Both the position numbers and the translations under genes were made by a program. Of a stretch of 64,000 bases of DNA, positions 1-64,000 are shown piece after piece. The stretch is taken from contig CAZFQS010000003.1 of assembly GCA_964521285.1 (NCBI GenBank), positions 9,749 through 73,748 on the forward strand. The letters are read 5' to 3'. Numbering within the stretch: the stretch's first letter is position 1; every line of letters begins with the position of its first letter. The DNA comes from an uncultured Bacteroidales bacterium (GTDB lineage Bacteria; Bacteroidota; Bacteroidia; Bacteroidales; UBA10428). The notes beneath the pieces are model-generated. The model saw only the letters and a program-made list of their open reading frames with translations, did no database searches and was not told the DNA's origin.

Positions 1-314
1 GCAGTAATAAATATAACTGGTATAGAATCGAGATTCGCATTGGTGATACCTGTTATAAGGTTAGTAGCTCCGGGGCCCGAGGTAGCGAAACAAATACCTG
101 GTTTTCCGGTAACCTGAGCATACGCCTGTGCCGCATGCGCAGCGCCCTGTTCATGCCTAACCAGGATATGTTTTAAGACATGGTTTTTATCATACAACTT
201 ATCGTAAATGGGCATCATAGCCCCACCCGGATACCCGAAAATGGTATCTACATCTTCTTCTATCAGGCATAAAAGAATAGCTTCTGCCCCTGTAATTCTG
301 GCTGTATTTTCCAT
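1..314 (-). CDS. ilvB: acetolactate synthase large subunit, N-terminal part (gene runs off the left edge)
   Basis: Own translation from the ATG at 314-312 gives [79 protein letters not shown]. This is the typical ThDP-enzyme N-terminal domain of AHAS large subunits. It is truncated, so it is absent from the ORF track. Confidence 0.85.
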
Positions 315-315
315 T

Positions 316-660
316 TCATGCAGTAATTTCATTAATTATTTTATCGTCCGATTTTAAAATTCCGTTTACATAATCTTCAATTAAATTTTGAGGTGTATTT
401 ATTGGTATACCAACAAACAAGTTAATTTTAAAGCTTGAAAACATGCTGATTATTTTTTTATCAACCTTGTAAGCAATTATATCAGTTATGCCTTGTTGAG
501 ATGCCCACACCGGTAGTTTTGCCAGCTCTTTATCCGGTGGGACTTCAATTTCATTGCTTTGGATTTTTTTACCTTTAATTTCAAATATTTCGTAATGACT
601 GCATTGACCGAAATATTCACTTAATCTGCCCTGTACTACCGGAATTGCTACCCGCTTCAT
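316..660 (-). CDS. NifB/NifX-family (dinitrogenase FeMo-cofactor-binding-like) small protein
   Basis: 114 aa. [28 protein letters not shown] resembles the N-terminus of standalone NifX_NifB-domain proteins of anaerobes. Sits 1 nt from the ilvB start. Confidence 0.7.
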
Positions 661-927
661 TTTGCAAAAAGTTTTGATACAAAATTACAGGCAAACATAA
701 CTTAAACAATAAAACGGGGTTTTCAGGTTCCATTTGGGAGACTGAAATATTTCAGCTTTTTACCTGTTAAAATACAGGTTATAAATTGTTGCTTCACATA
801 ACCTAAAATCTCTATATAAAAAAACTAATCTTACTTATAAATTGAAAGTATTTTATAAAAAAGTTACTTGTTATTTGTTTTCGTTTGGTATTTTTGTGAT
901 ATTCTTTTTAAGAATATTCTTATAATA

Positions 928-1623
928 ATGTCAGAACCACAAAATATAGAAAATTGCACTAAGTGCAAAAAAATATCACAATGTTTTCAATACTTATATC
1001 CTGAAGAACTTGAGTTTATAAGTAAAAGAAAAACACAACTGACCTATTTACAGGGTGAGAACTTATTCAAGCAGGGTGCATTTGCACCTTATGTAATGTA
1101 TATTGTTGAGGGATTGGTGAAGATTTACCTGCAAACAGGCAGTGATAAGCAAATTAATATACGGTTGTCCAAAGCTGGTGATTTCCTGGCTTTTTCTTCC
1201 ATTTTTGGTGAAAATATTTATAATTATTCTGCAGTTGCAGTAAAAGAATCTACAATATGTATGATAGATAAAACAGCCTTAATGCACCTCCTGCAAAAAA
1301 ACCCCGACTTTGCGATGCTTATCACATCAAAAAATTGCAGGAACGAAGGCCATTTATTGGAAGTTATCAAAAATATTTCTTACAAACAGATGCGCGGAAA
1401 ATTAGCCACTACCCTGCTTTATCTCTCTGCTGATGAATTTATTAAGCACGATGTTTTTCAGTATATGACAAGGCAGGATATTGCCGATTTTGCATCTATT
1501 TCCACCGAAAGTGCCATTAAGTTTTTAAAGGAGTTTGAAAAAGAGGGTATATTGAAACTTGACGGGAAAGATATCAAAATTGTTGACATAGAAAAGCTGT
1601 GGGAGATTGGAAAAAGGGGATGA
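928..1623 (+). CDS. Crp/Fnr-family transcriptional regulator, FNR-like (N-terminal Cys cluster)
   Basis: cNMP-binding-like core plus C-terminal HTH (RQDIADFASISTESAIKFLKEFEKEG). The ATG at 928 is preferred over the TTG at 868 in the ORF track. Cys10/13/19 plus Cys111 match the FNR ligand spacing. Confidence 0.8.
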   Translation: MSEPQNIENCTKCKKISQCFQYLYPEELEFISKRKTQLTYLQGENLFKQGAFAPYVMYIVEGLVKIYLQTGSDKQINIRLSKAGDFLAFSSIFGENIYNYSAVAVKESTICMIDKTALMHLLQKNPDFAMLITSKNCRNEGHLLEVIKNISYKQMRGKLATTLLYLSADEFIKHDVFQYMTRQDIADFASISTESAIKFLKEFEKEGILKLDGKDIKIVDIEKLWEIGKRG

Positions 1624-1855
1624 AAATAACTAAATACCGCCAATAAAATTTAAAATTGCGATTGAAATAGCGCTCATACTAATCACGGCGGCCCATTCGT
1701 CAACGCCTGGTGACGGGATGAATTTTTACCCGGGATTGTGGTTTGAAAATAATTACCAGAATTGTGGCTTTGCAGAAAAATTCATAAAAAATCATATATT
1801 AAATATGTATTCTGTTAATTTTAAATGCTTCGATTATTTGCGAATATTGAGGTAA

Positions 1856-2035
1856 TCACCATTCATTACTTATTTTTTTCAGGTATAACTGATGATGGTA
1901 AGAACCTTCTTTAAACATGATTTTTCCGCACTTGGGGCACCTGTTCTCCCTGCAGGGTACTCCACTTTCATGGGGTATCTGGGTATTACAATGCACACAA
2001 ATGCAATATTCGTTTTTTTTATACCTCCTCTGCAT
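1856..2035 (-). CDS. unannotated 59-aa Cys-rich (zinc-ribbon-like) protein
   Basis: Own translation: [59 protein letters not shown]. Has CxCxxC and CxxC pairs. Its start overlaps the 3' end of the DUF134 gene by 17 nt. One codon below the ORF-track cutoff. Confidence 0.5.
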
Positions 2036-2441
2036 TTCCTTGTTTAATATTTAATTGAACAATATTATCCGAATCACATATTCTGCAATGTTTAGCAGGT
2101 TTCATGGTAATCATGGTCTCGTGGCAATTATAACATCTGTACCAGTAATCATCAGTAACATAGTTACCACCCTGTATAAATATGGCCTTGCCTTCCACGA
2201 AAGCTTTAGCAATATTTTTTCTGGCTTTATCATAAAGCCGTGTAAAGGTAGGCCTGGAAATATTCATTTTCTGAGCAGCTTTTTCCTGTGTAAGTTTTTC
2301 ATAATCGGCCAATCGAATGGCTTCGTATTCTTCATAAAGCAAAACCACAGGTTCTAGTTTACGCATCGGCACACCAAAAGGTTTAAATCCTTCCATTGGC
2401 GGGGGCATTGCAATTCTTCTATATCTTCTGCGATTCGGCAT
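2019..2441 (-). CDS. DUF134 (UPF0251) family predicted DNA-binding protein
   Basis: Arg-rich N-terminus followed by FKPFGVP, an HTH-like segment ([27 protein letters not shown]), and a C-terminal CxxC..CxxC. Confidence 0.7.
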
Positions 2442-2590
2442 TATTTTTGTTTGTAGTCAAGATTAAATTTTATCCCAAAATTAATATTTCTTCCAATATT
2501 ATAAAAACCTACATCCTTCAATGTGGAAAGATGGTCGGCATAGCCTTCATATTATAATCTTATAAAGAAAAAATACCTTAACCTGAGCAC

Positions 2591-3130
2591 TCACGAATTT
2601 CTGTTTTTCAATTGCTCAACAACCAGTTTGTATTTTTCATGTATCATGGTTCTATCAAATTCCCAGAATTCTTTGAGCAATTCTTCAAGTTCATCTTCTG
2701 AAAAGTATTCTTCAGAGTCAGGGAAGAATATCTTATCTTCCTTCTTAATATGTTCTGGATAGAATTCGACCAACTGACCAAGCTTTTCTATAATAGTATT
2801 TATTGTATTATTTCCACAGCTATAATTATCTCTTGCTTCCACAAGTTCTCCGACTATCCTTCTGCCGTATTTATGTTCTGCAATGAGCTCATTCATAACT
2901 TTAATATCTTTTTCAGACATATTTTTTTTAACGCAATCACGAAATAATATATCTTCTTCTTTTCCATGATGCGTTTTATCTGCATAAATTCTTATAAAAT
3001 CAACAGCTGTGTCTATAAAAACAATGTCAACATTATTTGTCTCCTTAATTTTCAATATTTCCTTTCTGATTATCTCAATCATTTTTTCAATTAAACGATG
3101 CTCAATCATTAATAATCCCCTGGGTTTCAT
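2591..3130 (-). CDS. hemerythrin HHE cation-binding domain protein
   Basis: 179 aa. IEHRLIEKM...ADKTHHGKEEDILF...AEHKYGR...EHIKKEDKIFFP matches the His/Glu pattern of hemerythrin-like domains. Confidence 0.7.
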   Translation of the reverse strand: MKPRGLLMIEHRLIEKMIEIIRKEILKIKETNNVDIVFIDTAVDFIRIYADKTHHGKEEDILFRDCVKKNMSEKDIKVMNELIAEHKYGRRIVGELVEARDNYSCGNNTINTIIEKLGQLVEFYPEHIKKEDKIFFPDSEEYFSEDELEELLKEFWEFDRTMIHEKYKLVVEQLKNRNS

Positions 3131-3315
3131 TTTATATTGCTCCTTTATTTATTATTTTATACAAACATTAATTGTCAAAATTATTATTAATAATAAGTAT
3201 TTCAATAATCAGCCAAGAAATTAATAATACTCGTTTTATTATCGAATATTAATAGACTCCTGTTTAATACGATTTATATAAAAATTACTAAAATAAATTC
3301 TCGCGGATAAAGATT

Positions 3316-4377
3316 CTATTTTAAAACCGGATAATGTATCTTGGGTTTATCATTTGTAACCCAGGGTAATTCTTCCCAGGTTAATGTTTTTTCACTCTCA
3401 TATAAAGCTTTAAATTCCTGGTATTGTCTCCACCGCCCGGATGGAGCTCCCCAGCACATGAACCATATCCACCGCGGTTGACTTTCCAGAATTTCAGGGG
3501 TAGGTAGCGGGCCCACTTCACCCAATGCAACCGGCTTGTTACCGGCCAGTTCAAGTAGTTGCTCATAATCTTCCCGGGCAAATCCACCGCGATAAACATC
3601 TGTCGCAAAAATATCAACAACATCATCTCCCGGGTAGCACTTATCATAGGGATATACATTTTCTCTTATTTCATTGGCATTATATACCCAAATCAGATTA
3701 TTTATTCCGTGAAAATTAACAAGGCGATCAAAAAGCATACGGTATAACTTTTTATAGCCATTATCACCATCCTTTTTACCCCACCAGAACCAGTCGCCGT
3801 TCATTTCATGGTATGGCCGCCATAGCACAGGAATATCAGCATTCCTTAGTTGCTTAAGAAAAAAAGCGATCACATCTACCTGTGATTTCCATCTTTCATT
3901 AATCTCTGTGCCCGGAGTAATAAGATCTATCCATTCCTTATCTGTAAGGTCACCCCGTACGGACTCATCAATAGTTACCGGTTCATCTTCAATGGGACGT
4001 ACTGCATGCCACATAATAGTATTAATAAATCCTTCATGGTACCTCCTTATGGCCTCATCCACAATCTGCTGCCGGTAGTTAATTCCATCCCATGTTCCTG
4101 GCGCACTAAAGCCGAAATCCTGTCCGAATACAGCAGGATAATGTCCTAACATCTTTTCTACTCCGGCAAGATTTATTGATCCGAAAAGGGGCTCACAGTG
4201 CTGACCTGTAAGTGTATATTTACCGGAGATACTGTAAATATATTGCAGCAGTTCCACTGCTTCAGGTGATGCATCAGGTGTTGCAGGTCTTATTAAGTCT
4301 TCCTGTGGAAAAATCAATGAAGAAGAAGTACAGAATAATAACATACATAGTAAAAATGTAACTTTTCTGATTCTCAT
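3316..4377 (-). CDS. glycoside hydrolase family 26 (beta-mannanase-like), secreted
   Basis: Has the RPYHEMNGDWFWWG motif characteristic of GH26 and an N-terminal signal sequence. The ATG at 4377 is preceded by AGGAGGA and is preferred over 4410. Confidence 0.8.
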   Translation of the reverse strand: MRIRKVTFLLCMLLFCTSSSLIFPQEDLIRPATPDASPEAVELLQYIYSISGKYTLTGQHCEPLFGSINLAGVEKMLGHYPAVFGQDFGFSAPGTWDGINYRQQIVDEAIRRYHEGFINTIMWHAVRPIEDEPVTIDESVRGDLTDKEWIDLITPGTEINERWKSQVDVIAFFLKQLRNADIPVLWRPYHEMNGDWFWWGKKDGDNGYKKLYRMLFDRLVNFHGINNLIWVYNANEIRENVYPYDKCYPGDDVVDIFATDVYRGGFAREDYEQLLELAGNKPVALGEVGPLPTPEILESQPRWIWFMCWGAPSGRWRQYQEFKALYESEKTLTWEELPWVTNDKPKIHYPVLK

Positions 4378-4448
4378 AATTTGATCCTCCTTTTTTAAAT
4401 CATAATTCAATTAATTATTAAGAAATATAATGAAATTATATAGCCTGT

Positions 4449-6599
4449 TCAGGGTAAAGGACTTAATCCTTCAAATTTAACCACCCAGGTTCCGTCCCCT
4501 GGAAATCCCGGTGCATAAACTGCTGGTGCGCCATCCCAGCCGGCAGCCATCATAGCCACAGCTGTCAGAAGTCCCCCGTTTCCGGGTAAATAGACAGGAA
4601 GCCTTTCATCCTGATAATTGTGGCCGTTATTTAAATAGGTATTCTTTTGTACATCCATAAGTAATGCATCTATTGCCAGGTCCGGGCTGCCAACACGGGC
4701 AGCGGTCATCGCAATTAATGGGAAATCCCAGCCCCATGTGCGTTCCCAGTTCCATAATTGCATTACTTTTTCAAGTGTTCTGCGCATTTTGTTAATATCA
4801 ACCGAGTCATTCGGAAGCATACCATATACTCCCAGCAGTGATGGATGATCGATTCTTTGAAGGCTGTCTGTAAAAGTGTTTAAAGCTGTTTCAGCATTCT
4901 GGTATAATTCATTATTAACGGGCAACTCTGAAAGGTTGTAAATAACATGGTCCCACTTTTCAATACGGTTAAGCCCAAGCCGCTCACGCCATTTTTGCGC
5001 CGTTTCCAGTCCGTATGACCAATATGACAATTCGAAAGCCGGATTTATTGTTGAAGTTGCTTTATGTATTTCCTGGGCAGGGATGAGAGGCGGACCAAGA
5101 ACATATCTGCCATTTTTTCCATCCCATTGTGCATAGGAAGCCATAAATTCGGCAGTTTTAAATACAATATTACTGTATTTTTCCAGAGTGGACCGATCTT
5201 TCCTGCCCCGGTATAAAAGTTCTGCATAATATACAGGATGTGGTTGCTGCCATATCAGGAACACCCCTACTTTTGAAGGGCTTTCCCTACCATCATATCC
5301 TATCATTTTAGGCCATCTGACACCTTCATACCCTTGTCGTTCTGCCTTTTGTCTTGCCATTGGCATAATAGTTTCGTACCATGCCAGACTTTTCTCCAGA
5401 AGTTCAGGATGTCCCCACAGTGCGAAGTGCACAGCATGCCACCAGTGCATTTCGAGGTGGAACTTCCCGTACCAGCTGTTGAAGGTCAGGCCTGTCTCTT
5501 GTGGTGGCATTGTACCCGCACACTGTATTGCAGTTAAATACCTGGATAAGATAATTCGTCTTTCCAGTTCGTGTGCCCTTGAATCTTTACTCCCTGATAA
5601 ATCTATAGCCCCTCCTGTCTCCCAGAAATTTTGCCAGCTTGAGCCGGCAGCTTTCAGTGTTTCCGGAGCGTCAGGAAGTTGTCTTATATCCTTTCCTTTT
5701 GAAAAGTAACATATAAAATTAAAGCGGTTCCTGCTGTTTATAGCCAGCAGAAATGAATGTTTTGCAGTCCGCTTAAATTCTGCAGTACCTCTCCATTTAA
5801 TGTTCACAAAATATTTGTCAGAATCAAGTGTTCGTTCAATAACAACAGATTTGTCATTTTGAAATACTATATCAGAAGTATGCTTATCAGGGCTTTCCCA
5901 GTTAGCTGCATTCTTTCCCCATGATACCGACCCGTATGGAAAATCAAATTCAATATTAACACGACCTTTTTGAAGCAGTTTAGACTTAATACTAACAGCA
6001 ATCTGATCTATTTCCGGATGACAGCATGTTTTAACAATTATTCTGTTATATTCAATATCAAAGGAACTTTTAATAATTCCTTCCCAGATATCAGATGATT
6101 GATTGATATTCCTTATGTCTGATATTTCAACTTCCGTGCTGTCAGATTTAATTATCTTAAAGCCAATTCTTCCAAGATGAAGCCTGTGAGGATTGGATCG
6201 CAGCCATCCCCCAGCCTCACTATTCTGCATTGAAGCATATGACACCTGTCTGCCATAGGTATTATAATACCTGAAAGTCTGATCTAAAGTGTAATTCTGT
6301 GAATCAGGGCATGTATGCCATCCCCACTGGGATTGTGTACATAATGGAATACCGCTTTCATAGTACCCGGGAAAAGTCTGTAATCCGGTAATATCAACAG
6401 TATAGGCAAATTCGCCATTTCCCACACTAAAGGGTGAAAGTGAGTCAGCTTTATTAAGAGTGGGAATATGGCGCTCCACTAGTGCCTTACGGTTTATGTG
6501 ATCTCTGCTGTTTTTATTCGGAATATTATTCTGACATGAAGATAAAATAATACAAACACTGAAAAACAATATAAGTAGTATATTATTCACTATACTCAC
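4449..6599 (-). CDS. lipoprotein, putative (alpha/alpha)6-type glycoside hydrolase of uncertain family
   Basis: 716 aa. Lipobox LSSC at the N-terminus. Sandwiched between the GH26 and GH5 genes. Trp/His-rich C-terminal half (EMHWWH, WQQPHPVYY). No family could be assigned by eye. Confidence 0.4.
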   Translation of the reverse strand: MSIVNNILLILFFSVCIILSSCQNNIPNKNSRDHINRKALVERHIPTLNKADSLSPFSVGNGEFAYTVDITGLQTFPGYYESGIPLCTQSQWGWHTCPDSQNYTLDQTFRYYNTYGRQVSYASMQNSEAGGWLRSNPHRLHLGRIGFKIIKSDSTEVEISDIRNINQSSDIWEGIIKSSFDIEYNRIIVKTCCHPEIDQIAVSIKSKLLQKGRVNIEFDFPYGSVSWGKNAANWESPDKHTSDIVFQNDKSVVIERTLDSDKYFVNIKWRGTAEFKRTAKHSFLLAINSRNRFNFICYFSKGKDIRQLPDAPETLKAAGSSWQNFWETGGAIDLSGSKDSRAHELERRIILSRYLTAIQCAGTMPPQETGLTFNSWYGKFHLEMHWWHAVHFALWGHPELLEKSLAWYETIMPMARQKAERQGYEGVRWPKMIGYDGRESPSKVGVFLIWQQPHPVYYAELLYRGRKDRSTLEKYSNIVFKTAEFMASYAQWDGKNGRYVLGPPLIPAQEIHKATSTINPAFELSYWSYGLETAQKWRERLGLNRIEKWDHVIYNLSELPVNNELYQNAETALNTFTDSLQRIDHPSLLGVYGMLPNDSVDINKMRRTLEKVMQLWNWERTWGWDFPLIAMTAARVGSPDLAIDALLMDVQKNTYLNNGHNYQDERLPVYLPGNGGLLTAVAMMAAGWDGAPAVYAPGFPGDGTWVVKFEGLSPLP

Positions 6600-6666
6600 T
6601 AATTGAAGGGTTCAGACTAAAGTAATTTTATAAATATTCCGAATAATAAAATTGTTAGCGTTAGCT

Positions 6667-7863
6667 TCATTTAATTAATATCTTTATCAATTTGGTATTC
6701 GGTTCCAGGTTCTTAAGGTTTTTTCTGTCCCATTCAACGATTCTGAAATCACCCTTGTAATCCCAGTTTGCATAGGCAATACAATTTTCTCTGAAAATAT
6801 CTGTTATATCCTGATAATATTTCAGTCTTGTTTCTTCCTGTATTGATGGAAGGCAGCCAAACTCATTGCAGTAAAGCTGCAACCCCAGTTCCTTTGCTTT
6901 ATCAATGGCTTCCTGGAGAATAGACTGAAGTTTATCTTTATTATAAACATCTCTTGCTTTCTCTTCCTCTAACCTTAACATAAGAGCTTCATTTGTTTTA
7001 TCAACGTATTTTTCAAATGCTGAATCGGGTATGCACTGCCCGGGGTACTGAACCGGTCCGTTGTAATATTGTGCAGGAGACCAGTATGCCTTATAATGTG
7101 TTAAAAAGTAGGGATGATAGGTATGAACGCTTAATATTATATTTTTGTCGTTCTCCGGCACTTTAAGATATGGGAATGTATATGGTTTCTGCCACATGTT
7201 TGAGCCGATTATTATAACCCTCTCCGGTTCTTTTTCCCTTATTATTTTAACTGCCCTGGCAATAAGCCTGTTCCATTGTTCATGATCCGGGGCAACAGGT
7301 TCGTTCATTATTTCATAAGCAACCTTATCATTCGGATAGTCACTCAAGTATTCCGACAGATTTTCCCAGAGCTTCATAAGATTATTCTGTGCAACTGTGT
7401 CACTCCATAATGTCATTTCACCTTCGTTATTTCTTGCATTGAAGTGATGTGAACGCAAAATATGAAGGTCGATAACAGCTCTGAGTCCGAATTCTGCGCA
7501 CCAGCTGAGGCAACTTTTGACATATTTCAGTGATCGCTCAATGATATCACCGTTTTCATCCCAGAGCTCTTGCTCATCAATTGGAATTCTAATGTGATCA
7601 AAGCCAAAGCCGTGTATGAGTTTTATATCTTCCCTTGTTATAAACTTATCCTTTGGAGACCATTCCCTTGTCTGTGACATCCAGTGGCTGAGATTTACTC
7701 CTTTTCGTATTATGAATCCGGATGGATTTGTTACATACTCAGGTGTATCTGACTGTACTGTATCTTTATTTAAATGGCCTCCCTCTCCTGATTTTCTCCC
7801 GCATGAAAACATAGTTAAAATTACAAGTATAAAGTAAAGTAAGGTAACAATTTTTTTTCTCAT
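6667..7863 (-). CDS. glycoside hydrolase family 5 (cellulase/mannanase-type) lipoprotein
   Basis: FDHIRIPI, YEIMNEP (acid/base Glu), HTYHPY and CNEFG (nucleophile Glu) are in GH5 order. Lipobox FSC. Confidence 0.8.
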   Translation of the reverse strand: MRKKIVTLLYFILVILTMFSCGRKSGEGGHLNKDTVQSDTPEYVTNPSGFIIRKGVNLSHWMSQTREWSPKDKFITREDIKLIHGFGFDHIRIPIDEQELWDENGDIIERSLKYVKSCLSWCAEFGLRAVIDLHILRSHHFNARNNEGEMTLWSDTVAQNNLMKLWENLSEYLSDYPNDKVAYEIMNEPVAPDHEQWNRLIARAVKIIREKEPERVIIIGSNMWQKPYTFPYLKVPENDKNIILSVHTYHPYFLTHYKAYWSPAQYYNGPVQYPGQCIPDSAFEKYVDKTNEALMLRLEEEKARDVYNKDKLQSILQEAIDKAKELGLQLYCNEFGCLPSIQEETRLKYYQDITDIFRENCIAYANWDYKGDFRIVEWDRKNLKNLEPNTKLIKILIK

Positions 7864-8066
7864 GATATAATTCTCCCTTTAATTTAGCATAAAGTGCTAT
7901 TGCTAAAATAGGCATAAAACATTTAAAATAAAGACTGAAATTTGTATTAATTACAAATCAGATTAGAAAAACAATAGCAAAATTGTAATTGTGAGAAAAC
8001 TATTTACTAATAAGAAAAATAGGGGACCTACAAGCTTTCTCATGTTCTCTGAAAGAACAGTTATTT

Positions 8067-8816
8067 CTATTTAATAATTCTCTTTTTAACAAGGTTCCAT
8101 GACTGTGTTATCAAAAAGCTTTCATCCATATTTTTTACCATTTCCTTAAATCGTTTCATTGGGATCGCAAAACTTAAAGTATTTGCCGGAACACAGGGCC
8201 GTGCAGAAACATCAAACATCCCTATAACACATTTTGGATTTTTCAAATTCGACTCATTTAACGGAAAACTAATTATAGAGGAGCATCCCGATCCCATAGG
8301 TGCAATAACACCATGTTGATCAGCTATATCAAAATTTGCTAATGTAAAAAGACCTGATAAAATATCAGGAGTAGCAAAGAAGATAATAACCAGAGGCTGG
8401 TCTTTTTCCGATAATTTATCCCATCGCTTGAATACCAGATACCTTGCAGGTGCTTTAAAAGGTGTATTTTTTCTCAGAAAATCTTTTACCAAATCCGGTG
8501 ATTTTTTATATCGCTCACCTTCCATTTTACCAGGGATGCCGTAAGATAAGAAATATTCAAAATCTGGCCGCAGACTTTGCGAAAAACCAGAATAGCGCTT
8601 GCCCCCTAAGCATCCGGGACTCTCCGAACTATATATAAAAGTATAACCCTCCCTGACACGATTTAAATTACAAATCAAACACCGGTGTTCTTCCTTAGTT
8701 TCACTGACCTCTTTCTCAGAAACTTCATCAGTATAAAAATACGCAATGGGTAACCCTGCCTCATTAAAATATTTTTTCCATTGAAGCAGGAATAATTCTC
8801 TAAATTCTAAATCCAT
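8067..8816 (-). CDS. DUF169 domain-containing protein
   Basis: 249 aa. The N-terminal WKKYFNEAGLPIAYFYTDE and the Cys-containing core resemble DUF169 (COG2043) proteins. Confidence 0.6.
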   Translation of the reverse strand: MDLEFRELFLLQWKKYFNEAGLPIAYFYTDEVSEKEVSETKEEHRCLICNLNRVREGYTFIYSSESPGCLGGKRYSGFSQSLRPDFEYFLSYGIPGKMEGERYKKSPDLVKDFLRKNTPFKAPARYLVFKRWDKLSEKDQPLVIIFFATPDILSGLFTLANFDIADQHGVIAPMGSGCSSIISFPLNESNLKNPKCVIGMFDVSARPCVPANTLSFAIPMKRFKEMVKNMDESFLITQSWNLVKKRIIK

Positions 8817-9007
8817 AATAAAATCTTTTATGCATTTGGGATGAATTTCTCTATCAAATATAATTATATTATGAGTGTAAAAATCCGGTTATTTCTCTCT
8901 ATTGTTGAAAAAAGTAACCATTCGATTGTAAAAATTATACTATTTTTAATTAAAATTTCATCCATTAGTTAAAAGTGTTAATTTTGTATTAAACCTTCCA
9001 TAATATT

Positions 9008-9592
9008 ATGATTAGCTACACAAAAGATAAACTGGAAAAAATTGGCAATGCAATAATATATTTTACACAAAATATTCCGGATTTATCAAAAACAAAACTT
9101 ATTAAATTATTGTATTTATTGGAGGAATGCTTCATAAAGAAATATCAACTTCCCTTCCTGGATATTGAATTTGAAGTATGGCAAGCCGGGCCCGTTAACA
9201 GGGAAATATTTATTGAATTATCAGATGAACCTTTAATGTTAAAAGATTACATTATTAAAGAGCTTGATGAAGATGCAACATACATTAAACCCAAACAAGA
9301 GTTTTCAGATAATGAGTTTTCAGATAATGAGTTTGAAATGCTTGATTTTATAATCAAATCTTTCGGAAACAAAACTGCCGCTGAATTGGTCAACCTAATT
9401 CATAAAAAAAGTTCACCCTGGTATATCATTGCCGAAAGAACCGGATTACTAAGGGCTTTTAATGACGGTTTATTAAACTCATCTGATATTAAAATTGATT
9501 TAAGTGAGTTTTATTGCGATAGCAAAAAGACAAGTGAGCAATATAGAGAACAAAAAATGTTTAACCGGTTTGCTCAACAGTTCTCTATTTAA
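9008..9592 (+). CDS. Panacea-domain (DUF4065, SocA/PanA-like) antitoxin
   Basis: KLIKLLYLLEECFIKKYQLPFLDIEFEVWQAGPV matches the hallmark KLxKLLY..(F/W)xAWxxGPV segment of DUF4065. Confidence 0.7.
   Translation: MISYTKDKLEKIGNAIIYFTQNIPDLSKTKLIKLLYLLEECFIKKYQLPFLDIEFEVWQAGPVNREIFIELSDEPLMLKDYIIKELDEDATYIKPKQEFSDNEFSDNEFEMLDFIIKSFGNKTAAELVNLIHKKSSPWYIIAERTGLLRAFNDGLLNSSDIKIDLSEFYCDSKKTSEQYREQKMFNRFAQQFSI
9299..9334 (+). repeat. 15-bp in-frame tandem repeat (GAGTTTTCAGATAAT x2.4; EFSDN-EFSDN-EF) inside the PanA-like gene
   Basis: Direct reading of 9299-9334. Confidence 0.9.
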
Positions 9593-9771
9593 TGTATACA
9601 GCAGGTAACATTCTATATTTTACTCCATTCTACTTTCCTGATGGTGGTTCTGCAGCTAAAAACAAGTATTTTATTATACTTAAGATTGATAATGACACAG
9701 GAATAATAGCAAGTTTACCAACAACAAAAGATCATATTCCTGATTTTATTGAAAAAAACATGGCTGCATAA
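9592..9771 (+). CDS. unannotated 59-aa ORF, candidate truncated toxin partner of PanA (weak MazF/PemK-like N-terminal pattern)
   Basis: Own translation: MYTAGNILYFTPFYFPDGGSAAKNKYFIILKIDNDTGIIASLPTTKDHIPDFIEKNMAA. Its start overlaps the PanA stop (TAATG). Confidence 0.45.
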   Translation: MYTAGNILYFTPFYFPDGGSAAKNKYFIILKIDNDTGIIASLPTTKDHIPDFIEKNMAA

Positions 9772-9786
9772 ATGTCGATAGCATAA

Positions 9787-10554
9787 TCATGGTTTAAAAT
9801 AATAACCTTTACCATCGCAAACCAGACAATCAGGGATTTGTCCTTTACACATGCATTCAAATGCATTTTCGGGTAAATAGTTTTGATTTTTTTTCTTCTC
9901 ATTGATAAACAAATCTATACCCAGCCAATCATCCCAGCTTATCCATCCTTTTAATTTATAAGCAATGTTTGGGAATGCATAAATGTTCTCAGGCTTTTTA
10001 TATTTATTCAATAATCCTTTACAATAATTTATCCATTCGTTATATGATTTTAGCTTTAAATTCCTGATGAATTTTCTTGTGGTTTTGAAATTTTTAAAAG
10101 CAATTCCGGTTCCTAACCAGTCTTCCCATCCTTTCCAGCCTTTATTGCAATATTCAAGATCAGGTTTTACGGGTATAGTTAACCCATATTTTTCATTAAT
10201 AGAACTACCCTGCTTTATGTATTCCTGCCAGTTAGAAGTATTTTTTAATCTTAAACATCTTACAAAATCCCTTGACTCCCGGAATGATGAGTATTGTTTC
10301 CTGTACTTTTTATCCATAAGCCAGTCACTCCAGCCACGCCAGCCTGTGTGTCTGTATATTTCATCAGGATTGGGAGGAATATTCGCAGGCAGGGTATTAT
10401 TAAGCTTACCCTGTATAAACTTGTTCCATTCCTCTTTGTATTCTAAATTAAGCGTTCTTACAATTTTTCGTGCCTCCTCAAATGATAACCATTTACTCCT
10501 ATTTGGGGAATCCCACAAACCAGGTGATTTCACATTGGACTTTTCAGAACACAT
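9787..10554 (-). CDS. repeat protein: three ~60-aa units each ending GW(x)(G/S)W(x)DWL(G/M), plus a C-terminal CxC..CxxCxGxG zinc-finger-like tail
   Basis: Units end YRHTGWRGWSDWLM, YCNKGWKGWEDWLG and YKLKGWISWDDWLG. The tail is CMCKGQIPDCLVCDGKG. Reminiscent of 'integrase repeat-containing' annotations, but no recombinase domain is visible. Confidence 0.6.
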   Translation of the reverse strand: MCSEKSNVKSPGLWDSPNRSKWLSFEEARKIVRTLNLEYKEEWNKFIQGKLNNTLPANIPPNPDEIYRHTGWRGWSDWLMDKKYRKQYSSFRESRDFVRCLRLKNTSNWQEYIKQGSSINEKYGLTIPVKPDLEYCNKGWKGWEDWLGTGIAFKNFKTTRKFIRNLKLKSYNEWINYCKGLLNKYKKPENIYAFPNIAYKLKGWISWDDWLGIDLFINEKKKNQNYLPENAFECMCKGQIPDCLVCDGKGYYFKP

Positions 10555-10825
10555 TTGCTTATAATTTAAATTTTTTGCAAAGTATATTATAAATTAATGA
10601 AAGTCCATTTTTCAGAGTATAAAATTCAATTAACTTAATCATGTCAACAACCGGTATTCATATACTAATAATAACAGGTAAATCGGTTGTCGATACTATT
10701 TATTTTGTATTTTCAGGAGTGGTACACATTTGAATATCGAAGCTGGTATACTTTGCAATATATTTAAGATAATGATTATTATGTATTAATTTACTTAAGG
10801 TATTTAAACTAAATTCTGTTATGAT

Positions 10826-11188
10826 TTAAATAGAAGAAAGAAAATTTTTAAGGTCGTTTTTATTAGTAAACGAAGTAATGGCTACATGATCGTAATCATT
10901 GCAGTTAAACCTGTCTGCCGACAGGCAAGATTCCTGTGAATGTTGAACTGCTTTAAGCATTGAACTGACATTTTTATTTATATGCTTAAATTGCCATTTA
11001 ATGTCAGCTGTTTTCAGATATTTTAAGAACTCATCGGCAAATGACCGGGATATAAAGGTGATATTGGTGAAGTCAAAAATATAACGTTCCTTAGCTTTCA
11101 GTTTAACATTTTTACTAAGCTTATTAATAGCCCTTCGGGTTGAAATATGCGAAGGGAAAAAGTCCTGTATGTATACTGTTTGCTTCAT
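10826..11188 (-). CDS. STAS-like DUF4325 domain protein
   Basis: 120 aa. FDFTNITFISRSFADEFLKYL matches the core of DUF4325. Confidence 0.6.
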   Translation of the reverse strand: MKQTVYIQDFFPSHISTRRAINKLSKNVKLKAKERYIFDFTNITFISRSFADEFLKYLKTADIKWQFKHINKNVSSMLKAVQHSQESCLSADRFNCNDYDHVAITSFTNKNDLKNFLSSI

Positions 11189-11247
11189 ACCATAAAAGTA
11201 TTAATTTTTATTTTTATAACAAAGATCATTCAATGTAGTTTGAATAA

Positions 11248-11376
11248 TTAAATCCTTTTGGTGTTATTTTTGGTATTCTTAAGGCAAGCATCGTGCCATT
11301 CCACACCTTCCACAATCCTTATTTCCTCATCCATAAGGCCGTAGAGCTGGTAGACTATTTGATCAATCTCAGAAAG
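11248..11376 (-). pseudogene. remnant C of a methyltransferase C-terminal tail (LSEIDQIVYQLYGLMDEEIRIVEG...), in frame directly after the DUF3800 stop codon
   Basis: Own translation of the minus strand. About 70 percent nt identity by eye to the genuine tail at 15294-15372. Confidence 0.7.
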
Positions 11377-12306
11377 TTAAAATACTAACCGTTGCTGGCC
11401 TGACTTTTGCTCAATATAATACAGGATTCTCCTGGAATAGAATTGATTTTTCAACCTTCTAATATCACCCAAGACTGTTTTTTCTAAAGGGAAAAAACTT
11501 ATCATAATACGGTTATAGTATTCAAATTGGCTGTTTTTATTCTTTGGATTGTCAATAATTCTTTTAAACAAGTCAACATACAGATCAGCTAATTCTTCTC
11601 GATATTTTGAGCTTCCACTTTTTTTGATACCATGAATAATGCTTGTGCTTACACCCAATAAAACATCACATAATTGAATTAAATTTGAACACCTATCTTT
11701 TTTATGATCTTTAGGTAGAAAGGTAATTTTGTTGCAATTGAATAGAATGGTTTTATCTTTTTCCAGTTTATAGAAAATATGCCGGGAAAAATAGAGATGG
11801 TTTTGCTGCTGACCTTCCTCATGAAATATGTTTTCGACAATAATCTTTCTCCCACCGAAAAATGTTTTTAAAGCATATAAAAGAGTGCTTCTAAAGAATC
11901 GATTATATTTACTATTGAATTCGTCGTCTGTATTGAATTCTTCTCTAATCAGATAAGAATCATTTAACCCAAGTATATAGGAATAAAATTTCCTTCTGCT
12001 TTTATTGGGATTAAGGATATACTCAAACCATCGTTTACAAATATTTTTTGTATCAGCGATTCTTATTTCGCACCAATGCACTATTTTATTGTTCTTTTCA
12101 TAATAATTGGAATTTTTGTTAAAGTTGCCTATAAATCTTTCGTATATAATGTCATCAAGCAAAGGATGGTCTATATCTTCGACAACTATCCCGATATAAT
12201 TCCATACATTGTTAGTGTAAGGACAGAGCTTCCCCTGAACTTCATCTGCATAGATATTGATACGAATTGGGTCCTGATGATACTCGTTCCCAAATAAATC
12301 CCTCAT
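11377..12306 (-). CDS. DUF3800-like protein
   Basis: 309 aa. N-terminal INIYADEV and distal ITFLPKDHKKDRCSNLIQLCDVLLGV resemble the DUF3800 DE...QxxD pattern. Assignment is by eye only. Confidence 0.5.
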   Translation of the reverse strand: MRDLFGNEYHQDPIRINIYADEVQGKLCPYTNNVWNYIGIVVEDIDHPLLDDIIYERFIGNFNKNSNYYEKNNKIVHWCEIRIADTKNICKRWFEYILNPNKSRRKFYSYILGLNDSYLIREEFNTDDEFNSKYNRFFRSTLLYALKTFFGGRKIIVENIFHEEGQQQNHLYFSRHIFYKLEKDKTILFNCNKITFLPKDHKKDRCSNLIQLCDVLLGVSTSIIHGIKKSGSSKYREELADLYVDLFKRIIDNPKNKNSQFEYYNRIMISFFPLEKTVLGDIRRLKNQFYSRRILYYIEQKSGQQRLVF

Positions 12307-12311
12307 TATTA

Positions 12312-12383
12312 TTAACTCTTAACGATTTTAATTTCTTCCTCAGTCAGGCCTTTAAGTTGATAGACCATCTGGTCAATCTCCCG
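12312..12383 (-). pseudogene. remnant B of a methyltransferase C-terminal tail (REIDQMVYQLKGLTEEEIKIVKS*)
   Basis: 23 codons preceded by an in-frame TAG. 50 of 57 nt are identical to the genuine tail. Its stop lies 5 nt before the DUF3800 ATG. Confidence 0.8.
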
Positions 12384-12405
12384 CTAAAGCTTGTTTTTTC
12401 AAAAA

Positions 12406-15297
12406 TTATCTAATGTTATATTTATTTTTTCTTTGTTCGAATGCGACCCTTCCTCCATCCAAGATTTCACAAGCGTGTTCACACACGCCTTGAGATTTGA
12501 GTGTATCTTTACATTTTTCGTCTTTTGTTTTTGTATATTCAAGACTACCAGTAAGATAATTGAATTGTCTCCCATCTATATTTTCTCTATCAGTTCCATG
12601 CCTATTCGCAATAATTACCTGCTCAGAATCTGATCCAATTGCTAGATTTGCATTGTGACTTACCATAATAATCTGTCGTTCTTTTTTCTTTTTTTTCAAA
12701 AATGGAACAATATCATCGTAAATTGACCTGCTATCCAAATCGTCTTCCGGCTGATCAATCAACAACGGCCAAATATCTTCGGATTCTGCAAGTATTAACC
12801 TTAGTAGGAACAACGCTCGTTTCCCCGGTGTCATTGTTGGTTCAGAAAATCCACCAATTTTATCTCCTTCCATTTCGGCATTAAAGAGAATTTTTTCGTT
12901 CAGTGTTAAAACATCTCGAGCAACCTGTATTTTTTCATTCCCCTTAATTATTTTTTGCTCACCTGAATACAGAGCAGATAAAAAATCACCTGGGGTTTCT
13001 CTGATCTTACCGATAATCAATGTGCCACTATCAATGAAATTAGATTTTCCCTTGATGTATATTTTTTGCGTGACTTCCTCAAGGTTTTCATCAAACCCAT
13101 ATTCCATTCCAAATTTAATACCCTCAATAGCGCTCTGATCTGCGCTATCTATATTTGTTCCCAATTCTTTTATAAGAGTATTTCTTTTATCCATACAAGA
13201 TTTGATGACTTCCTCACATTTTTCTAACTTAACTTCCAAATTTTTCTTTTCGATCGCCGTCTCATTGATTTTTTTAATTTTTTCTTCATGCTGGTTTAAT
13301 CTTTGAACATGCACCTCCAGTTCAACATTTTTCTGATATTTCTCGATAAGATGTTTATTTTTCCCCTTAATTTCTGAGGTAGTTTTCTCCAAATCCGACT
13401 TCTCTTTTTCGATCATTCTTTTATAATATAGAATCTTCTTATTGACATCTTTCAGAATCCCATCCTCTTTTTCCTTCAAGAACATACTAATTGCATCTTG
13501 GAGACCCTTCGGTAAACTTGCCAACGCTGGAGAAAGAGTAATCTTTAATTCATTAAAAAAATGCTGTTCTTCAGAAACATTAGAAATTTGTGAGATTTCC
13601 ATATTTATTACATCTATTCTACCCGCATGTTTTAATAGATCAGCATTAATTTCTTGATACTGCTTTAATTCTTCATTGCTCAACTGATTTTTCTCTTTCA
13701 AATTTTTTATTTTTAATTCAATCTCTTCTTTCACTTTTTCAATGGCTTCCTTATTTCCCAGATTCTTAAGTTGCTCGTTAAGTAATTTGATAGATTCAGA
13801 AAAATCAAACCAATTATCAATTTGACCCGAGATTTGCTGATTATATAAACCTATATTTTTTTCTGCTTGTTCGTACTTAATTTTAAAATCAGGGAGAACT
13901 TTAAACAAAACGGGTTTGATTTTTTCTTTGATTTCATTTGAATTTTTACTTTCCTTAAATAAGTGATTCTGGGGGATGTAAACAATTTTCCCTGGGCTTT
14001 CATCATTTGATTTGCCATTACCCCACTCAATTGAATGTTCAATATTTATTTTCTTCCAGTGATAATCTTCTCCTTCTCCCGGACCTTCAACCAATTCTTC
14101 GGCCAGTTCTTCATCGACAGAATGTGCTACATAAGCAAGTAGCGCTGATTTGCCTGAAGACCGGCTCCCTATAATTGAACAAAAGTTTTTATTAAACTCG
14201 ATTTCTTCAGGAAAATCATTTGTATTGGTAAATCGAATCTTTGATATAATTTTGTATCCATCTTTTTGATCAGGCTCAACCGGGTTTATTTTAACACGTT
14301 CACCAGGTTCAGGCTCATAGATAATTTGCTTTAATCCTTTAAAAGTTGGGTCGGCTTTGATCCATGTATAATCATTAGTTTTTCCACTTGATGGATGAAA
14401 CAGATTTTCTTCAGTATGCGCATCTGAACCCCAAATGCACGGCTTATAATTCCTAAAACGATTAAAGATTTCATCTTTTGGTGTATCTTCTTTTTGGCCC
14501 AACAAGAATTGGATATCATTATCATCGTTAGAAAAGCACACATCAGATAAATTCAATAGATTCTGTCTTATGTTTCCAGCTCGGGACAAATCCTTTTGCT
14601 TGCCCTGCCAATTAAAAGCAGATAGACCACCCGCACCTTTGTTCGCAATGATTATCAAATATTTATCATCATTGATCCCGGATTTCTTCAAGATCTTTTT
14701 AAATTTCTCAATACCATCATCGAAAATAGAACTAGAGAAAGTAATTACTTTTAGTGCTTTATTGATTAGAGTGTTCTTCTTTTCATCATTAATAGAACAT
14801 AAATCTAAATTTGCATCATAATGTCCGTTATTTTCTTCAGCGTTCCCAATTCTTATTAAATCATCGGCTTTGCAGTTTAAATCAAAAGACTGGTATTTGA
14901 TCGTTAATTTTTCCAGAAATGAATTTCGAATTGTTGAAGGTAGGATATCAGGAGAAAAAACCACATGAATATTTACAGATTCATTATCACTTGTAAAATT
15001 TTCCAATCGCAATTCGACTACAGGAAAGAGATAAAGCAATATGTCATTGCTTAGTTTTATGCAAGGTCTTATCTTTCTCGAGTCTTTTTCACATTCTCCC
15101 AATAGTCTTTCATAACCATCAACGGAAAAATAGTCGTTGATCCCTACCACCTCTACGTCATGTGCAACAGCTTTTTCTTTAAGCTTTTCAATATATGTAT
15201 CCCAGCCATCAAAGTCATTTTCATAAGAAACAGGCGTATGCACATGCAAATCCCATTTCCGCCATTCAGAACCTTTTTTAAATTTTGTATTATTCAT
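12406..15297 (-). CDS. PHP-domain phosphoesterase fused to an ABC/SMC-type coiled-coil ATPase (Ppl-like architecture)
   Basis: WDLHVHTP..GINDY..GSDAH (PHP metal ligands). Walker A GSRSSGKS. A ~350-aa Lys/Glu-rich coiled-coil region. Walker B/D-loop LLIDQPEDDLD, followed by IIMVSHNANL. The start overlaps the MTase stop (ATGA). Confidence 0.75.
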   Translation of the reverse strand: MNNTKFKKGSEWRKWDLHVHTPVSYENDFDGWDTYIEKLKEKAVAHDVEVVGINDYFSVDGYERLLGECEKDSRKIRPCIKLSNDILLYLFPVVELRLENFTSDNESVNIHVVFSPDILPSTIRNSFLEKLTIKYQSFDLNCKADDLIRIGNAEENNGHYDANLDLCSINDEKKNTLINKALKVITFSSSIFDDGIEKFKKILKKSGINDDKYLIIIANKGAGGLSAFNWQGKQKDLSRAGNIRQNLLNLSDVCFSNDDNDIQFLLGQKEDTPKDEIFNRFRNYKPCIWGSDAHTEENLFHPSSGKTNDYTWIKADPTFKGLKQIIYEPEPGERVKINPVEPDQKDGYKIISKIRFTNTNDFPEEIEFNKNFCSIIGSRSSGKSALLAYVAHSVDEELAEELVEGPGEGEDYHWKKINIEHSIEWGNGKSNDESPGKIVYIPQNHLFKESKNSNEIKEKIKPVLFKVLPDFKIKYEQAEKNIGLYNQQISGQIDNWFDFSESIKLLNEQLKNLGNKEAIEKVKEEIELKIKNLKEKNQLSNEELKQYQEINADLLKHAGRIDVINMEISQISNVSEEQHFFNELKITLSPALASLPKGLQDAISMFLKEKEDGILKDVNKKILYYKRMIEKEKSDLEKTTSEIKGKNKHLIEKYQKNVELEVHVQRLNQHEEKIKKINETAIEKKNLEVKLEKCEEVIKSCMDKRNTLIKELGTNIDSADQSAIEGIKFGMEYGFDENLEEVTQKIYIKGKSNFIDSGTLIIGKIRETPGDFLSALYSGEQKIIKGNEKIQVARDVLTLNEKILFNAEMEGDKIGGFSEPTMTPGKRALFLLRLILAESEDIWPLLIDQPEDDLDSRSIYDDIVPFLKKKKKERQIIMVSHNANLAIGSDSEQVIIANRHGTDRENIDGRQFNYLTGSLEYTKTKDEKCKDTLKSQGVCEHACEILDGGRVAFEQRKNKYNIR

Positions 15298-18200
15298 AAT
15301 GAATTCTCTATAATTTTAATTTCTTCCTCCGTCAGGCCGTATAGCTGATAGACAAGCTGGTCAATCTCCCTCTCCAATCCTCTCGTATCCGCATGCGGAT
15401 TCGCTCGCTTCGTTACAAAGATGCGGTCTACAAGTTCAAGGATTGGCTTTTGTTTTTCATCAGTTGCTTGAACTATGGGAAATTCTTTCACATAGTTGTT
15501 AATCCAGCGGTTTACTCCCATACCGCTTGTTTCAGCAATAAGTCCTAAGTAAAAATAAATCAATCTAGAATTAAGTATGCCAAGCAAATATTTAACGTCA
15601 ATTGCAGACGGGGGTAGTAAAAAATATGCTGAGTTCAATAAATACATTTCGTCTACACATAAAGCAAAACGTCCATTGTCAGTTAATTCTATCCATACAA
15701 TTTTATGTTTCTTAAAATCATCAAAGAATGCGACTGCTCTTAAGTTTGTCCAATGTTGACCTTGAGCACCGCGTTTTTTGAATGATTGTCCAAATCCGTC
15801 GAGATATTGATATATGTCAGGATAATCCTTCTTAACATTCACTCCATTCTTTGTGAGCAAAATATATAAATTAGGAAATTCATACCTATAACGAAAAATG
15901 TCTCGCCCTCGTAAAATCGGCTTAATTATTTCAGCGTTTTTGTGGTTTAGTATAATAAATTCTTTTCTTTTGTTTTCATCGATAATAAAAGCATCGTTTT
16001 TGCCCGTTGCTAAACCAAGCCGAATTTTTGCCCCAAGTTGCTCAAGAGTTTTTCCAGCCTTCTTAATTTTCTTTTGTATTAATACTTTTTCTGTCTCAAT
16101 TAGACTCCATGATTTTAATTCAAATATTTCTTGAGTGTAATAAAAACCCCTTGCTGTTACATATCCTGCAAAATTCTGAATGTCACCAGAGAAGGGTTTA
16201 TTAAAAACAAAACACTTTCTGCCAATTTTGTCTTTTGTTGAAATAAGGATTGCAACGTTTACAATCGCATCTTCAAAAATCTGGGCATCCTCAAGATTTA
16301 TAATACCAAGAAGTTCATTTTCATTTCTTAGTAATTTTCTGAGCGGTGATCCATATTCGGCTCGCAAGTATGAATTTGATGTAATAAAAGTCGAAATACC
16401 TTTTTTGCTTTGTAGGTTAACTTCTTTCTCAATAAAGTAACAATAAATATCCGCAAATGGTTCGTAAGAGCGGTATTTTTCTTTCAGCAAATTTTTACCA
16501 ATTGAAATTTTGTCGTGGCTAATATAAGGTGGATTAGCAATCACCACATCAAACCCTCCCTTCCTATGAAACACCTCCGAAAAATACACCTCAAAATCAA
16601 ATTCCTTATGCCCATTGGTAATCTTACAGATCAGCTCATCAATCTGCTTTTTGTATTCCTGCTTTTTGGTCGGATTGGTTTCGTTGAAATATAGCGGTTT
16701 TAAGTTTTCCAGTTCTGTGAAAAGCTGGTTGTTGAACAGATTTTTCTCAACGCCCAGCAGGGAATTTCCGCAAACAATTTTATAATCGAGGTTGGGCAGG
16801 GGCTTGATGTTTCTAATGTCCTCCTCATCCACCATCAGCGATAGCCATAACCGCAGTTTTGCAATTTCCACTGCGCCGGGGTCAATGTCCACACCGTAGA
16901 GGGAATACTCTATGCACTGGCGTTTGAAATCGTAGTGCTTTCTTTTTTCTTTATTGGTAATGAAAGTGGTTAACACCGTTCTTGCCTTAACAATTTCGTT
17001 CATCATGCCCAAGGGGAAGGCACCGGAACCAACTGCCGGGTCGCAGACTGTAATCTCCGCAAGTTTTTGATCAATGAGTCCTGGATTTTTATGTATACTT
17101 TCAGGAAGCATTAATTCATAAACAGATGTTTTTTGTTTCCCTTCGTTTATTTTTTGTTTCTTGATCAATGCTATCTCTTCATTCTCACTGATATGCTCAC
17201 CCATATGAATCAGCATTTCAATATCTTCTTTTAAAATTCCTGTACCAGTATTGTGTTCAATCGTCAGATCCAACTGTCCTTTTTTTATTTTATTACCGAA
17301 CATATCTAAATTATTATCACCAAATTTTTCATAACTTACCTTATCATTATTCAGTTCATTAAACAGATAATTTATTAAACTCTGCTGGCACATGTAATGC
17401 ACGATTTCGCGTGGAGTGTAATACACACCGTACTGCTTGTTAAATTTGGTTTCTTCGCCTTTTTTTCCGCTCTTTAAGGCTTTTTTGTACTCCTCAAAGT
17501 TGTCGGGACGGATGGCGTTGAATTTTTCATAAGCCTTACCCAGCAGTTCAGGATCAATGGCGACTTCTTTTTCAAGCGGCTCGTCTTCTTTCACTGTAAA
17601 ATTGTAGCCGTCAAAAATGTCGAAAATACCATCGCCAATATCACCTTCACTCGTCTTTCTTTTATTTGAAAACAGATCGTCCGGTAAACATATGTCAGTA
17701 TGAACCCAGTTGTAATTGCTAATGGGTTCAAACAGCCCACCATTTAAGAATGGGATCTTACATTTAAAATGATCGTTCCAATGATCAATATCTGACCGGT
17801 CTCTTGACAGTGCATCATAAAAGAGCGGCTCTAAAATGTCGTTGAAGAAATTCCTGTAATCACCATGTTTTTTCTCAAACAGCTCTCTTAAAAATTGTTT
17901 GGAACCTGTTCCCCATTCAGCATCTCTTGCCACACCAAACCAGCCCTTTTTCTGGAGAAAATAAAGAAAAACAATCTGTCCCAGCAGTTTCTTTGCAAAG
18001 GCAACAGTATTTATGCCTTTAGTTTCAAAATCGGCATGGATTTTAGTATCGTTTTTAATTACTTTATCCAGCGCTTCTTTGGTGCGTATAAACAGCTCAC
18101 GGTATTTGATAAAAAATTCTCTTGTAACTGTTTCAATATTGAAGGCTTCTTCCAGCACTGTAAGGGTCGGATTGTGTTCATCGTCTGCCAGAATTTTAAC

Positions 18201-18716
18201 CAGCCGGCTCTGGGCGGTATGGCTGTTTTCATTGGTACCAACGAGGAAAGACCAGCGCCGGGCAGGGGTGAACTCTTCTTTCACCTTGGTTCTGCCGGTT
18301 TTGGTTTGCTCGAATTTGTATTCCATCTTAACCAGCGAAAACCGCCAGTCGCATTCATCCGGTGAGACAAAAGCAACCAAAGCAGCATCCTTTTCATTTG
18401 AACTGCCGTATTTCCCCTGTAAATATCCGGCAACAAAATTGCGCTGACTGGAACGTGCATGTTCAAGCGAAGTTTCCTTTTGCAATTTAATTATCAGTAT
18501 ATCAATTCTATTCTCTCCATCATTAAACTTGCCAATCCTCTCAAATGTGCTGATAAACTGCTTGTAAGCATCGGGAATATATTGACCTTGCCGCTGAGGG
18601 ATATAATCCTCTTCAATGCGATTTAACAGATTTTTAATGAAGCCGGTAAATCGTTCCTTATTAAAAAAATTTTCAAAAGTCTTTTCGATGATTTTTTTTG
18701 CTTGTTGTTTATCCAT
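15294..18716 (-). CDS. Eco57I/PglX-like gamma-class N6-adenine DNA methyltransferase with TaqI_C-like target-recognition domain
   Basis: 1140 aa. Motifs YYTPREIV, CDPAVGSGAFP (motif I) and VVIANPPYI (motif IV, NPPY at 16524-16535). C-terminal tail REIDQLVYQLYGLTEEEIKIIE. Confidence 0.85.
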   Translation of the reverse strand: MDKQQAKKIIEKTFENFFNKERFTGFIKNLLNRIEEDYIPQRQGQYIPDAYKQFISTFERIGKFNDGENRIDILIIKLQKETSLEHARSSQRNFVAGYLQGKYGSSNEKDAALVAFVSPDECDWRFSLVKMEYKFEQTKTGRTKVKEEFTPARRWSFLVGTNENSHTAQSRLVKILADDEHNPTLTVLEEAFNIETVTREFFIKYRELFIRTKEALDKVIKNDTKIHADFETKGINTVAFAKKLLGQIVFLYFLQKKGWFGVARDAEWGTGSKQFLRELFEKKHGDYRNFFNDILEPLFYDALSRDRSDIDHWNDHFKCKIPFLNGGLFEPISNYNWVHTDICLPDDLFSNKRKTSEGDIGDGIFDIFDGYNFTVKEDEPLEKEVAIDPELLGKAYEKFNAIRPDNFEEYKKALKSGKKGEETKFNKQYGVYYTPREIVHYMCQQSLINYLFNELNNDKVSYEKFGDNNLDMFGNKIKKGQLDLTIEHNTGTGILKEDIEMLIHMGEHISENEEIALIKKQKINEGKQKTSVYELMLPESIHKNPGLIDQKLAEITVCDPAVGSGAFPLGMMNEIVKARTVLTTFITNKEKRKHYDFKRQCIEYSLYGVDIDPGAVEIAKLRLWLSLMVDEEDIRNIKPLPNLDYKIVCGNSLLGVEKNLFNNQLFTELENLKPLYFNETNPTKKQEYKKQIDELICKITNGHKEFDFEVYFSEVFHRKGGFDVVIANPPYISHDKISIGKNLLKEKYRSYEPFADIYCYFIEKEVNLQSKKGISTFITSNSYLRAEYGSPLRKLLRNENELLGIINLEDAQIFEDAIVNVAILISTKDKIGRKCFVFNKPFSGDIQNFAGYVTARGFYYTQEIFELKSWSLIETEKVLIQKKIKKAGKTLEQLGAKIRLGLATGKNDAFIIDENKRKEFIILNHKNAEIIKPILRGRDIFRYRYEFPNLYILLTKNGVNVKKDYPDIYQYLDGFGQSFKKRGAQGQHWTNLRAVAFFDDFKKHKIVWIELTDNGRFALCVDEMYLLNSAYFLLPPSAIDVKYLLGILNSRLIYFYLGLIAETSGMGVNRWINNYVKEFPIVQATDEKQKPILELVDRIFVTKRANPHADTRGLEREIDQLVYQLYGLTEEEIKIIENSL

Positions 18717-18819
18717 ATTTGTCTATTAGAGCCGTTGTTGAGCCTGTTAATTTATAAAAAGTACACTATATTGAAATAAATGGCTTTTGTTTTATTCGGC
18801 CATATTCTGATCGAATGGT

Positions 18820-18847
18820 GGCCAATTCGACCAATTACCGGCCAATT
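18820..18847 (-). promoter_or_regulatory. three 8-bp direct repeats G(G/A)CCAATT spaced 9 and 11 bp, in the gap between the AlbA_2 gene and the MTase gene (candidate operator)
   Basis: Copies at 18820-18827, 18829-18836 and 18840-18847, plus a related GGCCATATT at 18799-18807. Confidence 0.3.
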
Positions 18848-20168
18848 AATTTTTAAGTTCATATTTTGCACCTCTTCCCTTTGTGATCGGCTCGGTTAAC
18901 AATCCTATTTTAACTAACTTCCTGAGGTCTTCTGTCGCCGTTGTTTTCCCTACATTATTGATCTTTTGATACATAGAGTTATTAATAGAGCCTTCCCCCT
19001 TTACATACATAACCGCTTTAATTTGTCTTTCATTCAATCCCATTTTTTTAAGATTTTCCAGATTCCATTTGTCTTTGTAGAAAATCACTGTCATGACCCC
19101 ATTTTGCTCATAGAAATCCGGTTCTGGCAATCCACCCTCCAAACACTTTTCAACAATCATGTTAGTACCCCTGCCCCAGGCTTCAATAAAGCCGGCATAA
19201 TAAAAAATGCCCGCCAGCAACTTATTTCTCGGCATGGACAGATGATTCGTTTTAAGCTTTTCCACCGGCACTTCTGGCGGTAAACTGCCGGCATTCATGA
19301 TGATTAGTTTATCCGGATAGACTCTAACCTGGATCTGCGAAAAACCCCAGTAATCTCGATGAATGAGCGCATTAATAATCGCCTCCCGCAATGCTTCATA
19401 AGGATATTCGAGTATATCCCGGCGATGAATGCCTTCATATTTTATATTGCTCAGCAGGTACTTGGTTCGGAGAATTTCCAGCGTATTTTCCAACTGCTGG
19501 AACAGATTACCTTTGACAATATCGGTCGTTTGAATATCGGTATCAGTTAAGAAGCGTCCGATCTTTACATATGCGTGGCTATAAAACCGCTGCGGATCTT
19601 TCCCAAAAAGAAGAATTGCAGCTCGCTTCAAATGTTGATTTTCGATAAGATTTAATTTCTGCAAAATATTAACGAAATCTGTTTCACGGACAATCGAAGG
19701 GATTCGATCAACAGCATATCGCTTAAAATCTTCTATGGTCGGTTTATCGAGAAGATCCAATTCGCCCTTATCGTCAATGGCATCGTCCCAGGTAATACCT
19801 GATTTTTTTATCAGGAAGCCGGACAGCTCTTTTCCTCTTAACTCCTGAATTGTGCTACCGCTTCTGATATAAAATTTGCCATTATATGAAATCGGGTCTG
19901 ATGAAGGAATAATCTTTATCCGGATTATTTCAAGGTCATTTTTCTTTTCTGATTCCACAAAGGGAATGATACCAAGTTTATTACGGATTTTGTTGGGAAT
20001 GTCTTCCAGTAATTTTTTTGAGTTCGCCAGTCCAACATGTTGTCCCTGGTCATTTAATCCAACAATGAGTTGTCCGCCTTTGCTGTTGGCAAAAGCAGAA
20101 ATCACCTTCAGGTGTTCATCTCTCCAGATGCTCTTAAATTCTATTCTATGTGATTCTTTATTGGTCAT
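18846..20168 (-). CDS. AlbA_2 (Schlafen-like) DNA-binding domain + HATPase_c_4-like + C-terminal wHTH protein (often annotated RecG-like/transcriptional regulator)
   Basis: ESHRIEFKSIWRDEHLKVISAFANSKGGQLIVGL is the AlbA_2 signature. EAIINALIHRDY is typical of the HATPase_c_4 part. The start lies inside the helicase 3' end, with GGAGG 6 nt upstream. Confidence 0.75.
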   Translation of the reverse strand: MTNKESHRIEFKSIWRDEHLKVISAFANSKGGQLIVGLNDQGQHVGLANSKKLLEDIPNKIRNKLGIIPFVESEKKNDLEIIRIKIIPSSDPISYNGKFYIRSGSTIQELRGKELSGFLIKKSGITWDDAIDDKGELDLLDKPTIEDFKRYAVDRIPSIVRETDFVNILQKLNLIENQHLKRAAILLFGKDPQRFYSHAYVKIGRFLTDTDIQTTDIVKGNLFQQLENTLEILRTKYLLSNIKYEGIHRRDILEYPYEALREAIINALIHRDYWGFSQIQVRVYPDKLIIMNAGSLPPEVPVEKLKTNHLSMPRNKLLAGIFYYAGFIEAWGRGTNMIVEKCLEGGLPEPDFYEQNGVMTVIFYKDKWNLENLKKMGLNERQIKAVMYVKGEGSINNSMYQKINNVGKTTATEDLRKLVKIGLLTEPITKGRGAKYELKN

Positions 20169-23100
20169 TTGAACCTCCGATTAAATACAAAGACAAAATC
20201 ACTTCCCGTTTGCCGAAAACTGCCGGATTTTGTTCAGCATAATGTTCTTCAAGAAATTTTGCCGGAATATGTGTTTGAAGCACTGCCAAAACCTTAAAAG
20301 GATTGATGATTTCATTCCTAAGACCGTTCAAGGCTTTCAGGGTTTGTTTAGCTGTTTGTTTCGGTATATTGCCTTCCTCAATCCGTTTTAATACTTTATT
20401 AAGATACAATTCCTGATCATCAGTAAACTGCCGGGTATTATTAATAGTTACTTTAAGTATTTTAAGGATTTGTGCTGTGCTTTCCCGCCTGCTTGCTGAA
20501 CCGGGTTTTGGCATTTCCTCAGTAGTTGCAATAATAAAGGCGTTTTTATTTTTATCCAGCATATTGTAGAATTGCTCCTGTAATTTTTTCTTTGGTTCAT
20601 CGGGATTGCTTTCCAGCAATTTTGCCGCAGAGATAAAATCGAGTTCGGTTGCTTCCGCGTGGTCTGTAGCCAGAAAAAACTTTTGTAGTTTACCTCTGCG
20701 GAAATAAGTGAGTAAAGAATCCGTCTGCTCAATGTGATATTTTGCGGTACGGGCTTTTTTAGGCAATCGTTTTATTTTTTCAAACAGGTCAGGGTCATTA
20801 TCGCGAATCTCTTTGATAGTATGAAGATACTTCAAATCACTTTCCGCTGCTTCGTCTTCTCCTTCAAGAGTCTGCTTTGAAATCAATCTATTGAAGAGTT
20901 CGTGTGAACCAATGGGTTCACCTTCGGTTAAAAGCTCGGCATCACCACCCAAAAGGGTCAGAAAGGCATTTATTTTCGCTTCAGCTACCTCTTTAAGCTT
21001 AATCTGGTCGTTGGATTGCGCTGTGGGGAAGAAATTAAAGGTGTAAATAGTATCATGTCTGGTATCCACACGGTTTATACGGCCTACTCTCTGCATCATT
21101 CTTGTCGGATTCCAGGGAATATCGTAGTTAATGACCGTGTTGGAACGGTGCAGGTTTACGCCTTCGGACAGTACTTCCGTAGAAACAAGTATCCTGTGGT
21201 TATCTTTCGGATGACGTGAGCGGACATCAAAATTTTCAATAACCTTGTCACGTGTAGCTTCGCCCGAATCCCCTGTATAGCATAATACGCTACCGGGAAA
21301 TCTCTCATGAAGGTTTTTGTACAAATAATTGGCAGTTTCCTTTGATTCAGTGAATATGATGAGATGATTTTCTTTAAAAACGGATGTTGATGTTAGCTCC
21401 CTCATAAATTTGAGCAACTTCGGGTCACGGTCGATATGTGTCCAGAGCTTTTTTACTTCCAAAAGAATATCATGATCGTGTTGTAAATCGCTTCTCAATA
21501 CTTCATTGAATTCTGTGCTATCGTACCGTTCCGCTTTGCCCTCATCAATAAGGCGCTGCACTGCTTCATCGTCATCGTTCTCCAAAAGCTCGAAAATTTT
21601 ATTTATATGCTTTTTACTCACATAAACATTGCCGTTATCAAATTCCCTGATAAACATCTCATAGGAGTGCAGGAATCGATCCACCGAATTCATAAAGGCA
21701 AAGAAACTGCTTTCAAGCCGTTTGACCAGCAGGATTTTCATGAATCTGCCCATGTTGCGTTGGGATTGACGTTCCAGTTGATCAATCCTGCCCTGATAAT
21801 AGAGCATGGGCATGTAACGGGCATACCTGAACTTCTGAGCAATCAGCTCTATGGTTTTACTGAATATCTCATCCTCTTTTTCATTGAGTTCATAAAAAAG
21901 CGGTGCAGGCTTTTCAACATAGGGAAATTTCAATCCCTGTCTTATAATATCGTTTGAAAAATATTTCTCAATCTCAGTACGGGTTCGGCGCACCATTAAA
22001 TATTTAAGGACTTTTCCCCTGATTTCCCGGGAATTTTCTTTTACAATACTGATATATTTATCATAATCTTTCTGGCGATCCAGTTTTTTCAGTTTCTGTC
22101 CAAGTCTACCAAAAAATCCTTCCAGATCAGGCAGGTTAGGAATAGTGCTTTTCTTTGCCGGCTGGAATAACTTTAACAGGCTGAGAATATCTTTAGGGGC
22201 ATTGTTGTAAGGAGTAGCTGTAACCAGGATTACCCTTTTGCCGCGGCAAATCTCCGCCAATTTTTCATAGGTAACCGTTGTTTCAGTTCTAAAACGGTGA
22301 GCTTCATCGATAATTATATTGGTGTATTTATCGGTCCCTCCGTATAGTAAGTCATCGAGTTTACCAAGTGATTCAAAATCAGCCGGTATGCGAAAATCAG
22401 AAAAAACATTCCGCCAGGAACCGGGATTGGTCTTTTCCAGCAGCACCGGCGGGGCGATGACCAGTGTTCTACCGTCAAGCTGGCCTGCAAGCATAGTAGA
22501 AATGTATGTCTTTCCCAATCCAACCACATCCGATATAAAGACACCTCCGTATTCCAGAAGGATTTTTTTTGCATTTAAAACTGCCTGTTCCTGATATTCG
22601 AGTTTTTTAAACTCCGGCGGGAGATATTTTACAAACACTTCATCTGTCTGGCCAAGTTCATCTTTAAAATATTCATAGAGAAATTTCAAATAAAGCTGAT
22701 ATGGAGTGATATTTTGACTGAGCCATGTTTTTTCCTGGATGGTTTGAATATACTTTTCGCTCACATCAACGGCATCTTTCCATAATTCTTCAAATTTCTG
22801 CCTGGCAAACTCATAATCATTGCAATTTTTCAATTCTACATTAAATTCCAGGTTGTCAATAAGCCCTGCCTGAGTAAAGTTACTTGAGCCTGTAATCACT
22901 CGTCCGGTATCCCTGTCGCCTTCACAAAAAGTCATAATGTAAAGCTTGGCGTGGATATTTTGTGAGGGATAAGCTTTTATTTCCAATTTTTTGCTCCTAA
23001 TCCATTCGATAAACTTAATAACGCCTTCTTCAACTTCTTGTCGGTCTTCTGAATCAATTAGTTCCTTTTCTACAAGCTCTTCCACTCTTTCTTTAGTTTC

Positions 23101-23367
23101 AGCATGCGAAAATTCCATGACCTGCTGCTTTGGCTTATTAGCCCTGACAAGTAAATCATAGGTTTGACGGTTGGCGCTGATACCAATCAATATTCTTATC
23201 TTTTGCGTATTTTCCAGGGATTTATATATGGCATGGAAACCACTGGTATAGAAATAACCCACAAGGCAGTCAAAAAAAGAAGTGTCTTTTATCAATACTT
23301 CAAATCTGTCTCTTAAGGTATAGTTTTTATCGTTTGTTAAAAATGATAAATCAGTATTCATAAGCAT
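20158..23367 (-). CDS. PLD-family nuclease domain fused to an SNF2/DEAH superfamily-2 helicase
   Basis: One HKD motif (NIHAKLYIM...GRVITGSSNFT). Helicase motifs DVVGLGKT, IIIDEAHRFR, LVTATPYNN and STEVLSEGVNL...QRVGRINR. Confidence 0.85.
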   Translation of the reverse strand: MLMNTDLSFLTNDKNYTLRDRFEVLIKDTSFFDCLVGYFYTSGFHAIYKSLENTQKIRILIGISANRQTYDLLVRANKPKQQVMEFSHAETKERVEELVEKELIDSEDRQEVEEGVIKFIEWIRSKKLEIKAYPSQNIHAKLYIMTFCEGDRDTGRVITGSSNFTQAGLIDNLEFNVELKNCNDYEFARQKFEELWKDAVDVSEKYIQTIQEKTWLSQNITPYQLYLKFLYEYFKDELGQTDEVFVKYLPPEFKKLEYQEQAVLNAKKILLEYGGVFISDVVGLGKTYISTMLAGQLDGRTLVIAPPVLLEKTNPGSWRNVFSDFRIPADFESLGKLDDLLYGGTDKYTNIIIDEAHRFRTETTVTYEKLAEICRGKRVILVTATPYNNAPKDILSLLKLFQPAKKSTIPNLPDLEGFFGRLGQKLKKLDRQKDYDKYISIVKENSREIRGKVLKYLMVRRTRTEIEKYFSNDIIRQGLKFPYVEKPAPLFYELNEKEDEIFSKTIELIAQKFRYARYMPMLYYQGRIDQLERQSQRNMGRFMKILLVKRLESSFFAFMNSVDRFLHSYEMFIREFDNGNVYVSKKHINKIFELLENDDDEAVQRLIDEGKAERYDSTEFNEVLRSDLQHDHDILLEVKKLWTHIDRDPKLLKFMRELTSTSVFKENHLIIFTESKETANYLYKNLHERFPGSVLCYTGDSGEATRDKVIENFDVRSRHPKDNHRILVSTEVLSEGVNLHRSNTVINYDIPWNPTRMMQRVGRINRVDTRHDTIYTFNFFPTAQSNDQIKLKEVAEAKINAFLTLLGGDAELLTEGEPIGSHELFNRLISKQTLEGEDEAAESDLKYLHTIKEIRDNDPDLFEKIKRLPKKARTAKYHIEQTDSLLTYFRRGKLQKFFLATDHAEATELDFISAAKLLESNPDEPKKKLQEQFYNMLDKNKNAFIIATTEEMPKPGSASRRESTAQILKILKVTINNTRQFTDDQELYLNKVLKRIEEGNIPKQTAKQTLKALNGLRNEIINPFKVLAVLQTHIPAKFLEEHYAEQNPAVFGKREVILSLYLIGGSNDQ

Positions 23368-23430
23368 CTTTATGTGTAATTCATAGCTAATGTTTACTAT
23401 TCATGTATTTTCTCGATATAACCTCTAACT

Positions 23431-23455
23431 ATATTATATTATATTATATTATATT
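23431..23455. repeat. pentanucleotide microsatellite (ATATT)5, 64 nt upstream of the helicase ATG
   Basis: Direct reading. Five perfect units, followed by degenerate ATAGT ATAAT. Confidence 0.9.
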
Positions 23456-23685
23456 ATAGTATAATAATACTTGTTACCGTTTAACTTTAAATAAATACTA
23501 AATTATTAATCAAATTTAAAAATATTTTAAGTTTAAAAAGCTTACCAGATATTAAATAATAATAAGAATAATTAAAATTAGAACATTGTGATGGTATTAC
23601 ATAAAAACCAGAGGGCAGGAAAAAATTAAGTAAATGCAAGTATAAAAATAATTTTATAATCCTCAGCTCCTTATATCAGCAAACT

Positions 23686-24570
23686 CTAATCCGCCACGGC
23701 ACTTGCGGTAATCACTTCGCTATTCACTTTCTTTACAAGTCCCTGCAGCACATTTCCCGGTCCGACCTCAGTAAATGAATCAGCCCCGCCGGCAATCATA
23801 TTTTTCACTGATTGGGTCCATTTTACAGGTGAAGTCAGTTGTAACTTGAGGTTTTGTTTTATTTTTTCAGGATCTGTAGTAGGTAATCCAGTCACATTCT
23901 GGTAAACCGGACAAACAGTCTCATTAAAAGGAGTAATATCTATAGCTTTTTCCAGTTCAATTTTAGCCGGTTCCATGAATGGTGAATGAAATGCTCCTCC
24001 GACTTTTAATTTTATTGCCCCTTTTGCACCGGCCTCTGTAAGTTTTTTTATAGCCAGGTCAATGCCTTTTATTGAACCTGAAATAACTATTTGACCCGGA
24101 CTATTGTAGTTTGCAGGAACGACAACTTCATTTGTTTCATAGCAGACTTTTTCAACAATTTCTTCTCCAAGACCTATAATAGCAGCCATTGTTGAAGGAT
24201 TAATTTCGCATGCTTTCTGCATTGCCTGTGCACGTTTTGAGACCAGATTAAGCCCGTCTTCAAACGATAAGCCCCCTGCAGCTACTATTGCAGAAAATTC
24301 TCCTAAAGAATGACCCGCAACCATATCCGGTTTAAATTTATCACCCAGTACTTCCGCCAAAATCACTGAATGCAGGAAGATAGCCGGCTGAGTAACTTTA
24401 GTTTGTCTTATATCTTCATCTGTCCCTGAAAACATCAAATCTGTTATTCTAAATCCCAGAATGACATTTGCTTTTTCAAACAGATCTCTTGCCTGGGCTG
24501 AATTATCATAGAGGTCTTTTCCCATTCCCACAAATTGTGCTCCCTGACCTGGGAAAATATATGCTTTCAT
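23686..24570 (-). CDS. fabD: malonyl-CoA:ACP transacylase
   Basis: FPGQGAQFVGMG and the GHSLGEFSA active-site motif. 294 aa. Confidence 0.9.
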   Translation of the reverse strand: MKAYIFPGQGAQFVGMGKDLYDNSAQARDLFEKANVILGFRITDLMFSGTDEDIRQTKVTQPAIFLHSVILAEVLGDKFKPDMVAGHSLGEFSAIVAAGGLSFEDGLNLVSKRAQAMQKACEINPSTMAAIIGLGEEIVEKVCYETNEVVVPANYNSPGQIVISGSIKGIDLAIKKLTEAGAKGAIKLKVGGAFHSPFMEPAKIELEKAIDITPFNETVCPVYQNVTGLPTTDPEKIKQNLKLQLTSPVKWTQSVKNMIAGGADSFTEVGPGNVLQGLVKKVNSEVITASAVAD

Positions 24571-24625
24571 AAATCAGGTTTTAAAATTCCGGGCAAAGGT
24601 AAAAAAATTGAATTAAGGAACCATA

Positions 24626-24685
24626 AATCTCCAAATCAATAATTCTCCAAATCATTAAATCTCCAAATCATTAAATCTCTGATTA
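24626..24685. repeat. 16-bp tandem repeat (AATCTCCAAATCATTA, ~3.7 copies) between folE and fabD
   Basis: Copies at 24626-24641, 24642-24657 and 24658-24673. A partial copy at 24674-24685 overlaps the folE stop. Confidence 0.9.
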
Positions 24686-25321
24686 ATGCAGCTTCGCTCC
24701 TATCAAGTGTATAAACTCTTCCCTTGTTCTTTGTTCCTTAAGAAAACAGCCTGTAAACGCTGATGTTGTAGCTACTGAATTTTGTTTCTGAACGCCCCTC
24801 ATTGCTATGCAAAGATGCAATGCTTCAATTACTACAGCCACTCCCAGTGGTTTTAATGTATTATGAATACAATCCCTTATCTGTACAGTAAGCCTTTCCT
24901 GCACCTGCAGCCGCCTGGAAAATGCATCAACAACCCGGGCTATCTTGCTCAGTCCGGTAATAAATCCATTAGGAATATAAGCAACATGAGCTTTCCCAAA
25001 AAAAGGAATCATATGATGTTCACATAATGAATAAATCTCAATATCTTTAACCAGAACCATCTGCCGGTAATCTTCCTTAAACATTGATGAAAGAATGATT
25101 TCCTGAGGATCGATATAATACCCGTGTGTAAGAAATTGTATGGATTTTGCGACTCTTAAAGGGGTTTCTTGTAATCCCTCACGATTGGGGTCTTCTCCAA
25201 TATTCTTTAAGATCTTATGGTATGATTTTGCCAGTTCTTCAGTGCGCTTTCCATCAAATTTATCAATTCTTTCATAGCCATTTTCTGCTATTCCTTGAAT
25301 ATTTTTATTATTTTCATTCAT
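24683..25321 (-). CDS. folE: GTP cyclohydrolase I
   Basis: [18 protein letters not shown] and QVQERLT motifs. Confidence 0.9.
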
Positions 25322-25462
25322 TATTAATATTTTTTATTTTCACCGCTTATATTACAATAATAATCGGGATAAATATATTTTTATATAATTTTATTGGTTG
25401 CTACCAAAACCTAAAGTTAATAACTTTTTAATTTTTGAAACTTTAAATAAATATTATCTAAA

Positions 25463-26152
25463 TTGAAAATACTAATTGTAGCTGCTTCAAACACTGAAAC
25501 CAAACAGTTAAGTGACAAACTGGAATTTATCCAAAGCATCAATAATAATTATCAATACTATAAATATGGAACATTAGGTATTGATATACTGGTAACAGGA
25601 GTTGGAAGCATATTTACAACTTATTATTTAACAAAAGCACTAAGCGCAAATAATTATGATCTGGCAATAAACATTGGTATAGCCGGTAGTTTCGATTATT
25701 TTCTGGAGCAGGGATTTATAGTGAATGTCATACAGGATCAGTTTGCAGATCTTGGCGTTGAAGAGAATGATAATTTCTATACATTGAGCGAGAAAGAACT
25801 AATGAATGAAAACATTTATCCTTTTAGAAGAGAAATTTTAAAAAATCAGGGGACTTACGATATTGACGAAGTTGATTCCTTAATCCCAGTTAAGTCTATA
25901 ACTGTTAATACACTAATAGGTAGTCTGGAATCTGTTGAGAAGCTTAAAAATAAATTTAAGCCTGAAATTATGACTACCGAGGGTGCCGCTTTTTTTTATG
26001 TATGTTTAATGGAAAATATACCATTCCTTCAATTAAGGGCAATATCAAACTTTGTTGAAATACGTAAGATTGAAAACTGGAATATACCCCTTGCTTTAAA
26101 AAATCTGTCAGATTCAATTTTAACTATTTTTGAAGAATTAAGACTTGATTGA
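25463..26152 (+). CDS. mqnB: futalosine hydrolase (PNP_UDP_1 family)
   Basis: KILIVAAS..., VTGVGSIFTTYYL, AINIGIAGSF and FADLGVEE match the MqnB-type pattern. TTG start as given by the ORF track. Confidence 0.6.
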   Translation: MKILIVAASNTETKQLSDKLEFIQSINNNYQYYKYGTLGIDILVTGVGSIFTTYYLTKALSANNYDLAINIGIAGSFDYFLEQGFIVNVIQDQFADLGVEENDNFYTLSEKELMNENIYPFRREILKNQGTYDIDEVDSLIPVKSITVNTLIGSLESVEKLKNKFKPEIMTTEGAAFFYVCLMENIPFLQLRAISNFVEIRKIENWNIPLALKNLSDSILTIFEELRLD

Positions 26153-26266
26153 TTCTGTTATATACATGTATCTTACAACGCTATTATCAAAATATTAATC
26201 ATTACCTTAATATTTATGATATTTATTCTGGTTTGTAAAGTTATCCGAACAAAGCAAATTTAAATC

Positions 26267-27232
26267 ATGATAATAACAACAGGAGCAGCAGGATTCATCG
26301 GCAGTAACTTCGTTGGTAAGTTAAATAGTGAAGGTATAAAGGATATTGTTATTGTAGATGATTTTTCAAGCAGCCTGAAAAACAGGAATATTGAGAGTAA
26401 GACATTTCTGAATAAAATAGACAGAAATTATTTTTTCGAATGGCTCGATAAAAACTGGCAACAAGTAGATTTTATTATACATATTGGTGCCAGAACTGAT
26501 ACAACGGAATCTGATAAAAGGGTTTTTGATAAACTAAATCTGGGATATTCGAAGCTGGTCTGGAATTGTTGCGTTAAATATAATATACCATTAATTTATG
26601 CATCATCAGCTGCAACATATGGACTGGGTGAAAATGGTTTTGATGATGACCATGAGATAGTAGAAAGGCTAAAACCTTTAAACCTGTATGGTAAATCCAA
26701 GAATGAGTTTGACAAATGGGTACTAAAACAAAAAACTACACCTCCATATTGGGCCGGATTAAAATTTTTCAACGTTTACGGGCCCAATGAATATCATAAG
26801 GGCAGAATGGCTTCGGTAGTTTTTCACGCTTACAATCAAATAGTAAAAACTGGAAAAATAAAATTATTTCGCTCTCATAATACTGATTATAAAGATGGTG
26901 AGCAGAAAAGAGATTTCATTTATGTTAAGGACATAATTGATGTATTGTATTTTTTGATGAAGAACAAAAAAGGTCCCGGAATTTATAATGTAGGTACAGG
27001 TTTAGCACGGACATTTATGGATCTTGCCAAGAATATTTTTAATATAACAGGCAAGGAAAAGAATATAGAATTTATTGATACCCCGGCAGATATACGAGAT
27101 AAGTATCAATATTTTACTGAGGCCAAAATGGACAAACTTAAATCAACAGGATATTCAAAAAAGTTTACATCTATTGAATCCGGAATTAAGGAATACATAA
27201 ATGATTACCTTGCTGATATGAAGTATAACTGA
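26267..27232 (+). CDS. hldD: ADP-L-glycero-D-manno-heptose 6-epimerase
   Basis: MIITTGAAGFIGSN, YASSAATYG, PLNLYGKSK and FFNVYGPNEYHKGRMASV are collinear with E. coli RfaD/HldD. Confidence 0.85.
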   Translation: MIITTGAAGFIGSNFVGKLNSEGIKDIVIVDDFSSSLKNRNIESKTFLNKIDRNYFFEWLDKNWQQVDFIIHIGARTDTTESDKRVFDKLNLGYSKLVWNCCVKYNIPLIYASSAATYGLGENGFDDDHEIVERLKPLNLYGKSKNEFDKWVLKQKTTPPYWAGLKFFNVYGPNEYHKGRMASVVFHAYNQIVKTGKIKLFRSHNTDYKDGEQKRDFIYVKDIIDVLYFLMKNKKGPGIYNVGTGLARTFMDLAKNIFNITGKEKNIEFIDTPADIRDKYQYFTEAKMDKLKSTGYSKKFTSIESGIKEYINDYLADMKYN

Positions 27233-27448
27233 ATGAATGGAGTGGATTGGTGCTTGCATTTGTTTTTTCAAATAGATATTTCATATAACTCTCAATTGTT
27301 TAATTTCTTAAAAGGAGTAAGGTTAAGTAACTTTTTTAGTCCGATTTAACCTTACCCCGGTTCTCACTTTTCAATAAACTTATAAATCAACTGAAAATAT
27401 TTTGAAGGCCAAGTACAGGAATAAGAAAATCAATGATACTTATATTGA

Positions 27449-28165
27449 TCATTTTTTCCTTATAGTTCCCGCGCTTGATGTGCTCATATGTTTGATCCTG
27501 GGATCACCCTTATAAACAATATTACCCGCACTACTCGAGCTAAAACTGGCTTCTTCGGTTATAAATACGTTTGCATCTCCGGCACTTGAAACAGAAACAT
27601 CCCCAACCTTAGCTTCCAGATCAAAAGCATTTAAATCTCCGGCGCTGCTTAAATTTGCCTTAAGGTAATCGGTTTTGCCACTCAGATTAGCATCTCCTGA
27701 ACTACTTATGTCAATGTAAATCTTCTGTGCTATAACATCAAGTTTTAAATCGCCGGAACTGCTTATTCCTATTTCCAATTCATCAGTATTCAGAGTATTT
27801 TCTCCCTTAATGTCACCTGCACTGGAAATCTTTATTTTGTTGAGATTTACATATTCTACATATACCTTCTTTGATGCTGCCTTGCCAATATTTTTAGCTG
27901 CATAAATTTTTAATACATTATCTTTTACTTCGGTTTTCACAACGTCCAATAAATTCTCATCAGTGATTACTTTCACAAGTTCTTCATTACCCTGGGTAAT
28001 ATATACATCTACACCTGCAGAAACAGATATTCCATTAAAGCTTGGAACATCCCGTTCCTCTGTAACAACATCACCGTTACCTGAGATACTTTCGGGCATT
28101 TCCCAATAGCATCCGCTTGTTATAAAGAAAGGTAACAGAATTAAAGATAGTCTTAGAGTTTTCAT
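27449..28165 (-). CDS. DUF2807 (head GIN domain) lipoprotein
   Basis: Lipobox TSGC. Repeated SSAGD/SSSGD beta-helix-like units. Confidence 0.6.
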   Translation of the reverse strand: MKTLRLSLILLPFFITSGCYWEMPESISGNGDVVTEERDVPSFNGISVSAGVDVYITQGNEELVKVITDENLLDVVKTEVKDNVLKIYAAKNIGKAASKKVYVEYVNLNKIKISSAGDIKGENTLNTDELEIGISSSGDLKLDVIAQKIYIDISSSGDANLSGKTDYLKANLSSAGDLNAFDLEAKVGDVSVSSAGDANVFITEEASFSSSSAGNIVYKGDPRIKHMSTSSAGTIRKK

Positions 28166-28182
28166 GATTTTTTAGTTTAATA

Positions 28183-29076
28183 TTAAATAAATATGCCTTC
28201 CTTAAATCCTATTTTTACAAGGTCAATCTTTTTCGGATCGGCAATACCCAGATGGTGCCTTGTGTCTGCCAGGTAGATGTGTTTGGCAGGGGGATTAAGA
28301 GGTTTATCCTCTCCGAAAAATTCTTTCCTTTTTGCCTGAATTATCTGAAGACCTACCGAATCGGCTGCCACAGGATCTAAACTTACAATTAGTCCTTTGT
28401 ATGGCCATATATAATTTTTATTAAAATGATGAGGTCCAACACCATGGAAGAGCGGGGTAAGCATAACAAGAATATTTAATCTTGTTTTTCCCTTAACAAT
28501 TGGCAATTCATAAAGTTTCGCAAGATCAGCACATGAATCGGGATGATAGGAAGAGGGTATGTTAGTAAACATTATATTGTTTTTTATTAGACTGCCTACA
28601 CCTGACCAGGCATGGGTTCTCATAGGCCTTACATTAATAAGCGCAGTTGATTTTTGAAATACAGGATCGCTCAAGACACCCCGGTCTCTGATACTTATAT
28701 TTTTTTCACTGACACCTGCTTCCATAACTCTTTTCTTTATTGCATTTTCAAGAACAGCAGGAGTTGGTAAATAGCTCCAGACATTTGACTTTATACCAAC
28801 AATGTCACCTGGTTTAACAATCTTCTTCCATGCAGCCTTAATATCTGATGCTCCGGTTAAATTTAAAACTGCCCTGTCAAACATTTTCTGCAATATTTCC
28901 GGTTTCGGATTACCTTCACTGTCCAGTACATTCTCATCCCTTATTAATACAACCCTGGTTTTTGTCTCACCCTGACCGAATAAATTCAGAGGCGAGTTTA
29001 ATAACAATGCACTCCCGATACCCGCTTTTGTAGCATCTTTTATTATTTGTCGCCGGGTTAATAATTTTTTTGTCAT
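28183..29076 (-). CDS. DUF362-like protein with twin-arginine signal
   Basis: TRRQIIKDATKAGIGSALLL Tat-type leader. Core GIKSNVW...MRTHAW...DPVAADSVG resembles DUF362. Confidence 0.5.
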   Translation of the reverse strand: MTKKLLTRRQIIKDATKAGIGSALLLNSPLNLFGQGETKTRVVLIRDENVLDSEGNPKPEILQKMFDRAVLNLTGASDIKAAWKKIVKPGDIVGIKSNVWSYLPTPAVLENAIKKRVMEAGVSEKNISIRDRGVLSDPVFQKSTALINVRPMRTHAWSGVGSLIKNNIMFTNIPSSYHPDSCADLAKLYELPIVKGKTRLNILVMLTPLFHGVGPHHFNKNYIWPYKGLIVSLDPVAADSVGLQIIQAKRKEFFGEDKPLNPPAKHIYLADTRHHLGIADPKKIDLVKIGFKEGIFI

Positions 29077-29094
29077 TTTATTTTAGTTAGTATT

Positions 29095-30042
29095 TTATTT
29101 ATCAATATTGACTTTCTTATAATTTAACTCTAGATCTGACATAAGAAGGAAGATGGATTCTTTTGTACTCCCGTTAAAAAGGCCGTAAAAAGTATTATCC
29201 ATTAAATTTATTGACATCCATGTTTGATCTTCAAGCTGTGTTATTTCTTTAAATTCACCTTCAGGAAAATAGTCTTCTCTAAAATTATTATAGGCTTTAC
29301 CGGCAGTTTCGCTATTATTATATTGAATTATAAGCAAATAAATTCTGTTATCAGGCGGTCCGTATTTTGCAAGCACTGCATCTGTATTATCGTCTATTAA
29401 CAGAAAATTTTCATCGGCAATAAAATAAAATGAATTTACCCAAATATAATGATGAAAATATAATACACTTGACCTGTCCAGTCCGTTTACAGGCAGCAAC
29501 TTTAATATATCAGGCTTTTCACCCTTCTCTTTAATTTCTTCAGTAATTATCTTTCCCAATTCATAAATCAGTTTCTTTGCCTCACCTGTTTCTTCTTTTG
29601 CCATTATAGAAACATAATATTTACTTTTCCAGAAAAATAAAGTACCTTCAACATATTGAGAGCCCTGGCCAAAGGTATAGTCTTCTTCATATCTTGTATT
29701 GGAAAATACCCCGTAGGCATTTTCAGATGTATTCATATCAAAAATCTCGACAACTACTTCCGGTTGGCCAGTCTTTATATACTTTCTGCTTGCAGCAGAT
29801 TTAAAACCATAAGATATATACAATTCAGCTCCCCCATCTATATAATCATATAAGCTTTCCTTATCATTGAAATATACTGTGCTCTCAGCAGTCCATTCAC
29901 TCAGCGAATCAGGAAGTTTTTGATAAATGTTAGTTTTTGAATGTCGCATACTTAGAAGCATTAGAACAAAAAATAGATTAATTACTATTAATTGATCATA
30001 TAAAAATTTCCGGCATTTATGATAATTCATATTCTTAAACAT
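29095..30042 (-). CDS. membrane-anchored hypothetical protein
   Basis: 315 aa with a single N-terminal TM segment. The conserved-looking YDYIDGGAELYISYGF could not be assigned a family with confidence. Confidence 0.5.
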   Translation of the reverse strand: MFKNMNYHKCRKFLYDQLIVINLFFVLMLLSMRHSKTNIYQKLPDSLSEWTAESTVYFNDKESLYDYIDGGAELYISYGFKSAASRKYIKTGQPEVVVEIFDMNTSENAYGVFSNTRYEEDYTFGQGSQYVEGTLFFWKSKYYVSIMAKEETGEAKKLIYELGKIITEEIKEKGEKPDILKLLPVNGLDRSSVLYFHHYIWVNSFYFIADENFLLIDDNTDAVLAKYGPPDNRIYLLIIQYNNSETAGKAYNNFREDYFPEGEFKEITQLEDQTWMSINLMDNTFYGLFNGSTKESIFLLMSDLELNYKKVNIDK

Positions 30043-30079
30043 TGAAACAAATATACTTAATTCTATTGTTAATTTTTTT

Positions 30080-31438
30080 TCAGAATTCCAGTGTAAAAAT
30101 TGTCTCTTTTTCAGGGACAGACTTTACTCTTATTCTCCCGCTGTGTAATCTCATGATTTCGCGTGACAGGCTGAGGCCTATACCTGAGCCTTTCCTTTTT
30201 GTGGTAAAAAAAGGTATGAATATCTTGTCTATATTCTCATCACTTATACCATTTCCGTTATCTATTACCTGAATTATAGGACTCTTATCTGAAAAATAAT
30301 AAGCCTTCAGGATTATCTTTCTGTCTTCAATAGAATCAAATGCCTGTATTGAATTATTTATTAGATTTATCAGAATCTGCTCAATTAATTTTTTGTCTGC
30401 TATAATTGTTAATGAGGTTGGAATTACCTGAATTTCAAGTGCAATTTTATTTTTATGTAATTCCTTTGCCATAAGTAATTTTATACTCTCAAATAATTCA
30501 TTAATTGAAAATTGTTTGAAAACAGGTTTTGGCAAAAGAGTAAGGCTCCTGAATTTTTCTACAAAGTCAACCAGCCCGTCACTTCTTTCTTCTATAATAC
30601 TTAATCCCTTTACAGAGTCATCTATTAACTCCTGCTCAATATTATTTACTGATTTTGTTTTTTTATTATCACTATCAGTTAAAAAACCTTTAATAGTCTT
30701 TATAGTAGACGATATCGGACTAATTGAGTTCATGATTTCATGTGTAAGTATTCTGATTAATTTTTGCCATGATTCAAGTTCCTTTTCTTCCAGTTCATTT
30801 TTTATGTTTTGAAAAGAAATTAATTTAATTTTCCTTTCTTCCATTTTAAAAACACTTGCTTTAACAGCAAGCTGAAGTAATTCATCCTCAGTTCTTATTT
30901 TAATAAGCTTTTGTTCACCTGGGTTCAGTTCTCTTAATAATACCGGTAATGATTTGCTGATTTTTTCCAGTCTGCTTAATTTTTTTGCACCGGATATTTT
31001 AATAAGATTCCTGGTGGCACTGTTTAAAATATCAATATTATCATCATCGTCAAATGAGAGTAATCCAACACCAACATGATCAACTATATTCTGTAAATAT
31101 TGATTTCTCGTGACACTCTCGATTTTCAACTTGCGTATTCTATTATTAATATCATCAAAACTCTTGTATAAGTACCTGAAATTCTTATCAGGGGCCATCC
31201 GCTGGTATATTATTGAAGAATCATCATTTTGCACTGCAGCAAAAAAGCTTGTCAAATCTCTGTTTGTCTTGTTCAGTTTATAAATAATCAGATATACCTG
31301 CAATACAATAAGCAAAAAGATATTAATAAGAATTAAAATATCTTTTAAGGAGAAGTAAATAAATGAGAAAGCAAAACATGTGGCTGTAAGTAATATAACA
31401 CGAATAATTATATTATTGTAAAGATTTTTGTAGATCAT
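30080..31438 (-). CDS. sensor histidine kinase with two adjacent N-terminal TM helices and no periplasmic domain
   Basis: H-box LTHEIMNSISPI, N-box NLINNSIQA, G-boxes DNGNGI and GSGIGLSL. Confidence 0.85.
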   Translation of the reverse strand: MIYKNLYNNIIIRVILLTATCFAFSFIYFSLKDILILINIFLLIVLQVYLIIYKLNKTNRDLTSFFAAVQNDDSSIIYQRMAPDKNFRYLYKSFDDINNRIRKLKIESVTRNQYLQNIVDHVGVGLLSFDDDDNIDILNSATRNLIKISGAKKLSRLEKISKSLPVLLRELNPGEQKLIKIRTEDELLQLAVKASVFKMEERKIKLISFQNIKNELEEKELESWQKLIRILTHEIMNSISPISSTIKTIKGFLTDSDNKKTKSVNNIEQELIDDSVKGLSIIEERSDGLVDFVEKFRSLTLLPKPVFKQFSINELFESIKLLMAKELHKNKIALEIQVIPTSLTIIADKKLIEQILINLINNSIQAFDSIEDRKIILKAYYFSDKSPIIQVIDNGNGISDENIDKIFIPFFTTKRKGSGIGLSLSREIMRLHSGRIRVKSVPEKETIFTLEF

Positions 31439-31495
31439 TGTTTTTAATTTTGAATGTTGAATTTTGATTTGTACTATTGATGATCATTCTAAATT

Positions 31496-32869
31496 CTATA
31501 ATCCAAACTTCTCTATCTTTCTGTATAATGTCTGACGACCTATTCCAAGTTCTTTAGCTGCTTCACTTATATTCCAGTTGTTATTTAATAATGCATTATT
31601 AATAATAAATTTTTCACCCTCTTCGAGGCTTATACTTTTGTTTAGATCTGTTCGTATATCACTTTCTGTGGCAAACGAGAAATCCTGGGGAGTAAGAATA
31701 TCAGATTCACATAATATGACAGCTTTCTCAATGGTATGTCTTAATTCTCTTATATTTCCCGGCCATGAATGTCTTTTTAGTTTTTCCAGTGCACTGGATG
31801 TAAATTTGAGAGGCAACCGGTCATATTTACCGGCAAATTGACTGAGATAAAACTCTGAAATAAGAATTATATCATTTTCACGGTCTCTTAAAGGTGGTAT
31901 ATTAATCTGTACTGTATTTAACCTGTAAAACAGGTCCTCTCTAAAGAGACTATCTGTTACCATTAATGGCAAATCCTTGTTTGTTGCACTTATAATTCTT
32001 ATGTCTACAGGTATTTCCTTGTTCGTACCCAGAGGTGTTATTTTCTTTTGTTCTATTGCTGAGAGGAGTTTTGCCTGTAAAGAAAAATTTAGATTTCCAA
32101 TCTCATCTAAAAATAATGTGCCACCGGACGCTGCTTCAAATCTACCGATACGATCTTCTCCCGCATCTGTAAACGCGCCTTTAATGTGGCCAAAGAGTTC
32201 ACTTTCAAAAAGTGTCTCGGTTAAGGCGCCAAGATCCACACTCATAAAGTCTTTCTGGCTTCTTTTTGATTGACGGTGAATTTCACGGGCTATAAGCTCC
32301 TTACCTGTGCCATTCTCTCCCATCAGTAAAATATTTGCCTCGGTTTTCGCTACTTTGGTGATGGTTTGATAAAGGTCTTGCATTACCTCTGATTCCCCTA
32401 TAATCTGACCATAATTTCTGTTTATGTCTTCATTGATCTGTTTTTGCTTTAATTTCAGTTTCCTTATTTCCTTGTTTGACAACCGTAGCTTTAACGATGC
32501 CTGAAGCGTTGCCAGTAGTTTCTGGTTATCCCATGGTTTTGTAATAAAATCAGTCGCTCCCTCTTTTATTGCTTTAACCGCCAGTTCAATATCACCATAA
32601 GCAGTAATCATAATTACAACAACAGCAGGATCTTGTTTTAATATCTTCCTAAGCCAGTATATTCCTTCATTGCCGGTATTAATACCTGCTGTAAAATTCA
32701 TATCAAGCATTATTATATCTATATCTTCAGTGGACAGGAGAAAGGGTATCTGGTTAGGTGAGTTAAGTGTTCTAATTGATTTGAAGTAATGCTTAAGATA
32801 TAATTCAAGTGACTTCAAAACACTTGCACTGTCATCCACAATTAGAATATTTCCTGCTTTTTCTTTCAT
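31496..32869 (-). CDS. sigma-54-dependent response regulator (NtrC family: REC + AAA+ + Fis HTH)
   Basis: REC domain DIIMLDMNF. GENGTGKE Walker A, ESELFGHIKGAFTDA (GAFTGA-like loop). C-terminal QTLYRKIEKFG HTH. Confidence 0.9.
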   Translation of the reverse strand: MKEKAGNILIVDDSASVLKSLELYLKHYFKSIRTLNSPNQIPFLLSTEDIDIIMLDMNFTAGINTGNEGIYWLRKILKQDPAVVVIMITAYGDIELAVKAIKEGATDFITKPWDNQKLLATLQASLKLRLSNKEIRKLKLKQKQINEDINRNYGQIIGESEVMQDLYQTITKVAKTEANILLMGENGTGKELIAREIHRQSKRSQKDFMSVDLGALTETLFESELFGHIKGAFTDAGEDRIGRFEAASGGTLFLDEIGNLNFSLQAKLLSAIEQKKITPLGTNKEIPVDIRIISATNKDLPLMVTDSLFREDLFYRLNTVQINIPPLRDRENDIILISEFYLSQFAGKYDRLPLKFTSSALEKLKRHSWPGNIRELRHTIEKAVILCESDILTPQDFSFATESDIRTDLNKSISLEEGEKFIINNALLNNNWNISEAAKELGIGRQTLYRKIEKFGL

Positions 32870-32901
32870 GTTTTGTATTTCTAAACTCTAAGTTAGCAAA
32901 T

Positions 32902-32940
32902 TGTACTATTATAGCACATTAATTGTATGATTATGGGACA
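32902..32940 (+). promoter_or_regulatory. two TGT-N11-ACA dyads (candidate enhancer-binding-protein sites) 22 bp apart
   Basis: TGTACTATTATAGCACA at 32902-32918 (14/17 palindromic) and TGTATGATTATGGGACA at 32924-32940. About 90 nt upstream of the TGGCAC element. Confidence 0.3.
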
Positions 32941-33004
32941 TACTTTATGGATATTAAAGCCTCTAGTTGTTGTAATGTGCAGTATATTAATATTATAGAT
33001 ATTC

Positions 33005-33019
33005 TGGCACACATAATGT
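33005..33019 (+). promoter_or_regulatory. candidate sigma-54 (-24/-12) promoter TGGCAC-N5-ATGT upstream of the ABC ATPase gene
   Basis: Perfect -24 TGGCAC at 33005-33010. The -12 element is imperfect (TGT instead of TGC) but correctly spaced. Lies 52-66 nt upstream of the ATG at 33071, next to a sigma-54 activator gene. Confidence 0.4.
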
Positions 33020-33070
33020 AAAAGACTTCCTAATAATTACTTTGAAAATTTTAACATAAATATCCATATC

Positions 33071-33748
33071 ATGATAAGAACAGAAAAGCTAAAAAAAGTA
33101 TTCAGGACTGATGAAGTTGAAACAACAGCATTAAACAATGTAGATCTGGAAGTTACCCAGGGAGAATTTTTAGCTGTTATGGGCCCCTCAGGTTGCGGAA
33201 AATCTACTCTACTGAACATATTAGGTCTTTTAGACAATCCGACAGATGGTAGATACTGGTTTAATGGAGCCGAGGTGTCAAAACACAGGGAGCGCCAGAG
33301 AACCAACTTTCGGAAAGGAAATATAGGCTTCGTCTTTCAGAGTTTTAATTTAATTGATGAGCTTAATGTATACGAAAATGTTGAATTACCACTTTTATAC
33401 CTGAAGATACGAGCTTCTGAAAGAAAAAGCAAAGTAAATGAAATACTGGACCGCATGCAGATCTCACATCGTAAAAAACATTTCCCCCAGCAGCTTTCAG
33501 GCGGACAGCAACAGAGAGTGGCAGTAGCAAGGGCTGTTGTTACTAATCCTAAACTTATTCTTGCTGATGAGCCAACAGGAAACCTTGATTCGAAGAACGG
33601 GGAAGAAGTCTTACATTTGCTTGAGGAACTAAACAGGGAAGGTACTACTATAATCATGGTGACACACTCCCCATCTTATGCAGAAAGAGCCACCAGAGTC
33701 GTACATTTGTTTGACGGGCACATAATAACTGAAAACATAAAAGTTTAA
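33071..33748 (+). CDS. ABC transporter ATP-binding protein (MacB/LolD-type)
   Basis: GPSGCGKST Walker A, LSGGQQQRVAVARA signature, ILADEPTGNLD Walker B. Confidence 0.9.
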   Translation: MIRTEKLKKVFRTDEVETTALNNVDLEVTQGEFLAVMGPSGCGKSTLLNILGLLDNPTDGRYWFNGAEVSKHRERQRTNFRKGNIGFVFQSFNLIDELNVYENVELPLLYLKIRASERKSKVNEILDRMQISHRKKHFPQQLSGGQQQRVAVARAVVTNPKLILADEPTGNLDSKNGEEVLHLLEELNREGTTIIMVTHSPSYAERATRVVHLFDGHIITENIKV

Positions 33749-33812
33749 AAAGGGTACAGCGCCCCTGGATGATTAAAGATTAACAATTTACGATCAGCGA
33801 TTTACAAATACA

Positions 33813-36137
33813 ATGTTTTTTAATTACATAATTGTTGCATGGCGAAACCTGTTAAAGAACAGGATGGTATCTTTAATTAATATCCTGGGCCTTACACTGG
33901 GACTTGCCTCAGCAGTACTGGCATTACTTTATGCACGCCACGAACTTACATTTGAAAACTGCCACGAAAAGGCAGATCGCATTGCCAAGGTGTATATTTC
34001 AACCGAAATGGAGGAATTGCAAACGATACCCACTTCTTTTGGCCCCGAAGGTGAAGCTCTCAAAAAAATGTTTCCCGAGATAGAAATGTACTCAATATCA
34101 TTTGTTTTCAGCGGAATCGTGAGGGTCGGAGAAAACTTCTTTAATGAACACAACCTGGTTATGGCAGATTCTGCTTTTTTCTCTGTATTCACTGTCCCTT
34201 TTATTGAGGGCACTTTTACTACCGATCCCCAGTCGGTAGTCCTGTCAGAAAAGGCATCCCAGCGTTATTTCGGAAAAGACAGTCCGCTTGGAAAAAATGT
34301 TACTATAACCTTACACGGACAGAAGATTGACTTCCTCGTAACAGGCCTATACAAAGACTTCCCGTCAAACACTCATCTTCAGGCTGAATTCATTATTCCC
34401 TTCACACTGGCGAAAAGGTTCGAATTCCTGAGATATACGGAATATGAATCAAATAATTATCATAATTACGTGTTGCTGCAACCAGGTACGGATATTAAAA
34501 GCCTGAACAAAAAAATATCGGACTCTTTCGAAATACCGATTGACCTTAATAATATATCGGCGTTCCTGATGCCTATAAGGGAAATTCATTTCAGGGGTAC
34601 CTTTGAAAATAACAAGGGAAAGCTGATGGTGTTCCTTATTGGAGGATTCTTTATGCTTATTACTTCCTGCATTAATTATATAAACCTTACCAATATACTC
34701 TTTTCTACACGCAGCAAGGAAACAGGAATCCGCAAAGTTAACGGCGGCAGGAGAAACAATATTATTAAACAGTTCCTGACCGACACTACTCTTTCGGCAC
34801 TGATTGGTTTTAACCTGGCAATTATAATACTGAGACTTATCCTTCCATGGTTTAATGCAATTATGGACACGCATTTAAGCCTTGTTCCCGACTGGCAGTT
34901 TTTAGTCCTTTTGTTAATCCTTTTTATCTTTACTGTTTTAGTATCCGGACTTTACCCTGCACTCAGGTATTCATCACTGAAACCTGTGAACCTGATGAGC
35001 TCAAATATATCCCAGGCAAAGGGTAAAAGCCCTTCAAGATGGATACTGACCACCTTCCAGTTTTTTCTTGCGGTTATTTTTATCCAGGTTATGATGGTTA
35101 TGACCAAACAGAATAAATATATTTTTAGTGAAGAGGCAAAAAAGTATGACGAGGCCAATGTTATATGCATACCCGGAGATCCGTGGGGAGATTTGAAGAA
35201 GGTTAAACAGGAGCTTTTAAAAAATCCTGCTATCGAGGTTGTATCCTGGGGTTCTTCTATTCCATCCATGGGCTTTAACGGTACTTATGAGTGGAAAGAT
35301 GAACAGAACAAGGAATTAGCTGTTTTCAACTCATTCGGACTGGACTATCCTGAAGTATACAGGATCAAAATGCTGAGCGGACGTTACTTCTCCGGTGAAT
35401 TTACGGCTGACACAAATAACAGTATAGTAATCAACCAGGTTGCTGCCAATGTGCTGGGATTTGCTGACCCTGTTAATAAAATGATGTTTGCTTTTGGAAG
35501 GCAATATAAAATTATCGGAATTATAGATAATTATATGGCGATACCTCCTGTTTTTGAAAATATGCCATTGTTAATTACCCAAAGCAGGGATCAAAATAAT
35601 TATCTTGTAATGCGTATAAATCCTGTAAATCGTGAAGCCACGCATGAATACATAATGAATACACTGCATGAATTTAATCCTGATCACCCTGTTGAAGTTA
35701 AATATCATATTGATATCCTGCTCGAACAAAAAGAATCCAAATCATACATAACGGCAGGTAAACTTATGACTCTGTTTTTTATTCTTACGATCATCACTTC
35801 TTTAGTTGGACTGTTCGGCCTTTCTGTATTTATTGCCGAAAGAAACCGTAAAGAAGTAGGAATAAGAAAAGCCTGCGGAGCATCTGCCCTGAATATTATT
35901 TTTAAGCTGTCAAAGGGATTACTAATTCAGATATTAATTGTACTGGGAATTGCCACACCCCTTTCTTTCTTTTTTACCAAAGGCTATCTGGCAATTTATC
36001 CAAATCATTTCGAGCCGGGGATATTCTTTTATCTTTTCGGGGGTACATTAGGGTCACTGGTATTAATACTAACGGTAAGCTGGCAGACATGGCGGGCAGC
36101 CAACAGGAATCCCGTCGAGGAACTCAGGTATGAATAA
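33813..36137 (+). CDS. FtsX/MacB-family ABC permease with duplicated module (~774 aa)
   Basis: N-terminal TM, large extracytoplasmic domain, FtsX-like TM bundle (KETGIRKVNGG). A second extracytoplasmic domain and a second FtsX bundle (KEVGIRKACGAS). Confidence 0.85.
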   Translation: MFFNYIIVAWRNLLKNRMVSLINILGLTLGLASAVLALLYARHELTFENCHEKADRIAKVYISTEMEELQTIPTSFGPEGEALKKMFPEIEMYSISFVFSGIVRVGENFFNEHNLVMADSAFFSVFTVPFIEGTFTTDPQSVVLSEKASQRYFGKDSPLGKNVTITLHGQKIDFLVTGLYKDFPSNTHLQAEFIIPFTLAKRFEFLRYTEYESNNYHNYVLLQPGTDIKSLNKKISDSFEIPIDLNNISAFLMPIREIHFRGTFENNKGKLMVFLIGGFFMLITSCINYINLTNILFSTRSKETGIRKVNGGRRNNIIKQFLTDTTLSALIGFNLAIIILRLILPWFNAIMDTHLSLVPDWQFLVLLLILFIFTVLVSGLYPALRYSSLKPVNLMSSNISQAKGKSPSRWILTTFQFFLAVIFIQVMMVMTKQNKYIFSEEAKKYDEANVICIPGDPWGDLKKVKQELLKNPAIEVVSWGSSIPSMGFNGTYEWKDEQNKELAVFNSFGLDYPEVYRIKMLSGRYFSGEFTADTNNSIVINQVAANVLGFADPVNKMMFAFGRQYKIIGIIDNYMAIPPVFENMPLLITQSRDQNNYLVMRINPVNREATHEYIMNTLHEFNPDHPVEVKYHIDILLEQKESKSYITAGKLMTLFFILTIITSLVGLFGLSVFIAERNRKEVGIRKACGASALNIIFKLSKGLLIQILIVLGIATPLSFFFTKGYLAIYPNHFEPGIFFYLFGGTLGSLVLILTVSWQTWRAANRNPVEELRYE

Positions 36138-36218
36138 ACCATTAAAAATTAGTAGCTAATAATTAAGTAAATAAAGGATAAAATGACTATTGTTACCAAT
36201 TATTATATAAAATTCAGG

Positions 36219-36638
36219 ATGAAAACAATATTCTTATTAATCATATTATCTTTTTTACTTCCAGATATTATATACGGACAGGATAATAAAAATGAACTCA
36301 GCCTGGTTGTTAAAAACATCAGGAATGATGAAGGATTAGTAGCAGTGCAACTCCTCAATGAAGAGGAGGAGGTAATTGAAGCCAGGTATATATCTATAAA
36401 GGATAAAGCTGCTTTTACAATATTCAATGATGTATATCATGGAAAATATGCCATAAGGATCTTTCATGATGTAAATCAGAACGAAAAAATGGATTTTAAC
36501 TGGATAGGAATACCAAAAGAGGGATATGGCTTTTCAGGTAATCCAAAAATAACTTTCGGACCTCCTGATATTAAAGAATTTCTGTTTCAAGTTGATGCTG
36601 ACAAAGAGATAATAATAAATATGGTTTATTTTCTATGA
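36219..36638 (+). CDS. DUF2141 domain-containing secreted protein
   Basis: Signal peptide. NIRNDEGLVAVQL...NQNEKMDFNWIGIPKEGYGFSGNP is typical of DUF2141. The ATG at 36219 is preferred. Confidence 0.7.
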   Translation: MKTIFLLIILSFLLPDIIYGQDNKNELSLVVKNIRNDEGLVAVQLLNEEEEVIEARYISIKDKAAFTIFNDVYHGKYAIRIFHDVNQNEKMDFNWIGIPKEGYGFSGNPKITFGPPDIKEFLFQVDADKEIIINMVYFL

Positions 36639-36667
36639 ACCAAATTTTATATCGAAGAATTAGCTGA

Positions 36668-37663
36668 TTAATAGCCTAAGCCTTTGAATCTCTCCTTGTA
36701 GCTGTCAGGGACCGATGTCTCTATACTTTTATAATCTTCCAGGAAATCCCTGACAAGCCGAAAAAATCTATCCTGTGCATCGATAAACATAAAATGCCCT
36801 GCATCCTCCATAATTACGAGTTTTGACGATTGTATTTGTTTATGTACTTTATAAGCACCTTCACCCGGAAAGGGATCGTATGTGCCATGAATTATCAGAG
36901 CAGGACACTTTATAGCTGACAATTCATTATAAATATCAAAGTCTGAGAGGTCGTCCATCAATAATTTACCTATACCAGCCTGATTTTTTAGGGTGTTCTT
37001 TCCAAAAGTCAGATCAACCTCATTTACCAGTGATGTATCCTTAAAAAAAGGTTTTAATATTAACCGCCAGTATTTTTGCACTACCTCGGCCTCCTGGTTT
37101 TTAAAAGATTCCAGCTTTTCTATTTCTCCCAGTGTCTTCCGGTCATCTTCTGTGGTCCTGGACTGTAAATTAAGAAAGTATTCATTGAAATGTTCTTTAT
37201 TTGCCCCTCCTGTACCGGCAATGATTAATGATTTAAGATTACCGGGATATTTTATGCCATAATACATTGCCAGGGTAGCACCCCATGAAAAACCAATAAG
37301 ATTAATTTTCCCTAGTTTTAAGTGACTGCGCAATCCTTCCAAATCCTCTACAAAATTATTTATAGTTATTGAAGCAGGATCTGTTGCTCCGGAAGAATTA
37401 CCTGAAGCACGCTGATCATAGTATATAACCTGAAACTCATCTGCCAGCTCATTAAACTGAATTACACTGTTATGGTCAGAACCCGGTCCACCGTGCAGAA
37501 CAACTACTGGTTCGCCTTTACCAATAATTTTATAATAAAGACTTATATTATTAACATTAACAAAGCCCTCTTTTATATTTTCTGAAGTGTTCATAACACA
37601 ACCCATAAATAAAATTAAAAAGAAAATTTTTAAACTTAATAAAATGCCAGATTTTAGTATCAT
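36668..37663 (-). CDS. alpha/beta hydrolase (proline iminopeptidase-like), secreted
   Basis: HGGPGS oxyanion motif, GFSWGA nucleophile elbow, distal His (DAGHFMF). The ATG at 37663 is preferred over the TTG at 37690. Confidence 0.75.
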   Translation of the reverse strand: MILKSGILLSLKIFFLILFMGCVMNTSENIKEGFVNVNNISLYYKIIGKGEPVVVLHGGPGSDHNSVIQFNELADEFQVIYYDQRASGNSSGATDPASITINNFVEDLEGLRSHLKLGKINLIGFSWGATLAMYYGIKYPGNLKSLIIAGTGGANKEHFNEYFLNLQSRTTEDDRKTLGEIEKLESFKNQEAEVVQKYWRLILKPFFKDTSLVNEVDLTFGKNTLKNQAGIGKLLMDDLSDFDIYNELSAIKCPALIIHGTYDPFPGEGAYKVHKQIQSSKLVIMEDAGHFMFIDAQDRFFRLVRDFLEDYKSIETSVPDSYKERFKGLGY

Positions 37664-38047
37664 ATATTTTATTTTTTCAAAATTTCTCAATGATCTTCAG
37701 AAATAATTTTTCAAAATTTTTTTCTTTATTTCTCATAATAAATATGAATTTAATATTGATATTATGTATTGAGAGTACTTATAATTATTAATTATCCATT
37801 ATTAATTTTATCCGGACAGATCGTTTTAGGGTGATTACTTTAATTATAAACAGGAAATATTATTTAAACGTATTTACTTAATACAATCTGCAATAAATCT
37901 AGTCTTATATTTATTTATTTTGGAACAGGATCCTGTAAAAGTATCACATATATTTTTTTGTTTTTTAAAATATGAATTAATTAATTCAGGATTTAGTAAA
38001 AGATATATTACATTTATCGATTAATTATAAATAAAAAATAGCAGTCT

Positions 38048-39520
38048 ATGCAATTTACAGTAACCAGAAAGGACGTTAGATTTTATCCGGATCCGACCAG
38101 GGTTATCGCCCGCTTTTTTTATTATACTGACGAAAGAAGCATAAATATAATCCACATGGTACTGGCTATGACAGAAGATGAGGTGAAAACAGCATTGAGC
38201 CAGGTTCTGAGAGGTTATTCCACACGTCATAGAAATATTTCAAAGATATTCGAAAAACATTTCAATAAATTGAATACATTGTTTAAAGAACTGGACATTA
38301 ATCCGGATGATCTTGATGTCTCAAGAAAAGTGCTTATTGGGTCCTATTTTACAATGGAATATTCAATTGAGTCAGCAGCCTTTTTTAATCCATCTATTGT
38401 AGAACATCCTGATCAAACAGAATTAATGCCAGGGAAAAAAAGAGTTATTGTAAGTTTCAGGGCAACAGGAGAGGGCCATATTTCCTCAATTGTTTTCCGT
38501 CTCGGTATTATTGATAATGATTATAATCTGCTCTTTGAACCTGTTGGCAGTATGTTGGATGAGCCTGAGTATATCAAAAGGCATATTTACCATAAAGAAA
38601 CCTTTATAAGCAAGCTGAATGAAATGCAGTATTTTGATAACTCTTTTTCTCCAGCCTTTGTATTAGAAAAACTAGGTGATAACTTTACTTATGGTGAACT
38701 AAAAAGGTGTGTAGATGAAACAAGGGGAAAAATTCAATTTTCTGCAACTAAAGAATTGCTCCTTAATCAAATAATGTGGCTGGCTTCATCACATTATGAA
38801 ATCGAATTTTCCCTGGACACAGCCCTCTCCGAAAGAGTTATTTTCCCTATCTCCGAAACTGAAAAAAATGGCATTGAAGACGCACGTTTTGTTAGATTCA
38901 CAGATGATGACGGTGAGGTAACTTATTATGCTACTTATACTGCTTATGATGGCATGACCATCTTGCCGAAGTTAATTGAAACCAAGTCTTTCTACAATTT
39001 TAAAGTATTGCCCATTCATGGTGAAATTGCAAAAAATAAAGGGATGGCATTGTTCCCCAGGAAGATAAAAGGGAAATATGCCATGCTCTGCAGAATAGAT
39101 GGAGTAAATAATTATATTGCCTTTTCAGATAATATCAATATTTGGCGGAATGCCAAACTCATTCAGGAACCAAAATATCACTGGGAACTAATTCAAATAG
39201 GAAATTGCGGTTCTCCAATTGAGACTGAAGAAGGCTGGTTGGTTATAACCCATGCAGTGGGGCAAATGAGGGAGTATGTCCTGGGCGCCAGTCTTTATGA
39301 ACTTAATAATCCTGAAAAAGAAATTGGCAGGTTAAAGACCCCATTATTGGTGCCAAATGCAGAAGAAAGAGAAGGATATGTACCTAATGTAATTTATTCA
39401 TGCGGCTCGATTATTCATAATGATAAGCTGATTATTCCGTATGCCATGTCAGACTATGCTTCTACTTATGCATGCATTAATTTAAGGGAACTTTTAAATG
39501 AGCTTAAGAATCCCAAATAA
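38048..39520 (+). CDS. GH130-like glycosidase/phosphorylase with a ~260-aa N-terminal extension
   Basis: The C-terminal half has GIEDARFVRF, FPRKIKGKYAMLCR, GNCGSPIET and YVPNVIYSCG, which is GH130-like. Confidence 0.65.
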   Translation: MQFTVTRKDVRFYPDPTRVIARFFYYTDERSINIIHMVLAMTEDEVKTALSQVLRGYSTRHRNISKIFEKHFNKLNTLFKELDINPDDLDVSRKVLIGSYFTMEYSIESAAFFNPSIVEHPDQTELMPGKKRVIVSFRATGEGHISSIVFRLGIIDNDYNLLFEPVGSMLDEPEYIKRHIYHKETFISKLNEMQYFDNSFSPAFVLEKLGDNFTYGELKRCVDETRGKIQFSATKELLLNQIMWLASSHYEIEFSLDTALSERVIFPISETEKNGIEDARFVRFTDDDGEVTYYATYTAYDGMTILPKLIETKSFYNFKVLPIHGEIAKNKGMALFPRKIKGKYAMLCRIDGVNNYIAFSDNINIWRNAKLIQEPKYHWELIQIGNCGSPIETEEGWLVITHAVGQMREYVLGASLYELNNPEKEIGRLKTPLLVPNAEEREGYVPNVIYSCGSIIHNDKLIIPYAMSDYASTYACINLRELLNELKNPK

Positions 39521-39573
39521 TTAAATAAATATTGAAACACGAATCCTGATACTCGATGTTTACCCTATTACCA

Positions 39574-40581
39574 CTAACTTAAAACACTTTTATAGACTTC
39601 GAGGTATCCTTCAGTCATTTTTTGGCGGGTAAATTTTGAGGTAGCCCACTCCATGCAATGTTTTCTATTAATGAATCGGACAGCATTTACAGCCTCCACG
39701 GCCTCATGAATGTTTTGTACAAGAAAACCGGTCTTCCCATGAAGGATTAATTCTGCCATAGATCCCCTGTTATATGCAATAACAGGTGTTCCACAGACCA
39801 TAGACTCAATAACGCTTAATCCGAAAGGTTCCTCAAAACTTATTGGATGTAAAAGTGCATATGCCTCACCCAGGAGTTTATCCCGTTTTTCTGGCCCGGA
39901 ATTGCCAACATAAACAATATCATCATCATTAATGAAGGCTTTAATCTTATTGTTAAAATAATCCTGATCTTGAATAAGACCCGAAATAATTAATTTTCTT
40001 TGCGACTGTTTGGCAATTTGAATGGATTCATGAGTTCCCTTTTCGGGGTGAATCCTGCCGAAATAGAGCAAATAATCTTCAGGAACCTGTCGGTATGTAA
40101 ATTCATTGGTATTAATACCATTATAAACGGTAGCAATGTAATTAAGTTCAGGGCTGCGGTCCGAATCACTAATAGAAACGTAAAAACCGGTATTATTATA
40201 TTTTTTATAAACAGGAAGTATTTTTGGAGAAGAAAAACCATGGATAGTGGTTACCATGGGTGTTTTGATTAAACATGAGTAGGTTAGCGGAAGAAAATCA
40301 AAATTATTGTGGATCAAATCGAATTTATCTGCCTTTTCCATCATATGGCTGATATGTAGACATTCCCATACTTTGGGATCAAGCTCAGTGTATTCTGAAT
40401 AGGGATGTTCACATATAGACTCCAATTTGCCTGTTGTAATGGAATCCCCGGTAGCAAATAATGTTACATCAATTCCCTTTTCAACTAGTCCTTCAGCAAT
40501 ATTTGAAGCTACTTGTTCCCATGGCCCGTACATTCTGGGAGGAGTTCTCCAGGCAACCGGAGACAATACTGCAACTTTCAT
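39574..40581 (-). CDS. glycosyltransferase family 4 (GT-B)
   Basis: MKVAVLSPVAWRTPPRMYGPWEQV N-terminus. The E(x7)E-like region is EEPFGLSVIESMVCGTPVIA. Confidence 0.8.
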   Translation of the reverse strand: MKVAVLSPVAWRTPPRMYGPWEQVASNIAEGLVEKGIDVTLFATGDSITTGKLESICEHPYSEYTELDPKVWECLHISHMMEKADKFDLIHNNFDFLPLTYSCLIKTPMVTTIHGFSSPKILPVYKKYNNTGFYVSISDSDRSPELNYIATVYNGINTNEFTYRQVPEDYLLYFGRIHPEKGTHESIQIAKQSQRKLIISGLIQDQDYFNNKIKAFINDDDIVYVGNSGPEKRDKLLGEAYALLHPISFEEPFGLSVIESMVCGTPVIAYNRGSMAELILHGKTGFLVQNIHEAVEAVNAVRFINRKHCMEWATSKFTRQKMTEGYLEVYKSVLS

Positions 40582-40582
40582 T

Positions 40583-41509
40583 CTATAATGGTTTTCGTGA
40601 GTTCTTAAAACAATGGTTAACCAGATCGTCTAAATTCGCTGTTCCCACGCACATTACTTTATCAGCACCGCCCCAGTATATTTTAACACTGCCATCATCT
40701 TCAGGAACAGCACCACAGGTAAATACTACATTATGGACGTAACCTGTGATTTCATATACTTCCTCCGGTTGTAAAATCCATTCATCGCCAACAGCAATAA
40801 TTTTTGAAGGATCCTGAAGATCATGCAATGCTACACCTAACCTGTAAACACTTCCATCCATAGTGGAAAATACTCCATGATAAATGTTTAACCAGCCACG
40901 GGAAGTTTTAATAGGGGGAGCCCCAGGTCCTATCTTCATTCCATCCCAATGATATTGTGCAGGTTTCATAACCAACCTGGATTCTCCCCAAAACCTGAGA
41001 TCCGGAGAATAAGAAATCCAGATTGACCAGGGAGATATTTCAGAATGAGGCCGGTCAAGCCGTGCATATAACCCCATAAATTTTTCAGGGAAGATTACGA
41101 TATTTCGGTAATCGGCTTCTGTGATAAGTGAAAATCGGTCAATTGATTTGAAATCCCTGGTTTTTGCAAGCCCTATCCGCACTCCATGCCTGGAATAGGC
41201 ACTATATGTAATCAGGTATTCGCCTTCAAGGAAAATAATTCTGGGGTCCTCAACACCATACTCCTCATATTCCTTGAAAATACCATCAACAGCAGGTGTC
41301 ATAAAAGGTTTTTTATGTACTCTAAAATTATAGCCATCGTCACTTTCTGCCAAACCCAGTATACTTCTTCCATTGAGTCTATGGGAACGGAAAATCATCA
41401 TGTACCTGTTATTGAATTTTACAACCCCTGCATTATGCACGGTAGCAACAGGGTATGGTACATCATCCTTTGTAAGGATTGGATTTTTATTATATCTTTT
41501 TATCAGCAT
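40583..41509 (-). CDS. GH130 family beta-mannoside phosphorylase/glycosidase-like protein
   Basis: YNKNPILT, VHNAGVVKFN, GVEDPRI, GPGAPPIKT and YWGGADKVMC are collinear with GH130. Confidence 0.75.
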   Translation of the reverse strand: MLIKRYNKNPILTKDDVPYPVATVHNAGVVKFNNRYMMIFRSHRLNGRSILGLAESDDGYNFRVHKKPFMTPAVDGIFKEYEEYGVEDPRIIFLEGEYLITYSAYSRHGVRIGLAKTRDFKSIDRFSLITEADYRNIVIFPEKFMGLYARLDRPHSEISPWSIWISYSPDLRFWGESRLVMKPAQYHWDGMKIGPGAPPIKTSRGWLNIYHGVFSTMDGSVYRLGVALHDLQDPSKIIAVGDEWILQPEEVYEITGYVHNVVFTCGAVPEDDGSVKIYWGGADKVMCVGTANLDDLVNHCFKNSRKPL

Positions 41510-41514
41510 ATTAC

Positions 41515-43749
41515 TTAATCGGTTTTATACCATTCTTCAAATGCCTGCAGGACTGTTAAATGAGAAATTAAATATGCCAGTGAACTTTCGGCACCCTGAT
41601 TACGATTTACACCATAGCTTTCAAGTCCATCACAACAACCCATGGTTTCAAAATCGTATAAATTTATTCTGAGATCATTTTCACCCAGAAACCACATAAA
41701 GGAAGTAAATAATTTATTCAGGTATTCTTTATCTTTTGTTAAATGAAAAGCCTGATGAAACATCAAAACCATAGCCTGCGTATCCACTGGTTGCTGAGCA
41801 TACATGGATTGCTCACCACCTTTTTTATGCCAATTTTCGTTACCGATGACGGATAAATAGTCCTCTTTAAGTGAAATCCCTGCTAAGAAACTCATTGTTT
41901 CCAAGGCAGTCACAGTTATTTTATCATCGTTTAATATTTCAGAGGAATGTAAAAGAGCGAGTGGTAACATACCATTATCGTAAGCTAACAATGGCTCAAA
42001 CCATTTCCAGTCAGGTGAGCTATTTTCTTCATAATGAAGGATTAGCTTATAGGCAAGATTTCTTAATCTTTCCTTCATTAATTCATCGTCCATATTACTT
42101 CTAAGGTAATAGCTGATACCTACCATTGTATTGGCAATACCTCTAATAGACTGAAGTTTTTCAAAATTTGGGGATGCATTAAAGAATATTAATTTGCCGC
42201 TTTGGTAATAGGCGTCATTGGGGGCATTGTAAAGCAGGTATCCGAGAGCCCAAACAGCTCTTCCAAAGGAATCTTCCGAACCAACTGTATCGAGAAAGTT
42301 CCTGTTAAAGCTGAGAAAATTCCTGAATGTCCCGTCTTTGTTTTGCATATATTGTATATAGCTTAAATATATGGGAGATAATTTAAGAGCGAGAGTATTC
42401 TTTTTTTGCCGGTATGCCATTAAAACCATTAATAATGCCCGGGCATTATCATCAAGACAGTATCCTTCTTTAAGGTTTGGAATACCAAATTTTGCATGCT
42501 GGATTATCCCCGTGTCGTCAGTTAACCTTTCTATATGAACAAGAGAAAATGGCGGAAGAATAAGCGGATCTATAATCATTTCTTTTTTAACCGCCTCTTC
42601 CGGCTTCTCATTTAGCATTTTCTCACTAAGTGCAATATACTTCACCCCTATTTTTGGCCAGGTAATTTTTCTGCCATAATCATACGCTTTTTGTCTAAGG
42701 TTTTTTAATAAATCCGGCTTGTCTAACAATTCCATAAGAATCTTTGAAAGTTCTTTAGAATCATCAAAGTTAAAAAGCCGGCCTCGTCCTTCTGCCAATA
42801 ATTCCTGAGCATGCCAGTAAGGAGTTGAAATACCAGCCGATCCCACACCTACAGCATATGAAAGTGTACCACTTGTAACCTGGGCTTCATTCAAGTAAGG
42901 AGTAATATAAATATCAGCAGCAGATAGGTATTTAAACAATTCTTTTTGACTAATGAATTCATTCAGGAAAAATGTATGTTTTTCCATTTTGAGGCTTTTG
43001 ATTAACAGCTGAAGGTAATTACGATATTCTTCACCGGAATGCCGAAGTACATTTGGGTGAGTTTTTCCCAGAATTAAATAAAGAACCTCAGGAAATTTTT
43101 CTACAACTTTTGGTAATGCTTTTATTACCGTCTCAATACCTTTATTCCTGCTTAAAAAACCAAAGGTAACCAAGACTTTTTTATTTTCGAGTTTGAACTC
43201 CTTTTTAGATTGTTCCTGGTTAAACTGGATATCGGGCACACCATGTTCTATAAAAATAATTTTTTCTTTTTGTATATTATAAATAATTGTAAGAAACTCA
43301 ATCGCTTTGTTGCTCATTAAAACTATCTTATTAGCCATTTTACAAATCTCCTGTATGACGGCTTTTTCGTTGTATGAGGGATCCTTGACAACTGTGTGAA
43401 GGGTTACGATAAAAGGAATTTCAAGCCTGTGAAGTAAAGGAAGTATATAAATACCACTCTGCCCGCCAAAAATACCAAATTCATGTTCCAGTATACATAG
43501 GTCTGCTCCGCTGATATTAATGAATTTCGCTGCCTTTATATAGTCCCGCTGATGCTCCTGTCTGATTGTTAACTTTACTTCCCCGGGATAATCATAGGTT
43601 TGCTCATAATCATCCATGGCGATAACAAATCTTTCGATAGGATCCCCTTTTACTCCATTATTGTTAACCATGGATTTGAGTAAGTTCCTGGTAAAGGTTC
43701 CAATACCACACTCCCTGGGGGGATATGTTCCAATATACGCAATTTTCAT
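41515..43749 (-). CDS. GT4 glycosyltransferase fused to a C-terminal helical (six-hairpin-like) domain
   Basis: The N-terminal ~380 aa are GT-B-like (MKIAYIGTYPPRECGIGTF...). The C-terminal ~360 aa are an alpha-helical repeat region (DDNARALLMVLMAY...). Confidence 0.7.
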   Translation of the reverse strand: MKIAYIGTYPPRECGIGTFTRNLLKSMVNNNGVKGDPIERFVIAMDDYEQTYDYPGEVKLTIRQEHQRDYIKAAKFINISGADLCILEHEFGIFGGQSGIYILPLLHRLEIPFIVTLHTVVKDPSYNEKAVIQEICKMANKIVLMSNKAIEFLTIIYNIQKEKIIFIEHGVPDIQFNQEQSKKEFKLENKKVLVTFGFLSRNKGIETVIKALPKVVEKFPEVLYLILGKTHPNVLRHSGEEYRNYLQLLIKSLKMEKHTFFLNEFISQKELFKYLSAADIYITPYLNEAQVTSGTLSYAVGVGSAGISTPYWHAQELLAEGRGRLFNFDDSKELSKILMELLDKPDLLKNLRQKAYDYGRKITWPKIGVKYIALSEKMLNEKPEEAVKKEMIIDPLILPPFSLVHIERLTDDTGIIQHAKFGIPNLKEGYCLDDNARALLMVLMAYRQKKNTLALKLSPIYLSYIQYMQNKDGTFRNFLSFNRNFLDTVGSEDSFGRAVWALGYLLYNAPNDAYYQSGKLIFFNASPNFEKLQSIRGIANTMVGISYYLRSNMDDELMKERLRNLAYKLILHYEENSSPDWKWFEPLLAYDNGMLPLALLHSSEILNDDKITVTALETMSFLAGISLKEDYLSVIGNENWHKKGGEQSMYAQQPVDTQAMVLMFHQAFHLTKDKEYLNKLFTSFMWFLGENDLRINLYDFETMGCCDGLESYGVNRNQGAESSLAYLISHLTVLQAFEEWYKTD

Positions 43750-44203
43750 AATTATGGGGATTAAACTTGGAAAAAATAAGAAATGATTGTTGCGGTATAA
43801 AACTTTTATAAAGATAATCTAAATTCGTGTCTTTTATACATTTTATTGTTTATTCTTAATAGAGATATGAGTTTATTCATCATTTGAAACAAGACTAATA
43901 ATTCTTTTTTTCTTTTATATTTAACTGACATAATTCATGTTGTTTTGTAATTTAAGGTACTAACTGTAATACCCGGAAATTTTTAATAAGCTTATCATGA
44001 ACCGCATTGAAAGGATATCTTCAATTTTAATTTTGCTGCAGGCCAAAAAAATTATCTCGACCGTCCAAAATATTATTAAGGATTTGTTGATGAAAAAATA
44101 TAGGTAACCAGGTTGAAATGTATTTTCTGGTCGATTCTTTATCATATATAGGCAGATGGCTTTTAATGCACGGCAGCAATGAAAAAATAATAAAACCTGA
44201 TAG

Positions 44204-44536
44204 TCTGAAAACCATAATGAAAATTTCGATAGTGTTTTCTCTAACGCCACATTACATGAACTGGCAGATCCTGTTAAGACACTTAATGAAGTTTACAGGG
44301 TTCTTAAACCAGGTGGTAAATATTATATAAGTGATCTCAGAAGAGATATGAATCCTGTTATCAGGTATTTCATGAAGAAAAGTACAAAATCCACGGAACT
44401 TGTATCAGGACTAATATCCTCGATAAATGCTTCCTATACAAAAAGGGAAACAGAAGATCTTTTTGTTAATACAGATTTAAAATTATATAAGATTACAATA
44501 AATCCTTTTAGTATTTTTGTAAAGGGAATAAAATAA
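44204..44536 (+). pseudogene. 3' fragment of a class I SAM-dependent methyltransferase (Methyltransf_11-like), N-terminal SAM-binding half missing
   Basis: Own translation in the frame of ORF 44348: SENHNENFDSVFSNATLHELADPVKTLNEVYRVLKPGGKYYISDLRRDMNPV... It starts directly after an in-frame TAG. Confidence 0.55.
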
Positions 44537-44594
44537 TAACTGGCAGATAATAAAAGTATTTATCCGCAGAATATAAAATTAAATCCAAAGTAAA

Positions 44595-45308
44595 ATGAAA
44601 ACAATCGGACTCATAGGAGGAACAGGATATATCTCTACAATTGAATACTATAAGATTATAAACGAGACAATAAATATGAAATTAGGCGGACTCAATTTTG
44701 CCAGGTGTGTTTTATACTCTTTTAATTACGGAGAGATTGATGAGCTTAATAAACAGGATGATATGCAGAGTATTTATAAGCTTCTGCTAAATGCAGCAAA
44801 TAAAGTAATTGATGCCGGTGCAGAATTTATCCTGCTATGTGCAAATACATTGCATTATTTCGCTGATGAACTGGAAAAGGATATACCAGTACCGTTAATA
44901 AATATTGCTTCGGCAACTGCAAAATATATAAAAAATAAACAAATAACGACAGTGGGATTACTTGGCACAAAACAGACTATGGAACAGGATTTTTACAAAT
45001 CAAAACTGACTGATAATGGAATTGAGGTTCTTATTCCTAACAATGATGAAAGAGAATTTATTCATAATACAATAATAAATGAGCTCCTTATAGGGAAATT
45101 CAGGAACGAATCAAGAGAAAAAATGATTGCTTTAATTAAAAGATTAAACAGGTTCGGGGCAAAAGGAATAGTTGTGGGCTGTACAGAAATCCCGCTGCTT
45201 ATCAGTCAGGAAGATACTGATATACCTTTATATAATACACTGCTTATACACTCTCTGGCGGCCGTGGATTTTGCCCTGGAAAGAAAATTACAGGGATATA
45301 ACGAATAG
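44595..45308 (+). CDS. aspartate/glutamate racemase family protein
   Basis: IGLIGGTG N-terminus. Two catalytic Cys contexts (LLCANTLH and VVGCTEIPLL). Confidence 0.8.
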   Translation: MKTIGLIGGTGYISTIEYYKIINETINMKLGGLNFARCVLYSFNYGEIDELNKQDDMQSIYKLLLNAANKVIDAGAEFILLCANTLHYFADELEKDIPVPLINIASATAKYIKNKQITTVGLLGTKQTMEQDFYKSKLTDNGIEVLIPNNDEREFIHNTIINELLIGKFRNESREKMIALIKRLNRFGAKGIVVGCTEIPLLISQEDTDIPLYNTLLIHSLAAVDFALERKLQGYNE

Positions 45309-45442
45309 TTATATATCTTTTAACAATTGCGTATTATCTTTTGATAAAAAACAGGTTTCTGAACAGAGATTATTCACATATTATTTAAGTTGTGAAATCA
45401 CCGTGCAATTTAGCGGGAATTGATTTAATGTACTTGTATTTA

Positions 45443-48070
45443 TTACTTTTTTATATAGCCAACGGCTTTTTTAATAGCTTTGTCTATTCCTCCGGGATTA
45501 TTACCCCCTGCAGTAGCAAAGAATGGTTGTCCCCCTCCGCCCCCGTCAATTTCCTTTGCTATGTCCTTAATTATTAGTGAGGCGTCAAGGTTTTTATCTT
45601 TTACAAGATTATCAGATATCATGATAGTCAGATTGGCTTTGCCATCCAGATTTGCACCAATTACCATAAATAAATTTTCAACCTTCCGTTTAACCTGAAA
45701 AGCAAGATCCCTTATAGCTTCTGCTGAATCAATATCTATTTTTTCGGCAATCAGGTTTGCATCTTTTACTTTTCTAATTTTATTTATTAACTCGGACTTA
45801 AGATTTCTGACTTTTGTTCTTTTGAACTGTTCTATATGCTTCTGAAGTGATGTATTTTCATCTATCAGGTTCTTAACCGATTTTTCCAAATCCTGCGGGC
45901 TCTTTAAAAGCTCATTCAATCTCTTTATAATTTTTGATTGTTTATTAATATACTCTTCAGCCTTTGCTCCTGATATTGCCTCAATTCTTCTTATACCTGC
46001 AGCAATTGCACTTTCAGAGATAATTTTAAAAAATCCTATTTGTCCAGTAGATTCCACATGAGTACCCCCGCATAATTCAACAGAATCGGAAAATTTAATA
46101 ACACGTACAATATCATCATATTTTTCTCCAAAAAGAGCTATAGCTCCTGCCTTCTTCGCTTCTTTCAGGGGAACGGACCTGTTTTCTTCTTTATGTATAT
46201 TTTCTCTTATTTTCTCATTTACCACAGCCTCTATTTTTGATAGTTCCTCATCTGATATCTTTTGATAATGGGAAAAGTCAAATCGCAGATAATCGGGATG
46301 AACCAGGGATCCTTTTTGTTCAACATGGGGACCAAGCACTCTTTGTAAAGCATAATGAAGTAAATGGGTAGCGGTATGATTATTAGCAGTATCAATCCTG
46401 CTTTTAATGTTAACGACGGCTTTGAATGATGAACGCGGACTAGCAGGTAACTTTTCTGTAATATGAATAATAAGATTATTTTCCTTAATAGTATTTAGTA
46501 TTTTTATCTTTTCTTTATTATCATCAATATATCCTGAATCGCCCACCTGTCCGCCACTTTCTGCATAAAAAGGCGTACGGTTAAATACCAGGTGATATAA
46601 CTCCTTATTTCTTGTTTTAACTTTCCTGTACCTGGTTATTTTAATTTCAGCCTCAAGATAATCGTAACCTATAAACTCTTCTTTTTCATCTTCTGAACCA
46701 TTAATAAAACTCCACTCTTCTGTTTCTAAAGTTCCAGCGTTTTTTGAGCGTTCTTTTTGTTTGATCATTTCTATTTCAAATTCTTTTCTGTTTACATTAA
46801 GATCATGCTCTTTAAGAATTAATTCTGTGAGATCTAACGGGAATCCGTATGTGTCATATAATTCAAAGGCAATTTCACCGGATATTACCTTATTTTTCCC
46901 TGATTTTGCGGTTGAAATTATTTGATCCAAAAGTCTGATTCCTGTCTCAAGAGTCCTTAAAAATGATAGCTCTTCCTCTTTTATTACTGTTTCAATAAGC
47001 TGTTGTTGAGCCTTAATTTCAGCAAAGGTACTACCCATAGTTTTTATGAGCACAGGTACAAGTTTATATATCAACGGTTCCTTCTGGCTAAGGAAAGTAA
47101 AGTAGTATCGCACAGCCCTTCGTAAAATTCTCCTTATAACATATCCTGCTTTAACATTCGAAGGTAACTGACCATCAGCAATTGCAAAAGAAATTGCCCT
47201 AAGGTGATCAGCAACTACCCTCATTGCGATATCAGACTTTTTTGAATCACCGTAATTTATTTTACATAACCTGGAAAGTTCTTCAATTATCGGTCGGAAT
47301 ATATCTGTATCATAATTTGAAGTCTTCTCCTGCATAACCATACATAACCTCTCAAATCCCATTCCTGTATCGACATGCTTCTTTGAGAGTGGTACTAATG
47401 TGCCGGCAGCTTTGCGATTGAACTGAATAAATACTAAATTCCATATCTCTATAACCTCGGGATGTTCTTTATTAATAAGATTTACTCCCTCATTTATTTT
47501 TCTTTCCTTTTCTGATCTAAGATCAATATGTATTTCGGAACAGGGGCCACAAGGACCAATATCTCCCATTTCCCAGAAATTATCTTTTTTTGAGCCAAAC
47601 AGTATTCTGTCATTATTCATAAATTCACTCCAGTAATTGAATGCTTCCTCATCCCTTTCAATATTGTCATCTTTGCTGCCTTCAAAAACGGTTGCATATA
47701 ACCTGTCTTTTTCAATTTTTAGTTCATCTGTCAGAAATTCCCATGCCCATGCTATAGCTTCCTTTTTAAAATAATCACCAAACGACCAGTTACCTAACAT
47801 TTCAAACATCGTATGATGATATGTGTCATGCCCAACTTCTTCAAGATCGTTATGTTTACCCGATACCCTGAGGCACTTTTGAGTATTGACAATTCTTTTA
47901 TGGTTAACCGGAGAATTACCGAGAAAGATATTCTTAAACTGATTCATCCCCGCATTTGTAAACATTAAGGTAGGATCATTTTTAACTACCATAGGTGCGG
48001 AAGGCACAACAATATGTCCCTTCAAACTGAAAAAATCAAGAAATCTCTGACGAACATTAGACGAATTCAT
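45443..48070 (-). CDS. alaS: alanine--tRNA ligase
   Basis: 875 aa. FTNAGMNQFK, class II core, HTATHLLH editing-domain motif, C-terminal DHHA1-like GGGG. Confidence 0.95.
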   Translation of the reverse strand: MNSSNVRQRFLDFFSLKGHIVVPSAPMVVKNDPTLMFTNAGMNQFKNIFLGNSPVNHKRIVNTQKCLRVSGKHNDLEEVGHDTYHHTMFEMLGNWSFGDYFKKEAIAWAWEFLTDELKIEKDRLYATVFEGSKDDNIERDEEAFNYWSEFMNNDRILFGSKKDNFWEMGDIGPCGPCSEIHIDLRSEKERKINEGVNLINKEHPEVIEIWNLVFIQFNRKAAGTLVPLSKKHVDTGMGFERLCMVMQEKTSNYDTDIFRPIIEELSRLCKINYGDSKKSDIAMRVVADHLRAISFAIADGQLPSNVKAGYVIRRILRRAVRYYFTFLSQKEPLIYKLVPVLIKTMGSTFAEIKAQQQLIETVIKEEELSFLRTLETGIRLLDQIISTAKSGKNKVISGEIAFELYDTYGFPLDLTELILKEHDLNVNRKEFEIEMIKQKERSKNAGTLETEEWSFINGSEDEKEEFIGYDYLEAEIKITRYRKVKTRNKELYHLVFNRTPFYAESGGQVGDSGYIDDNKEKIKILNTIKENNLIIHITEKLPASPRSSFKAVVNIKSRIDTANNHTATHLLHYALQRVLGPHVEQKGSLVHPDYLRFDFSHYQKISDEELSKIEAVVNEKIRENIHKEENRSVPLKEAKKAGAIALFGEKYDDIVRVIKFSDSVELCGGTHVESTGQIGFFKIISESAIAAGIRRIEAISGAKAEEYINKQSKIIKRLNELLKSPQDLEKSVKNLIDENTSLQKHIEQFKRTKVRNLKSELINKIRKVKDANLIAEKIDIDSAEAIRDLAFQVKRKVENLFMVIGANLDGKANLTIMISDNLVKDKNLDASLIIKDIAKEIDGGGGGQPFFATAGGNNPGGIDKAIKKAVGYIKK

Positions 48071-48209
48071 TTGAAATAAAAAAAATTTTTGACAAAAAAT
48101 ATTAACAATTAATCAACAATCTTCTCTCAAATGGCTTGTAAATTTAAATTTTTTCTTATAGATTTGTTGGTATCAGTACTAAATTATTACTTAACAATAT
48201 TGATAGCAC

Positions 48210-49169
48210 TTGGGCAAAAACAGTAAAAGATATAAATATAATTATAATAGTTTAACATTTGAAACAATAAATATTAGTCCAGGTAAAAAGATTTTTATAT
48301 CCCTGGTTTTTATATTTACTATCTGTCTTGCTAGCATAATTGGCTATATAGCAATAAATTCCATAGGATCTCCAAAAGAATTTTTATTAAAGAAAAAAAC
48401 TAAAGAATTAAATAATCTAATTGAATATTTAAATTATCAATTAGATAGCATTAGCAATGTGTTATCAGAAAGTCACTTTAAGAATGATAATTTATACAGG
48501 ACGATACTCGAAATTGACACCATTCCGAAATCAATTAGAGATGCCGGTATTGGAGGTTCCAAAGAATCTGAAAAAGTAGTAAATCCCAGTAAAGCCGGAT
48601 TAATACTAGTTACAGCACAAAAAATTGATAAACTGTACAGGCAAATGAATATGCAGGCTGAATCTTATGAATATTTACAGATTAAGGCAGATGAAAAAAT
48701 AAAAAGAATTGAATGTATACCTTCCATTCTACCTCTCTCAGTAGGAGATTTAACCTTCATTAGCTCATATTTTGGTACCAGAATTGATCCTTTCTATAAC
48801 CAACAGAAACCGCACTTCGGATTAGATTTTGTCGCCCCAAAAGGAACAAAAATTTATACAACAGGCGATGGAATTGTAACTTTATCAAAATTTTCTCGTA
48901 AAGGCTATGGGAATGAGATAATTATTGATCATTCTTTCGGATATAGTACACGTTATGCACATTTAGATGAAATTTTTATTAAAGAAGGAGAAAAAGTGAA
49001 AAGAGGACAATTAATAGGTACATTAGGCAATACAGGACGATCAACTGGACCCCATCTCCATTATGAAATAAGGCATAATAATAAGCCTATTAATCCTATT
49101 TATTACTACTCGGATGAAATATCTAGTGAAGAATACGAAAGAATGTTGAATAATATTAATTTCCGGTAA
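48210..49169 (+). CDS. M23 family metallopeptidase (membrane-anchored)
   Basis: HFGLDF, GNTGRSTGPHLHYEI. TTG start as given by the ORF track. Confidence 0.8.
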   Translation: MGKNSKRYKYNYNSLTFETINISPGKKIFISLVFIFTICLASIIGYIAINSIGSPKEFLLKKKTKELNNLIEYLNYQLDSISNVLSESHFKNDNLYRTILEIDTIPKSIRDAGIGGSKESEKVVNPSKAGLILVTAQKIDKLYRQMNMQAESYEYLQIKADEKIKRIECIPSILPLSVGDLTFISSYFGTRIDPFYNQQKPHFGLDFVAPKGTKIYTTGDGIVTLSKFSRKGYGNEIIIDHSFGYSTRYAHLDEIFIKEGEKVKRGQLIGTLGNTGRSTGPHLHYEIRHNNKPINPIYYYSDEISSEEYERMLNNINFR

Positions 49170-49197
49170 TCGATTAAGTTAATTAAACATTGCTGCT

Positions 49198-50166
49198 ATG
49201 CCAAAGAGTAAATACAAGTTTAATCCCGAGTCGCTGAGTTATCTTAAGATTGAGAAATCTTTAAAACAAAAAATTCTGATTGCCATCGGATATTTCTTTG
49301 TGTTTGTCTTTATAGGAGTTATTGGTTATGGTATTATAAGTTCATTTCACGATACTCCAAAAGTTAAAGGTCTTAAGCGACAGATTAGTCTGTTAAAAAC
49401 CAATTATGAAACATTTAATAAGGATCTGAATAATGTTGAATCTCTTCTTGAGTACTTGCAGGAACGTGATGATAATATTTACAGGACTATTTTCGAAGCA
49501 GAACCAATTCATAAATCAGTACGTAATGCTGGTTTTGGCGGAAGCAACAGATACAGTAGTCTCGAACTAACAGATGCAGAAATAGTTGTTCAGACAGCAA
49601 AGAGACTGGATAAAATCAGGAAAAAAATGTATGTTCAGTCAGTATCTTATGATGAACTTATTGATCTGGCAACAAATAAGGAAAAGATGGTAGCTTCCGT
49701 TCCGGCAATCCAGCCCATCGCCAATAAAGATTTAACCCGCACGGCTTCAGGCTGGGGATATAGAATTCATCCGATATATAAGATAAGAAAGTTCCATTAT
49801 GGCATGGATTTCACTGCTCCAACAGGTGCTGAAGTATATTCTACAGGAGACGGAACAATTGAAATAGTCCAGTCTTCAAAGCGCGGATATGGCAATAAGA
49901 TAGTTGTTAATCATGGATTTGGATATAAAACACTGTATGCACATTTAAGTGGTTTTAATGTAGAGGTCGGCCAAAAGGTAAAAAGAGGTGATGTAATTGG
50001 CTATGTTGGTAATACCGGTCTGTCTACAGCGCCACACCTGCATTATGAAGTTCACTTAAATAATAAAAAAGTGAATCCTATAAATTATTACTTTAATGAT
50101 CTGTCTGCAAGTGAATATGATAGAATGATTGAACTATCAACAAAATTTGGAAAGTCATTTGATTAG
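49198..50166 (+). CDS. M23 family metallopeptidase (paralog of the preceding gene)
   Basis: HYGMDF, GNTGLSTAPHLHYEV. Same architecture as 48210-49169. Confidence 0.85.
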   Translation: MPKSKYKFNPESLSYLKIEKSLKQKILIAIGYFFVFVFIGVIGYGIISSFHDTPKVKGLKRQISLLKTNYETFNKDLNNVESLLEYLQERDDNIYRTIFEAEPIHKSVRNAGFGGSNRYSSLELTDAEIVVQTAKRLDKIRKKMYVQSVSYDELIDLATNKEKMVASVPAIQPIANKDLTRTASGWGYRIHPIYKIRKFHYGMDFTAPTGAEVYSTGDGTIEIVQSSKRGYGNKIVVNHGFGYKTLYAHLSGFNVEVGQKVKRGDVIGYVGNTGLSTAPHLHYEVHLNNKKVNPINYYFNDLSASEYDRMIELSTKFGKSFD

Positions 50167-50195
50167 AAAACATAAACCCCACTACTTATAACAAG

Positions 50196-50229
50196 AAAAA
50201 GCTGCCTCAAAAGGACAGCTTTTTTTTTA
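50196..50229 (+). terminator. rho-independent terminator
   Basis: Stem AGCTGCC/GGACAGCT with a 6-nt loop, followed by T9. Confidence 0.7.
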
Positions 50230-50274
50230 TATATTAGTATTTTTATCAAACCCATGCATTCAAATTTAAAAATT

Positions 50275-51591
50275 ATGAAACATACGGTTCTTACATTTAG
50301 TTATATAGTATTTTGCTATTCACTTTTTGCACAGGATTTAGAAGTCCAGCGTATTTTAATAGGCACCAAATCCATGCCTGATACGTCGGAAGTAAGATTA
50401 ACACTTACAGCACGAATACAATCTTATAATTCATATGTAAAGAATAACAATGATATATATGACAGTAGCATTGGGTCGCCTAAATCTGTGATAATATTAG
50501 AAGAAAAGAATAAATTCTATATTAATAACCTGGAAAATAAAGCAACTACTGTATATGACTTAGCTAACTTTAGTATGCTAAAGAACATTAAACATAAATT
50601 CACAAAAGAAAATTCATTCTTATTTAAAGACACATCACTGTTTGATTATAAATTTCACACCAGAAATAGCCAGTTTAATATTTTTCAGGGTAAACCGGTA
50701 GAGGGATGTTTATCTCATAATAAAAAATATTTATGGGTAACATATTATAGACGAACATATGATATGAATGCTGTTGATCCATCAGCATTAGCTATTATTG
50801 ATACCGACAAAGATGAAATAGTAAGGGTAATGCCAACAGGCCCTCTTCCCAAAATGATTGCATGTTCGCCCGACAACAGATATATAGCAGTAACTCACTG
50901 GGGAGACAATTCCGTAGGGATAATTGATATTAGCAGTAATGATGTTAATAGTTTTAAGTACATCAAATTATTTGAAGTAGGAAAACGACGCAGTCTGACA
51001 TACGATAACACGACTAAAATAGACCGGGACAAGGATTGCGGATATTGTCTTAGAGGTACTGTATTTTCTCCTGACAGTAAATATTTACTGGTAGCCAGAA
51101 TGGGAGGTGGTGGTATCGCCGTTTTTGACATGACTGGTATGAAATATATCAGAAGTGTATTTGGGATGCAGACAAATATCAGACACCTTACTGTGCTTGG
51201 TGATCAATTGTATATAAGTACAAACATCACCGGTTACGTGCAAATAACAAATGTTTATGACTTAATTGATACTGCTATAAATTCAAAATCAGATTATACA
51301 AACTGGAAAAGCAGATATGTCGGAAAAGGTATCAGGACTATCGCTGTTTCAGGAGACAGCAAATATATTTTTGCAGCTGTTAATAATGAAAGCAAAGTAT
51401 CAGTAATAAGAGCCGCTGACATGAGCATTATATCAACTATAAATGTAGATTCTTTCCCTGTCGGTATGGATATTGCTAATAAAAACTCAAGGTTGATAGT
51501 AACTTCACAAGGAAGAATTTCATCCGGGGGTGGACAATCAGTAATGATATTTAAAATTGAAAAGGGGACCGAGAAGGGGACAGCGCCCTGA
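50275..51591 (+). CDS. secreted beta-propeller-like protein (YncE/YVTN-like repeats)
   Basis: Signal peptide. Recurrent SPD(N/S)(R/K)Y(I/L) and GD(S)KYIF blades. Confidence 0.5.
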   Translation: MKHTVLTFSYIVFCYSLFAQDLEVQRILIGTKSMPDTSEVRLTLTARIQSYNSYVKNNNDIYDSSIGSPKSVIILEEKNKFYINNLENKATTVYDLANFSMLKNIKHKFTKENSFLFKDTSLFDYKFHTRNSQFNIFQGKPVEGCLSHNKKYLWVTYYRRTYDMNAVDPSALAIIDTDKDEIVRVMPTGPLPKMIACSPDNRYIAVTHWGDNSVGIIDISSNDVNSFKYIKLFEVGKRRSLTYDNTTKIDRDKDCGYCLRGTVFSPDSKYLLVARMGGGGIAVFDMTGMKYIRSVFGMQTNIRHLTVLGDQLYISTNITGYVQITNVYDLIDTAINSKSDYTNWKSRYVGKGIRTIAVSGDSKYIFAAVNNESKVSVIRAADMSIISTINVDSFPVGMDIANKNSRLIVTSQGRISSGGGQSVMIFKIEKGTEKGTAP

Positions 51592-51688
51592 GATAGTTAT
51601 TTTTATTGTTTAGGTAATTATTTATAAAGTATTGGTTTATTTTTATTTATTTATTAAATTAGATACTGATTTATAATTACCTTTTTTT

Positions 51689-52024
51689 ATGCCTTACAAA
51701 GAAAAGAAAGTCGAAAAATTATACTATTCAATAGGAGAGGTTGCCAAAATATTTGATGTCAATACTTCATTAATCAGATTCTGGGAAAAAGAATTTGATG
51801 TTATAAAACCAAAAAAGAATAAGAAAGGAAACAGGTTTTTTACGAAACAAGATATAGACAATTTTCATCTTATTTATCATCTCGTCAAAGAAAGGGGAAT
51901 GACACTGCAGGGGGCCAAGAAAAAACTTAAAGAAAACAAAGAAGATACTCTTAATAACTTTGAAATAGTTAAGTCTCTGAGTGAAATTAAGAATCTCCTT
52001 TTAGAAATTAAAGACTCTCTATAA
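51689..52024 (+). CDS. MerR family transcriptional regulator
   Basis: YSIGEVAKIFDVNTSLIRFWEKEF HTH. Confidence 0.8.
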   Translation: MPYKEKKVEKLYYSIGEVAKIFDVNTSLIRFWEKEFDVIKPKKNKKGNRFFTKQDIDNFHLIYHLVKERGMTLQGAKKKLKENKEDTLNNFEIVKSLSEIKNLLLEIKDSL

Positions 52025-52100
52025 TTCCAGTTCTTTAAAGAATAATTTGGAATATCTTTATATTCTTTATTTAGTAAAAGCATTAAACAGTTTATAAGAC

Positions 52101-53195
52101 ATGAAATTATCTGAAATAGTCTCTGTAATAGAGTCATTTGCACCATTGGCTTACCAGGATAGCTATGATAATGCAGGATTAATTACAGGGGACACTTCCA
52201 GGGATATTAAAAAAGCACTAATAACTATTGATATAACAGAAGAAGTTATTGATGAAGCCATAAATGTTGATGCAGAGTTAATTATATCTCATCATCCTGT
52301 TATTTTTAATGAAATTAAAAAGATCACAGGCAGCACATATACAGGAAGAATTATAATAAAAGCAATTAAAAATGATCTTGCTATTTATTCTGCTCATACC
52401 AACCTCGATAATATAAAAGAAGGAGTTAATCTGATAATATGTCAGAAACTTGGCCTTACTAATCCCAGAATTCTTTGTCCAATTAAAGGTGAGTTAAGAA
52501 AGCTTGTTACATTTGTTCCTCTGGATCATGCTGACAATGTAAGATCAGCATTATTCAGTGCAGGAACAGGACAAATAGGTGAATACGAACAATGTAGTTA
52601 TAATCTTGAAGGTATGGGCACATTCAAGGGGTCAGAATATACAAATCCTTACACCGGACAAAAAGGTAAACTACATTTTGAGAAAGAAGTTAGAATAGAA
52701 ACCATTTTTCCAAAAGTAATAGAACCGAAAGTAATTTCAGCTATGATTGCCGCTCATCCATATGAAGAAGTTGCTTATGATATCTATCCTCTTGATAATC
52801 CTTATGATAAAGCTGGAATGGGAATGATAGGTGAGCTGGAAATAGAAATGGATGAATTGTCCTTTTTAAGAAAAATAAAGTCAGTATTTAATACAAAAGT
52901 TATAAAGCATACCAAATTAAGAAATAAGAATATTAAGAAAGTTGCTGTTTGTGGCGGAAGCGGTTCAAAGCTTATAAAAGATGCTATTAAGGCTGAAGCA
53001 GATATATTTATTTCCGGAGATATAAAATACCATCAATTCTTTGAAGCTTCTGACAAAATTATCATTGCTGATATCGGACATTATGAAAGTGAACAATTCA
53101 CAAAAGAAATTTTTTATGAATTACTTAAGAAAAAATTACCTAAATTTGCGCTTCATTTATCTGAATTTAATACAGATCCAATAAAATATTTTTAA
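52101..53195 (+). CDS. Nif3-like dinuclear metal centre protein (GTP cyclohydrolase 1 type 2 homolog)
   Basis: DNAGL, ISHHP, YSAHTNLD, GDIKYH..IGHYESE. Confidence 0.85.
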   Translation: MKLSEIVSVIESFAPLAYQDSYDNAGLITGDTSRDIKKALITIDITEEVIDEAINVDAELIISHHPVIFNEIKKITGSTYTGRIIIKAIKNDLAIYSAHTNLDNIKEGVNLIICQKLGLTNPRILCPIKGELRKLVTFVPLDHADNVRSALFSAGTGQIGEYEQCSYNLEGMGTFKGSEYTNPYTGQKGKLHFEKEVRIETIFPKVIEPKVISAMIAAHPYEEVAYDIYPLDNPYDKAGMGMIGELEIEMDELSFLRKIKSVFNTKVIKHTKLRNKNIKKVAVCGGSGSKLIKDAIKAEADIFISGDIKYHQFFEASDKIIIADIGHYESEQFTKEIFYELLKKKLPKFALHLSEFNTDPIKYF

Positions 53196-53200
53196 TAATT

Positions 53201-53968
53201 ATGGAAGTAAAAACCAAGACGACTGAAAAAACTGATCTCTCTGTAGAAGAAAAACTAAAAGCCTTATACAGTCTTCAAAAAGTGAATTCAGAAGTCGATA
53301 AAATCAGAACTCTCAGGGGAGAGTTGCCGCTTGAAGTACAGGACCTCGAAGATGAAATTGCCGGATTGCAAACCCGCGTAGAAAAATATCAGGACGAAGT
53401 GAAGAATTTGGAATCTGCAGTCTCAACCAAGAAAAATGAAATTGCTGAAGCCAATTCTTTAATAGCCAAATATAAAGAACAACAGAACAATGTTCGAAAT
53501 AACAGGGAATTTGAATCGCTTGCAAAAGAAATAGAATATCAAACCCTGGAAATTGAACTGTGTGAGAAAAGGATTAAGGAATATACTAACCAGTCAAAAG
53601 AAAAGAACGATATTATAGAAGAATCAAGAAAGACCCTGGATGAAAGAACGGATGACTTAAATGATAAAAAATCTGAACTTGATGAAATCATAAAAGATAC
53701 AGAAAAGGAAGAAGAATTATTATTAAAAAAGAGGCAGGACTATGAAGCTATTATCGAAGAACGACTTTTAACCGCCTATAAAAAAATCAGAAAGAACGCA
53801 AGAAATGGCCTTGCGGTTGTAACTGTTGAAAGAGATGCCTGCGGCGGATGTTTTAATAAAATTCCTCCCCAGAGACAACTTGATATACGTTCGAGAAAAA
53901 AAATCATTGTATGTGAATATTGTGGCAGGATATTAGTTGATACCGATCTATCGGCCGAAGAAAATTAA
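53201..53968 (+). CDS. coiled-coil C4 zinc-ribbon protein (COG1579/DUF164-type, usual Nif3 neighbour)
   Basis: Long coiled coil, then CGGC...CEYCGRIL. Confidence 0.75.
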   Translation: MEVKTKTTEKTDLSVEEKLKALYSLQKVNSEVDKIRTLRGELPLEVQDLEDEIAGLQTRVEKYQDEVKNLESAVSTKKNEIAEANSLIAKYKEQQNNVRNNREFESLAKEIEYQTLEIELCEKRIKEYTNQSKEKNDIIEESRKTLDERTDDLNDKKSELDEIIKDTEKEEELLLKKRQDYEAIIEERLLTAYKKIRKNARNGLAVVTVERDACGGCFNKIPPQRQLDIRSRKKIIVCEYCGRILVDTDLSAEEN

Positions 53969-53997
53969 TAACAGGAAAATAAAAACAACTGCTTTTC

Positions 53998-54030
53998 AGA
54001 ACTGTCATATACATGGCAGTTCTTTTTTTT
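53998..54030 (+). terminator. rho-independent terminator
   Basis: Stem AGAACTGTC/GGCAGTTCT with an 8-nt loop, followed by T8. Confidence 0.7.
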
Positions 54031-54044
54031 CAATTAAAAGTATT

Positions 54045-55220
54045 TTATTTTAAATAGTCCCCTGGATTGATTATAAAATTTTTAAAAAACTGACTTTCAG
54101 ATATATTCTTTAATAATCCCTTTGTATCATTATAAAACCTGGTTATCTTATATTTATCATGATCCGAAAAATTAAAAAAGCTCTCATTTTCATAATAAAG
54201 CATTACAGGAGTTATATAAAAAATGAAATTATCTTTATTGTCTTCCCTGTATACCCAGGTTGGTAAATATCTATAATCAAAAATATTGGTTCCTGCAGAC
54301 GTTTTTGCCAGTATTAATTCAAAAATTATTCCTCCATCTCTAAATTGTTCTCTTTGATTGGAAACAAAATTTCCAAGTGAATAAACAATTACGTTAAATC
54401 CTGAAGAATCTGAGTCATTGGGATAATAAATTTCAACTGGCTGAACAACATGCGGATGCGAACCAATTATGACATCAGCACCCTTATCCAGCATATATCT
54501 GGCCAGATTTTGCTGAAATTCATTTTCCTGTCTTTCATATTCAATACCCCAGTGCATAATTACAACTATGTAATCAGGTTCAGCTGATTTAGCTTTTATC
54601 AGATCCTGCCTGATTAATATAGTATCAATTCTATTTACTATACATGGAGTATCTGCTTTAAGGCTGTTTGTGCCGTATGTATAATTAAGAAGGGCAATTC
54701 TTATATTATTCTTTTCAAAAATTAAGGGATAATTCAAATCCCTTTCTTCTGTATTTCTGAATGTGCCTGTATGAATTATGTTAAGTGAGTCAAGTAAATC
54801 AAGTGTTCTTATAAATCCGCTTTTACTCCTGTCAAGAGCATGATTATTGGCATTAACCAATATATCGAATCCTGCACTTTCAGCTTTAACTGCCAGGTTA
54901 TCTGGACTTGAAAATCGCGGATACCCTTTATAAGGGGGACCTGCAAATGTAACTTCCAGATTACAAACAGCAATATCAGCATTCTTAATATAAGGTTTAA
55001 CATATCTGAAAGTTGATTCATAATCATATTCTTTTGTTTCCGGATTATAAGCTCCCAGTATCTGGGCATCATGACCCATAATATCTCCGGCAAAGACAAT
55101 TTTAATAAAAGAGGTATCTGAAGAAAATTCTTCGGAATAAGCCTGTAATATCAGAATAAGTAATATTGCTATAGCAAAAATTATCCTTTTAAAAAATATA
55201 TATTGATTAGATAAAATCAA
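54045..55220 (-). CDS. CapA family (PGA_cap metallophosphatase-like) protein
   Basis: FAGDIMGHD, CNLE, ANNHALD, HWGIEY, GSHPHV. Confidence 0.75.
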   Translation of the reverse strand: MILSNQYIFFKRIIFAIAILLILILQAYSEEFSSDTSFIKIVFAGDIMGHDAQILGAYNPETKEYDYESTFRYVKPYIKNADIAVCNLEVTFAGPPYKGYPRFSSPDNLAVKAESAGFDILVNANNHALDRSKSGFIRTLDLLDSLNIIHTGTFRNTEERDLNYPLIFEKNNIRIALLNYTYGTNSLKADTPCIVNRIDTILIRQDLIKAKSAEPDYIVVIMHWGIEYERQENEFQQNLARYMLDKGADVIIGSHPHVVQPVEIYYPNDSDSSGFNVIVYSLGNFVSNQREQFRDGGIIFELILAKTSAGTNIFDYRYLPTWVYREDNKDNFIFYITPVMLYYENESFFNFSDHDKYKITRFYNDTKGLLKNISESQFFKNFIINPGDYLK

Positions 55221-55250
55221 ATTAAGATTAGTTATTCATTGATACTATAT

Positions 55251-56033
55251 TTACCAGCTTCCTCCTGCTCCTCCTCCTCCAAAGCTACCGCCTCCGAAAC
55301 CTCCAAAGCCGCCGCCTCCTGATGAGAAGCTACCAAAGCTACCTCCGGATGATCGACCTGACGAACCAAGCATTGATAAAGCTATCCAGAATGGTATACT
55401 GTGACCTATTGATTGATGACGTCTTGTTCGGGCCCTGCCGAAAAATATCAGGAAAAATATAAAAAAGAAGATGAGCGCTATAATCGAAGGTGCATTTTCT
55501 TTCCTGGATTGTTCATTATAATCTTCGGCAGTAAATTCTCCTTTTGTAAGTGATATTAATACATTAGTTGCAGAATTCAGTCCGGCATAATAATTATTTG
55601 TTTTGAACTCCGGTATCATCTCATTATCAATAATTCTATCTGCTATTGCATCCGGGACTACCGCTTCCAGTCCATATCCCATGGCAATAAATGCCTGTCC
55701 CCGTGAAGATGGTGTTTTGGGTTTTACCATAATTACTATTCCATTGTCTTTACCCTTTTGGCCAACGCCCCACTTCTCTGCCAGCCTGATGGTAAAGTCT
55801 GCCCTGTCATATCCATGAAGATCATTAACAATAACGATAGCTATCTGAGTTGAGGTCTGCCTGTTAAAATCAACCAGTTTTTTCTCGAGATTTAGAACTT
55901 CTTCACTACCCAGTATTTTCGCAAAATCATTTACAAGTCTGGGCGGACTAGGCCGTTCAGGAATATCATTTGCAGAAAGGTATAAATTAAATGAAATGAG
56001 TATTAAAAATAAAGCATAACTATATTTATTCAT
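55251..56033 (-). CDS. TPM domain-containing protein with TM segment and Gly-rich tail (YgcG-like)
   Basis: VNDFAKILG..., QIAIVIV, C-terminal GGGGFGGFGGGSFGGGGAGG. Confidence 0.8.
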   Translation of the reverse strand: MNKYSYALFLILISFNLYLSANDIPERPSPPRLVNDFAKILGSEEVLNLEKKLVDFNRQTSTQIAIVIVNDLHGYDRADFTIRLAEKWGVGQKGKDNGIVIMVKPKTPSSRGQAFIAMGYGLEAVVPDAIADRIIDNEMIPEFKTNNYYAGLNSATNVLISLTKGEFTAEDYNEQSRKENAPSIIALIFFFIFFLIFFGRARTRRHQSIGHSIPFWIALSMLGSSGRSSGGSFGSFSSGGGGFGGFGGGSFGGGGAGGSW

Positions 56034-56076
56034 TGGAAAAGGTTTTTTAAAATTAAGTTAGCAATTTATCTATTAA

Positions 56077-56532
56077 TTAGATAGGATCATATCCATTCTG
56101 ACCAAATGAAATGTCGTCAGACAATTCATTTATATCATCCTTCTTATAAGGGAAATGTGTTTTTAATTTTTCACCTGCCATTTTAATCCCTGAAATAAGT
56201 CCTTCAGTGAATTTATTTTCTTTGAAATAGCCTGACATTGTTTCCTTAATATTTTCCCAGAAATTGGCCGGAGTAACCTTATTTATTCCTGCATCACCAA
56301 GTATCGCAAATTTTCTATTGTTTACTGCAAGATAAAACAATACGCCGTTTCTTTGTTCTGTATTATGCATTGCCAGTTTTTCAAAAACATATGCAGCACG
56401 GTCCAGTACATTATCTGCGCATACTCCTTCTATATGTACTCTGATTTCCCCCGATGTATTTAATTCTGCCTCAGCAATAGCCTTTTTTATTGATTCTTTT
56501 TCCTCTTCAGTAAAAAATTTTGAAGGTTTCAT
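56077..56532 (-). CDS. TPM domain-containing protein
   Basis: SGEIRVHIE...NGVLFYLAVNNRKFAILGD. Confidence 0.75.
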   Translation of the reverse strand: MKPSKFFTEEEKESIKKAIAEAELNTSGEIRVHIEGVCADNVLDRAAYVFEKLAMHNTEQRNGVLFYLAVNNRKFAILGDAGINKVTPANFWENIKETMSGYFKENKFTEGLISGIKMAGEKLKTHFPYKKDDINELSDDISFGQNGYDPI

Positions 56533-56543
56533 TATATGTCAAT

Positions 56544-57134
56544 TTAAAACTCGACCTTTGGTACTTCAGATGCTTCTTTTTCTGCAGTAAAGTATGCCTT
56601 TTCCTCAAAATTAAATATACTGGCATAAATATTTTTTGGAAATTGTTTAATGAATGTATTGTAAGCCTGTGCTGTTTCATTAAATTTTCTTCTTTCTACT
56701 GAAATCCTATTTTCAGTTCCCTCTAACTGAGCTTGTAATTCAAGAAAGTTTTGGTTTGCTTTCAATTCCGGATATCTTTCAACCACAACAAGCAATCTCG
56801 AGAGAGCCGAACTTAAAGCTCCCTGCATTGCCTGAAATTGCTGTAGATTTTCAGCAGTAATATTATTTGGATCAACAGTTACCGCAGTAGCTCTTGAACG
56901 AGCTTCAATAACTTGTGTCAGGGTTTCCTTTTCAAAATCAGCATAACCTTTTACAGTACTTACTAAATTCGGTATTAAATCCATTCTTCTTTGATAAACA
57001 TTTTCAACATTGGACCATTGCTTGGTAACATTTTCACTTAATAGAACCATTTTGTTATAGGTTCCCTTAATAGAGAAATAAATTATTAATACCACAATTA
57101 AAACAATAATCAGGATAATCCAGGATTTTTTCAT
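56544..57134 (-). CDS. lemA: LemA family protein
   Basis: QWSNVENVYQRRMDLIPNLV...ELQAQLEGTENRISVERRKFNE. Confidence 0.9.
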   Translation of the reverse strand: MKKSWIILIIVLIVVLIIYFSIKGTYNKMVLLSENVTKQWSNVENVYQRRMDLIPNLVSTVKGYADFEKETLTQVIEARSRATAVTVDPNNITAENLQQFQAMQGALSSALSRLLVVVERYPELKANQNFLELQAQLEGTENRISVERRKFNETAQAYNTFIKQFPKNIYASIFNFEEKAYFTAEKEASEVPKVEF

Positions 57135-57300
57135 AACTAGTATATTTAAATTATTAAAATTATTTTATATAAGGTGCAAAAATATCCAATTTGACTATGA
57201 AAAAACAGTTTACTATTAATTATTTTTTAGCATAATTTTGTATAACAAAAACTTTTTTTTATAGTATAATAAAAATAGTTACCTGAATAAAATAAATAAA

Positions 57301-57765
57301 ATGAAAAAAGTTCATATAAAACTAATTATATTAATAGGATTTATAACTATATATTCATGTGAGCTGATTGATGATGAACCCGGTACAGGTGATGTGCGCG
57401 ACAGAATTGAAGGACAATGGACATGTGATGAAACCAGCCATATATACAAATCTACAGAATCAGAAACCAGCCATATATACAAATCAACAGAATCAATTTA
57501 TGTGGTATATATTGATCCTGACCCCAGTGATACAACAAAAGTTATAATCAGCAATTTTTATAACCTTGGATTTGATATTTATGTCTATGCAAAGATTAAT
57601 TCCCTTAATCTGTCAATTAGCCAGCAAACCACCAAAGATGGTTTTAAGATATTATCAGGCTCAGGAGGTATTTCATCAAATTACAAAGAAATAAACTGGA
57701 GTTACAGGGTTGATGATGGAAGCGGTGAAATAGATAATGTTACTGCAACATATACTAAGGAATAA
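57301..57765 (+). CDS. small lipoprotein of unknown function
   Basis: Lipobox IYSC. Contains an 11-aa tandem duplication. Confidence 0.6.
   Translation: MKKVHIKLIILIGFITIYSCELIDDEPGTGDVRDRIEGQWTCDETSHIYKSTESETSHIYKSTESIYVVYIDPDPSDTTKVIISNFYNLGFDIYVYAKINSLNLSISQQTTKDGFKILSGSGGISSNYKEINWSYRVDDGSGEIDNVTATYTKE
57430..57495 (+). repeat. 33-bp in-frame tandem duplication (ETSHIYKSTES x2), 1 mismatch
   Basis: 57430-57462 versus 57463-57495, read directly. Confidence 0.9.
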
Positions 57766-57771
57766 TCTTGA

Positions 57772-58347
57772 TTAAAAGGCATTTGCCTCCCAGATAAACC
57801 AGGAATAAATTGCAAATCTTGCAAATCTGAATAAGGAATATAGTATATATTTCTTAAGCGGATATTTAACTGATCCTACCAGCATACTAACACCCGAAAA
57901 GGGTAATGGAGTAAGGGCAGCTACTATTATTATATAAAAACCGTATATATTTAGCATTCTTTCCATCTTTCTTAAAAACTTCATGCGTATAAACCTGTAA
58001 AGTAATGTTGTATTTAAATACCTCCCAAAGAAATATCCGATTAATCCTGCTATATATGATAATACTGCTAATAAAAGTATTAACATAGCGTACTCAAAAA
58101 CAATACCATTCCGTAAAGCCCAAATCATAAATACCTCGGGTGGTATAATGCCAATTAACACTTCGGATGTTAGATAAATAAGGATGACAATAGACGAATT
58201 ATTATATATTGGTTCAAGCCAGGATAAATAATTTATATCGACTTTATTTTTAATGAACCAAAAAACTGCAATAACTATAGCAAGCCAGATAAGACCTCTT
58301 AACAGATTTCTAAAAAGGAATGTTGATTTTTTACCCTTGTTAATCAA
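57772..58347 (-). CDS. polytopic membrane protein (DedA/VTT-like, tentative)
   Basis: 191 aa with about 5 hydrophobic segments. Family assignment is tentative. Confidence 0.4.
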   Translation of the reverse strand: MINKGKKSTFLFRNLLRGLIWLAIVIAVFWFIKNKVDINYLSWLEPIYNNSSIVILIYLTSEVLIGIIPPEVFMIWALRNGIVFEYAMLILLLAVLSYIAGLIGYFFGRYLNTTLLYRFIRMKFLRKMERMLNIYGFYIIIVAALTPLPFSGVSMLVGSVKYPLKKYILYSLFRFARFAIYSWFIWEANAF

Positions 58348-58629
58348 TTACCTTAATTTTACTCCATTATTTATCAAAGATAAACAAACTATTAGGATTA
58401 AAAATAATTTGAACTGTTCAAATGAATTTATCAGAAATCTATATTAATTCTCAATAATGGGGTAAGACCAATTACAGCTGCTATCGTTTGTTTCATATAT
58501 GAACTGAAAAATTATCAGCTTTGCATATTATATTATAAATTTGCATTAATAAAAAAGATCAATATTTTAACAATAAAATTACATCAGGATTATTAGTTAA
58601 TAAAGTATTACTGATATTAATTTGAAAAA

Positions 58630-58704
58630 GGGGTCTTAGCTCAGCAGGTTTAGAGCGCTACCTTGACAGGGTAGAGGCCGTGGGTTCGAATCCCACAGAT
58701 CCCA
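58630..58704 (+). tRNA. tRNA-Val (anticodon GAC)
   Basis: Hand-folded cloverleaf. Acceptor GGGGTCT/AGATCCC (one G-U pair). D arm GCTC..GAGC. Anticodon stem CTACC/GGTAG with loop TTGACAG. T arm GTGGG-TTCGAAT-CCCAC. Discriminator A. No encoded CCA. Confidence 0.9.
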
Positions 58705-58733
58705 CTTCTGAACTGTTCTACTGTTAAATTGTT

Positions 58734-59828
58734 CTATACATACATCGTAATAATAAAATCTGTGCCTTCTCTTGGTTCGGTATTATAAGTAATATCAAAT
58801 CCATGTGCATCCAGAATTTTTTTACAGATGCCTAGTCCTAATCCCGTTCCCTGTTCTCCCCTGGTTCCCCTGGTAGGGGTATTTATAAATCTGCCAAACA
58901 TTACTTCAGGCTCAATGTCCTGAATACCTAATCCGGTATCAGATATTTCCAGCTTAATATCATTGTTGTCTTTATTTGATGATATTTTTATTTCACCGTT
59001 ATCAGGTGTAAATTTTACTGCGTTACTTATAAGATTGCTTATGACCTGCCTAAAGTATGTTTTGTCTACCTTTACAATCAGATCTTCATCAACTTCATTA
59101 ATGAGCTTTATTTTCTTTTCATTAATCATAGGCTGGTAAACAACTATTGAACTATTAATAAGCTTTGAAAGGTTTATTTCATCCAGGTGCAGTTTAATTT
59201 CCCTACCTTCAAGATTTGTCCAGTTCAATAATTTATTGAAATAGTCTACTATGTTCTGTGATGTATTAATAATGTATTTAAGAAAGTTTTTATGATATGA
59301 ATTTAAGTTATTTATCAGCTCTTTATCATAATATAACATCTCAGCAAAACCTGATATAGATGAAAAAGGTACTCTGAGATCCTGTGATATTATGTTTATA
59401 AAGTCTTTCTTAGACTGCAGCATCTCTCTTAAGGTATCATCATTTTTCTTAATTCTTAAGGTTGTTCTTAGTCTGGCAAGTAATTCAATCTCATCGATTG
59501 GCTTTTTAATATATTCTACTGCTCCCTTATCAAGGGCCTCTTCAACGTCTGTTGATTCAGTCTTGGCCGTAACCATTATAACCGGAATATTTTTAGTATT
59601 TTCATTTTTCTGTATTTTTTCCAGAACTTCAATACCTGTAATAACTGGCATCATAATATCCAGCAGAATAACATCAGGACGGGTATCATTTAATATTTCC
59701 AGACATTCCATCCCGTTTGAAGCGGTTATAACCTTATATCCCTCCCCGACAAGTATACCCTTTAGAAAAAAAATATTGGCCGGTTCATCATCAACGACTA
59801 AAATCCTGGAATTCAAAAATTTTTCCAT
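58734..59828 (-). CDS. hybrid REC + HisKA-like + HATPase_c protein whose phospho-acceptor His is replaced by Gln
   Basis: REC (VILLDIMMP). DHp box reads ISQDLRVPF instead of SH(D/E)LRTP. N/G boxes are intact (NLISNAVKFT, DTGLGI, GTGLGLGI). Confidence 0.8.
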   Translation of the reverse strand: MEKFLNSRILVVDDEPANIFFLKGILVGEGYKVITASNGMECLEILNDTRPDVILLDIMMPVITGIEVLEKIQKNENTKNIPVIMVTAKTESTDVEEALDKGAVEYIKKPIDEIELLARLRTTLRIKKNDDTLREMLQSKKDFINIISQDLRVPFSSISGFAEMLYYDKELINNLNSYHKNFLKYIINTSQNIVDYFNKLLNWTNLEGREIKLHLDEINLSKLINSSIVVYQPMINEKKIKLINEVDEDLIVKVDKTYFRQVISNLISNAVKFTPDNGEIKISSNKDNNDIKLEISDTGLGIQDIEPEVMFGRFINTPTRGTRGEQGTGLGLGICKKILDAHGFDITYNTEPREGTDFIITMYV

Positions 59829-59882
59829 ATTTACCTTTTTATAAAGGTATGTAAATCAATAATATAATTATTGATTATAAGT

Positions 59883-60281
59883 TTATTTTCTGATATGTTT
59901 TTTAATTTTCTCATTCAATTCATCATCATCAATTGGCTTGGAAATATAATCATCAAAACCATAAGCCAGAATTCGCTTTTTTTCTGTCGTCATAGCATGT
60001 GCAGTAACCGCAATTATTTTGACATCATTAGATTTTCTTTTCCGGCATATTTCATCAAATGCTTCAAAACCATCAACCTCCGGCATCACAATATCCATTA
60101 GTACTATATCCGGATTCTCTATAAAATATTTTTCGATTGCTTCTCTCCCATTCCTTGCAAATATCACATTATATTTATGTTTGAGCATAATTTTTAAAGT
60201 GAAAATACAAAGCTCTTCATCTTCAGCAATTAAAATTTTAGGAGCTTTTTCATTTTCAGAATTATAAGACAATTCTTCCAT
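59883..60281 (-). CDS. single-domain response regulator (REC only)
   Basis: ILIAEDEE...IVLMDIVMPEVDG...KIIAVTA...KP. Confidence 0.85.
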   Translation of the reverse strand: MEELSYNSENEKAPKILIAEDEELCIFTLKIMLKHKYNVIFARNGREAIEKYFIENPDIVLMDIVMPEVDGFEAFDEICRKRKSNDVKIIAVTAHAMTTEKKRILAYGFDDYISKPIDDDELNEKIKKHIRK

Positions 60282-60340
60282 TAATTATCAAAATTTATTG
60301 ACCCTGTAAATAAATATACGACTATATATCATTCCATTGA

Positions 60341-61894
60341 TTATGTATTATTGATATTATCAGATAAGTCTGCAGGTAATTTTACTGTAAATACTGTTCC
60401 TTCATTTAGCTTACTTTTAACATCAATTTCACCATTTAACTGTTTAATAAGTTTGTCAGCTAATGCCAGACCCAGACCCGTTCCCCCATATTTTCTTGAA
60501 GAAGTACCATCAATTTGAATAAATTTCTTAAAAATATTCTTTAGTTGTTCCTCTTCAATACCAATTCCAGTATCTTTAATCTCAAAACATATTTTATCCT
60601 CCAGGCTTGAAAATTTTATATCGATACTTCCTTTTTCGGTAAATTTCAAAGCATTTTCAATAATACTTGATAATATTTGATACATTTTAATTCTGTCATT
60701 ATGAATAACTCTGGGTAAAGGTCTTATTTTCTCAATATGCACCTTAACAGGTTTATCATCAATGGAATTGTTAACAAGAGTTTCGATATCATTTATGAAA
60801 TCATCGAGTAAAAATTCTGTTATTTTTATTGCCTGCTTTCTCCGGAACTCAAATAACCTCTCAATCAATGCATTCAGCCGTTTTCCACTTTCATGGATAT
60901 GTTGCAGGGCTTCGATTTGCTTATCACTAAGGCTTTCAGTCTCATATTTAGTCATGCTTTTCGAAATCCCAATTATTGCGTTTAAAGGAGTACGTAATTC
61001 ATGATTTAAATTATCAATAAATTCACTCATCACTTTGTTGGCTTCCTTTGCCTCTTTAGCTTTCAGCAGCTCCTTCTCTATCCTCTGTCTCCTCGTTATA
61101 TCTCTTATAATAGATACGGCGTGCCAGTTATTATCGATCTTAAATGATGAAATAGTAAGTTCTACAGGAAATTCGATTTTATTCTTCTTTACAGCTGTTA
61201 ATTCTATTGTTCTGTTAATAATATTAACCCTGTCAGATGCAATGAATTTCTGAAGGTTTTCCGGTAAACCATTTTTGTATTTTTTTTCAGAGAAAAGTGA
61301 CTGGAATGTTAAATATCTTGTTTCATATTTTGTATATCCAAATATTTTTTCAGCTGAAGGATTCCAATATGTTATTTTATGATTTTTATTTATTACAATA
61401 ATTGCATCCACTGCAACCATAGATATCTTCTTGAATCTGTTCTCACTTTCCTCCAACTTTTTATTAGTTTGTTTTAATTTTTCAATAAGATCATAAAGAT
61501 CTTTCCTTTGACGGTAAAGTTCGACATAGACCTTGACCTTAGCTAAAAAAAACGACTTATTAACTGGTTTAGTAATAAAATCAACCGCTCCTGATTCCAG
61601 TCCCTTAACCTGATAATTATCATCCGTGTAAATACCGGACAAAAATATAACCGGCAGGTTTTCATTCCCTTTAGTGTTTCTGATTTTCCCCAGCGTTTCG
61701 AAACCATCTATTTCCGGCATTTGAACATCAAGTATAACAAGAGCAAATTCATGCTCCTGTATTGCCTGTAATGCTTTTATTCCGGAAGTTGCAGTTATAA
61801 CTTCAACATCTAACTCTTCAAGAACACCCTCTATATATAAAAGATTTCGTTCTATATCGTCTACTACTAATATTTTTGTCTTTTGAATGTCCAT
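60341..61894 (-). CDS. hybrid REC + PAS + HisKA + HATPase_c sensor kinase (cytoplasmic)
   Basis: VILDVQMPEIDG, a PAS region, H-box NHELRTPLNAI, GTGLGLAL. The ATG at 61894 is preferred over the TTG at 61948. Confidence 0.85.
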   Translation of the reverse strand: MDIQKTKILVVDDIERNLLYIEGVLEELDVEVITATSGIKALQAIQEHEFALVILDVQMPEIDGFETLGKIRNTKGNENLPVIFLSGIYTDDNYQVKGLESGAVDFITKPVNKSFFLAKVKVYVELYRQRKDLYDLIEKLKQTNKKLEESENRFKKISMVAVDAIIVINKNHKITYWNPSAEKIFGYTKYETRYLTFQSLFSEKKYKNGLPENLQKFIASDRVNIINRTIELTAVKKNKIEFPVELTISSFKIDNNWHAVSIIRDITRRQRIEKELLKAKEAKEANKVMSEFIDNLNHELRTPLNAIIGISKSMTKYETESLSDKQIEALQHIHESGKRLNALIERLFEFRRKQAIKITEFLLDDFINDIETLVNNSIDDKPVKVHIEKIRPLPRVIHNDRIKMYQILSSIIENALKFTEKGSIDIKFSSLEDKICFEIKDTGIGIEEEQLKNIFKKFIQIDGTSSRKYGGTGLGLALADKLIKQLNGEIDVKSKLNEGTVFTVKLPADLSDNINNT

Positions 61895-62039
61895 AGTCCG
61901 GTTATGACATATATAATAAAAATACAAATTATTTTCAGTATATTGCAATACAAGTACAATTCTTATTTTAAGATATCTTTATAATAAAAAGAAATACAGT
62001 TTAAATTTATTATATTTGATAAGCCAAAAACTAACCTGA

Positions 62040-63842
62040 ATGGAAATCACCAGAACGTTCGATATTCTCGAAAATTACAAATTAAACTATTCCGGTAAAC
62101 AAAATGCTTTTATAGGAAAAGAAAAAGGATTCTGGAAAAAATATTCAGCTGATGATTATATTAATAATGCATATAATATAAGCTTTGGTCTGCTTTCACT
62201 GGGTTTAAAAAAAGGAGATAAAGTTGCTACAATTTCAAATAACCGCCCTGAATGGAACTTTATGGATATGGGTCTTAGCCAGGCAGGAATTATACACGTA
62301 CCAATTTATCCGACAATAAGTAATGAAGACTACAATTATATTCTTAATCATTGTGATCCCAGATTAATTATTGTCTCTGACAATATACTCTATCAGAGAA
62401 TACAACCAATAGCGGGGAAAATCCCGGGAATAAAAGACATTTATAGCTTTAATGAAATTGAGGGTGTAAAGAACTGGAAGGAAATTATAGAATTAGGAAA
62501 GAAAAACAGAAAGAAGTACAGTAATGAATTGGAGAATATTAAGGCAAATATAAAGCCTGATGAAACCGTTACCCTTTTATATACTTCAGGAACAACTGGC
62601 CACCCTAAAGGAGTTCTATTATCTCATAATAATATTATCAGTAATATAAAGTCTTTAAGTAAAGTATTCCATTTCAATGAAACTCAGAGAACATTAAGTT
62701 TTCTTCCTATAAATCATATTTTCGAAAGAACAGTGAATTATTATTTTCAAAATAATGGCTTAAGTATATATTATGCAGAAAACCTTGGTACTATTACAGA
62801 TAATCTTCGTGAGGTTAAACCGCATGTTTTTATCACTGTTCCGAGGCTTTTGGAAAAAGTATATGACAAGATTATAGCTAAAGGGAAAGAACTTAAAGGG
62901 ATAAAAAAGCAAATATTTTTCTGGGCTGTCAGACTGGGATTAAAATATAAGCTGCACAAAAAAAACGGCTGGTTTTTCCATTTAAAATTAAAAATTGCTG
63001 ATAAACTTGTATTCACCAAATGGAGAGAAGCCCTTGGTGGCAATGTTGACTTAATAGTATCGGGAGGTGCTGCTTTACAGTCAAGATTAGCCAGAGTATT
63101 TAATGCTGCCGGAATAACTTTAATTGAAGGATATGGATTAACAGAAACATCTCCTGTAATTGCAGTTAATAATATTACTACAAATGAAATAAAAATAGGT
63201 ACAGTTGGACCCCCTCTGAATGGAGTTGATGTTAAAATTTCAGATGACGGGGAAATATTATGCAAAGGACCTAACGTCATGCAGGGATATTATAAAAATC
63301 CTGAATTAACAAGCCAGGTAATTGATAAAGAAGGCTGGTTTCATACCGGCGATATAGGCATATTTGAAGATAATAAATATTTAAAAATTACTGACAGAAA
63401 GAAAGAAATATTCAAGTTGTCAAGTGGCAAATATGTTTCCCCTCAGGTTATTGAAAATAAGTTTAAAGAATCATTTTTTATTGAACAAATGATGGTTGTT
63501 GGTGAAAATCAAAAATTTGCCAGTGCCCTGATTTCACCAAATTTCCCATTCCTGCATAACTGGTGCTCAGCTAATGGAATCAATTACACGGATAATAAAG
63601 AACTCATTCGAAATGAAAAGATTATTCAGATATACCAGAAGGAAATAAATAATTTAAATAAACAACTCGGACTGGCAGAACAAATAAAAAGATTCAGGCT
63701 GGTTCGCGAAGAATGGAGCCCCCTTACAGGTGAATTGTCTCCCACACTTAAATTAAAAAGAAAATTTCTTATTCAAAAATATGGTGACGTTTTAAAAGAA
63801 ATATTTTCAGTAGAGAATAGTAACATAACTGAGCTGGTTTAA
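62040..63842 (+). CDS. long-chain fatty acid--CoA ligase (AMP-binding family)
   Basis: LYTSGTTGHPKGV, EGYGLTETS, GWFHTGDIG, LKLKRK. Confidence 0.85.
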   Translation: MEITRTFDILENYKLNYSGKQNAFIGKEKGFWKKYSADDYINNAYNISFGLLSLGLKKGDKVATISNNRPEWNFMDMGLSQAGIIHVPIYPTISNEDYNYILNHCDPRLIIVSDNILYQRIQPIAGKIPGIKDIYSFNEIEGVKNWKEIIELGKKNRKKYSNELENIKANIKPDETVTLLYTSGTTGHPKGVLLSHNNIISNIKSLSKVFHFNETQRTLSFLPINHIFERTVNYYFQNNGLSIYYAENLGTITDNLREVKPHVFITVPRLLEKVYDKIIAKGKELKGIKKQIFFWAVRLGLKYKLHKKNGWFFHLKLKIADKLVFTKWREALGGNVDLIVSGGAALQSRLARVFNAAGITLIEGYGLTETSPVIAVNNITTNEIKIGTVGPPLNGVDVKISDDGEILCKGPNVMQGYYKNPELTSQVIDKEGWFHTGDIGIFEDNKYLKITDRKKEIFKLSSGKYVSPQVIENKFKESFFIEQMMVVGENQKFASALISPNFPFLHNWCSANGINYTDNKELIRNEKIIQIYQKEINNLNKQLGLAEQIKRFRLVREEWSPLTGELSPTLKLKRKFLIQKYGDVLKEIFSVENSNITELV

Positions 63843-63886
63843 ATTACTCCCGCCCGGATAAATACTCCACGGATAATCTGTTTATG

Positions 63887-64000
63887 CTAATTATTTGCCT
63901 TTGTCTTGCTTAATCGTTTTACCAAAAATAATAATCCGATGAAGGTTAATAATCCGTTAAATATTAAAAGCTCAAATCCGAATTCATAACCTCCAAACCA
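63887..64000 (-). CDS. C-terminal fragment of a membrane protein (gene runs off the right edge)
   Basis: Own translation: WFGGYEFGFELLIFNGLLTFIGLLFLVKRLSKTKANN*. Function unknown. Confidence 0.3.
   Translation of the reverse strand, partial: WFGGYEFGFELLIFNGLLTFIGLLFLVKRLSKTKANN

Follow-up and report, generated by a model that had tools for sequence, protein, structure and literature searches.

Why does the 3' end of one DNA methyltransferase (MTase) gene occur three times in a row in the genome of an uncultured Bacteroidales bacterium, with accessory genes in between, and how could such an array have arisen? The array lies in a 64-kb stretch of DNA, hereafter the window, and its genes are all on the minus strand. 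A preliminary description of the window had offered two readings: either MTase-plus-accessory-gene modules were joined within the conserved tail and the MTase bodies were lost, or the tail is a recurrent site at which cassettes are gained and swapped.

Three direct copies of the MTase 3' tail

The functional copy, tail A (15303..15377, minus strand), is the 25-codon C-terminal tail of the MTase and reads LEREIDQLVYQLYGLTEEEIKIIEN. The 1140-aa MTase ORF (15294-18716) ends in this copy, ...LEREIDQLVYQLYGLTEEEIKIIENSL and the stop codon, and copy A is its genuine C-terminus. Tail B (about 12312..12389, minus strand) is an orphan of chimeric make-up; it has an in-frame TAG directly ahead and reads REIDQMVYQLKGLTEEEIKIVKS up to its stop codon (12312-12383). 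Tail C, also an orphan (11248..11376, minus strand; core 11305-11370), includes an 18-codon run-on and reads LSEIDQIVYQLYGLMDEEIRIVEG..., ending at a stop at 11248. It is in the same frame as the preceding 309-aa ORF, with only the TAA of that ORF between them. At A, the MTase stop shares the sequence ATGA (15294-15297) with the start of the next gene, and at B the stop is joined to the next start as TAA-TAATA-ATG. The preliminary description was confirmed on all of these points: three direct same-strand copies at these positions, the TAG ahead of B, the zero gap between the 309-aa ORF and C, and a next gene beginning 0-5 nt past the tail stop at A and B.

Over a 57-nt core, A and B are identical at 50 of 57 nt, exactly as first reported, and A and C at 44 of 57 at best. 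The three copies are the top direct-repeat family in the window, B matching A at 81% over 78 nt and C at 62%. When the core of A was scanned along both strands of the window, the best score elsewhere was 31/57 (mean 14.6, sd 3.3). A tblastn search with tail A recovered B (E=4e-9) and C (E=2e-8), the next best match in the window having E=0.15. A 25-position tail HMM, built from 36 homologous MTases, gave 46.9 bits for A, 36.3 for B and 33.6 for C, with noise below 10 bits. The identical arrangement was assembled independently in two further samples (L140 and L141) and is therefore not an assembly artefact. The repeats around the inserts measure 66-78 nt in the window and about 110 nt in the related locus L014, and occur without mobility genes.

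The tail belongs to a probable helicase-nuclease/MTase system

The MTase is an Eco57I-family N6-adenine enzyme with a TaqI_C target-recognition domain (TRD), as assigned by Pfam and PADLOC. The Pfam matches to Eco57I (2.6e-39) and TaqI_C (8.3e-17) both lie above cutoff and are accompanied by N6_Mtase and MmeI_Mtase, and the PADLOC model REase_MTase_IIG (PDLC03596) matches over the full length. With a catalytic domain followed by a specificity domain, it is an MTase of the Eco57I/TaqI_C (Type IIG-like) kind. A conserved core extends down to about 16753 and is followed by the variable TRD (~16753-15450), and the family profile aligns with the CamA and BseCI structures up to positions 1114-1119 of 1132.

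Its core partner is a 1069-aa protein (20158..23367, minus strand) combining a PLD/HKD nuclease with an SNF2-type helicase (Pfam PLDc_2, SNF2-rel_dom and Helicase_C). This protein matches 'HKD+Snf2' in PADLOC and, more weakly, DrmD; five further loci (L022, L062, L087, L143 and L145) likewise have such a gene immediately upstream of the MTase. A Pfam search of the N-terminal ~540 aa of the MTase found no nuclease domain, and the adjoining PLD-SNF2 protein is likelier to be the nuclease than the MTase polypeptide itself. Between helicase and MTase sits an accessory gene for a 440-aa Schlafen AlbA_2 and HATPase_c_4 protein (18846..20168, minus strand; Pfam). It is missing from that position in L022, L062, L087 and L143, and a gene of this type occurs in L056 as a tail-flanked cassette downstream of the MTase. 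A duplication of the helicase 3' end was looked for at the flanks of the Schlafen gene and was not found.

Cargo genes of the array

The gene between tails A and B encodes a 963-aa AAA-like ATPase of the TrlF family (12406..15297, minus strand), which scores 470 bits against NCBIfam NF045780 (cutoff 350) over residues 8-961 of 963; Pfam SMC_N and AAA_21 matches stay below cutoff. It had been labelled a PHP-ATPase. The ATPase part of this label holds, and the PHP part was not borne out by Pfam, which detected no PHP domain in this protein. Its N-terminal motif WDLHVH and the precomputed Pfam annotation of a homolog, P0197, with PHP (PF02811) nevertheless suggest a PHP-like domain. Membership in Ppl was considered and rejected: the NCBIfam Ppl model reaches 93 bits against a cutoff of 1000, in the C-terminal ATPase part only, and the PADLOC Ppl model matches at 3e-22 over residues 822-930. 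The protein is related to Ppl without belonging to it.

The second cargo gene, between B and C, encodes a 309-aa protein of an unnamed family (11377..12306, minus strand). Searches of Pfam, NCBIfam and PADLOC gave no matches for it, and the DUF3800 label that it first carried was not upheld: there is no PF12686 match at E<=1 (among 27 family members, only two have matches at E=0.38), and when hhalign was used to compare the family with the true DUF3800 protein found in L022, the probability was 1.5%. An AF2 model (pLDDT 90) has RNase HII 1EKE as its best PDB match (E=3.6e-4, TM 0.36-0.47); this predicted structure points to an RNase H-like fold, and a remote relationship to DUF3800 may exist. 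Homologs of the protein directly follow an MTase tail (L087) or a decayed remnant of one (L088, L091). The first gene past the array, a 120-aa ORF (10826..11188, minus strand) with a sub-threshold DUF4325 match, keeps its synteny in L091, L140 and L141, and the intergenic region upstream of it (11189-11285) is about 95% conserved relative to L091.

Homology to relatives breaks within the tails

Data from related genomes, nearly all of them metagenome-assembled contigs, place mosaic boundaries inside the tails. When the window was aligned with L081, the TRD was about 50% identical, identity then ran gap-free at 80-93% from ~15350 to ~12350, and it fell to about 50% thereafter. Thus, in L081 and L082 the high identity starts inside tail A, spans the ATPase gene and stops inside tail B, and both the upstream TRD and the downstream genes are unrelated to those of the window. 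The end of TrlF, a 22-nt spacer and the remnant start of B are homologous to the same junction in these two loci. L091-L093 represent this chromosomal locus in a relative; there, homology to the window sets in at about 12350, within tail B, and the ATPase encoded upstream of that point is another one, about 25% identical. The MTases of L142 and L143 are homologous to that of the window as far as the final codons of tail A (15312 and 15319, respectively), beyond which other genes follow. The junctions therefore vary among related genomes.

At the same locus, a further relative, L145, is 92.7% identical to the window down to 16753, where an unrelated TRD begins, and a 207-nt patch covering tail A (pre-tail and tail) then resumes at 78%. 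That L145 and L091 are two halves of one relative's locus is an assumption, their contigs being non-overlapping. Identity between two genomes is higher in the island (86-93%) than in its housekeeping flanks (76-78%), the island lying between fabD/folE and DUF169/cellulase.

In a three-way alignment, tail B matches the remnant of the L081 type over its left ~30 nt and, over its right ~45 nt, the leader of the 309-aa gene in its L091-type form. The two parts meet at ~12350-12358, at an aberrant CTT AAA (L-K) in place of the CTC TAT (L-Y) found in both relatives. This result identifies copy B as a chimera.

Orphan tails recur and carry a mark of past selection

A survey with the tail HMM covered 63 related MTase genome loci that carry the tail. 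Extra strong tails were found in 4-5 of the 63, with two tails in L005 and in L014, three in L019 and four in L056, all extras being downstream and on the same strand; to these is added L022, in which a ~70-codon MTase remnant follows a DUF3800 gene. In total, seven orphan tails are downstream on the same strand, two are convergent and none is upstream (p=0.001), about equal amounts of sequence having been scanned on the two sides of the MTase. Defence or toxin-antitoxin (TA) genes occupy the intervals between tails: AAA_13, Hypoth_Ymh and Schlafen/HATPase_c_4 in L056, DUF433 and DUF5615 in L005, DUF3800 in L022, and MazF with a HicB-like gene in L062. Independent loci thus carry different cargo after the same tail. 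Across the family, the gene that comes next after the tail is hyperdiverse (OLD, RhuM, UvrD, DarT, ThsB-TIR, RT), and in about 26 of the 63 loci it starts at most 12 nt from the MTase stop. Tail relics also exist without an MTase: right upstream of TrlF, L083-L086 have a partial tail that has decayed and contains an in-frame stop, in non-MTase contexts. In L131, two TRD-plus-tail units occupy one ORF.

In all loci tested, the differences between tail copies are mostly synonymous (P<=0.05 for all pairs). Between A and C, 8 codons differ synonymously and 6 non-synonymously, against 2.0 synonymous expected, and the L014 pair shows 7 synonymous and 2 non-synonymous differences. This bias indicates that orphan tails are relics of other once-functional MTase 3' ends or alleles. 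Within a locus, tails are more alike than between loci (84-91% in L014, 77-91% in L056), and A and B of the window are reciprocal best matches. Tail C is 60-65% identical to A or B at the nucleotide level, no closer than random family tails (median 63%). Compared with its L091 ortholog it is about 70% identical, with non-synonymous changes, in flanks that are 86-95% identical; this comparison shows that tail C is now decaying, and faster than its flanks. The most divergent copy is the distal one, both in the window and in L056, which fits insertion at the proximal end.

A portable tail as the probable seam of the array

Taken together, our results make it probable that the conserved MTase tail acts as a portable homology patch through which modules of tail plus accessory gene are joined by recombination. 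Under this model, a two-gene helicase-nuclease/MTase defence system has an MTase gene ending in a highly conserved ~25-codon tail, whose coding sequence would serve as a short, portable patch in two ways: as the right-hand arm in TRD swaps, and as the leader of whatever tightly coupled accessory gene adjoins the MTase stop. Crossovers between MTase loci, in core and tail or in two tails, would splice in new modules; the incoming tail would complete the MTase, and the older one would be displaced downstream and left as an orphan scar before the older accessory gene. The window would then consist of two layers, tail A with the TrlF ATPase and chimeric tail B with the 309-aa RNase H-like gene, with tail C as an old scar closing the array. 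That recombination took place within the tail is read from the mosaic boundaries. The order of events in the array would follow this scheme; RecA-type or short-homology recombination may have been at work, perhaps after an illegitimate join when a gene was first captured, and the cargo may cooperate functionally with the MTase system.

The two readings of the preliminary description are both supported, as two faces of this one process. The joining of modules in the tail with loss of bodies agrees with the mostly synonymous differences between orphan and functional tails, and the role of the tail as a recurrent site of cassette gain and swapping with the breakpoints inside tails and the recurrence with other cargo.

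Several points speak against the tail-patch model. The longest exact runs between A and B are 14-17 nt, at an overall identity of 79-88%, and a patch this short is at the limit of what classical RecA recombination can use. Each new cargo gene, when first captured, requires a non-homologous join on one side. Just 0-22 nt separate a cargo stop codon from the orphan tail that follows, which random illegitimate joins do not predict; this tightness is explained only by selection, deletion bias or the inheritance of old junctions. The likeness of tails within a locus is also what in-situ duplication would produce.

Indeed, such duplication is an alternative in its own right, in which each accessory gene entered with a long target duplication, 70-230 nt of the resident tail being doubled in place and the copies diverging later. 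Events of the Nobusato/Kobayashi type leave a target copy on either side of an insert at RM genes, without mobility genes (PMC2853133). The window has just this structure; repeat length varies from 17 to about 75 codons, the tail region of L019 is duplicated in tandem without cargo, and the closeness of same-locus copies, with A and B as reciprocal best matches, points the same way. An untranslated duplicate, however, should drift randomly, and all pairs are biased towards synonymous change instead. Tail C is as far from A and B as from unrelated family tails, B combines the sequences of two lineages, and the TrlF block recurs, together with the half-tails on its two sides, at a locus with an unrelated TRD and unrelated downstream genes. 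No empty-site relative with a single tail was found among the related loci compared. We consider this origin unlikely. Quite unlikely, too, is that complete MTase-plus-accessory-gene systems stood in tandem and lost their internal MTase bodies with no crossover in the tail. Longer 3' fragments do occur (ORFs of 249 and 130 aa ending in tails in L062, about 70 codons in L022, about 75 codons in the third remnant of L056), and the orphan tails bear the signature of past purifying selection. Yet random deletion should have spared 5' or internal MTase fragments as well, and only 3'-terminal pieces are seen. The remnants in the window begin at the first codons of the conserved block, 0-22 nt past the preceding stop, and neither the breakpoints inside tails relative to three relatives nor the chimeric copy B accords with simple deletion.

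The ordered arrays of compact single-gene units in one orientation, with a repeat at every boundary, TA cassettes and the most divergent repeat at the distal end, recall a site-specific, integron-like system in which the tail would be the att-type site of a dedicated recombinase moving promoterless cassettes. This is hardly credible here: DNA folds of copies A, B and C, compared with shuffles, reveal no hairpin on either strand (z -0.30 to +0.98), and no integrase or recombinase is encoded in the island at about 9000-23400 (ORFs 8067 to 25321 checked). Tails of different loci average 63% nucleotide identity, which is what the codon degeneracy of a conserved peptide yields and implies that there is no conserved DNA core; remnant lengths vary, and the breakpoints fall at different positions (about 15350, 15312/15319, about 12350). 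Orphan tails might instead be kept for a function, as translated micro-ORFs mimicking the C-terminal helix of the MTase or as translation-initiation leaders. All cargo genes start 0-30 nt past a tail or remnant, the L081 remnant has its own ATG and a 28-aa ORF, those of L005, L022 and L056 are contained in ORFs of 54-84 aa that begin with ATG, the L088 cargo ORF reads into its remnant, and divergence is biased to synonymous sites. Set against this, copy B lacks that ATG, has gained the TAG and carries K at a near-invariant Y, the remnants of L083-L086 and L088 contain in-frame stops, and tail C is only about 70% identical to its L091 counterpart, with many non-synonymous changes beside intergenic DNA at about 95%. 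We therefore regard retention for function as very unlikely. A more far-reaching reading, to which we give little credence, makes the tail more than a passive homology patch, namely a dedicated capture site of the system that actively recruits foreign genes, some orphan tails perhaps being expressed as helix-mimic micro-proteins; breaks or stalled processing at the gene end, caused by the system's own PLD-SNF2 enzyme or a host factor, might then drive capture. If true, it would amount to integron-like, newest-first arrays of defence genes built without an integrase.

Comparison with known systems

A close parallel to the portable tail is TRD reassortment, or 'domain movement' (DoMo), described for S genes of Type I and for Type IIG genes, in which conserved repeats of 29-37 bp flank the TRDs (Furuta et al. 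2011, PMC3077401); allelic TRD diversity in Type IIG genes has been described (PMC2853133). In DoMo as here, a short conserved coding repeat beside the TRD is the crossover site without an evident dedicated recombinase, and the number of units between repeats can rise or fall. In our locus, too, the TRD has been replaced between the MTase core (16753) and the tail, relative to L145 and L081. The unit of DoMo, however, is a protein domain within one gene, whereas here whole accessory genes unrelated to MTases are involved, and every repeat copy but the first is an untranslated scar outside any MTase. RM insertions with direct repeats of tens to hundreds of bp and variable length, lacking transposase and integrase (Furuta, Abe and Kobayashi 2010, PMC2853133), likewise share with our array the direct repeats around an inserted defence-related segment, the variable repeat length and the missing transposase or integrase. 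In those cases RM systems entered unrelated targets, leaving near-identical target copies; here one conserved gene end is the target, accessory genes are the inserts, and the copies are allelic, have diverged under selection and form arrays of up to four.

Integrons resemble the array in their compact, largely promoterless units of one orientation, with a repeat at each boundary, TA modules, a position downstream of an expressed gene and apparently older units at the distal end. They differ in that no IntI (ORFs 8067 to 25321), attC-like hairpin or conserved DNA core is present here, and in that our repeat is a protein-coding piece of variable length and crossover point. The prrC gene, which is embedded in EcoprrI, a Type IC locus (for a review, PMC12707154), is a precedent for abortive-infection or ATPase-type genes inside or directly after an RM operon, of which AAA_13 is an example here. 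Descriptions of that locus are functional and contain neither duplicated MTase 3' ends at its borders nor gene stacking. The accessory genes studied here are probably co-expressed with the RM operon and may guard it. As in defence-island hotspots bounded by conserved core genes, cargo turns over at one set position between conserved sequences; the anchor here is a stretch of about 75 nt within the defence system itself, copied with every acquisition.

We conclude that accessory genes seamed by MTase tails are a variant of the known repeat-mediated shuffling of RM systems, and that the variant itself is new. It gives a sequence-level picture of how anti-phage accessory genes would be attached to a restriction-like system and then exchanged: a gene end of ~75 nt is reused as a seam, and old seams form a readable log of successive acquisitions, from which their order could be reconstructed. 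Orphan MTase tails would also be a cheap and precise marker for new defence genes with exact boundaries, candidates being the 309-aa family with its predicted RNase H-like fold and unnamed proteins of 204, 220 and 179 aa. TRD switching and defence-island turnover, usually treated apart, would thereby be tied to the same short repeat.

The MTase island and its repeated tail

The island lies on the minus strand and comprises, in order of transcription, a PLD/HKD-SNF2 helicase (20158-23367), a Schlafen AlbA_2/HATPase_c_4 protein (18846-20168), an Eco57I-family methyltransferase (MTase) with a TaqI_C recognition domain (15294-18716), a 963-aa ATPase (12406-15297), a 309-aa ORF (11377-12306) and a 120-aa ORF (10826-11188). 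It is flanked by housekeeping genes, FolE and fabD on one side (23686-25321) and DUF169 and glycosidase genes on the other (below ~8800), and a domain search of the ORFs found no integrase or recombinase in its neighbourhood. At the distal edge lies a SocA/Panacea-domain antitoxin-like gene of 194 aa with a 59-aa ORF after it (9008-9771, both on the plus strand). This SocA/Panacea gene is conserved in the related contigs L091, L140 and L141, and in L014, another related locus, a SocA gene likewise lies downstream of the tail array.

Translation confirmed the preliminary description of the three tails. Copy A (15303-15377) is the MTase C-terminus, copy B (12312-12389) is preceded by an in-frame TAG, and copy C (11248-11376) begins in frame immediately after the TAA that ends the 309-aa ORF. 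The reported identity of 50/57 nt between A and B was also reproduced. Copies A and C share 44/57 nt; apart from the copies, no segment of the window on either strand exceeds 31/57. A repeat search returned the three copies as the top direct-repeat family of the window, and the tail matches had protein-level E-values of 4e-9 and 2e-8, the next match being at 0.15. Chance similarity as the source of the repeat is rejected by the 57-nt scan and these E-values. An assembly artefact is likewise rejected, since L140 and L141, independent assemblies of other samples, have the arrangement of the window; that of its relative is present in three contigs, L091-L093. The L140 and L141 contigs, two assemblies of the same organism, end inside the MTase gene (~16600-16900 of the window), close to where the core gives way to the target-recognition domain (TRD), and these breaks would fit strain-level TRD heterogeneity in the population.

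Orphan tails recur downstream of related MTases

The window MTase belongs to a very large family, and in an alignment of 36 members its last ~25 residues are among the best conserved (consensus LExxIDQLVYxLYGLTxEEIKIVEG). Our census covered 80 genome loci and 46 viral-contig loci, with targeted look-ups in addition; almost all the comparison loci are metagenome contigs. A tail HMM was scanned on six-frame translations of the 80 genome loci, which had been found with the family alignment, and gave bimodal scores (>20 or <10 bits); the tail was present in 63 loci. Among these, seven orphans lay downstream on the same strand, two downstream on the opposite strand and none upstream (p=0.001; 440 kb scanned downstream, 465 kb upstream). 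Low-scoring candidate decayed remnants in L041, L046, L060, L065 and L066 were left out of this count because similar scores also occurred upstream and on the other strand.

Two strong tails were present in L005 and in L014, three in L019, in tandem with a 123-nt period, and four in L056. L062 has tails on the opposite strand, and in the isolate genome of Thermoflavifilum thermophilum (L022) a ~70-codon remnant of an MTase 3' end lies after a DUF3800 gene. The 123-nt unit of the L019 array (9350-9760) comprises the final 36 codons of the MTase, the stop codon and 12 nt, and is present in 3.3 tandem copies without intervening cargo. Nearly all differences of copy 3 from copies 1 and 2 are synonymous, and the fourth, partial unit ends just before the EREIDQ block. 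In L131 (2124-4022), two tail motifs ~920 nt apart lie within one 632-aa ORF, which looks like an internal duplication of TRD and tail in the MTase, comparable to two-TRD specificity proteins. Convergent to the main MTase, L062 (13294-15552, minus strand) and L118 (12943-13784, minus strand) have truncated ORFs that end in tails, of 249 and 130 aa in L062; they resemble a second array that has decayed on the other strand.

Cargo between and after the tails

The genes between tails are defence or toxin-antitoxin genes, such as AAA_13, Hypoth_Ymh and Schlafen/HATPase_c_4 plus a 114-aa ORF in L056, DUF433 and DUF5615 in L005, the DUF3800 gene of L022, and MazF with a HicB-like gene in L062, where the pair lies between the tail-ending truncated ORFs. 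The cargo of L014 is a 220-aa protein with no assigned function. The gap from a cargo stop to the next tail is strikingly tight, at 0-22 nt. The first gene after the MTase tail is extremely varied across the MTase family (OLD-type AAA_15-TOPRIM, AAA_13, RhuM, UvrD, DarT, ThsB-TIR, reverse transcriptase, FRG) and begins at most 12 nt from the MTase stop in about 26 of the 63 loci, often with an ATGA overlap. The site just behind the tail is thus hypervariable and accommodates tightly coupled accessory genes.

In the window itself, the 963-aa protein, earlier labelled 'PHP-ATPase', is an AAA-like ATPase of the TrlF family (NCBIfam, 470 bits against a cutoff of 350), and its match to Ppl is no more than weak. 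DUF3800, the earlier assignment of the 309-aa gene, was unsupported by Pfam, by a scan of 27 homologs and by hhalign; the protein has no significant family match, DUF3800 included. Its structural model points to an RNase H-like fold (pLDDT 90), and the best PDB match of this predicted fold was RNase HII (E=3.6e-4, TM 0.36-0.47). A phmmer search of the C-terminal 268 aa of the MTase against the PDB gave no match, and the profile of the MTase family matched the CamA and BseCI structures.

The Schlafen AlbA_2/HATPase_c_4 gene separates helicase from MTase in the window (18846-20168), L088 and L145, and no duplication of the helicase 3' end was found around it. In L056, a gene of the same type (16679-18028) lies downstream of the MTase as a cassette flanked by tails, and in L142 a 99-aa AlbA_2 fragment alone is left at the position upstream of the MTase. 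In L088 (6357-6990), a 204-aa cargo ORF without its own stop runs in frame into an orphan tail (ending in EVREYKKRIDQMVFDLYGFTN and a stop), and its C-terminus is therefore made of decayed MTase tail.

Homology to relatives breaks within the tails

L081 and L082 have the layout of the window (MTase tail, ATGA, TrlF, 22-nt spacer, orphan tail), with a TrlF 78% identical at the protein level and a homologous TrlF-end/spacer/remnant junction. Sliding comparison of L081 with the window gave ~70% identity in the MTase core and an unrelated TRD (~50% with many gaps). Identity was 80-93%, gapless, from ~15350, inside tail A, to ~12350, inside tail B, and then ~50%. L091-L093 represent the chromosomal locus of the window in a relative, with synteny of the 309-aa, 120-aa, 255-aa, SocA and DUF169 genes (77-86% nt). 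Their homology starts at 12350, inside tail B; the ATPase encoded upstream of this point is a different one, with only 25% identity to TrlF. In a three-way alignment, copy B agrees with L081 over its left ~30 nt, as does the spacer, and with L091 over its right ~45 nt, as does the 309-aa gene; the switch point reads an aberrant CTT AAA where L081 and L091 both have CTC TAT. The alignment thus shows copy B to be a chimera of L081-type and L091-type sequence.

L145 and L146 share the chromosomal context of the window and are 92.7% identical to it over 23455-16753 (helicase, Schlafen gene and MTase core), but their TRD is unrelated. Beyond the TRD, 207 nt are homologous again, spanning the pre-tail, tail A and the first 17 cargo codons; beyond this patch the cargo has only 28-30% protein identity. 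L145 and L091 were taken, by assumption, as halves of one locus. For the closest full-length MTases, those of L142 and L143, homology stops within the last codons of tail A, at 15312 and 15319, and the genes beyond are different. Related genomes do vary at the tail junctions, and five independent comparisons (L081/L082, L091-L093, the three-way alignment, L145/L146 and L142/L143) thus put breakpoints in or at tails.

The first 17 residues, MNNTKFKKGSEWRKWDL, are identical in TrlF and the ATPase of L145 (11381-11433, against 15245-15297 of the window), and thus the 5' end of the cargo gene belongs to the common patch. They are followed by QIQ in L145, against HVH, a PHP-type metal motif, in the window. 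Identity is only 76-78% in the flanking genes folE, fabD, epimerase and cellulase, against 92.7% for the left part of the island (16753-23455, L145/L146); its right part (7178-12350, L091), at ~86%, is also above the same-site flanking housekeeping genes. An island more similar than its flanks suggests its recent exchange between lineages.

Origin and decay of orphan tails

Differences between tail copies of the same locus are strongly biased to synonymous codon changes (P<=0.05 for every pair). Tails A and C differ by 8 synonymous and 6 non-synonymous codons, with 2.0 synonymous expected under random substitution, the L014 pair by 7 and 2, and the L019 tails by 6 and 1. This bias is not expected of an untranslated duplicate drifting in place; to judge from these codon changes, the orphans must derive from the 3' ends of other MTase alleles and have diverged when these were still functional. 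At 60-65% identity, tail C resembles A and B no more than it resembles unrelated tails of the family (median 63%), whereas A and B are each other's best match. Divergence is highest in the distal copy in both the window and L056, which fits insertion at the MTase-proximal position.

Once orphaned, tails evidently decay. The orphan tail after TrlF in L081/L082 (6258-6344) has an ATG directly before LEREID and an intact 28-aa ORF; at the corresponding positions, copy B of the window (12312-12395) has lost the ATG, with AAG in its place, and gained a TAG, and it carries K at a near-invariant Y. Remnants that precede TrlF in contexts lacking an MTase (L083-L086), and the remnant of L088, are interrupted by in-frame stops, and tail C is only ~70% identical to its L091 ortholog, with many amino-acid changes. 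The intergenic segment 11189-11285, from the end of the tail C run-on ORF to the start of the 120-aa gene, is ~95% conserved relative to L091/L092, more than the coding DNA next to it and far more than the tail C core (~70%); it may serve that gene as a promoter or regulatory region.

Discussion

We propose that the tail serves both as a conserved segment 3' of a swappable TRD and as the immediate leader of a coupled downstream gene. Different MTase loci would recombine by crossovers in the conserved core and the tail, or in two tails, replacing TRDs and importing modules of a tail with its accessory gene. The incoming tail would complete the MTase and leave the older one downstream as a scar before the older accessory gene; the window would record two such layers. 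The very first capture of each cargo would still require one non-homologous join.

In-situ insertion with long target duplication, an already described process (PMC2853133), could have made the tail copies and would account for their layout and within-locus similarity. We consider it unlikely, as it leaves the synonymous bias, the chimeric copy B and the foreign-looking copy C unaccounted for. Tandem full modules that decayed to tails would account for the longer fragments in L062, L022 and L056, but neither the breakpoints in mid-tail nor the absence of 5' fragments follows from such decay, and this origin is highly improbable. An integron-like site-specific system is disfavoured by the absence of attC-like hairpins in the tails, of a conserved DNA core (between-locus tail identity averages 63%) and of a recombinase at the locus, and by the varying positions of the breakpoints. 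A function of the orphan tails themselves is likewise disfavoured, given their decay.

Joining of modules through the tail has related concepts in the literature. Accessory genes embedded in RM operons, such as prrC, are already described (PMC12707154). In the literature searched, whose coverage was incomplete so that novelty is unproven, stacked accessory genes with orphan MTase tails at their borders were nowhere described; repeat-mediated TRD shuffling is already known. Of the processes described, the most similar is TRD reassortment ('domain movement'), which uses conserved repeats of 29-37 bp that flank the TRDs of Type I S and Type IIG genes (PMC3077401). The tail would have the same role as those repeats, but in the system of the window entire accessory genes lie between one copy of the repeat and the next.

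Follow-up and report, generated by a model that had tools for sequence, protein, structure and literature searches.

Type ISP restriction-modification enzymes recognize an asymmetric site, translocate along DNA in an ATP-driven manner and cleave it upon encounter; in the Type IV enzyme SauUSI, which cleaves as a dimer, a PLD nuclease precedes an SF2 ATPase on the same chain. The Type-2 BR/Hma systems, proposed to be restriction-modification-like, combine an N6-methylase with a Swi2/Snf2 helicase that has an N-terminal HKD nuclease, and Schlafen-HisK-wHTH proteins are their frequent backup effectors (PMC12839542). A pair composed of a PLD-SNF protein and a Cj0031-like methylase has been mentioned in passing, unnamed and untested (PMC9881135). 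The four-gene operon described here was found in 64,000 nt of DNA of an uncultured Bacteroidales bacterium (the whole stretch is referred to as the window). We consider it likely to be a composite defence locus, in which genes 1 and 3 form an ATP-dependent restriction-modification-like core and genes 2 and 4 are separately mobile, probably largely autonomous additions.

Organization of the operon

All four ORFs were located on the minus strand, at the positions given by the sequence-only reading (Table 1). The TAA of gene 1 (20160-20158) and the ATG of gene 2 (20168-20166) produce the 11-nt overlap it had described, and the GGAGG reported upstream of this ATG is indeed present, albeit at a spacing of 5 nt instead of 6. 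Genes 3 and 4 share an ATGA at 15297-15294, as claimed, and the spacer between genes 2 and 3 is the single gap, again as claimed; it matched no Rfam family, and a promoter scan of it gave nothing beyond chance level. The operon promoter is likely to lie upstream of gene 1, where a sigma-70-like site was found at 23477-23448 (10/12 matches, the scan overall being at or below the shuffled expectation); a block of 97% nucleotide identity common to the window and its sister strains stops at 23458. Each of the encoded proteins has thousands of homologues, hence the genes are not chance ORFs. The GC content of the operon is 0.36-0.40 versus 0.30-0.33 in the flanks, which may be counted as evidence of horizontal transfer. 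A SocA/Panacea antitoxin gene is situated close to the operon.

Table 1. Features of the operon and of the region downstream of it (positions in the window)
Feature	Position	Strand	Remarks
Region upstream of gene 1	23368-23685	minus	intergenic; putative operon promoter
Gene 1, PLD-SNF2	20158-23367	minus	1069 aa ORF; predicted core component
Gene 2, AlbA_2-GHKL	18846-20168	minus	440 aa ORF; apparently optional insert
Gene 2/gene 3 spacer	18717-18845	minus	129 nt; same length in sister loci
Gene 3, methylase	15294-18716	minus	1140 aa ORF
Gene 3 N-terminal region	17337-18716	minus	aa 1-460; conserved, without Pfam family
Gene 3 gamma-class N6-adenine methyltransferase core	16227-17081	minus	aa 546-830; Eco57I, N6_Mtase
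Gene 3 TRD	15417-16226	minus	aa 831-1100; TaqI_C-like; variable part
True 3' end of gene 3	15294-15373	minus	ends in EREIDQLVYQLYGLTEEEIKIIENSL and stop; repeat proper 15296-15373
Gene 4, TrlF-family	12406-15297	minus	963 aa ORF
Gene 4 PHP phosphoesterase domain	14263-15297	minus	aa 1-345; modelled fold, conserved metal ligands
Fossil copy 1 of methylase 3' end	12308-12385	minus	orphan REIDQMVYQLKGLTEEEIKIVKS, stops either side, in frame
309-aa ORF	11377-12306	minus	between the two fossils
Fossil copy 2 of methylase 3' end	11298-11375	minus	translation includes SEIDQIVYQLYGLMDEEIRIVEG; 62% nt identity to 12308-12385

The nuclease-motor and its methylase

Gene 1 matches the Pfam families PLDc_2, SNF2-rel_dom/ResIII and Helicase_C, and the SNF2/DEAH helicase motifs read earlier from the sequence are present (GLGKT at 283, DEAH at 354). 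The accompanying claim of one HKD motif is only approximately right, since the PLD motif has the form HxK...GSSN without the canonical spacing of the D residue. The three motifs of gene 1 are kept in 81/81, 81/81 and 78/81 homologues, and the best 120 homologues, 77-100% identical, come from several phyla, archaea included; the C-terminal region of ~270 aa is uncharacterised. By its domains, the protein joins an SNF2-type translocase to a PLD nuclease of which each chain supplies a single HxK half-site. The N-terminal PLD followed by an SF2 ATPase is common with SauUSI, which however is modification-dependent, lacks a partner methylase and has a helicase of a different family.

Gene 3 matches Eco57I (2.6e-39)/N6_Mtase and TaqI_C, and contains motif I (DPAVGSGAF at 559), motif IV (NPPY at 728) and the TaqI_C-like TRD, all as previously proposed; the nearest PDB sequences to its core are adenine methyltransferases. 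The TRD shows a mean identity of 39%, compared to 63-75% in the rest of the protein. The N-terminal 460 residues are well conserved (mean identity 66-75%, 34 homologues), yet their AF2 model (pLDDT 74.9) gave zero Foldseek matches at E<0.01, with no PDB fold match. This region was detected in 4673 representative clusters at E<=0.001; in the best 150 of them it always forms the N-terminus of the protein, the full-length proteins have ~1000-1340 aa, and no fused form of genes 1 and 3 is present. We propose that this region may dock gene 1 or regulate it.

Gene 3 follows gene 1 in 69 of the 74 assessable metagenome and genome loci; among the five exceptions, four are contigs that end within a gene-2-like insert and one has no gene called in its short remainder. 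The gap does not exceed 10 nt in 45 loci, and at the canonical junction gene 1 ends with SLYLTGE and a stop codon, with the methylase ATG 2-3 nt on. The pairing is also found in S. fumaroxidans and, with a 187-aa gene in between, in Brocadia pituitae, and it is kept at 25-36% identity on plasmids, those of Parabacteroides and Pelobacter being at 27-29%. The adjacency persists from 87% to 25% identity. On these sequence comparisons, genes 1 and 3 are best read as near-obligatory neighbours that constitute a widespread, unnamed restriction-modification-like two-gene core. Co-occurrence of all four families, which the sequence-only reading implied, did not hold, as only genes 1 and 3 are co-conserved in the 74 gene-1-anchored loci. 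Its suggestion of a methylation-based self/non-self system with the nuclease-motor and the MTase-TRD on separate chains looks to be supported.

Alternatively, gene 3 could work by itself as a Type IIG restriction-modification enzyme, the helicase and the remaining genes just happening to share a defence island with it. The PADLOC model REase_MTase_IIG (PDLC03596) matches gene 3 over its full length (1309 bits), the gene 3 family has been described as homologous to Cj0031, a Type IIG enzyme (PMC9881135), and with the Cj0031/Eco57I group it shares Eco57I and TaqI_C as well as this REBASE-derived model. As the family is catalogued as Type IIG, the N-terminus may conceal a nuclease. However, residues 1-560 showed neither a PD-(D/E)xK motif nor a nuclease fold (no ExK beyond D72), the MmeI N-terminal and helical Pfam families were unmatched, and, differently from Type IIG enzymes, gene 3 is almost always found beside the PLD-SNF2 gene, with the near-obligate, translationally coupled adjacency maintained over the whole identity range given above. 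We therefore find this alternative hard to credit.

The two-gene core would rather be a two-chain counterpart of Type ISP or Type III enzymes, in which a PLD replaces the PD-(D/E)xK nuclease. Type ISP enzymes (LlaGI, LlaBIII) share with it a nuclease, an SF2 translocase, a gamma-class N6-adenine methylase and a single TRD, and the same logic of site, translocation and encounter is expected for the pair. The differences are that here the activities reside on two chains, the nuclease is PLD/HKD instead of Mrr/PD-(D/E)xK, the scores of the motor are SNF2/DrmD-like, and the methylase carries the 460-aa N-terminus that is specific to its family and matched no PDB fold. We speculate that methylation by gene 3 marks an asymmetric site in host DNA, that these conserved N-terminal residues let gene 3 recruit or license gene 1, that gene 1 translocates on unmodified DNA, and that cleavage could occur once two gene 1 half-sites meet, via dimerisation or collision.

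Relationship to DISARM, BREX and BR systems

Membership of BREX, DISARM and Hma/BR was considered and rejected in each case. The absence of BREX/DISARM partners from the window, asserted earlier, was borne out: no PglZ, BrxC/DUF499 or DrmA/DUF1998-like protein was found in the nine other window ORFs of at least 450 aa (twelve with the three large operon genes counted) or among the Pfam-scanned flanking genes. The statement that the operon fits no named class thus stands for BREX, DISARM and Hma/BR, but not for individual genes, to which the PADLOC name REase_MTase_IIG and the NCBIfam name TrlF apply.

It is very unlikely, in our opinion, that the locus is a reduced Class 1 DISARM or a DUF499-centred BREX-related (Hma/Type-2 BR) system that lost its other core genes. 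Gene 1 gives partial matches to DrmD, DrmC and HmaA, and gene 3 to DrmMI and PglX; an SNF2 helicase (DrmD-like), a PLD (DrmC-like) and an adenine methylase (DrmMI-like) are common to the locus and Class 1 DISARM, and the N-terminal HKD nuclease on a Swi2/Snf2 helicase together with an N6-methylase is shared with Type-2 BR/Hma (PMC12839542). The scores, though, are far under the cut-offs (DrmD: 136 vs 610; PglX: 92 vs 500), and the HmaA match is restricted to the Helicase_C region of gene 1. Compared to Class 1 DISARM, the PLD and SNF2 domains are fused here and DrmA and DrmB (DUF1998) are absent from the window, as are the DUF499 ATPase and DUF3780 that define Type-2 BR/Hma; the same families are absent from the Pfam listings of the six annotated pair contexts. 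Moreover, the core pair is conserved in very large numbers, which argues that it represents its own lineage and not a decay product.

Probable additions to the core

Gene 2 matches SLFN_AlbA_2 and HATPase_c_4 (GHKL-type), followed by a C-terminal tail; together with the motif E5-x4-E10-x-K12, this agrees with the AlbA_2 signature recognized before, and Ex4ExK is kept in 15/15 gene-2-like proteins from the gene-1-anchored loci. We predict that gene 2 encodes a Schlafen-type RNase carrying a GHKL module. Its position is exactly the gene 1/gene 3 junction; gene-2-like inserts were found in 13 of the 74 loci, with the pair devoid of gene 2 in the remaining 61, and from this distribution gene 2 appears to be an optional insert in the core pair. 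In at least 1017 taxa, Schlafen-HisK-wHTH proteins accompany BREX/BR cores, and the term "backup effectors" has been used for them there (PMC12839542).

The NCBIfam model NF045780 (TrlF family AAA-like ATPase) spans the full length of gene 4 (470 bits, cut-off: 350), and the SMC_N Pfam match is sub-threshold. Pfam did not detect a PHP domain, but the model of residues 1-345 (pLDDT 81.5) resembles PHP phosphoesterases, RNase AM and the PolC PHP domain, and the metal ligands are conserved. The HxH and Walker motifs of the sequence-only reading are found as HVH at 18-20, GSRSSGKS at 377 (Walker A) and LLIDQPEDD at 845 (Walker B), the latter two separated by the long helical insert of an ABC/SMC-like ATPase, and the PHP fold is confirmed at the level of the structural model. 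Gene 4 would thus be a PHP nuclease with a coiled-coil ABC ATPase, in outline like a single-chain SbcCD or Ppl-like enzyme; the PHP and ATPase layout is common with the single-gene system Ppl, whose PADLOC model matches gene 4 only partially and whose score is far under its cut-off (93 vs 1000). TrlF proteins 73-74% identical to gene 4 occur at two loci elsewhere, inside defence islands; 217 plasmids carry TrlF, which is stand-alone in both plasmid contexts examined. Type I/III restriction-modification operons, too, frequently contain a TrlF gene.

In none of 34 gene-1-anchored loci is the methylase followed by TrlF. Elsewhere the slot contains AAA_13/PDC-S06, Piwi with SIR2 (short Argonaute), a KAP NTPase, RhuM, a PLD nuclease or OLD-TOPRIM with UvrD (Gabija-like); PrrC-like AAA_13 and OLD/Gabija genes occupy it at related loci. 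A repeat search revealed that the 78 nt of fossil copy 1 are 81% identical to 15296-15373, and equivalent fossils follow the cargo in loci L171/L172/L174, L086, L090, L110, L128 and L158; fossil methylase ends flank the cargo in the window and in seven other locus types. The 309-aa ORF (no Pfam, NCBIfam or PADLOC match) is probably an older cargo gene, as a fossil methylase end comes after it too. The slot may be filled through recombination that duplicates the last ~20-30 methylase codons. The other complete defence systems in this slot and the fossil ends that mark insertion speak against the earlier view of a PHP-SMC protein hard-wired to the methylase, and from the sequence comparisons gene 4 would be better described as a separately mobile cassette in a hotspot at the methylase 3' end.

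Could the four proteins nonetheless be obligate parts of one integrated system, with TrlF as a second nuclease physically bound to the methylase? The genes are tightly coupled in the window, and the methylase-TrlF junction occurs at ~7 loci, the two genes overlapping by 4 nt or directly abutting in independent loci (the window, L171/172/174, L173, L068 and L019) and having three genes in between in L008; in L173, an AlbA_2 gene is located downstream of TrlF. Sister strains maintain the four-gene order at the same chromosomal site: their genes 1 and 2 are 97-98% identical to those of the window, gene 3 has a different TRD (38%) in an otherwise 75-85% identical protein, and TrlF, only ~28-30% identical to gene 4, is still ATGA-coupled to the methylase. 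The frequency of TrlF within Type I/III operons points the same way. On the other hand, gene 2 is missing beside the pair in 61/74 loci, TrlF follows the methylase in 0/34, unrelated complete systems fill the same slot, fossil ends mark the insertion events, and TrlF stands by itself in the plasmid contexts (two) and defence islands that were inspected. We regard full integration as unlikely, and genes 2 and 4 probably do not encode subunits of the core.

Genes 4 and 2 correspond to trlF (as its family equivalog) and to the AlbA_2 and HATPase_c_4 architecture of trlG in the Photorhabdus trlR-trlF-trlG locus (PMC7554251), except that here trlR is missing and the two genes are split by the methylase instead of being adjacent. 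The sole phenotype seen in experiments with trlF/trlG is a temperature restriction of growth that trlG mutations relieve (PMC7554251), and one might envisage a primarily non-defence role, in which the methylase would have an epigenetic regulatory function and TrlF/TrlG would form a module restricting growth in response to stress or temperature. The nuclease-motor partner and TRD diversification, the nearby SocA/Panacea gene, the Gabija, Argonaute or RhuM genes in the slot elsewhere and the signs of horizontal mobility make this the least credible explanation.

Within a composite defence locus, genes 2 and 4, expressed together with the core, would most likely provide a second line of defence or act as largely autonomous effectors. 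PrrC with EcoprrI, PARIS and embedded "backup effectors" likewise place an ABC-type ATPase-nuclease within a restriction-modification operon, although the nuclease domain of gene 4 is PHP, with no sign that TrlF senses inhibition of the core. Genes 2 and 4 may cooperate with each other, given that their architectures are those of the trlG/trlF pair (PMC7554251), and some cooperation with the core is possible because the methylase-TrlF junction recurs, including the divergent TrlF of the sister strains, whose retention at the same site hints at selection for the combination.

The PLD-SNF2/methylase pair

The operon comprises four minus-strand ORFs, present exactly as the sequence-only reading had them: gene 1 (PLD-SNF2), gene 2 (Schlafen/AlbA_2-GHKL), gene 3 (an Eco57I/TaqI_C methylase) and gene 4 (TrlF family). 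Its layout was also read correctly (an 11-nt overlap of genes 1 and 2, an ATGA shared by genes 3 and 4, and a sole gap), except that the GGAGG lies 5 bases and not 6 from the ATG of gene 2. The GC content of the operon is 0.36-0.40 vs 0.30-0.33 in the flanks. Promoter and terminator scans returned counts equal to the shuffled expectation, and the Rfam and tRNA scans identified no RNA element in the operon, a tRNA-Val (GAC) being the sole RNA gene detected in the window. The proposed domains were borne out by profile searches (Pfam, and NCBIfam for gene 4), and the predicted motifs could be read, although "one HKD motif" holds only approximately for gene 1. However, a single novel four-component class, which had been the headline, is not what the comparative data show, and the co-occurrence proposed as a check was found for genes 1 and 3 but not for gene 2 or TrlF. 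We consider it probable that the locus is composite, i.e. a two-gene restriction-modification-like core (genes 1 and 3) to which further defence genes have been added.

Gene 1 contains a PLDc_2 domain (residues 47-196) followed by SNF2/ResIII and Helicase_C domains (Pfam), with the motifs GLGKT and DEAH and an HxK...GSSN half-site without canonical spacing of the D (direct reading). Its best PADLOC match is C3a139, described only as "HKD+Snf2" (145 bits); DrmD, BrxH, DpdE and HmaA models also match, mostly in the C-terminal half including the helicase C-terminal domain. The catalytic motifs are conserved, with HxK...GSxN and GxGKT kept in 81/81 full-length homologues and DEAH in 78/81. More than 7800 homologues were found at E<=1e-10; the best 120, at 77-100% identity, belong to Desulfobacteria, Nitrospirota, Brocadia, Bacteroidota, Marinimicrobia and a Methanosarcinales archaeon. 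The identity of 77-87% across distant bacterial phyla and the archaeon (homologues P0121-P0240) is unusually high for a defence gene and suggests a rapid inter-phylum spread.

The pairing of genes 1 and 3 is near-obligate: among 83 loci anchored on gene 1, 74 were assessable for the position of gene 3, and the methylase follows in 69 of them (directly in 51, with a gap of <=10 nt in 45, and with one or two ORFs interposed in 18). In the remaining five, four contigs end within a gene-2-like insert and one has no gene call in the short stretch left. Even at 27-29% identity, a PLD-SNF2 gene followed by an Eco57I-type methylase was found on Parabacteroides and Pelobacter plasmids, and the Parabacteroides pair has an AlbA_2-HATPase_c_4 gene directly upstream. 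In the Parabacteroides distasonis plasmid NZ_OY725763.1, the 29%-identity pair is preceded by HTH and AlbA_2-HATPase_c_4 genes, and after it come a hypothetical gene and then genes with a TIR domain and of the AAA type; this locus is a further elaborated version of the core. We found neither a name nor a functional trial of the pair in the sources consulted.

Gene 3 exhibits Eco57I/N6_Mtase and TaqI_C domains (Pfam) with the motifs DPAVGSGAF and NPPY, and has at least 8000 homologues. The REBASE-derived Type IIG model PDLC03596 (PADLOC) matches it almost from end to end (1308.9 bits; residues 1-1139 to profile positions 1-1145 of 1148), while the DrmMI and PglX models score about tenfold lower. 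The target recognition domain (TRD) is variable: the mean regional identity to 34 homologues drops in the TaqI_C region, as would be expected when specificity diversifies. The N-terminal region (residues 1-460) matches no Pfam family; its domain was found in 4673 representative clusters at E<=0.001 (at least 1023, at 50% identity, at E<=1e-30), and in the best 150 representatives it is always at the protein N-terminus (full-length members of ~1000-1340 aa), with no fusion to a helicase and no joined gene 1-gene 3 protein among them. Although rich in invariant residues, the region has no (D/E)xK after the invariant D72, and its structural model (pLDDT 74.9) gave only chance-level fold matches, none in the PDB at E<0.01. 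A nuclease in gene 3 is therefore not demonstrated; the region may represent a novel nuclease fold, and the PLD domain of gene 1 is the obvious nuclease of the pair.

Genes inserted around the pair

Gene 2 (SLFN_AlbA_2 and HATPase_c_4 in Pfam) is optional: a gene-2-like insert occurs in 13 of the 74 loci, and other inserts between genes 1 and 3 include a Bro-N protein. Direct reading reveals the motif E5-x4-E10-x-K12, and Ex4(E/D)xK is kept in all 15 gene-2-like proteins. Gene 1 canonically ends with ...SLYLTGE and a stop codon, the methylase ATG following 2-3 nt further on; in the window it ends instead with ...SLYLIGGSNDQ and a stop codon, and since the ATG of gene 2 lies within this replaced end, gene 2 is positioned precisely at the gene 1/gene 3 junction. 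No fossil of the gene 1 3' end was found after gene 2.

The other position of insertion is the slot behind the methylase, where the next gene in related loci often overlaps by 4 nt. Its content is variable: it may hold an AAA_13/PDC-S06 ATPase with partial similarity to PrrC, a short Argonaute (Piwi) with a SIR2 protein after it, a Gabija-like pair of OLD-TOPRIM ATPase and then UvrD helicase, a KAP NTPase, RhuM, or a small PLD nuclease. Such cargoes are defence units in their own right, complete or recognised, rather than parts of the pair. Behind the cargo stand fossil ends, leftover copies of the methylase 3' coding end with the pattern ...IDQLVYxLYGLTxEEIxIVEG and a stop codon; in the window the real methylase end and two fossils make up the three copies of a 78-nt direct repeat. 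The order of methylase end, cargo and fossil was found also in L171, L172 and L174, where the cargo is a 78%-identical TrlF, and in 5/24 gene-1-anchored loci, with a 567-aa gene without assigned family (Brocadia pituitae), PDC-S06, Argonaute plus SIR2, the Gabija-like pair and an unassigned pair as cargoes. Because fossil ends follow the cargo, the arrangement implies that cargo would enter by recombination in which roughly the final 20-30 codons of the methylase are duplicated. In the window such cargo appears to be stacked at least twofold, with TrlF and, as a probable earlier arrival, the 309-aa ORF. The far end of this low-annotation island holds a SocA/Panacea-domain antitoxin gene, which probably forms a toxin-antitoxin pair with a small adjacent ORF (59 aa).

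In sister strains (loci L175-L179) the operon occupies an identical position in the chromosome, likewise flanked by FabD and GTP cyclohydrolase. Their gene 1 and gene 2 products are 97% and 98% identical to those of the window, and in gene 3, residues 1-825 show 75-85% identity but the TRD differs (38%); the fourth gene encodes an ATGA-coupled TrlF-family protein that is only ~28-30% identical to gene 4 and whose 583 available residues score 309 bits on the TrlF model. Apart from the segments in the table, gene 3 and gene 4 show no nucleotide alignment with the sister loci. The TRD and TrlF thus changed together in an unchanged four-gene layout, as would be expected if TrlF cassettes were captured repeatedly or, alternatively, if selection favoured the methylase-TrlF combination. 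With genes 1 and 2 at 97% nucleotide identity vs 78% for the housekeeping FabD, and with divergent TRD and TrlF, the mosaic points to a recent exchange of cassette parts between related lineages. In the intergenic region between the GTP cyclohydrolase I and FabD-like genes, a 24-nt unit occurs in three overlapping copies spaced by 16 nt.

Coordinates of features in the window and in comparison loci
Feature	Position	Observation
Gene 1 stop	20160-20158	TAA
Gene 2 start	20168-20166
Gap in operon	18717-18845
Gene 3/gene 4 overlap	15297-15294	ATGA
Real gene 3 3' end	15296-15373	encodes ...EREIDQLVYQLYGLTEEEIKIIENSL, stop
Fossil between gene 4 and next gene	12308-12385	81% identical to real end; orphan REIDQMVYQLKGLTEEEIKIVKS between stops
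Fossil just past 309-aa ORF	11298-11375	62% identical to copy at 12308-12385
Fossil, L171	6279
Fossil, L086	19265-19351
Fossil, L090	17472-17531
Fossil, L110	8499-8567
Fossil, L128	10246-10293
Fossil, L158	19665-19745
ORFs in island	11377-12306, 10826-11188, 9787-10554	no match in Pfam, NCBIfam, PADLOC
SocA/Panacea gene	9008-9592 (+)	small adjacent ORF at L001 6837-7016
24-nt units	24624-24679	TAAATCTCCAAATCA...
tRNA-Val (GAC)	58630-58705
Gene 3 N-terminal region	residues 1-460	mean identity 66-75%
Gene 3 methylase core	residues 546-830	mean identity 63%
Gene 3 TaqI_C region	residues 831-1100	mean identity 39%
Genes 1 and 2, gene 3 start	18610-23458	97% nucleotide identity to sisters
Gene 3 N-terminal part	16762-18399	85% nucleotide identity to sisters
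Gene 3/gene 4 junction	15245-15368	89% nucleotide identity to sisters
FabD	23698-24571	78% nucleotide identity to sisters
TrlF in Type III-like operon, L003	5719-14531	63%-identical TrlF
Split TrlF, L008	12754-14421	apparently two ORFs
Parabacteroides plasmid pair, L180	6204-18787	29% identity

Gene 4 gives only a sub-threshold SMC_N match in Pfam, while the NCBIfam model NF045780 ("TrlF family AAA-like ATPase") matches it with 470.2 bits (cut-off 350; residues 8-961 to positions 1-944 of 944). HVH is found at 18-20, Walker A at 377 and Walker B at 845. The PHP site ascribed to this protein was confirmed: among homologues the metal ligands E95, D292 and H294 are invariant and D16, H20, D55 and H111 nearly so, H18 is present in the window protein and in the consensus, and the model of residues 1-345 (pLDDT 81.5, pTM 0.85) matches PHP phosphoesterases, RNase AM and the PolC PHP domain (3e0f, 9etk, 7ug9, 3f2c). 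PDB sequence searches with gene 4, as a single sequence and as a profile, reported nothing.

TrlF has more than 4400 homologues, whose neighbours vary widely across 80 species-representative genomes. In a pooled Pfam scan of 109 adjacent same-strand proteins (BLAST clustering was too fragmented), restriction-modification components are the commonest partner class, yet a minority (ResIII 9, Methylase_S 5, HsdR-type domains 3-4, Eco57I 3, D12 methylase 3). In L003, TrlF has a Type III Mod-like methylase (accompanied by a HEPN gene) on one side and an HI_1054-family Res-like helicase on the other; thus, TrlF embeds also in other types of restriction-modification operon. Loci with 73-74%-identical TrlF have a HEPN_AbiV gene next, plus SIR2 genes in L169/L170, and no gene 3-family methylase was detected in them. 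TrlF was found on 217 plasmids, 144 of them from Klebsiella, and is stand-alone in both plasmid contexts examined. TrlF-family genes are frequent on Klebsiella plasmids of clinical origin, which are mostly typed as conjugative; on the K. pneumoniae IncR plasmid NZ_CP060423.1, TrlF adjoins an Abi gene and two genes annotated as an ATP-binding and a UvrD-helicase protein, a pair that is by annotation Gabija-like.

These contexts bear on whether the four genes form one integrated machine. The methylase-TrlF junction recurs in the closest TrlF relatives (77-78% identical), where a gene 3-family methylase precedes with a 4-nt overlap and in one case an AlbA_2 gene is next, as well as in L068, L019 and, with three genes between, L008, and the sister loci keep the four-gene layout despite the changed TRD and TrlF, all of which a four-part machine would explain. 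However, TrlF follows the methylase in 0/34 gene-1-anchored loci with enough downstream sequence, and the comparative data do not support a single four-component class, so that we regard such a machine as unlikely and retain the reading of a two-gene core with added defence genes. In L008, a Planctomycetia locus with the pair and an apparently split TrlF, a large serine recombinase (CcrB-like) directly follows TrlF, which suggests that this block is mobile.

Relationship to described systems

The earlier claim that the operon fits no named class stands insofar as PADLOC assigned no complete system to the locus and neither BREX nor DISARM is represented; it does not hold for the single genes, as the label "Type IIG" would be given to gene 3 and "TrlF family" to gene 4. 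The partners said to be missing (PglZ, BrxC/DUF499 or PglY, DrmA/DUF1998-like proteins) are indeed absent from the nine other window ORFs of at least 450 aa and from the Pfam-scanned flanking genes, and the operon proteins carry other domains. For BREX, the PglX model scores 91.5 bits on gene 3 vs a cut-off of 500, other BREX methylase models being lower (NCBIfam). For Class 1 DISARM, DrmA and DrmB (DUF1998) are absent from the window and do not appear in the gene annotations of six related pair contexts, while DrmD and DrmC score 135.7 vs 610 and 17.6 vs 133 (NCBIfam) and DrmMI matches only partially (103 bits, PADLOC). Gene 1 resembles the Hma/DUF499-centred BR systems in having an HKD nuclease N-terminal to a Swi2/Snf2 helicase, but the DUF499 AAA+ ATPase (HmaC) and DUF3780 are absent from the window, and gene 4 matches only Ppl (PADLOC). 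The Ppl match is itself partial, with 93.1 bits vs a cut-off of 1000 (NCBIfam). Since these scores are far below the cut-offs and no complete PADLOC system was reported, the locus is not BREX, DISARM, Hma/BR or Ppl; Class 1 DISARM and Type-2 BREX-related/Hma are the nearest described gene sets, but their defining DrmA/DrmB or DUF499/DUF3780 are absent here. MADS is an eight-gene set including kinase and ATPase genes, much larger than the set present here, and no MADS model figured among the library matches.

Gene 3 is similar to Type IIG enzymes in combining methylase and TRD in one chain. Type III is not matched: the gene 1 nuclease is an N-terminal PLD, not a C-terminal PD-(D/E)xK, and gene 3 is Eco57I/TaqI_C, not TypeIII_RM_meth. 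Type ISP, a single polypeptide with an Mrr-type nuclease, is excluded in the strict sense by the two chains and the PLD nuclease, but is the nearest functional analogue, here split over two chains and PLD-armed.

Genes 2 and 4 reproduce the architecture of a known pair: the Photorhabdus "temperature restriction locus" trlR-trlF-trlG has trlF and trlG as its two large genes, TrlG being AlbA_2 + HATPase_c_4 and TrlF annotated as a histidinol phosphatase, and the arrest of growth at 36 °C is relieved when trlG loses its function by mutation (PMC7554251). The likeness is one of domain architecture; trlF and trlG are adjacent in Photorhabdus, while in the window gene 3 lies in between, and no trlR-like small gene was identified there.

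Possible mechanism and significance

We infer every step of the following mechanism. Gene 3 would methylate one strand of an asymmetric site, and its conserved N-terminus could license gene 1, which would translocate along unmodified DNA and, having a single PLD half-site per chain, would cut only where two copies meet. It is established for dimeric PLD nucleases, e.g. SauUSI, that cutting needs two half-sites. Genes 2 and 4 would act as second-line effectors. Gene 2 could be a Schlafen-type RNase-like arrest module, in keeping with the growth arrest caused by TrlG in Photorhabdus; prokaryotic Schlafens have been described as tRNases (10.1101/2025.07.24.666596), and a "backup effector" role was proposed for Schlafen-HisK-wHTH genes beside BREX/BR cores (PMC12839542). 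Gene 4 is a putative PHP nuclease on a coiled-coil ABC ATPase, which may be autonomous, as Ppl is, may act on DNA ends that the core has produced, or may serve as a guard of the core. A model for the guarding role is PrrC, which guards EcoprrI. It is possible, if rather doubtful, that the whole of a more specific proposal applies: the pair as a widespread uncharacterised split, PLD-armed Type ISP analogue, whose methylase 3' end captures whole defence systems (Gabija, SIR2 plus Argonaute, PDC-S06, TrlF) through the codon-duplicating recombination, with TrlF and the Schlafen protein turned, in this lineage, into functional guards firing on restriction inhibition or on core-made DNA ends.

The core pair is one of the more abundant unnamed restriction-like modules of environmental bacteria and archaea, with thousands of homologues. 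If established, it would stand beside Type ISP and Type III as a counterpart built of two chains and based on PLD, and "Type IIG" annotations would be corrected. The fossil methylase ends provide a concrete mechanism for the growth of defence islands around restriction-modification genes, and the TrlF/TrlG link offers a way to explain the Photorhabdus temperature restriction locus in terms of defence. Should the genes be merely stacked and independent, the locus would be an ordinary, though tidy, defence island; the real interest lies in the abundance and conservation of the pair, in the signature of cargo capture, and in the defence context for TrlF/TrlG.

Follow-up and report, generated by a model that had tools for sequence, protein, structure and literature searches.

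The gene at positions 12406 to 15297 of the 64,000-nucleotide window (the whole stretch of Bacteroidales DNA that was analysed) encodes a member of the TrlF family, whose proteins join a metal nuclease domain of PHP type to a Rad50/SMC-like ATPase in a single polypeptide chain. The family has already been named, and the anti-phage protein Ppl is its sister. On balance, the comparisons described below favour the view that TrlF is an autonomous Ppl-like DNA-end nuclease cassette, which has been captured repeatedly as the last gene of R-M operons.

The reading frame extends from an ATG to a stop codon on the minus strand and codes for 963 amino acids; the plus-strand translation of the same region is full of stops. 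All motifs quoted in the earlier note were found in the minus-strand frame: DLHVHT (residues 16-21), GINDY (52-56), GSDAH (290-294), GSRSSGKS, TPGKRALF (823-830), LLIDQPEDDLD (845-855) and MVSHNANL (878-885). The product matches the NCBIfam model NF045780 ('TrlF family AAA-like ATPase') over its full length (residues 8-961, corresponding to model positions 1-944 of 944) with a score of 470.2 bits against a cutoff of 350 (E=2.3e-140). TrlF homologues occur across bacteria, CPR and archaea, and more than 4,532 of them were detected at E<=1e-5. Conservation was assessed in an alignment of 75 relatives, which extended down to 26% identity and included Ppl. Because of the large number of homologues, and because the catalytic columns are kept in 69-75 of the 75 sequences, the gene with its motifs is not a chance feature. 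The reading in the earlier note requires that the catalytic residues be conserved across the family, and the same alignment bears this out. The coordinates of the gene, its domains and its neighbours are given in Table 1.

Table 1. Features of the TrlF locus (window coordinates)
Feature	Position	Strand	Basis
TrlF-family gene, 963 aa (PHP nuclease domain + SMC-like ABC ATPase)	12406..15297	-	ORF, NF045780 match, homologues
PHP-fold phosphoesterase/nuclease domain, residues ~12-315	14353..15264	-	AF2 model, Foldseek, ligand columns
Conserved PHP-ATPase linker, residues 316-350	14248..14352	-	Near-invariant columns, alignment to Ppl
ATPase N-lobe, residues 351-452: Walker A GSRSSGKS (377-384), Q-loop Q443	13942..14247	-	Conservation, SMC-head fold matches
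Helical insertion, residues 453-718	13144..13941	-	DSSP on AF2 model, matches to coiled-coil SMC/JetC/Rad50 heads
ATPase C-lobe and tail, residues 719-963	12406..13143	-	Conserved columns, best region of Ppl HMM and tblastn matches
Eco57I/TaqI_C-type N6-adenine DNA methyltransferase (MTase), 1140 aa	15294..18716	-	Pfam, PADLOC
AlbA_2 (Schlafen-like) + HATPase_c_4 protein, TrlG-like, 440 aa	18846..20168	-	Pfam
PLD (HKD) nuclease + SNF2 helicase protein, 1069 aa	20158..23367	-	Pfam, PADLOC
Unannotated 309-aa ORF	11377..12306	-	99 nt downstream of TrlF, same orientation

The N-terminal part of TrlF has a PHP fold. An AF2 model of residues 1-345 (pLDDT 84, pTM 0.87) was compared with known structures by Foldseek, and the top five PDB matches were all PHP-type enzymes with a probability of 1.0. 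The matches comprised PolC/Pol III PHP domains and PHP phosphoesterases, and included 3o0f, EndoQ (7k30), RNase AM (7ug9) and PolC (3f2c), with modest TM-scores of 0.29-0.55. The PHP domain proposed in the earlier note was thus recovered at the level of the fold, even though the Pfam PHP model PF02811 did not match TrlF at E<=0.01; one homologue (P0077) has a precomputed PF02811 match. The predicted metal ligands are D16, H18, H20, D55, E95, H111, D292 and H294. E95 and D292 are kept in 75 of the 75 aligned sequences, H20, D55 and H294 in 73, H111 in 71 and H18 in 69. The motif II His of canonical PHP domains is a Tyr in 67/75 members of the alignment, and for this reason the metal site of TrlF may differ from the canonical one. 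The domain is followed by a conserved linker, which together with W312-I313-K314 forms the block WIKADPTFKGLKQIIYEPEPGERV; invariant or nearly invariant columns in or beside it are W312, K314, G321, Q324, E328 and R334.

The rest of the protein has the fold of an ABC ATPase head of the SMC/Rad50/JetC/RecN type, split by a helical insertion. Foldseek matched SMC, JetC, Rad50 (7zr1, 9q9h, 5dac), MukB and RecN at probability 1.0, and there were further fold matches to Lamassu LmuB and AriA; sequence similarity of TrlF to solved structures was not detectable, and Pfam SMC_N scored 25.8 bits, under its gathering score of 40. The Walker A G/K residues and Q443 are kept in 75/75 sequences. The C-lobe carries the signature-like TPGKRALF, the Walker B/D-loop sequence LLIDQPEDDLD, the H-loop SHNAN and a tail with conserved H941 and C943; G825, D848 and D855 are kept in 75/75 sequences, E851 and H881 in 73/75. 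DSSP analysis of the AF2 model predicted helices at residues 453-570 and 597-718, corresponding to arms of ~118 and ~122 residues in an insertion of ~265 aa (pLDDT mostly 80-95). The split head suggested by the earlier note is supported by these fold matches and by the insertion, and so is the presence of a helical arm, but its length is closer to 265 than to the ~350 residues given there. The apex between the helices (residues 571-596, SNVSEEQHFFNELKITLSPALASLPK) is non-helical, has conserved residues F581, P590, L595 and P596, and does not contain any Cys, so that a CxxC zinc hook is absent. The head-arm geometry of the full-length model was not established, because its pTM was only 0.48.

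The earlier note had described the protein as a possible single-chain analogue of SbcCD. In both SbcCD/Mre11-Rad50 and TrlF, a nuclease is paired with an ABC ATPase of the SMC type, and a long helical arm interrupts the ATPase head. In SbcCD/Mre11-Rad50, however, the two activities reside in two chains, and the nuclease (Mre11/SbcD) is calcineurin-like, whereas TrlF is a single chain with a PHP domain and a much shorter arm (~120 residues each way). Neither the operon nor its flanks encode an Mre11/SbcD calcineurin-like nuclease. Lacking both this partner and the zinc hook, TrlF can be called an SbcCD analogue only in a mechanistic sense. The analogous architecture could also mean that TrlF serves in housekeeping DNA repair, processing hairpins and double-strand breaks as a fused equivalent of SbcCD/Mre11-Rad50. 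We regard this as most improbable, taking into account that, besides the missing hook, the family is distributed patchily over the domains of life and shows signs of horizontal transfer, that it is abundant on conjugative plasmids, that it is found among R-M, Abi, Gabija-like, HEPN, SIR2 and TA genes, and that its nearest characterised relative is an anti-phage protein. A further analogy can be drawn to the OLD family, Gabija GajA and PARIS AriA (ABC ATPases with Toprim nucleases), and to Wadjet JetC and Lamassu LmuB, where SMC-like/ABC heads sense DNA and control a nuclease, as the head of TrlF would. The domain order of these systems is the reverse of that in TrlF, which has its nuclease at the N-terminus, and their nucleases are of Toprim or Cap4 type instead of PHP. 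Genes for the partner subunits JetABD, LmuA or AriB were not found near TrlF.

Resemblance to Ppl, which is reportedly the single-gene anti-phage system of Gao et al. 2020, had also been proposed. Homology and a common architecture were indeed found: Ppl (NCBIfam NF042955; PADLOC PDLC02208) has the same order of PHP domain, linker and ATPase, the same Walker A, signature, Walker B and H-loop elements, and all PHP ligand columns in common with the TrlF alignment. In hhalign comparison with PGAP-annotated Ppl a probability of 99.4% (E=6e-22) was obtained over ~110 columns encompassing GSDAH, the linker and Walker A, and the linker block of TrlF was aligned with WLKMSSPDFDGLRH of Ppl. The PADLOC Ppl profile gave 76.4 bits (E=3.4e-22), with its best stretch confined to the C-lobe, where tblastn also matched TrlF to PGAP-annotated ppl genes. 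TrlF is, on the other hand, not Ppl itself: the NCBIfam Ppl profile scored 93.1 bits in two partial stretches against a cutoff of 1000, whereas NF045780 exceeded its own cutoff. Ppl differs in having a shorter PHP domain (GSDAH at ~205 as compared with 292 in TrlF) and in its motif II residue, which is the canonical His in Ppl but Tyr in TrlF. It is a stand-alone single gene, often plasmid-borne and solitary, whereas TrlF in the window is operonic with an R-M-type system, though its relatives are often solitary as well. Identity between the two proteins is low, and the aligned part consists of the ~110 hhalign columns and, by tblastn, the C-lobe.

According to reviews, Ppl of E. coli is an anti-phage protein with NTP-inhibited ssDNA 3'-5' exonuclease activity, which is triggered by free 3'-OH DNA ends (PMC12904381). 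For members of the TrlF family, the searchable literature contains no demonstration of nuclease, ATPase or anti-phage activity. By homology with Ppl, TrlF would most likely be a self-contained effector against mobile elements. Its PHP domain, a predicted metal-dependent nuclease, is tethered through the conserved linker to the SMC/Rad50-like ATPase, whose two half-heads are separated by the ~265-aa arm. In the mechanism that we envisage, the heads would dimerise on DNA, most likely at its ends, and would gate the PHP nuclease, leading to degradation of the DNA; control by NTP, as in Ppl, may be a part of this gating.

In the window, TrlF belongs to a four-gene operon and shares the sequence ATGA with the upstream MTase gene, the start codon ATG of TrlF overlapping the MTase stop codon TGA, as the earlier note had observed. 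The MTase has Pfam matches to Eco57I (135 bits) and TaqI_C (62 bits), and is matched over its full length by PADLOC REase_MTase_IIG (1309 bits). PDB sequence matches were limited to the MTase/TRD part (residues 721-1086), and neither these nor Pfam detected a nuclease domain in the N-terminal part. The 1069-aa protein contains PLDc_2, SNF2-rel_dom and Helicase_C domains and matches PADLOC 'HKD+Snf2' with 145 bits. The 309-aa ORF downstream of TrlF had no Pfam, PADLOC or NCBIfam match and no significant similarity to genes downstream of close TrlF relatives; it was found only on two metagenomic contigs (L001/L002) carrying an identical TrlF gene, and its membership of the system is uncertain.

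The overlap with the MTase gene had been taken as a sign that TrlF is regulated by, or partnered with, the methyltransferase. In the strongest form of this idea TrlF would serve the adjacent MTase as its restriction nuclease or as an indispensable subunit, the two forming a methylation-gated R-M pair. Besides the overlap, this agrees with the same gene order in locus L004, with loci where only MTases stand beside TrlF (C5 MTases in L062 and L076, D12 MTases in L050), and with the missing nuclease domain in the MTase N-terminus. Comparison of gene contexts nevertheless makes it very unlikely. A PLD-SNF2 gene lies upstream of the MTase relatives in L093, L095, L096 and L007, and already supplies a nuclease and a motor; in L093 and L096 the pair occurs without TrlF, and in L095 RhuM occupies the TrlF slot. 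The conserved core is the two-gene PLD-SNF2 helicase and Eco57I/TaqI_C MTase pair, with the AlbA_2/HATPase_c_4 gene and TrlF as optional inserts. The closest TrlF relatives (73-74% identity) are in differing contexts with no MTase next to them, and the copies on plasmids are solitary. They stand in defence islands, one of them for example flanked by a Gabija-like pair and an Abi gene; a restriction nuclease on its own would be toxic to the cell that carries it. Type I and III host operons, moreover, already have complete HsdR or Res subunits. A specific partnership of TrlF with the MTase is not supported on these grounds, and only a weaker and broader linkage to R-M systems, described below, survives from the original proposal.

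A different partner is suggested by the origin of the family name, which comes from trlF of the Photorhabdus laumondii temperature restriction locus (Hapeshi et al. 2020, PMC7554251). The TRL operon consists of trlR-trlF-trlG, and the mutations that abolish temperature restriction, a phenotype known from this TRL only, are in trlG, none in trlF (PMC7554251). Photorhabdus TrlG has AlbA_2 and HATPase_c_4 domains (PMC7554251), and the window likewise contains a PHP + AAA-like ATPase TrlF and a TrlG-type gene in the same operon. TrlF and the TrlG-like protein could thus be a two-component module, with TrlG as sensor/regulator or toxic effector and with the MTase and PLD-SNF2 proteins as bystanders. 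A TrlF gene on a plasmid of P. syringae overlaps with a gene of TrlG type, whose product is colinear with the 440-aa protein of the window (25% identity over 364 aa, E=2e-22), and AlbA_2 genes were found near TrlF in four genome loci (L004, L015, L032, L053) in addition to the window. We consider this explanation rather unlikely, since more than 90% of TrlF loci have no AlbA_2 neighbour. The AlbA_2 insert between PLD-SNF2 and MTase is also present in L095, which has no TrlF, indicating that here this gene travels with the R-M core and not with TrlF. In addition, the window operon has no trlR-like or other small regulator gene, the MTase gene lies between its TrlG-like gene and TrlF, whereas trlG is adjacent in Photorhabdus, and its TrlF has only 23% identity to the TrlG-linked plasmid TrlF.

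There is a strong enrichment of TrlF genes at the last position of R-M operons of diverse types, in the same orientation as the R-M genes. R-M genes occupy the position just upstream of TrlF (-1) in 21 of 70 loci (30%; 19 of them co-oriented), as compared with a frequency of 2.2% seven or more genes away (odds ratio 7.9, p=3e-8). The homologues follow MTase genes only in this looser sense, a DNA MTase being present within four genes in just 27/81 loci. The linked systems are of type I, type III, IIG-like, Dam-like and C5 kinds, lone MTases included, and they occur at scattered places in the TrlF tree; in type I and type III operons TrlF can be embedded between R-M subunit genes. In the 37 TrlF loci without R-M genes there was no conserved neighbour, the 85 Pfam families found there each occurring in at most two loci.

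Type I R-M operons can harbour genes of the anticodon nucleases PrrC and RloC. Like them, TrlF is a stand-alone effector whose gene lies inside R-M operons or closes them and is co-expressed with these; the proteins are unrelated, and TrlF accompanies types I, III, IIG-like and lone MTases or is, often, solitary. By analogy, TrlF might be a backup, second-line effector guarding the R-M system, silenced by the R-M complex and freed by a phage anti-restriction factor. This would fit the embedding between R-M subunit genes, the independent and repeated capture by unrelated R-M types, and the potential of the TRL locus to harm its own host at high temperature. It is nonetheless quite unlikely: many TrlF members are solitary and therefore have no R-M partner that could silence them, and the model asks of a single protein that it recognise R-M complexes whose architectures are unrelated.

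The solitary plasmid copies, the lack of a conserved neighbour, the differing contexts of the 73-74% relatives, the presence on conjugative plasmids (810 of the 1,086 plasmid records with TrlF homologues) and the low GC3 (0.288 vs 0.37-0.41 in the R-M core) suggest that TrlF is autonomous and mobile. On the autonomous-cassette reading, TrlF in the window is a cargo in the variable 3' slot of the PLD-SNF2 + Eco57I-type MTase operon, co-translated with the MTase. The independently repeated placement after R-M genes suggests that TrlF may exploit the DNA ends which restriction makes in unmethylated invaders; alternatively, it may simply share R-M expression signals. The adjacency could also reflect crowding in defence islands and insertion hot-spots rather than functional synergy.

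More speculatively, TrlF proteins might be 'restriction finishers', Ppl-like, end-activated exonuclease/ATPases recruited independently to the 3' ends of R-M operons of every architecture, which would be switched on by cut ends and convert a repairable cut into irreversible destruction. The Photorhabdus locus would then be a mis-firing autoimmune defence module and not a thermoregulatory adaptation. We put this forward as a tentative idea, possible but with the odds against it. For the window itself the gain is mainly a correct and more precise annotation. For the family, the PHP nuclease and SMC-like ATPase folds, the homology to Ppl and the capture at R-M tails together offer a concrete, testable mechanism. 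They also suggest, as a general principle, end-processing nucleases carried along by R-M systems, and on their basis the temperature-restriction phenotype of Photorhabdus can be re-read as likely autoimmunity of a defence system. The family is very large: at E<=1e-3 the homologues amount to 6,581 representatives of 50%-identity clusters, and many of the more than 1,000 plasmid records are from clinical Enterobacteriaceae.

The reading frame of TrlF (named after NCBIfam family NF045780) is open on the minus strand, and the plus-strand frame over the same interval contains many stops. Its ATG and the stop codon of the upstream 1140-aa methyltransferase (MTase) ORF share the tetranucleotide ATGA, which bears out the overlap described in an earlier note; TrlF is co-translated with a restriction-modification (R-M) type operon. 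All motifs listed in that note were found in the translation. The Lys/Glu-rich helical stretch was present as well, with a length, in the AlphaFold2 model, of about 265 aa and not of about 350 aa.

Features of the operon and of its downstream flank (window positions, or TrlF residues where stated)
Feature	Position	Strand	Remarks
PLD(HKD)+SNF2 helicase (PLD-SNF2)	20158..23367	as TrlF	
AlbA_2+HATPase_c_4	18846..20168	as TrlF	11-nt overlap with PLD-SNF2 gene
Eco57I/TaqI_C MTase	15294..18716	as TrlF	
TrlF	12406..15297	minus	963-aa ORF, ATG to stop
TrlF PHP-type motifs	residues 16-21, 52-56, 290-294		DLHVHT, GINDY, GSDAH
TrlF Walker A	residues 377-384		GSRSSGKS
TrlF ATPase C-terminal motifs	residues 823-830, 845-855, 878-885		TPGKRALF, LLIDQPEDDLD, MVSHNANL
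SocA/Panacea antitoxin-domain gene	within 9008-9771	+	194 aa; Pfam 66.8 bits; beyond three unassigned ORFs
ORF overlapping SocA/Panacea gene	within 9008-9771	+	59 aa; no family match

With the NCBIfam model NF045780 ('TrlF family AAA-like ATPase') TrlF scored 470 bits at full length (cutoff 350), with the Ppl model 93 bits (cutoff 1000) and with the Spaf_1101 model 89 bits (cutoff 475). The single PADLOC match was Ppl, and it was partial (E=3.4e-22). Among Pfam models, SMC_N and AAA_21 matched below threshold, and the PHP model gave no match. Ppl, the single-gene anti-phage PHP-ATPase (NCBIfam NF042955) to which the protein had been likened, was uncharacterised as of 2024. When the profile of the window family was compared with PGAP-annotated Ppl, a probability of 99.4% was obtained over a region spanning GSDAH, the linker and Walker A, the linker reading WIKADPTFEGLKQ in the window family versus WLKMSSPDFDGLRH in Ppl. 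TrlF and Ppl thus form a pair of sister families that share one architecture: the suggested homology held, whereas membership of Ppl did not. TrlF adds a member to an already known and named family, the sister of a known defence system, and does not represent a new type of system.

Searches of PDB chains with TrlF by sequence and by profile detected no solved structure, and fold comparison was the sole route to PDB structures. The AlphaFold2 prediction for full-length TrlF (pLDDT 78) has an α/β N-terminal domain followed by an ABC N-lobe, two long helical arms (residues 453-570 and 597-718) and an ABC C-lobe. PDB neighbours of the ATPase, at probabilities of about 1.0, were SMC heads with coiled coils, Wadjet JetC, Rad50 and MukB, and further RecN, Lamassu LmuB, RecF and AriA; together with the arms predicted between the lobes, they agree with the split SMC/Rad50-type head proposed before. 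Residues 1-345 were folded separately (pLDDT 84, pTM 0.87) and had only PHP-type enzymes as top fold matches, namely a PHP phosphoesterase, EndoQ and the PHP domains of RNase AM, PolC and Pol III α.

Conservation was assessed over 75 sequences of the family, the most distant at 26% identity and one of them a bona fide Ppl. The PHP ligands H18, H20, D55, E95, H111, D292 and H294 were kept in 69 to 75 of them, and Tyr replaced the canonical His of PHP motif II in 67. The Walker A Lys, Q-loop Gln, signature Gly and Walker B Asp were invariant (75/75), and E851, the Glu at +3 from Walker B, and the H-loop His were present in 73, so that the catalytic residues proved to be conserved across the family. 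In the models, TrlF combines a predicted PHP-fold domain with intact ligands and an ABC head of SMC-like type that bears a helical arm, a structural confirmation that is mildly new. No CxxC was found at the arm apex, and TrlF therefore lacks a Rad50-type zinc hook. That TrlF is a housekeeping counterpart of SbcCD, with which the earlier note compared its layout, would fit the Rad50-like head; with the hook absent and the family sister to a defence system, we regard it as very improbable.

The ATPase half (window 12406-14262) was unusually conserved across domains of life and the PHP domain far more variable; overall identity was 70% to an archaeal MAG (L003) and 56% to a Nitrosopumilus protein (P0071). 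As judged from sequence, the conservation of the ATPase half points to recent inter-domain horizontal transfer and strong constraint. A TrlF-like gene annotated as hypothetical was also seen in Microcystis phage Mwe-JY31 (PP438423.1, 16108-18786; 35% identity, 60% of the query), and the remaining phage matches covered the C-lobe only.

The suggestion that TrlF is partnered with the MTase was examined in TrlF-anchored neighbourhoods from 80 genome loci of many phyla and from Pfam-annotated contigs. The four-gene order of the window recurred in a Bacteroidia MAG (locus L004, TrlF at 80% identity). Relatives at 73-74% identity had no adjacent MTase, and HEPN_AbiV, SIR2 or other genes came next; a relative at 63% identity lay between type III mod and res, one at 54% between hsdS and hsdR, and one at 56% outside any R-M operon. 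Plasmid copies were solitary, flanked for example by a Gabija-like pair and an Abi gene, and in the 37 loci without R-M genes the TrlF flanks comprised 85 Pfam families, each in at most two loci. MTase-anchored loci included a bare PLD-SNF2 and MTase pair at 71% and 54% identity, and in locus L095 the PLD-SNF2, AlbA_2 and MTase genes were followed by RhuM in the place of TrlF, likewise with a 4-nt overlap. Taken together, the two sets of loci show that the core is a two-gene PLD-SNF2/MTase system, that the AlbA_2 insert is optional and does not depend on TrlF, and that the position after the MTase is a variable cargo slot. TrlF is an autonomous, mobile cassette, found in 1,086 plasmid records of which 810 are conjugative. 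The partnership in its specific form did not stand, since 73-74% relatives and plasmid copies occur without the MTase and the core pair occurs without TrlF. For TrlF to be the MTase's own restriction subunit, as the ATGA junction might suggest, is very unlikely.

In a general form, as a link between TrlF and R-M genes, the suggestion was right, with some homologues following MTase genes and others solitary. HsdR, HsdM, HsdS, type III Mod and Res, and MTases of the Eco57I, Dam-like D12 and C5 types recurred around TrlF. An R-M gene occupied position -1 in 21 of 70 loci (30%), co-oriented in 19 of the 21; the frequency was 14% at -2, 19% at -3, 7% at +1 and 2.2% at positions at least seven genes away (near versus far: odds ratio 7.9, p=3e-8), and nine R-M/TrlF junctions overlapped. 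Among 27 R-M-linked TrlF genes, the nearest relative was R-M-linked too in only eight, where shuffling predicts 9.9 ± 2.8; the linkage is not clade-specific, with the caveat that several of the loci scored as 'none' are short contigs. The peak at -1, the unrelated R-M types and the scatter indicate that TrlF has repeatedly been captured at the last position in R-M operons, and this bias across R-M types is mildly new. That TrlF guards the R-M system in the manner of PrrC would also fit a place beside R-M genes; given the solitary copies, we consider this role unlikely.

HEPN_AbiV genes directly followed TrlF in the closest relatives without linkage to an R-M operon, at 73-74% identity (L090, 11530-12309; L091, 13152-13883; L092, 3459-4190). 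RhuM-family genes (L095, 11447-12484; L085, 12885-13274; L090, 7780-7995) lay in the post-MTase slot with a 4-nt overlap or beside TrlF in type I operons, and RhuM seems to be a further cargo that recurs at the tails of R-M operons.

In the window, MTase residues 1 to about 540 had no Pfam or PDB sequence match, although over its full length the protein carries the PADLOC label 'Type IIG REase-MTase'. A nuclease motif could not be recognised in this N-terminal part, so the PLD-SNF2 protein is likely the cleavage and motor subunit. GC3 was 0.393 for the PLD-SNF2 gene, 0.413 for the AlbA_2 gene, 0.374 for the MTase and 0.288 for TrlF, with host genes at 0.297 ± 0.044; this step within 12406-23367 suggests a mosaic origin, the R-M core and TrlF having been acquired separately. 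A sigma-70 promoter scan gave 53 hits versus 53.3 in shuffles and a terminator scan 11 versus 9.9, neither exceeding the shuffled level; the host is probably a member of the Bacteroidota whose promoters are not of the sigma-70 type.

Assignment to Hma (helicase-methylase-ATPase) was rejected: HmaA matches the SNF2 protein, but the only PADLOC match of TrlF is Ppl. DISARM and BREX were rejected likewise: DrmD, DrmMI and PglX matched partially and scored far under their cutoffs, and neither DrmA/B nor PglZ/BrxC is present. The three ORFs downstream of TrlF had no significant family match, and the 309-aa one was discarded as a conserved partner, being unlike the HEPN_AbiV genes after close TrlF relatives. 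FabD comes next on the operon's upstream side, and housekeeping genes thus bound the island; the SocA/Panacea gene and the 59-aa ORF may form a Panacea-type toxin-antitoxin pair at the same island's edge.

According to the summary in a 2026 review (PMC12904381), Ppl is a ssDNA 3'-5' exonuclease that 3'-OH ends trigger and that NTPs inhibit by binding to both of its domains. For TrlF we infer that ATP-controlled dimerisation of the heads on DNA, probably at ends, would gate PHP exonuclease activity against invading DNA. Lying behind R-M genes would let TrlF be expressed together with them and plausibly supply it with ends made by restriction, while self DNA would escape since methylation protects it from cutting. 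A bolder reading, put forward tentatively and with low confidence, is that TrlF is an end-activated 'restriction finisher'.

A TrlF-TrlG two-component module is a further, doubtful reading. The AlbA_2 protein of the window has exactly the architecture of TrlG, and is colinear with a TrlF-overlapping P. syringae plasmid protein (25% identity, 364 aa, E=2e-22); across loci the AlbA_2 gene is independent of TrlF. The temperature restriction locus (TRL) operon of Photorhabdus laumondii consists of trlR, encoding a small regulator, the large gene trlF, annotated 'histidinol phosphatase', and trlG, whose AlbA_2 + HATPase_c_4 product was misannotated as RecG (Hapeshi et al. 2020, PMC7554251). Growth at 36 °C was permitted by trlG mutations or operon deletion, and no trlF mutations were recovered (PMC7554251). 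Phage is not mentioned anywhere in that paper, and a literature search on TrlF, TrlG or TRL and phage defence found no paper making the link; the explicit connection of TRL with Ppl-type defence, which homology suggests, is mildly new. By analogy, given the TrlF-Ppl homology and the Schlafen-like TrlG, the growth arrest at 36 °C may reflect an autoimmune action of a defence module. On P. syringae plasmid PP1 (L089, 3697-7502) 19 nt are shared between the gene for TrlF and a TrlG-type 'RNA-binding domain' gene. At PHP ligand columns 55, 56, 111 and 294 this TrlF carries N, K, L and K, in a family alignment that is insecure at 23% identity, and may mark a PHP-inactive, TrlG-dependent subfamily.
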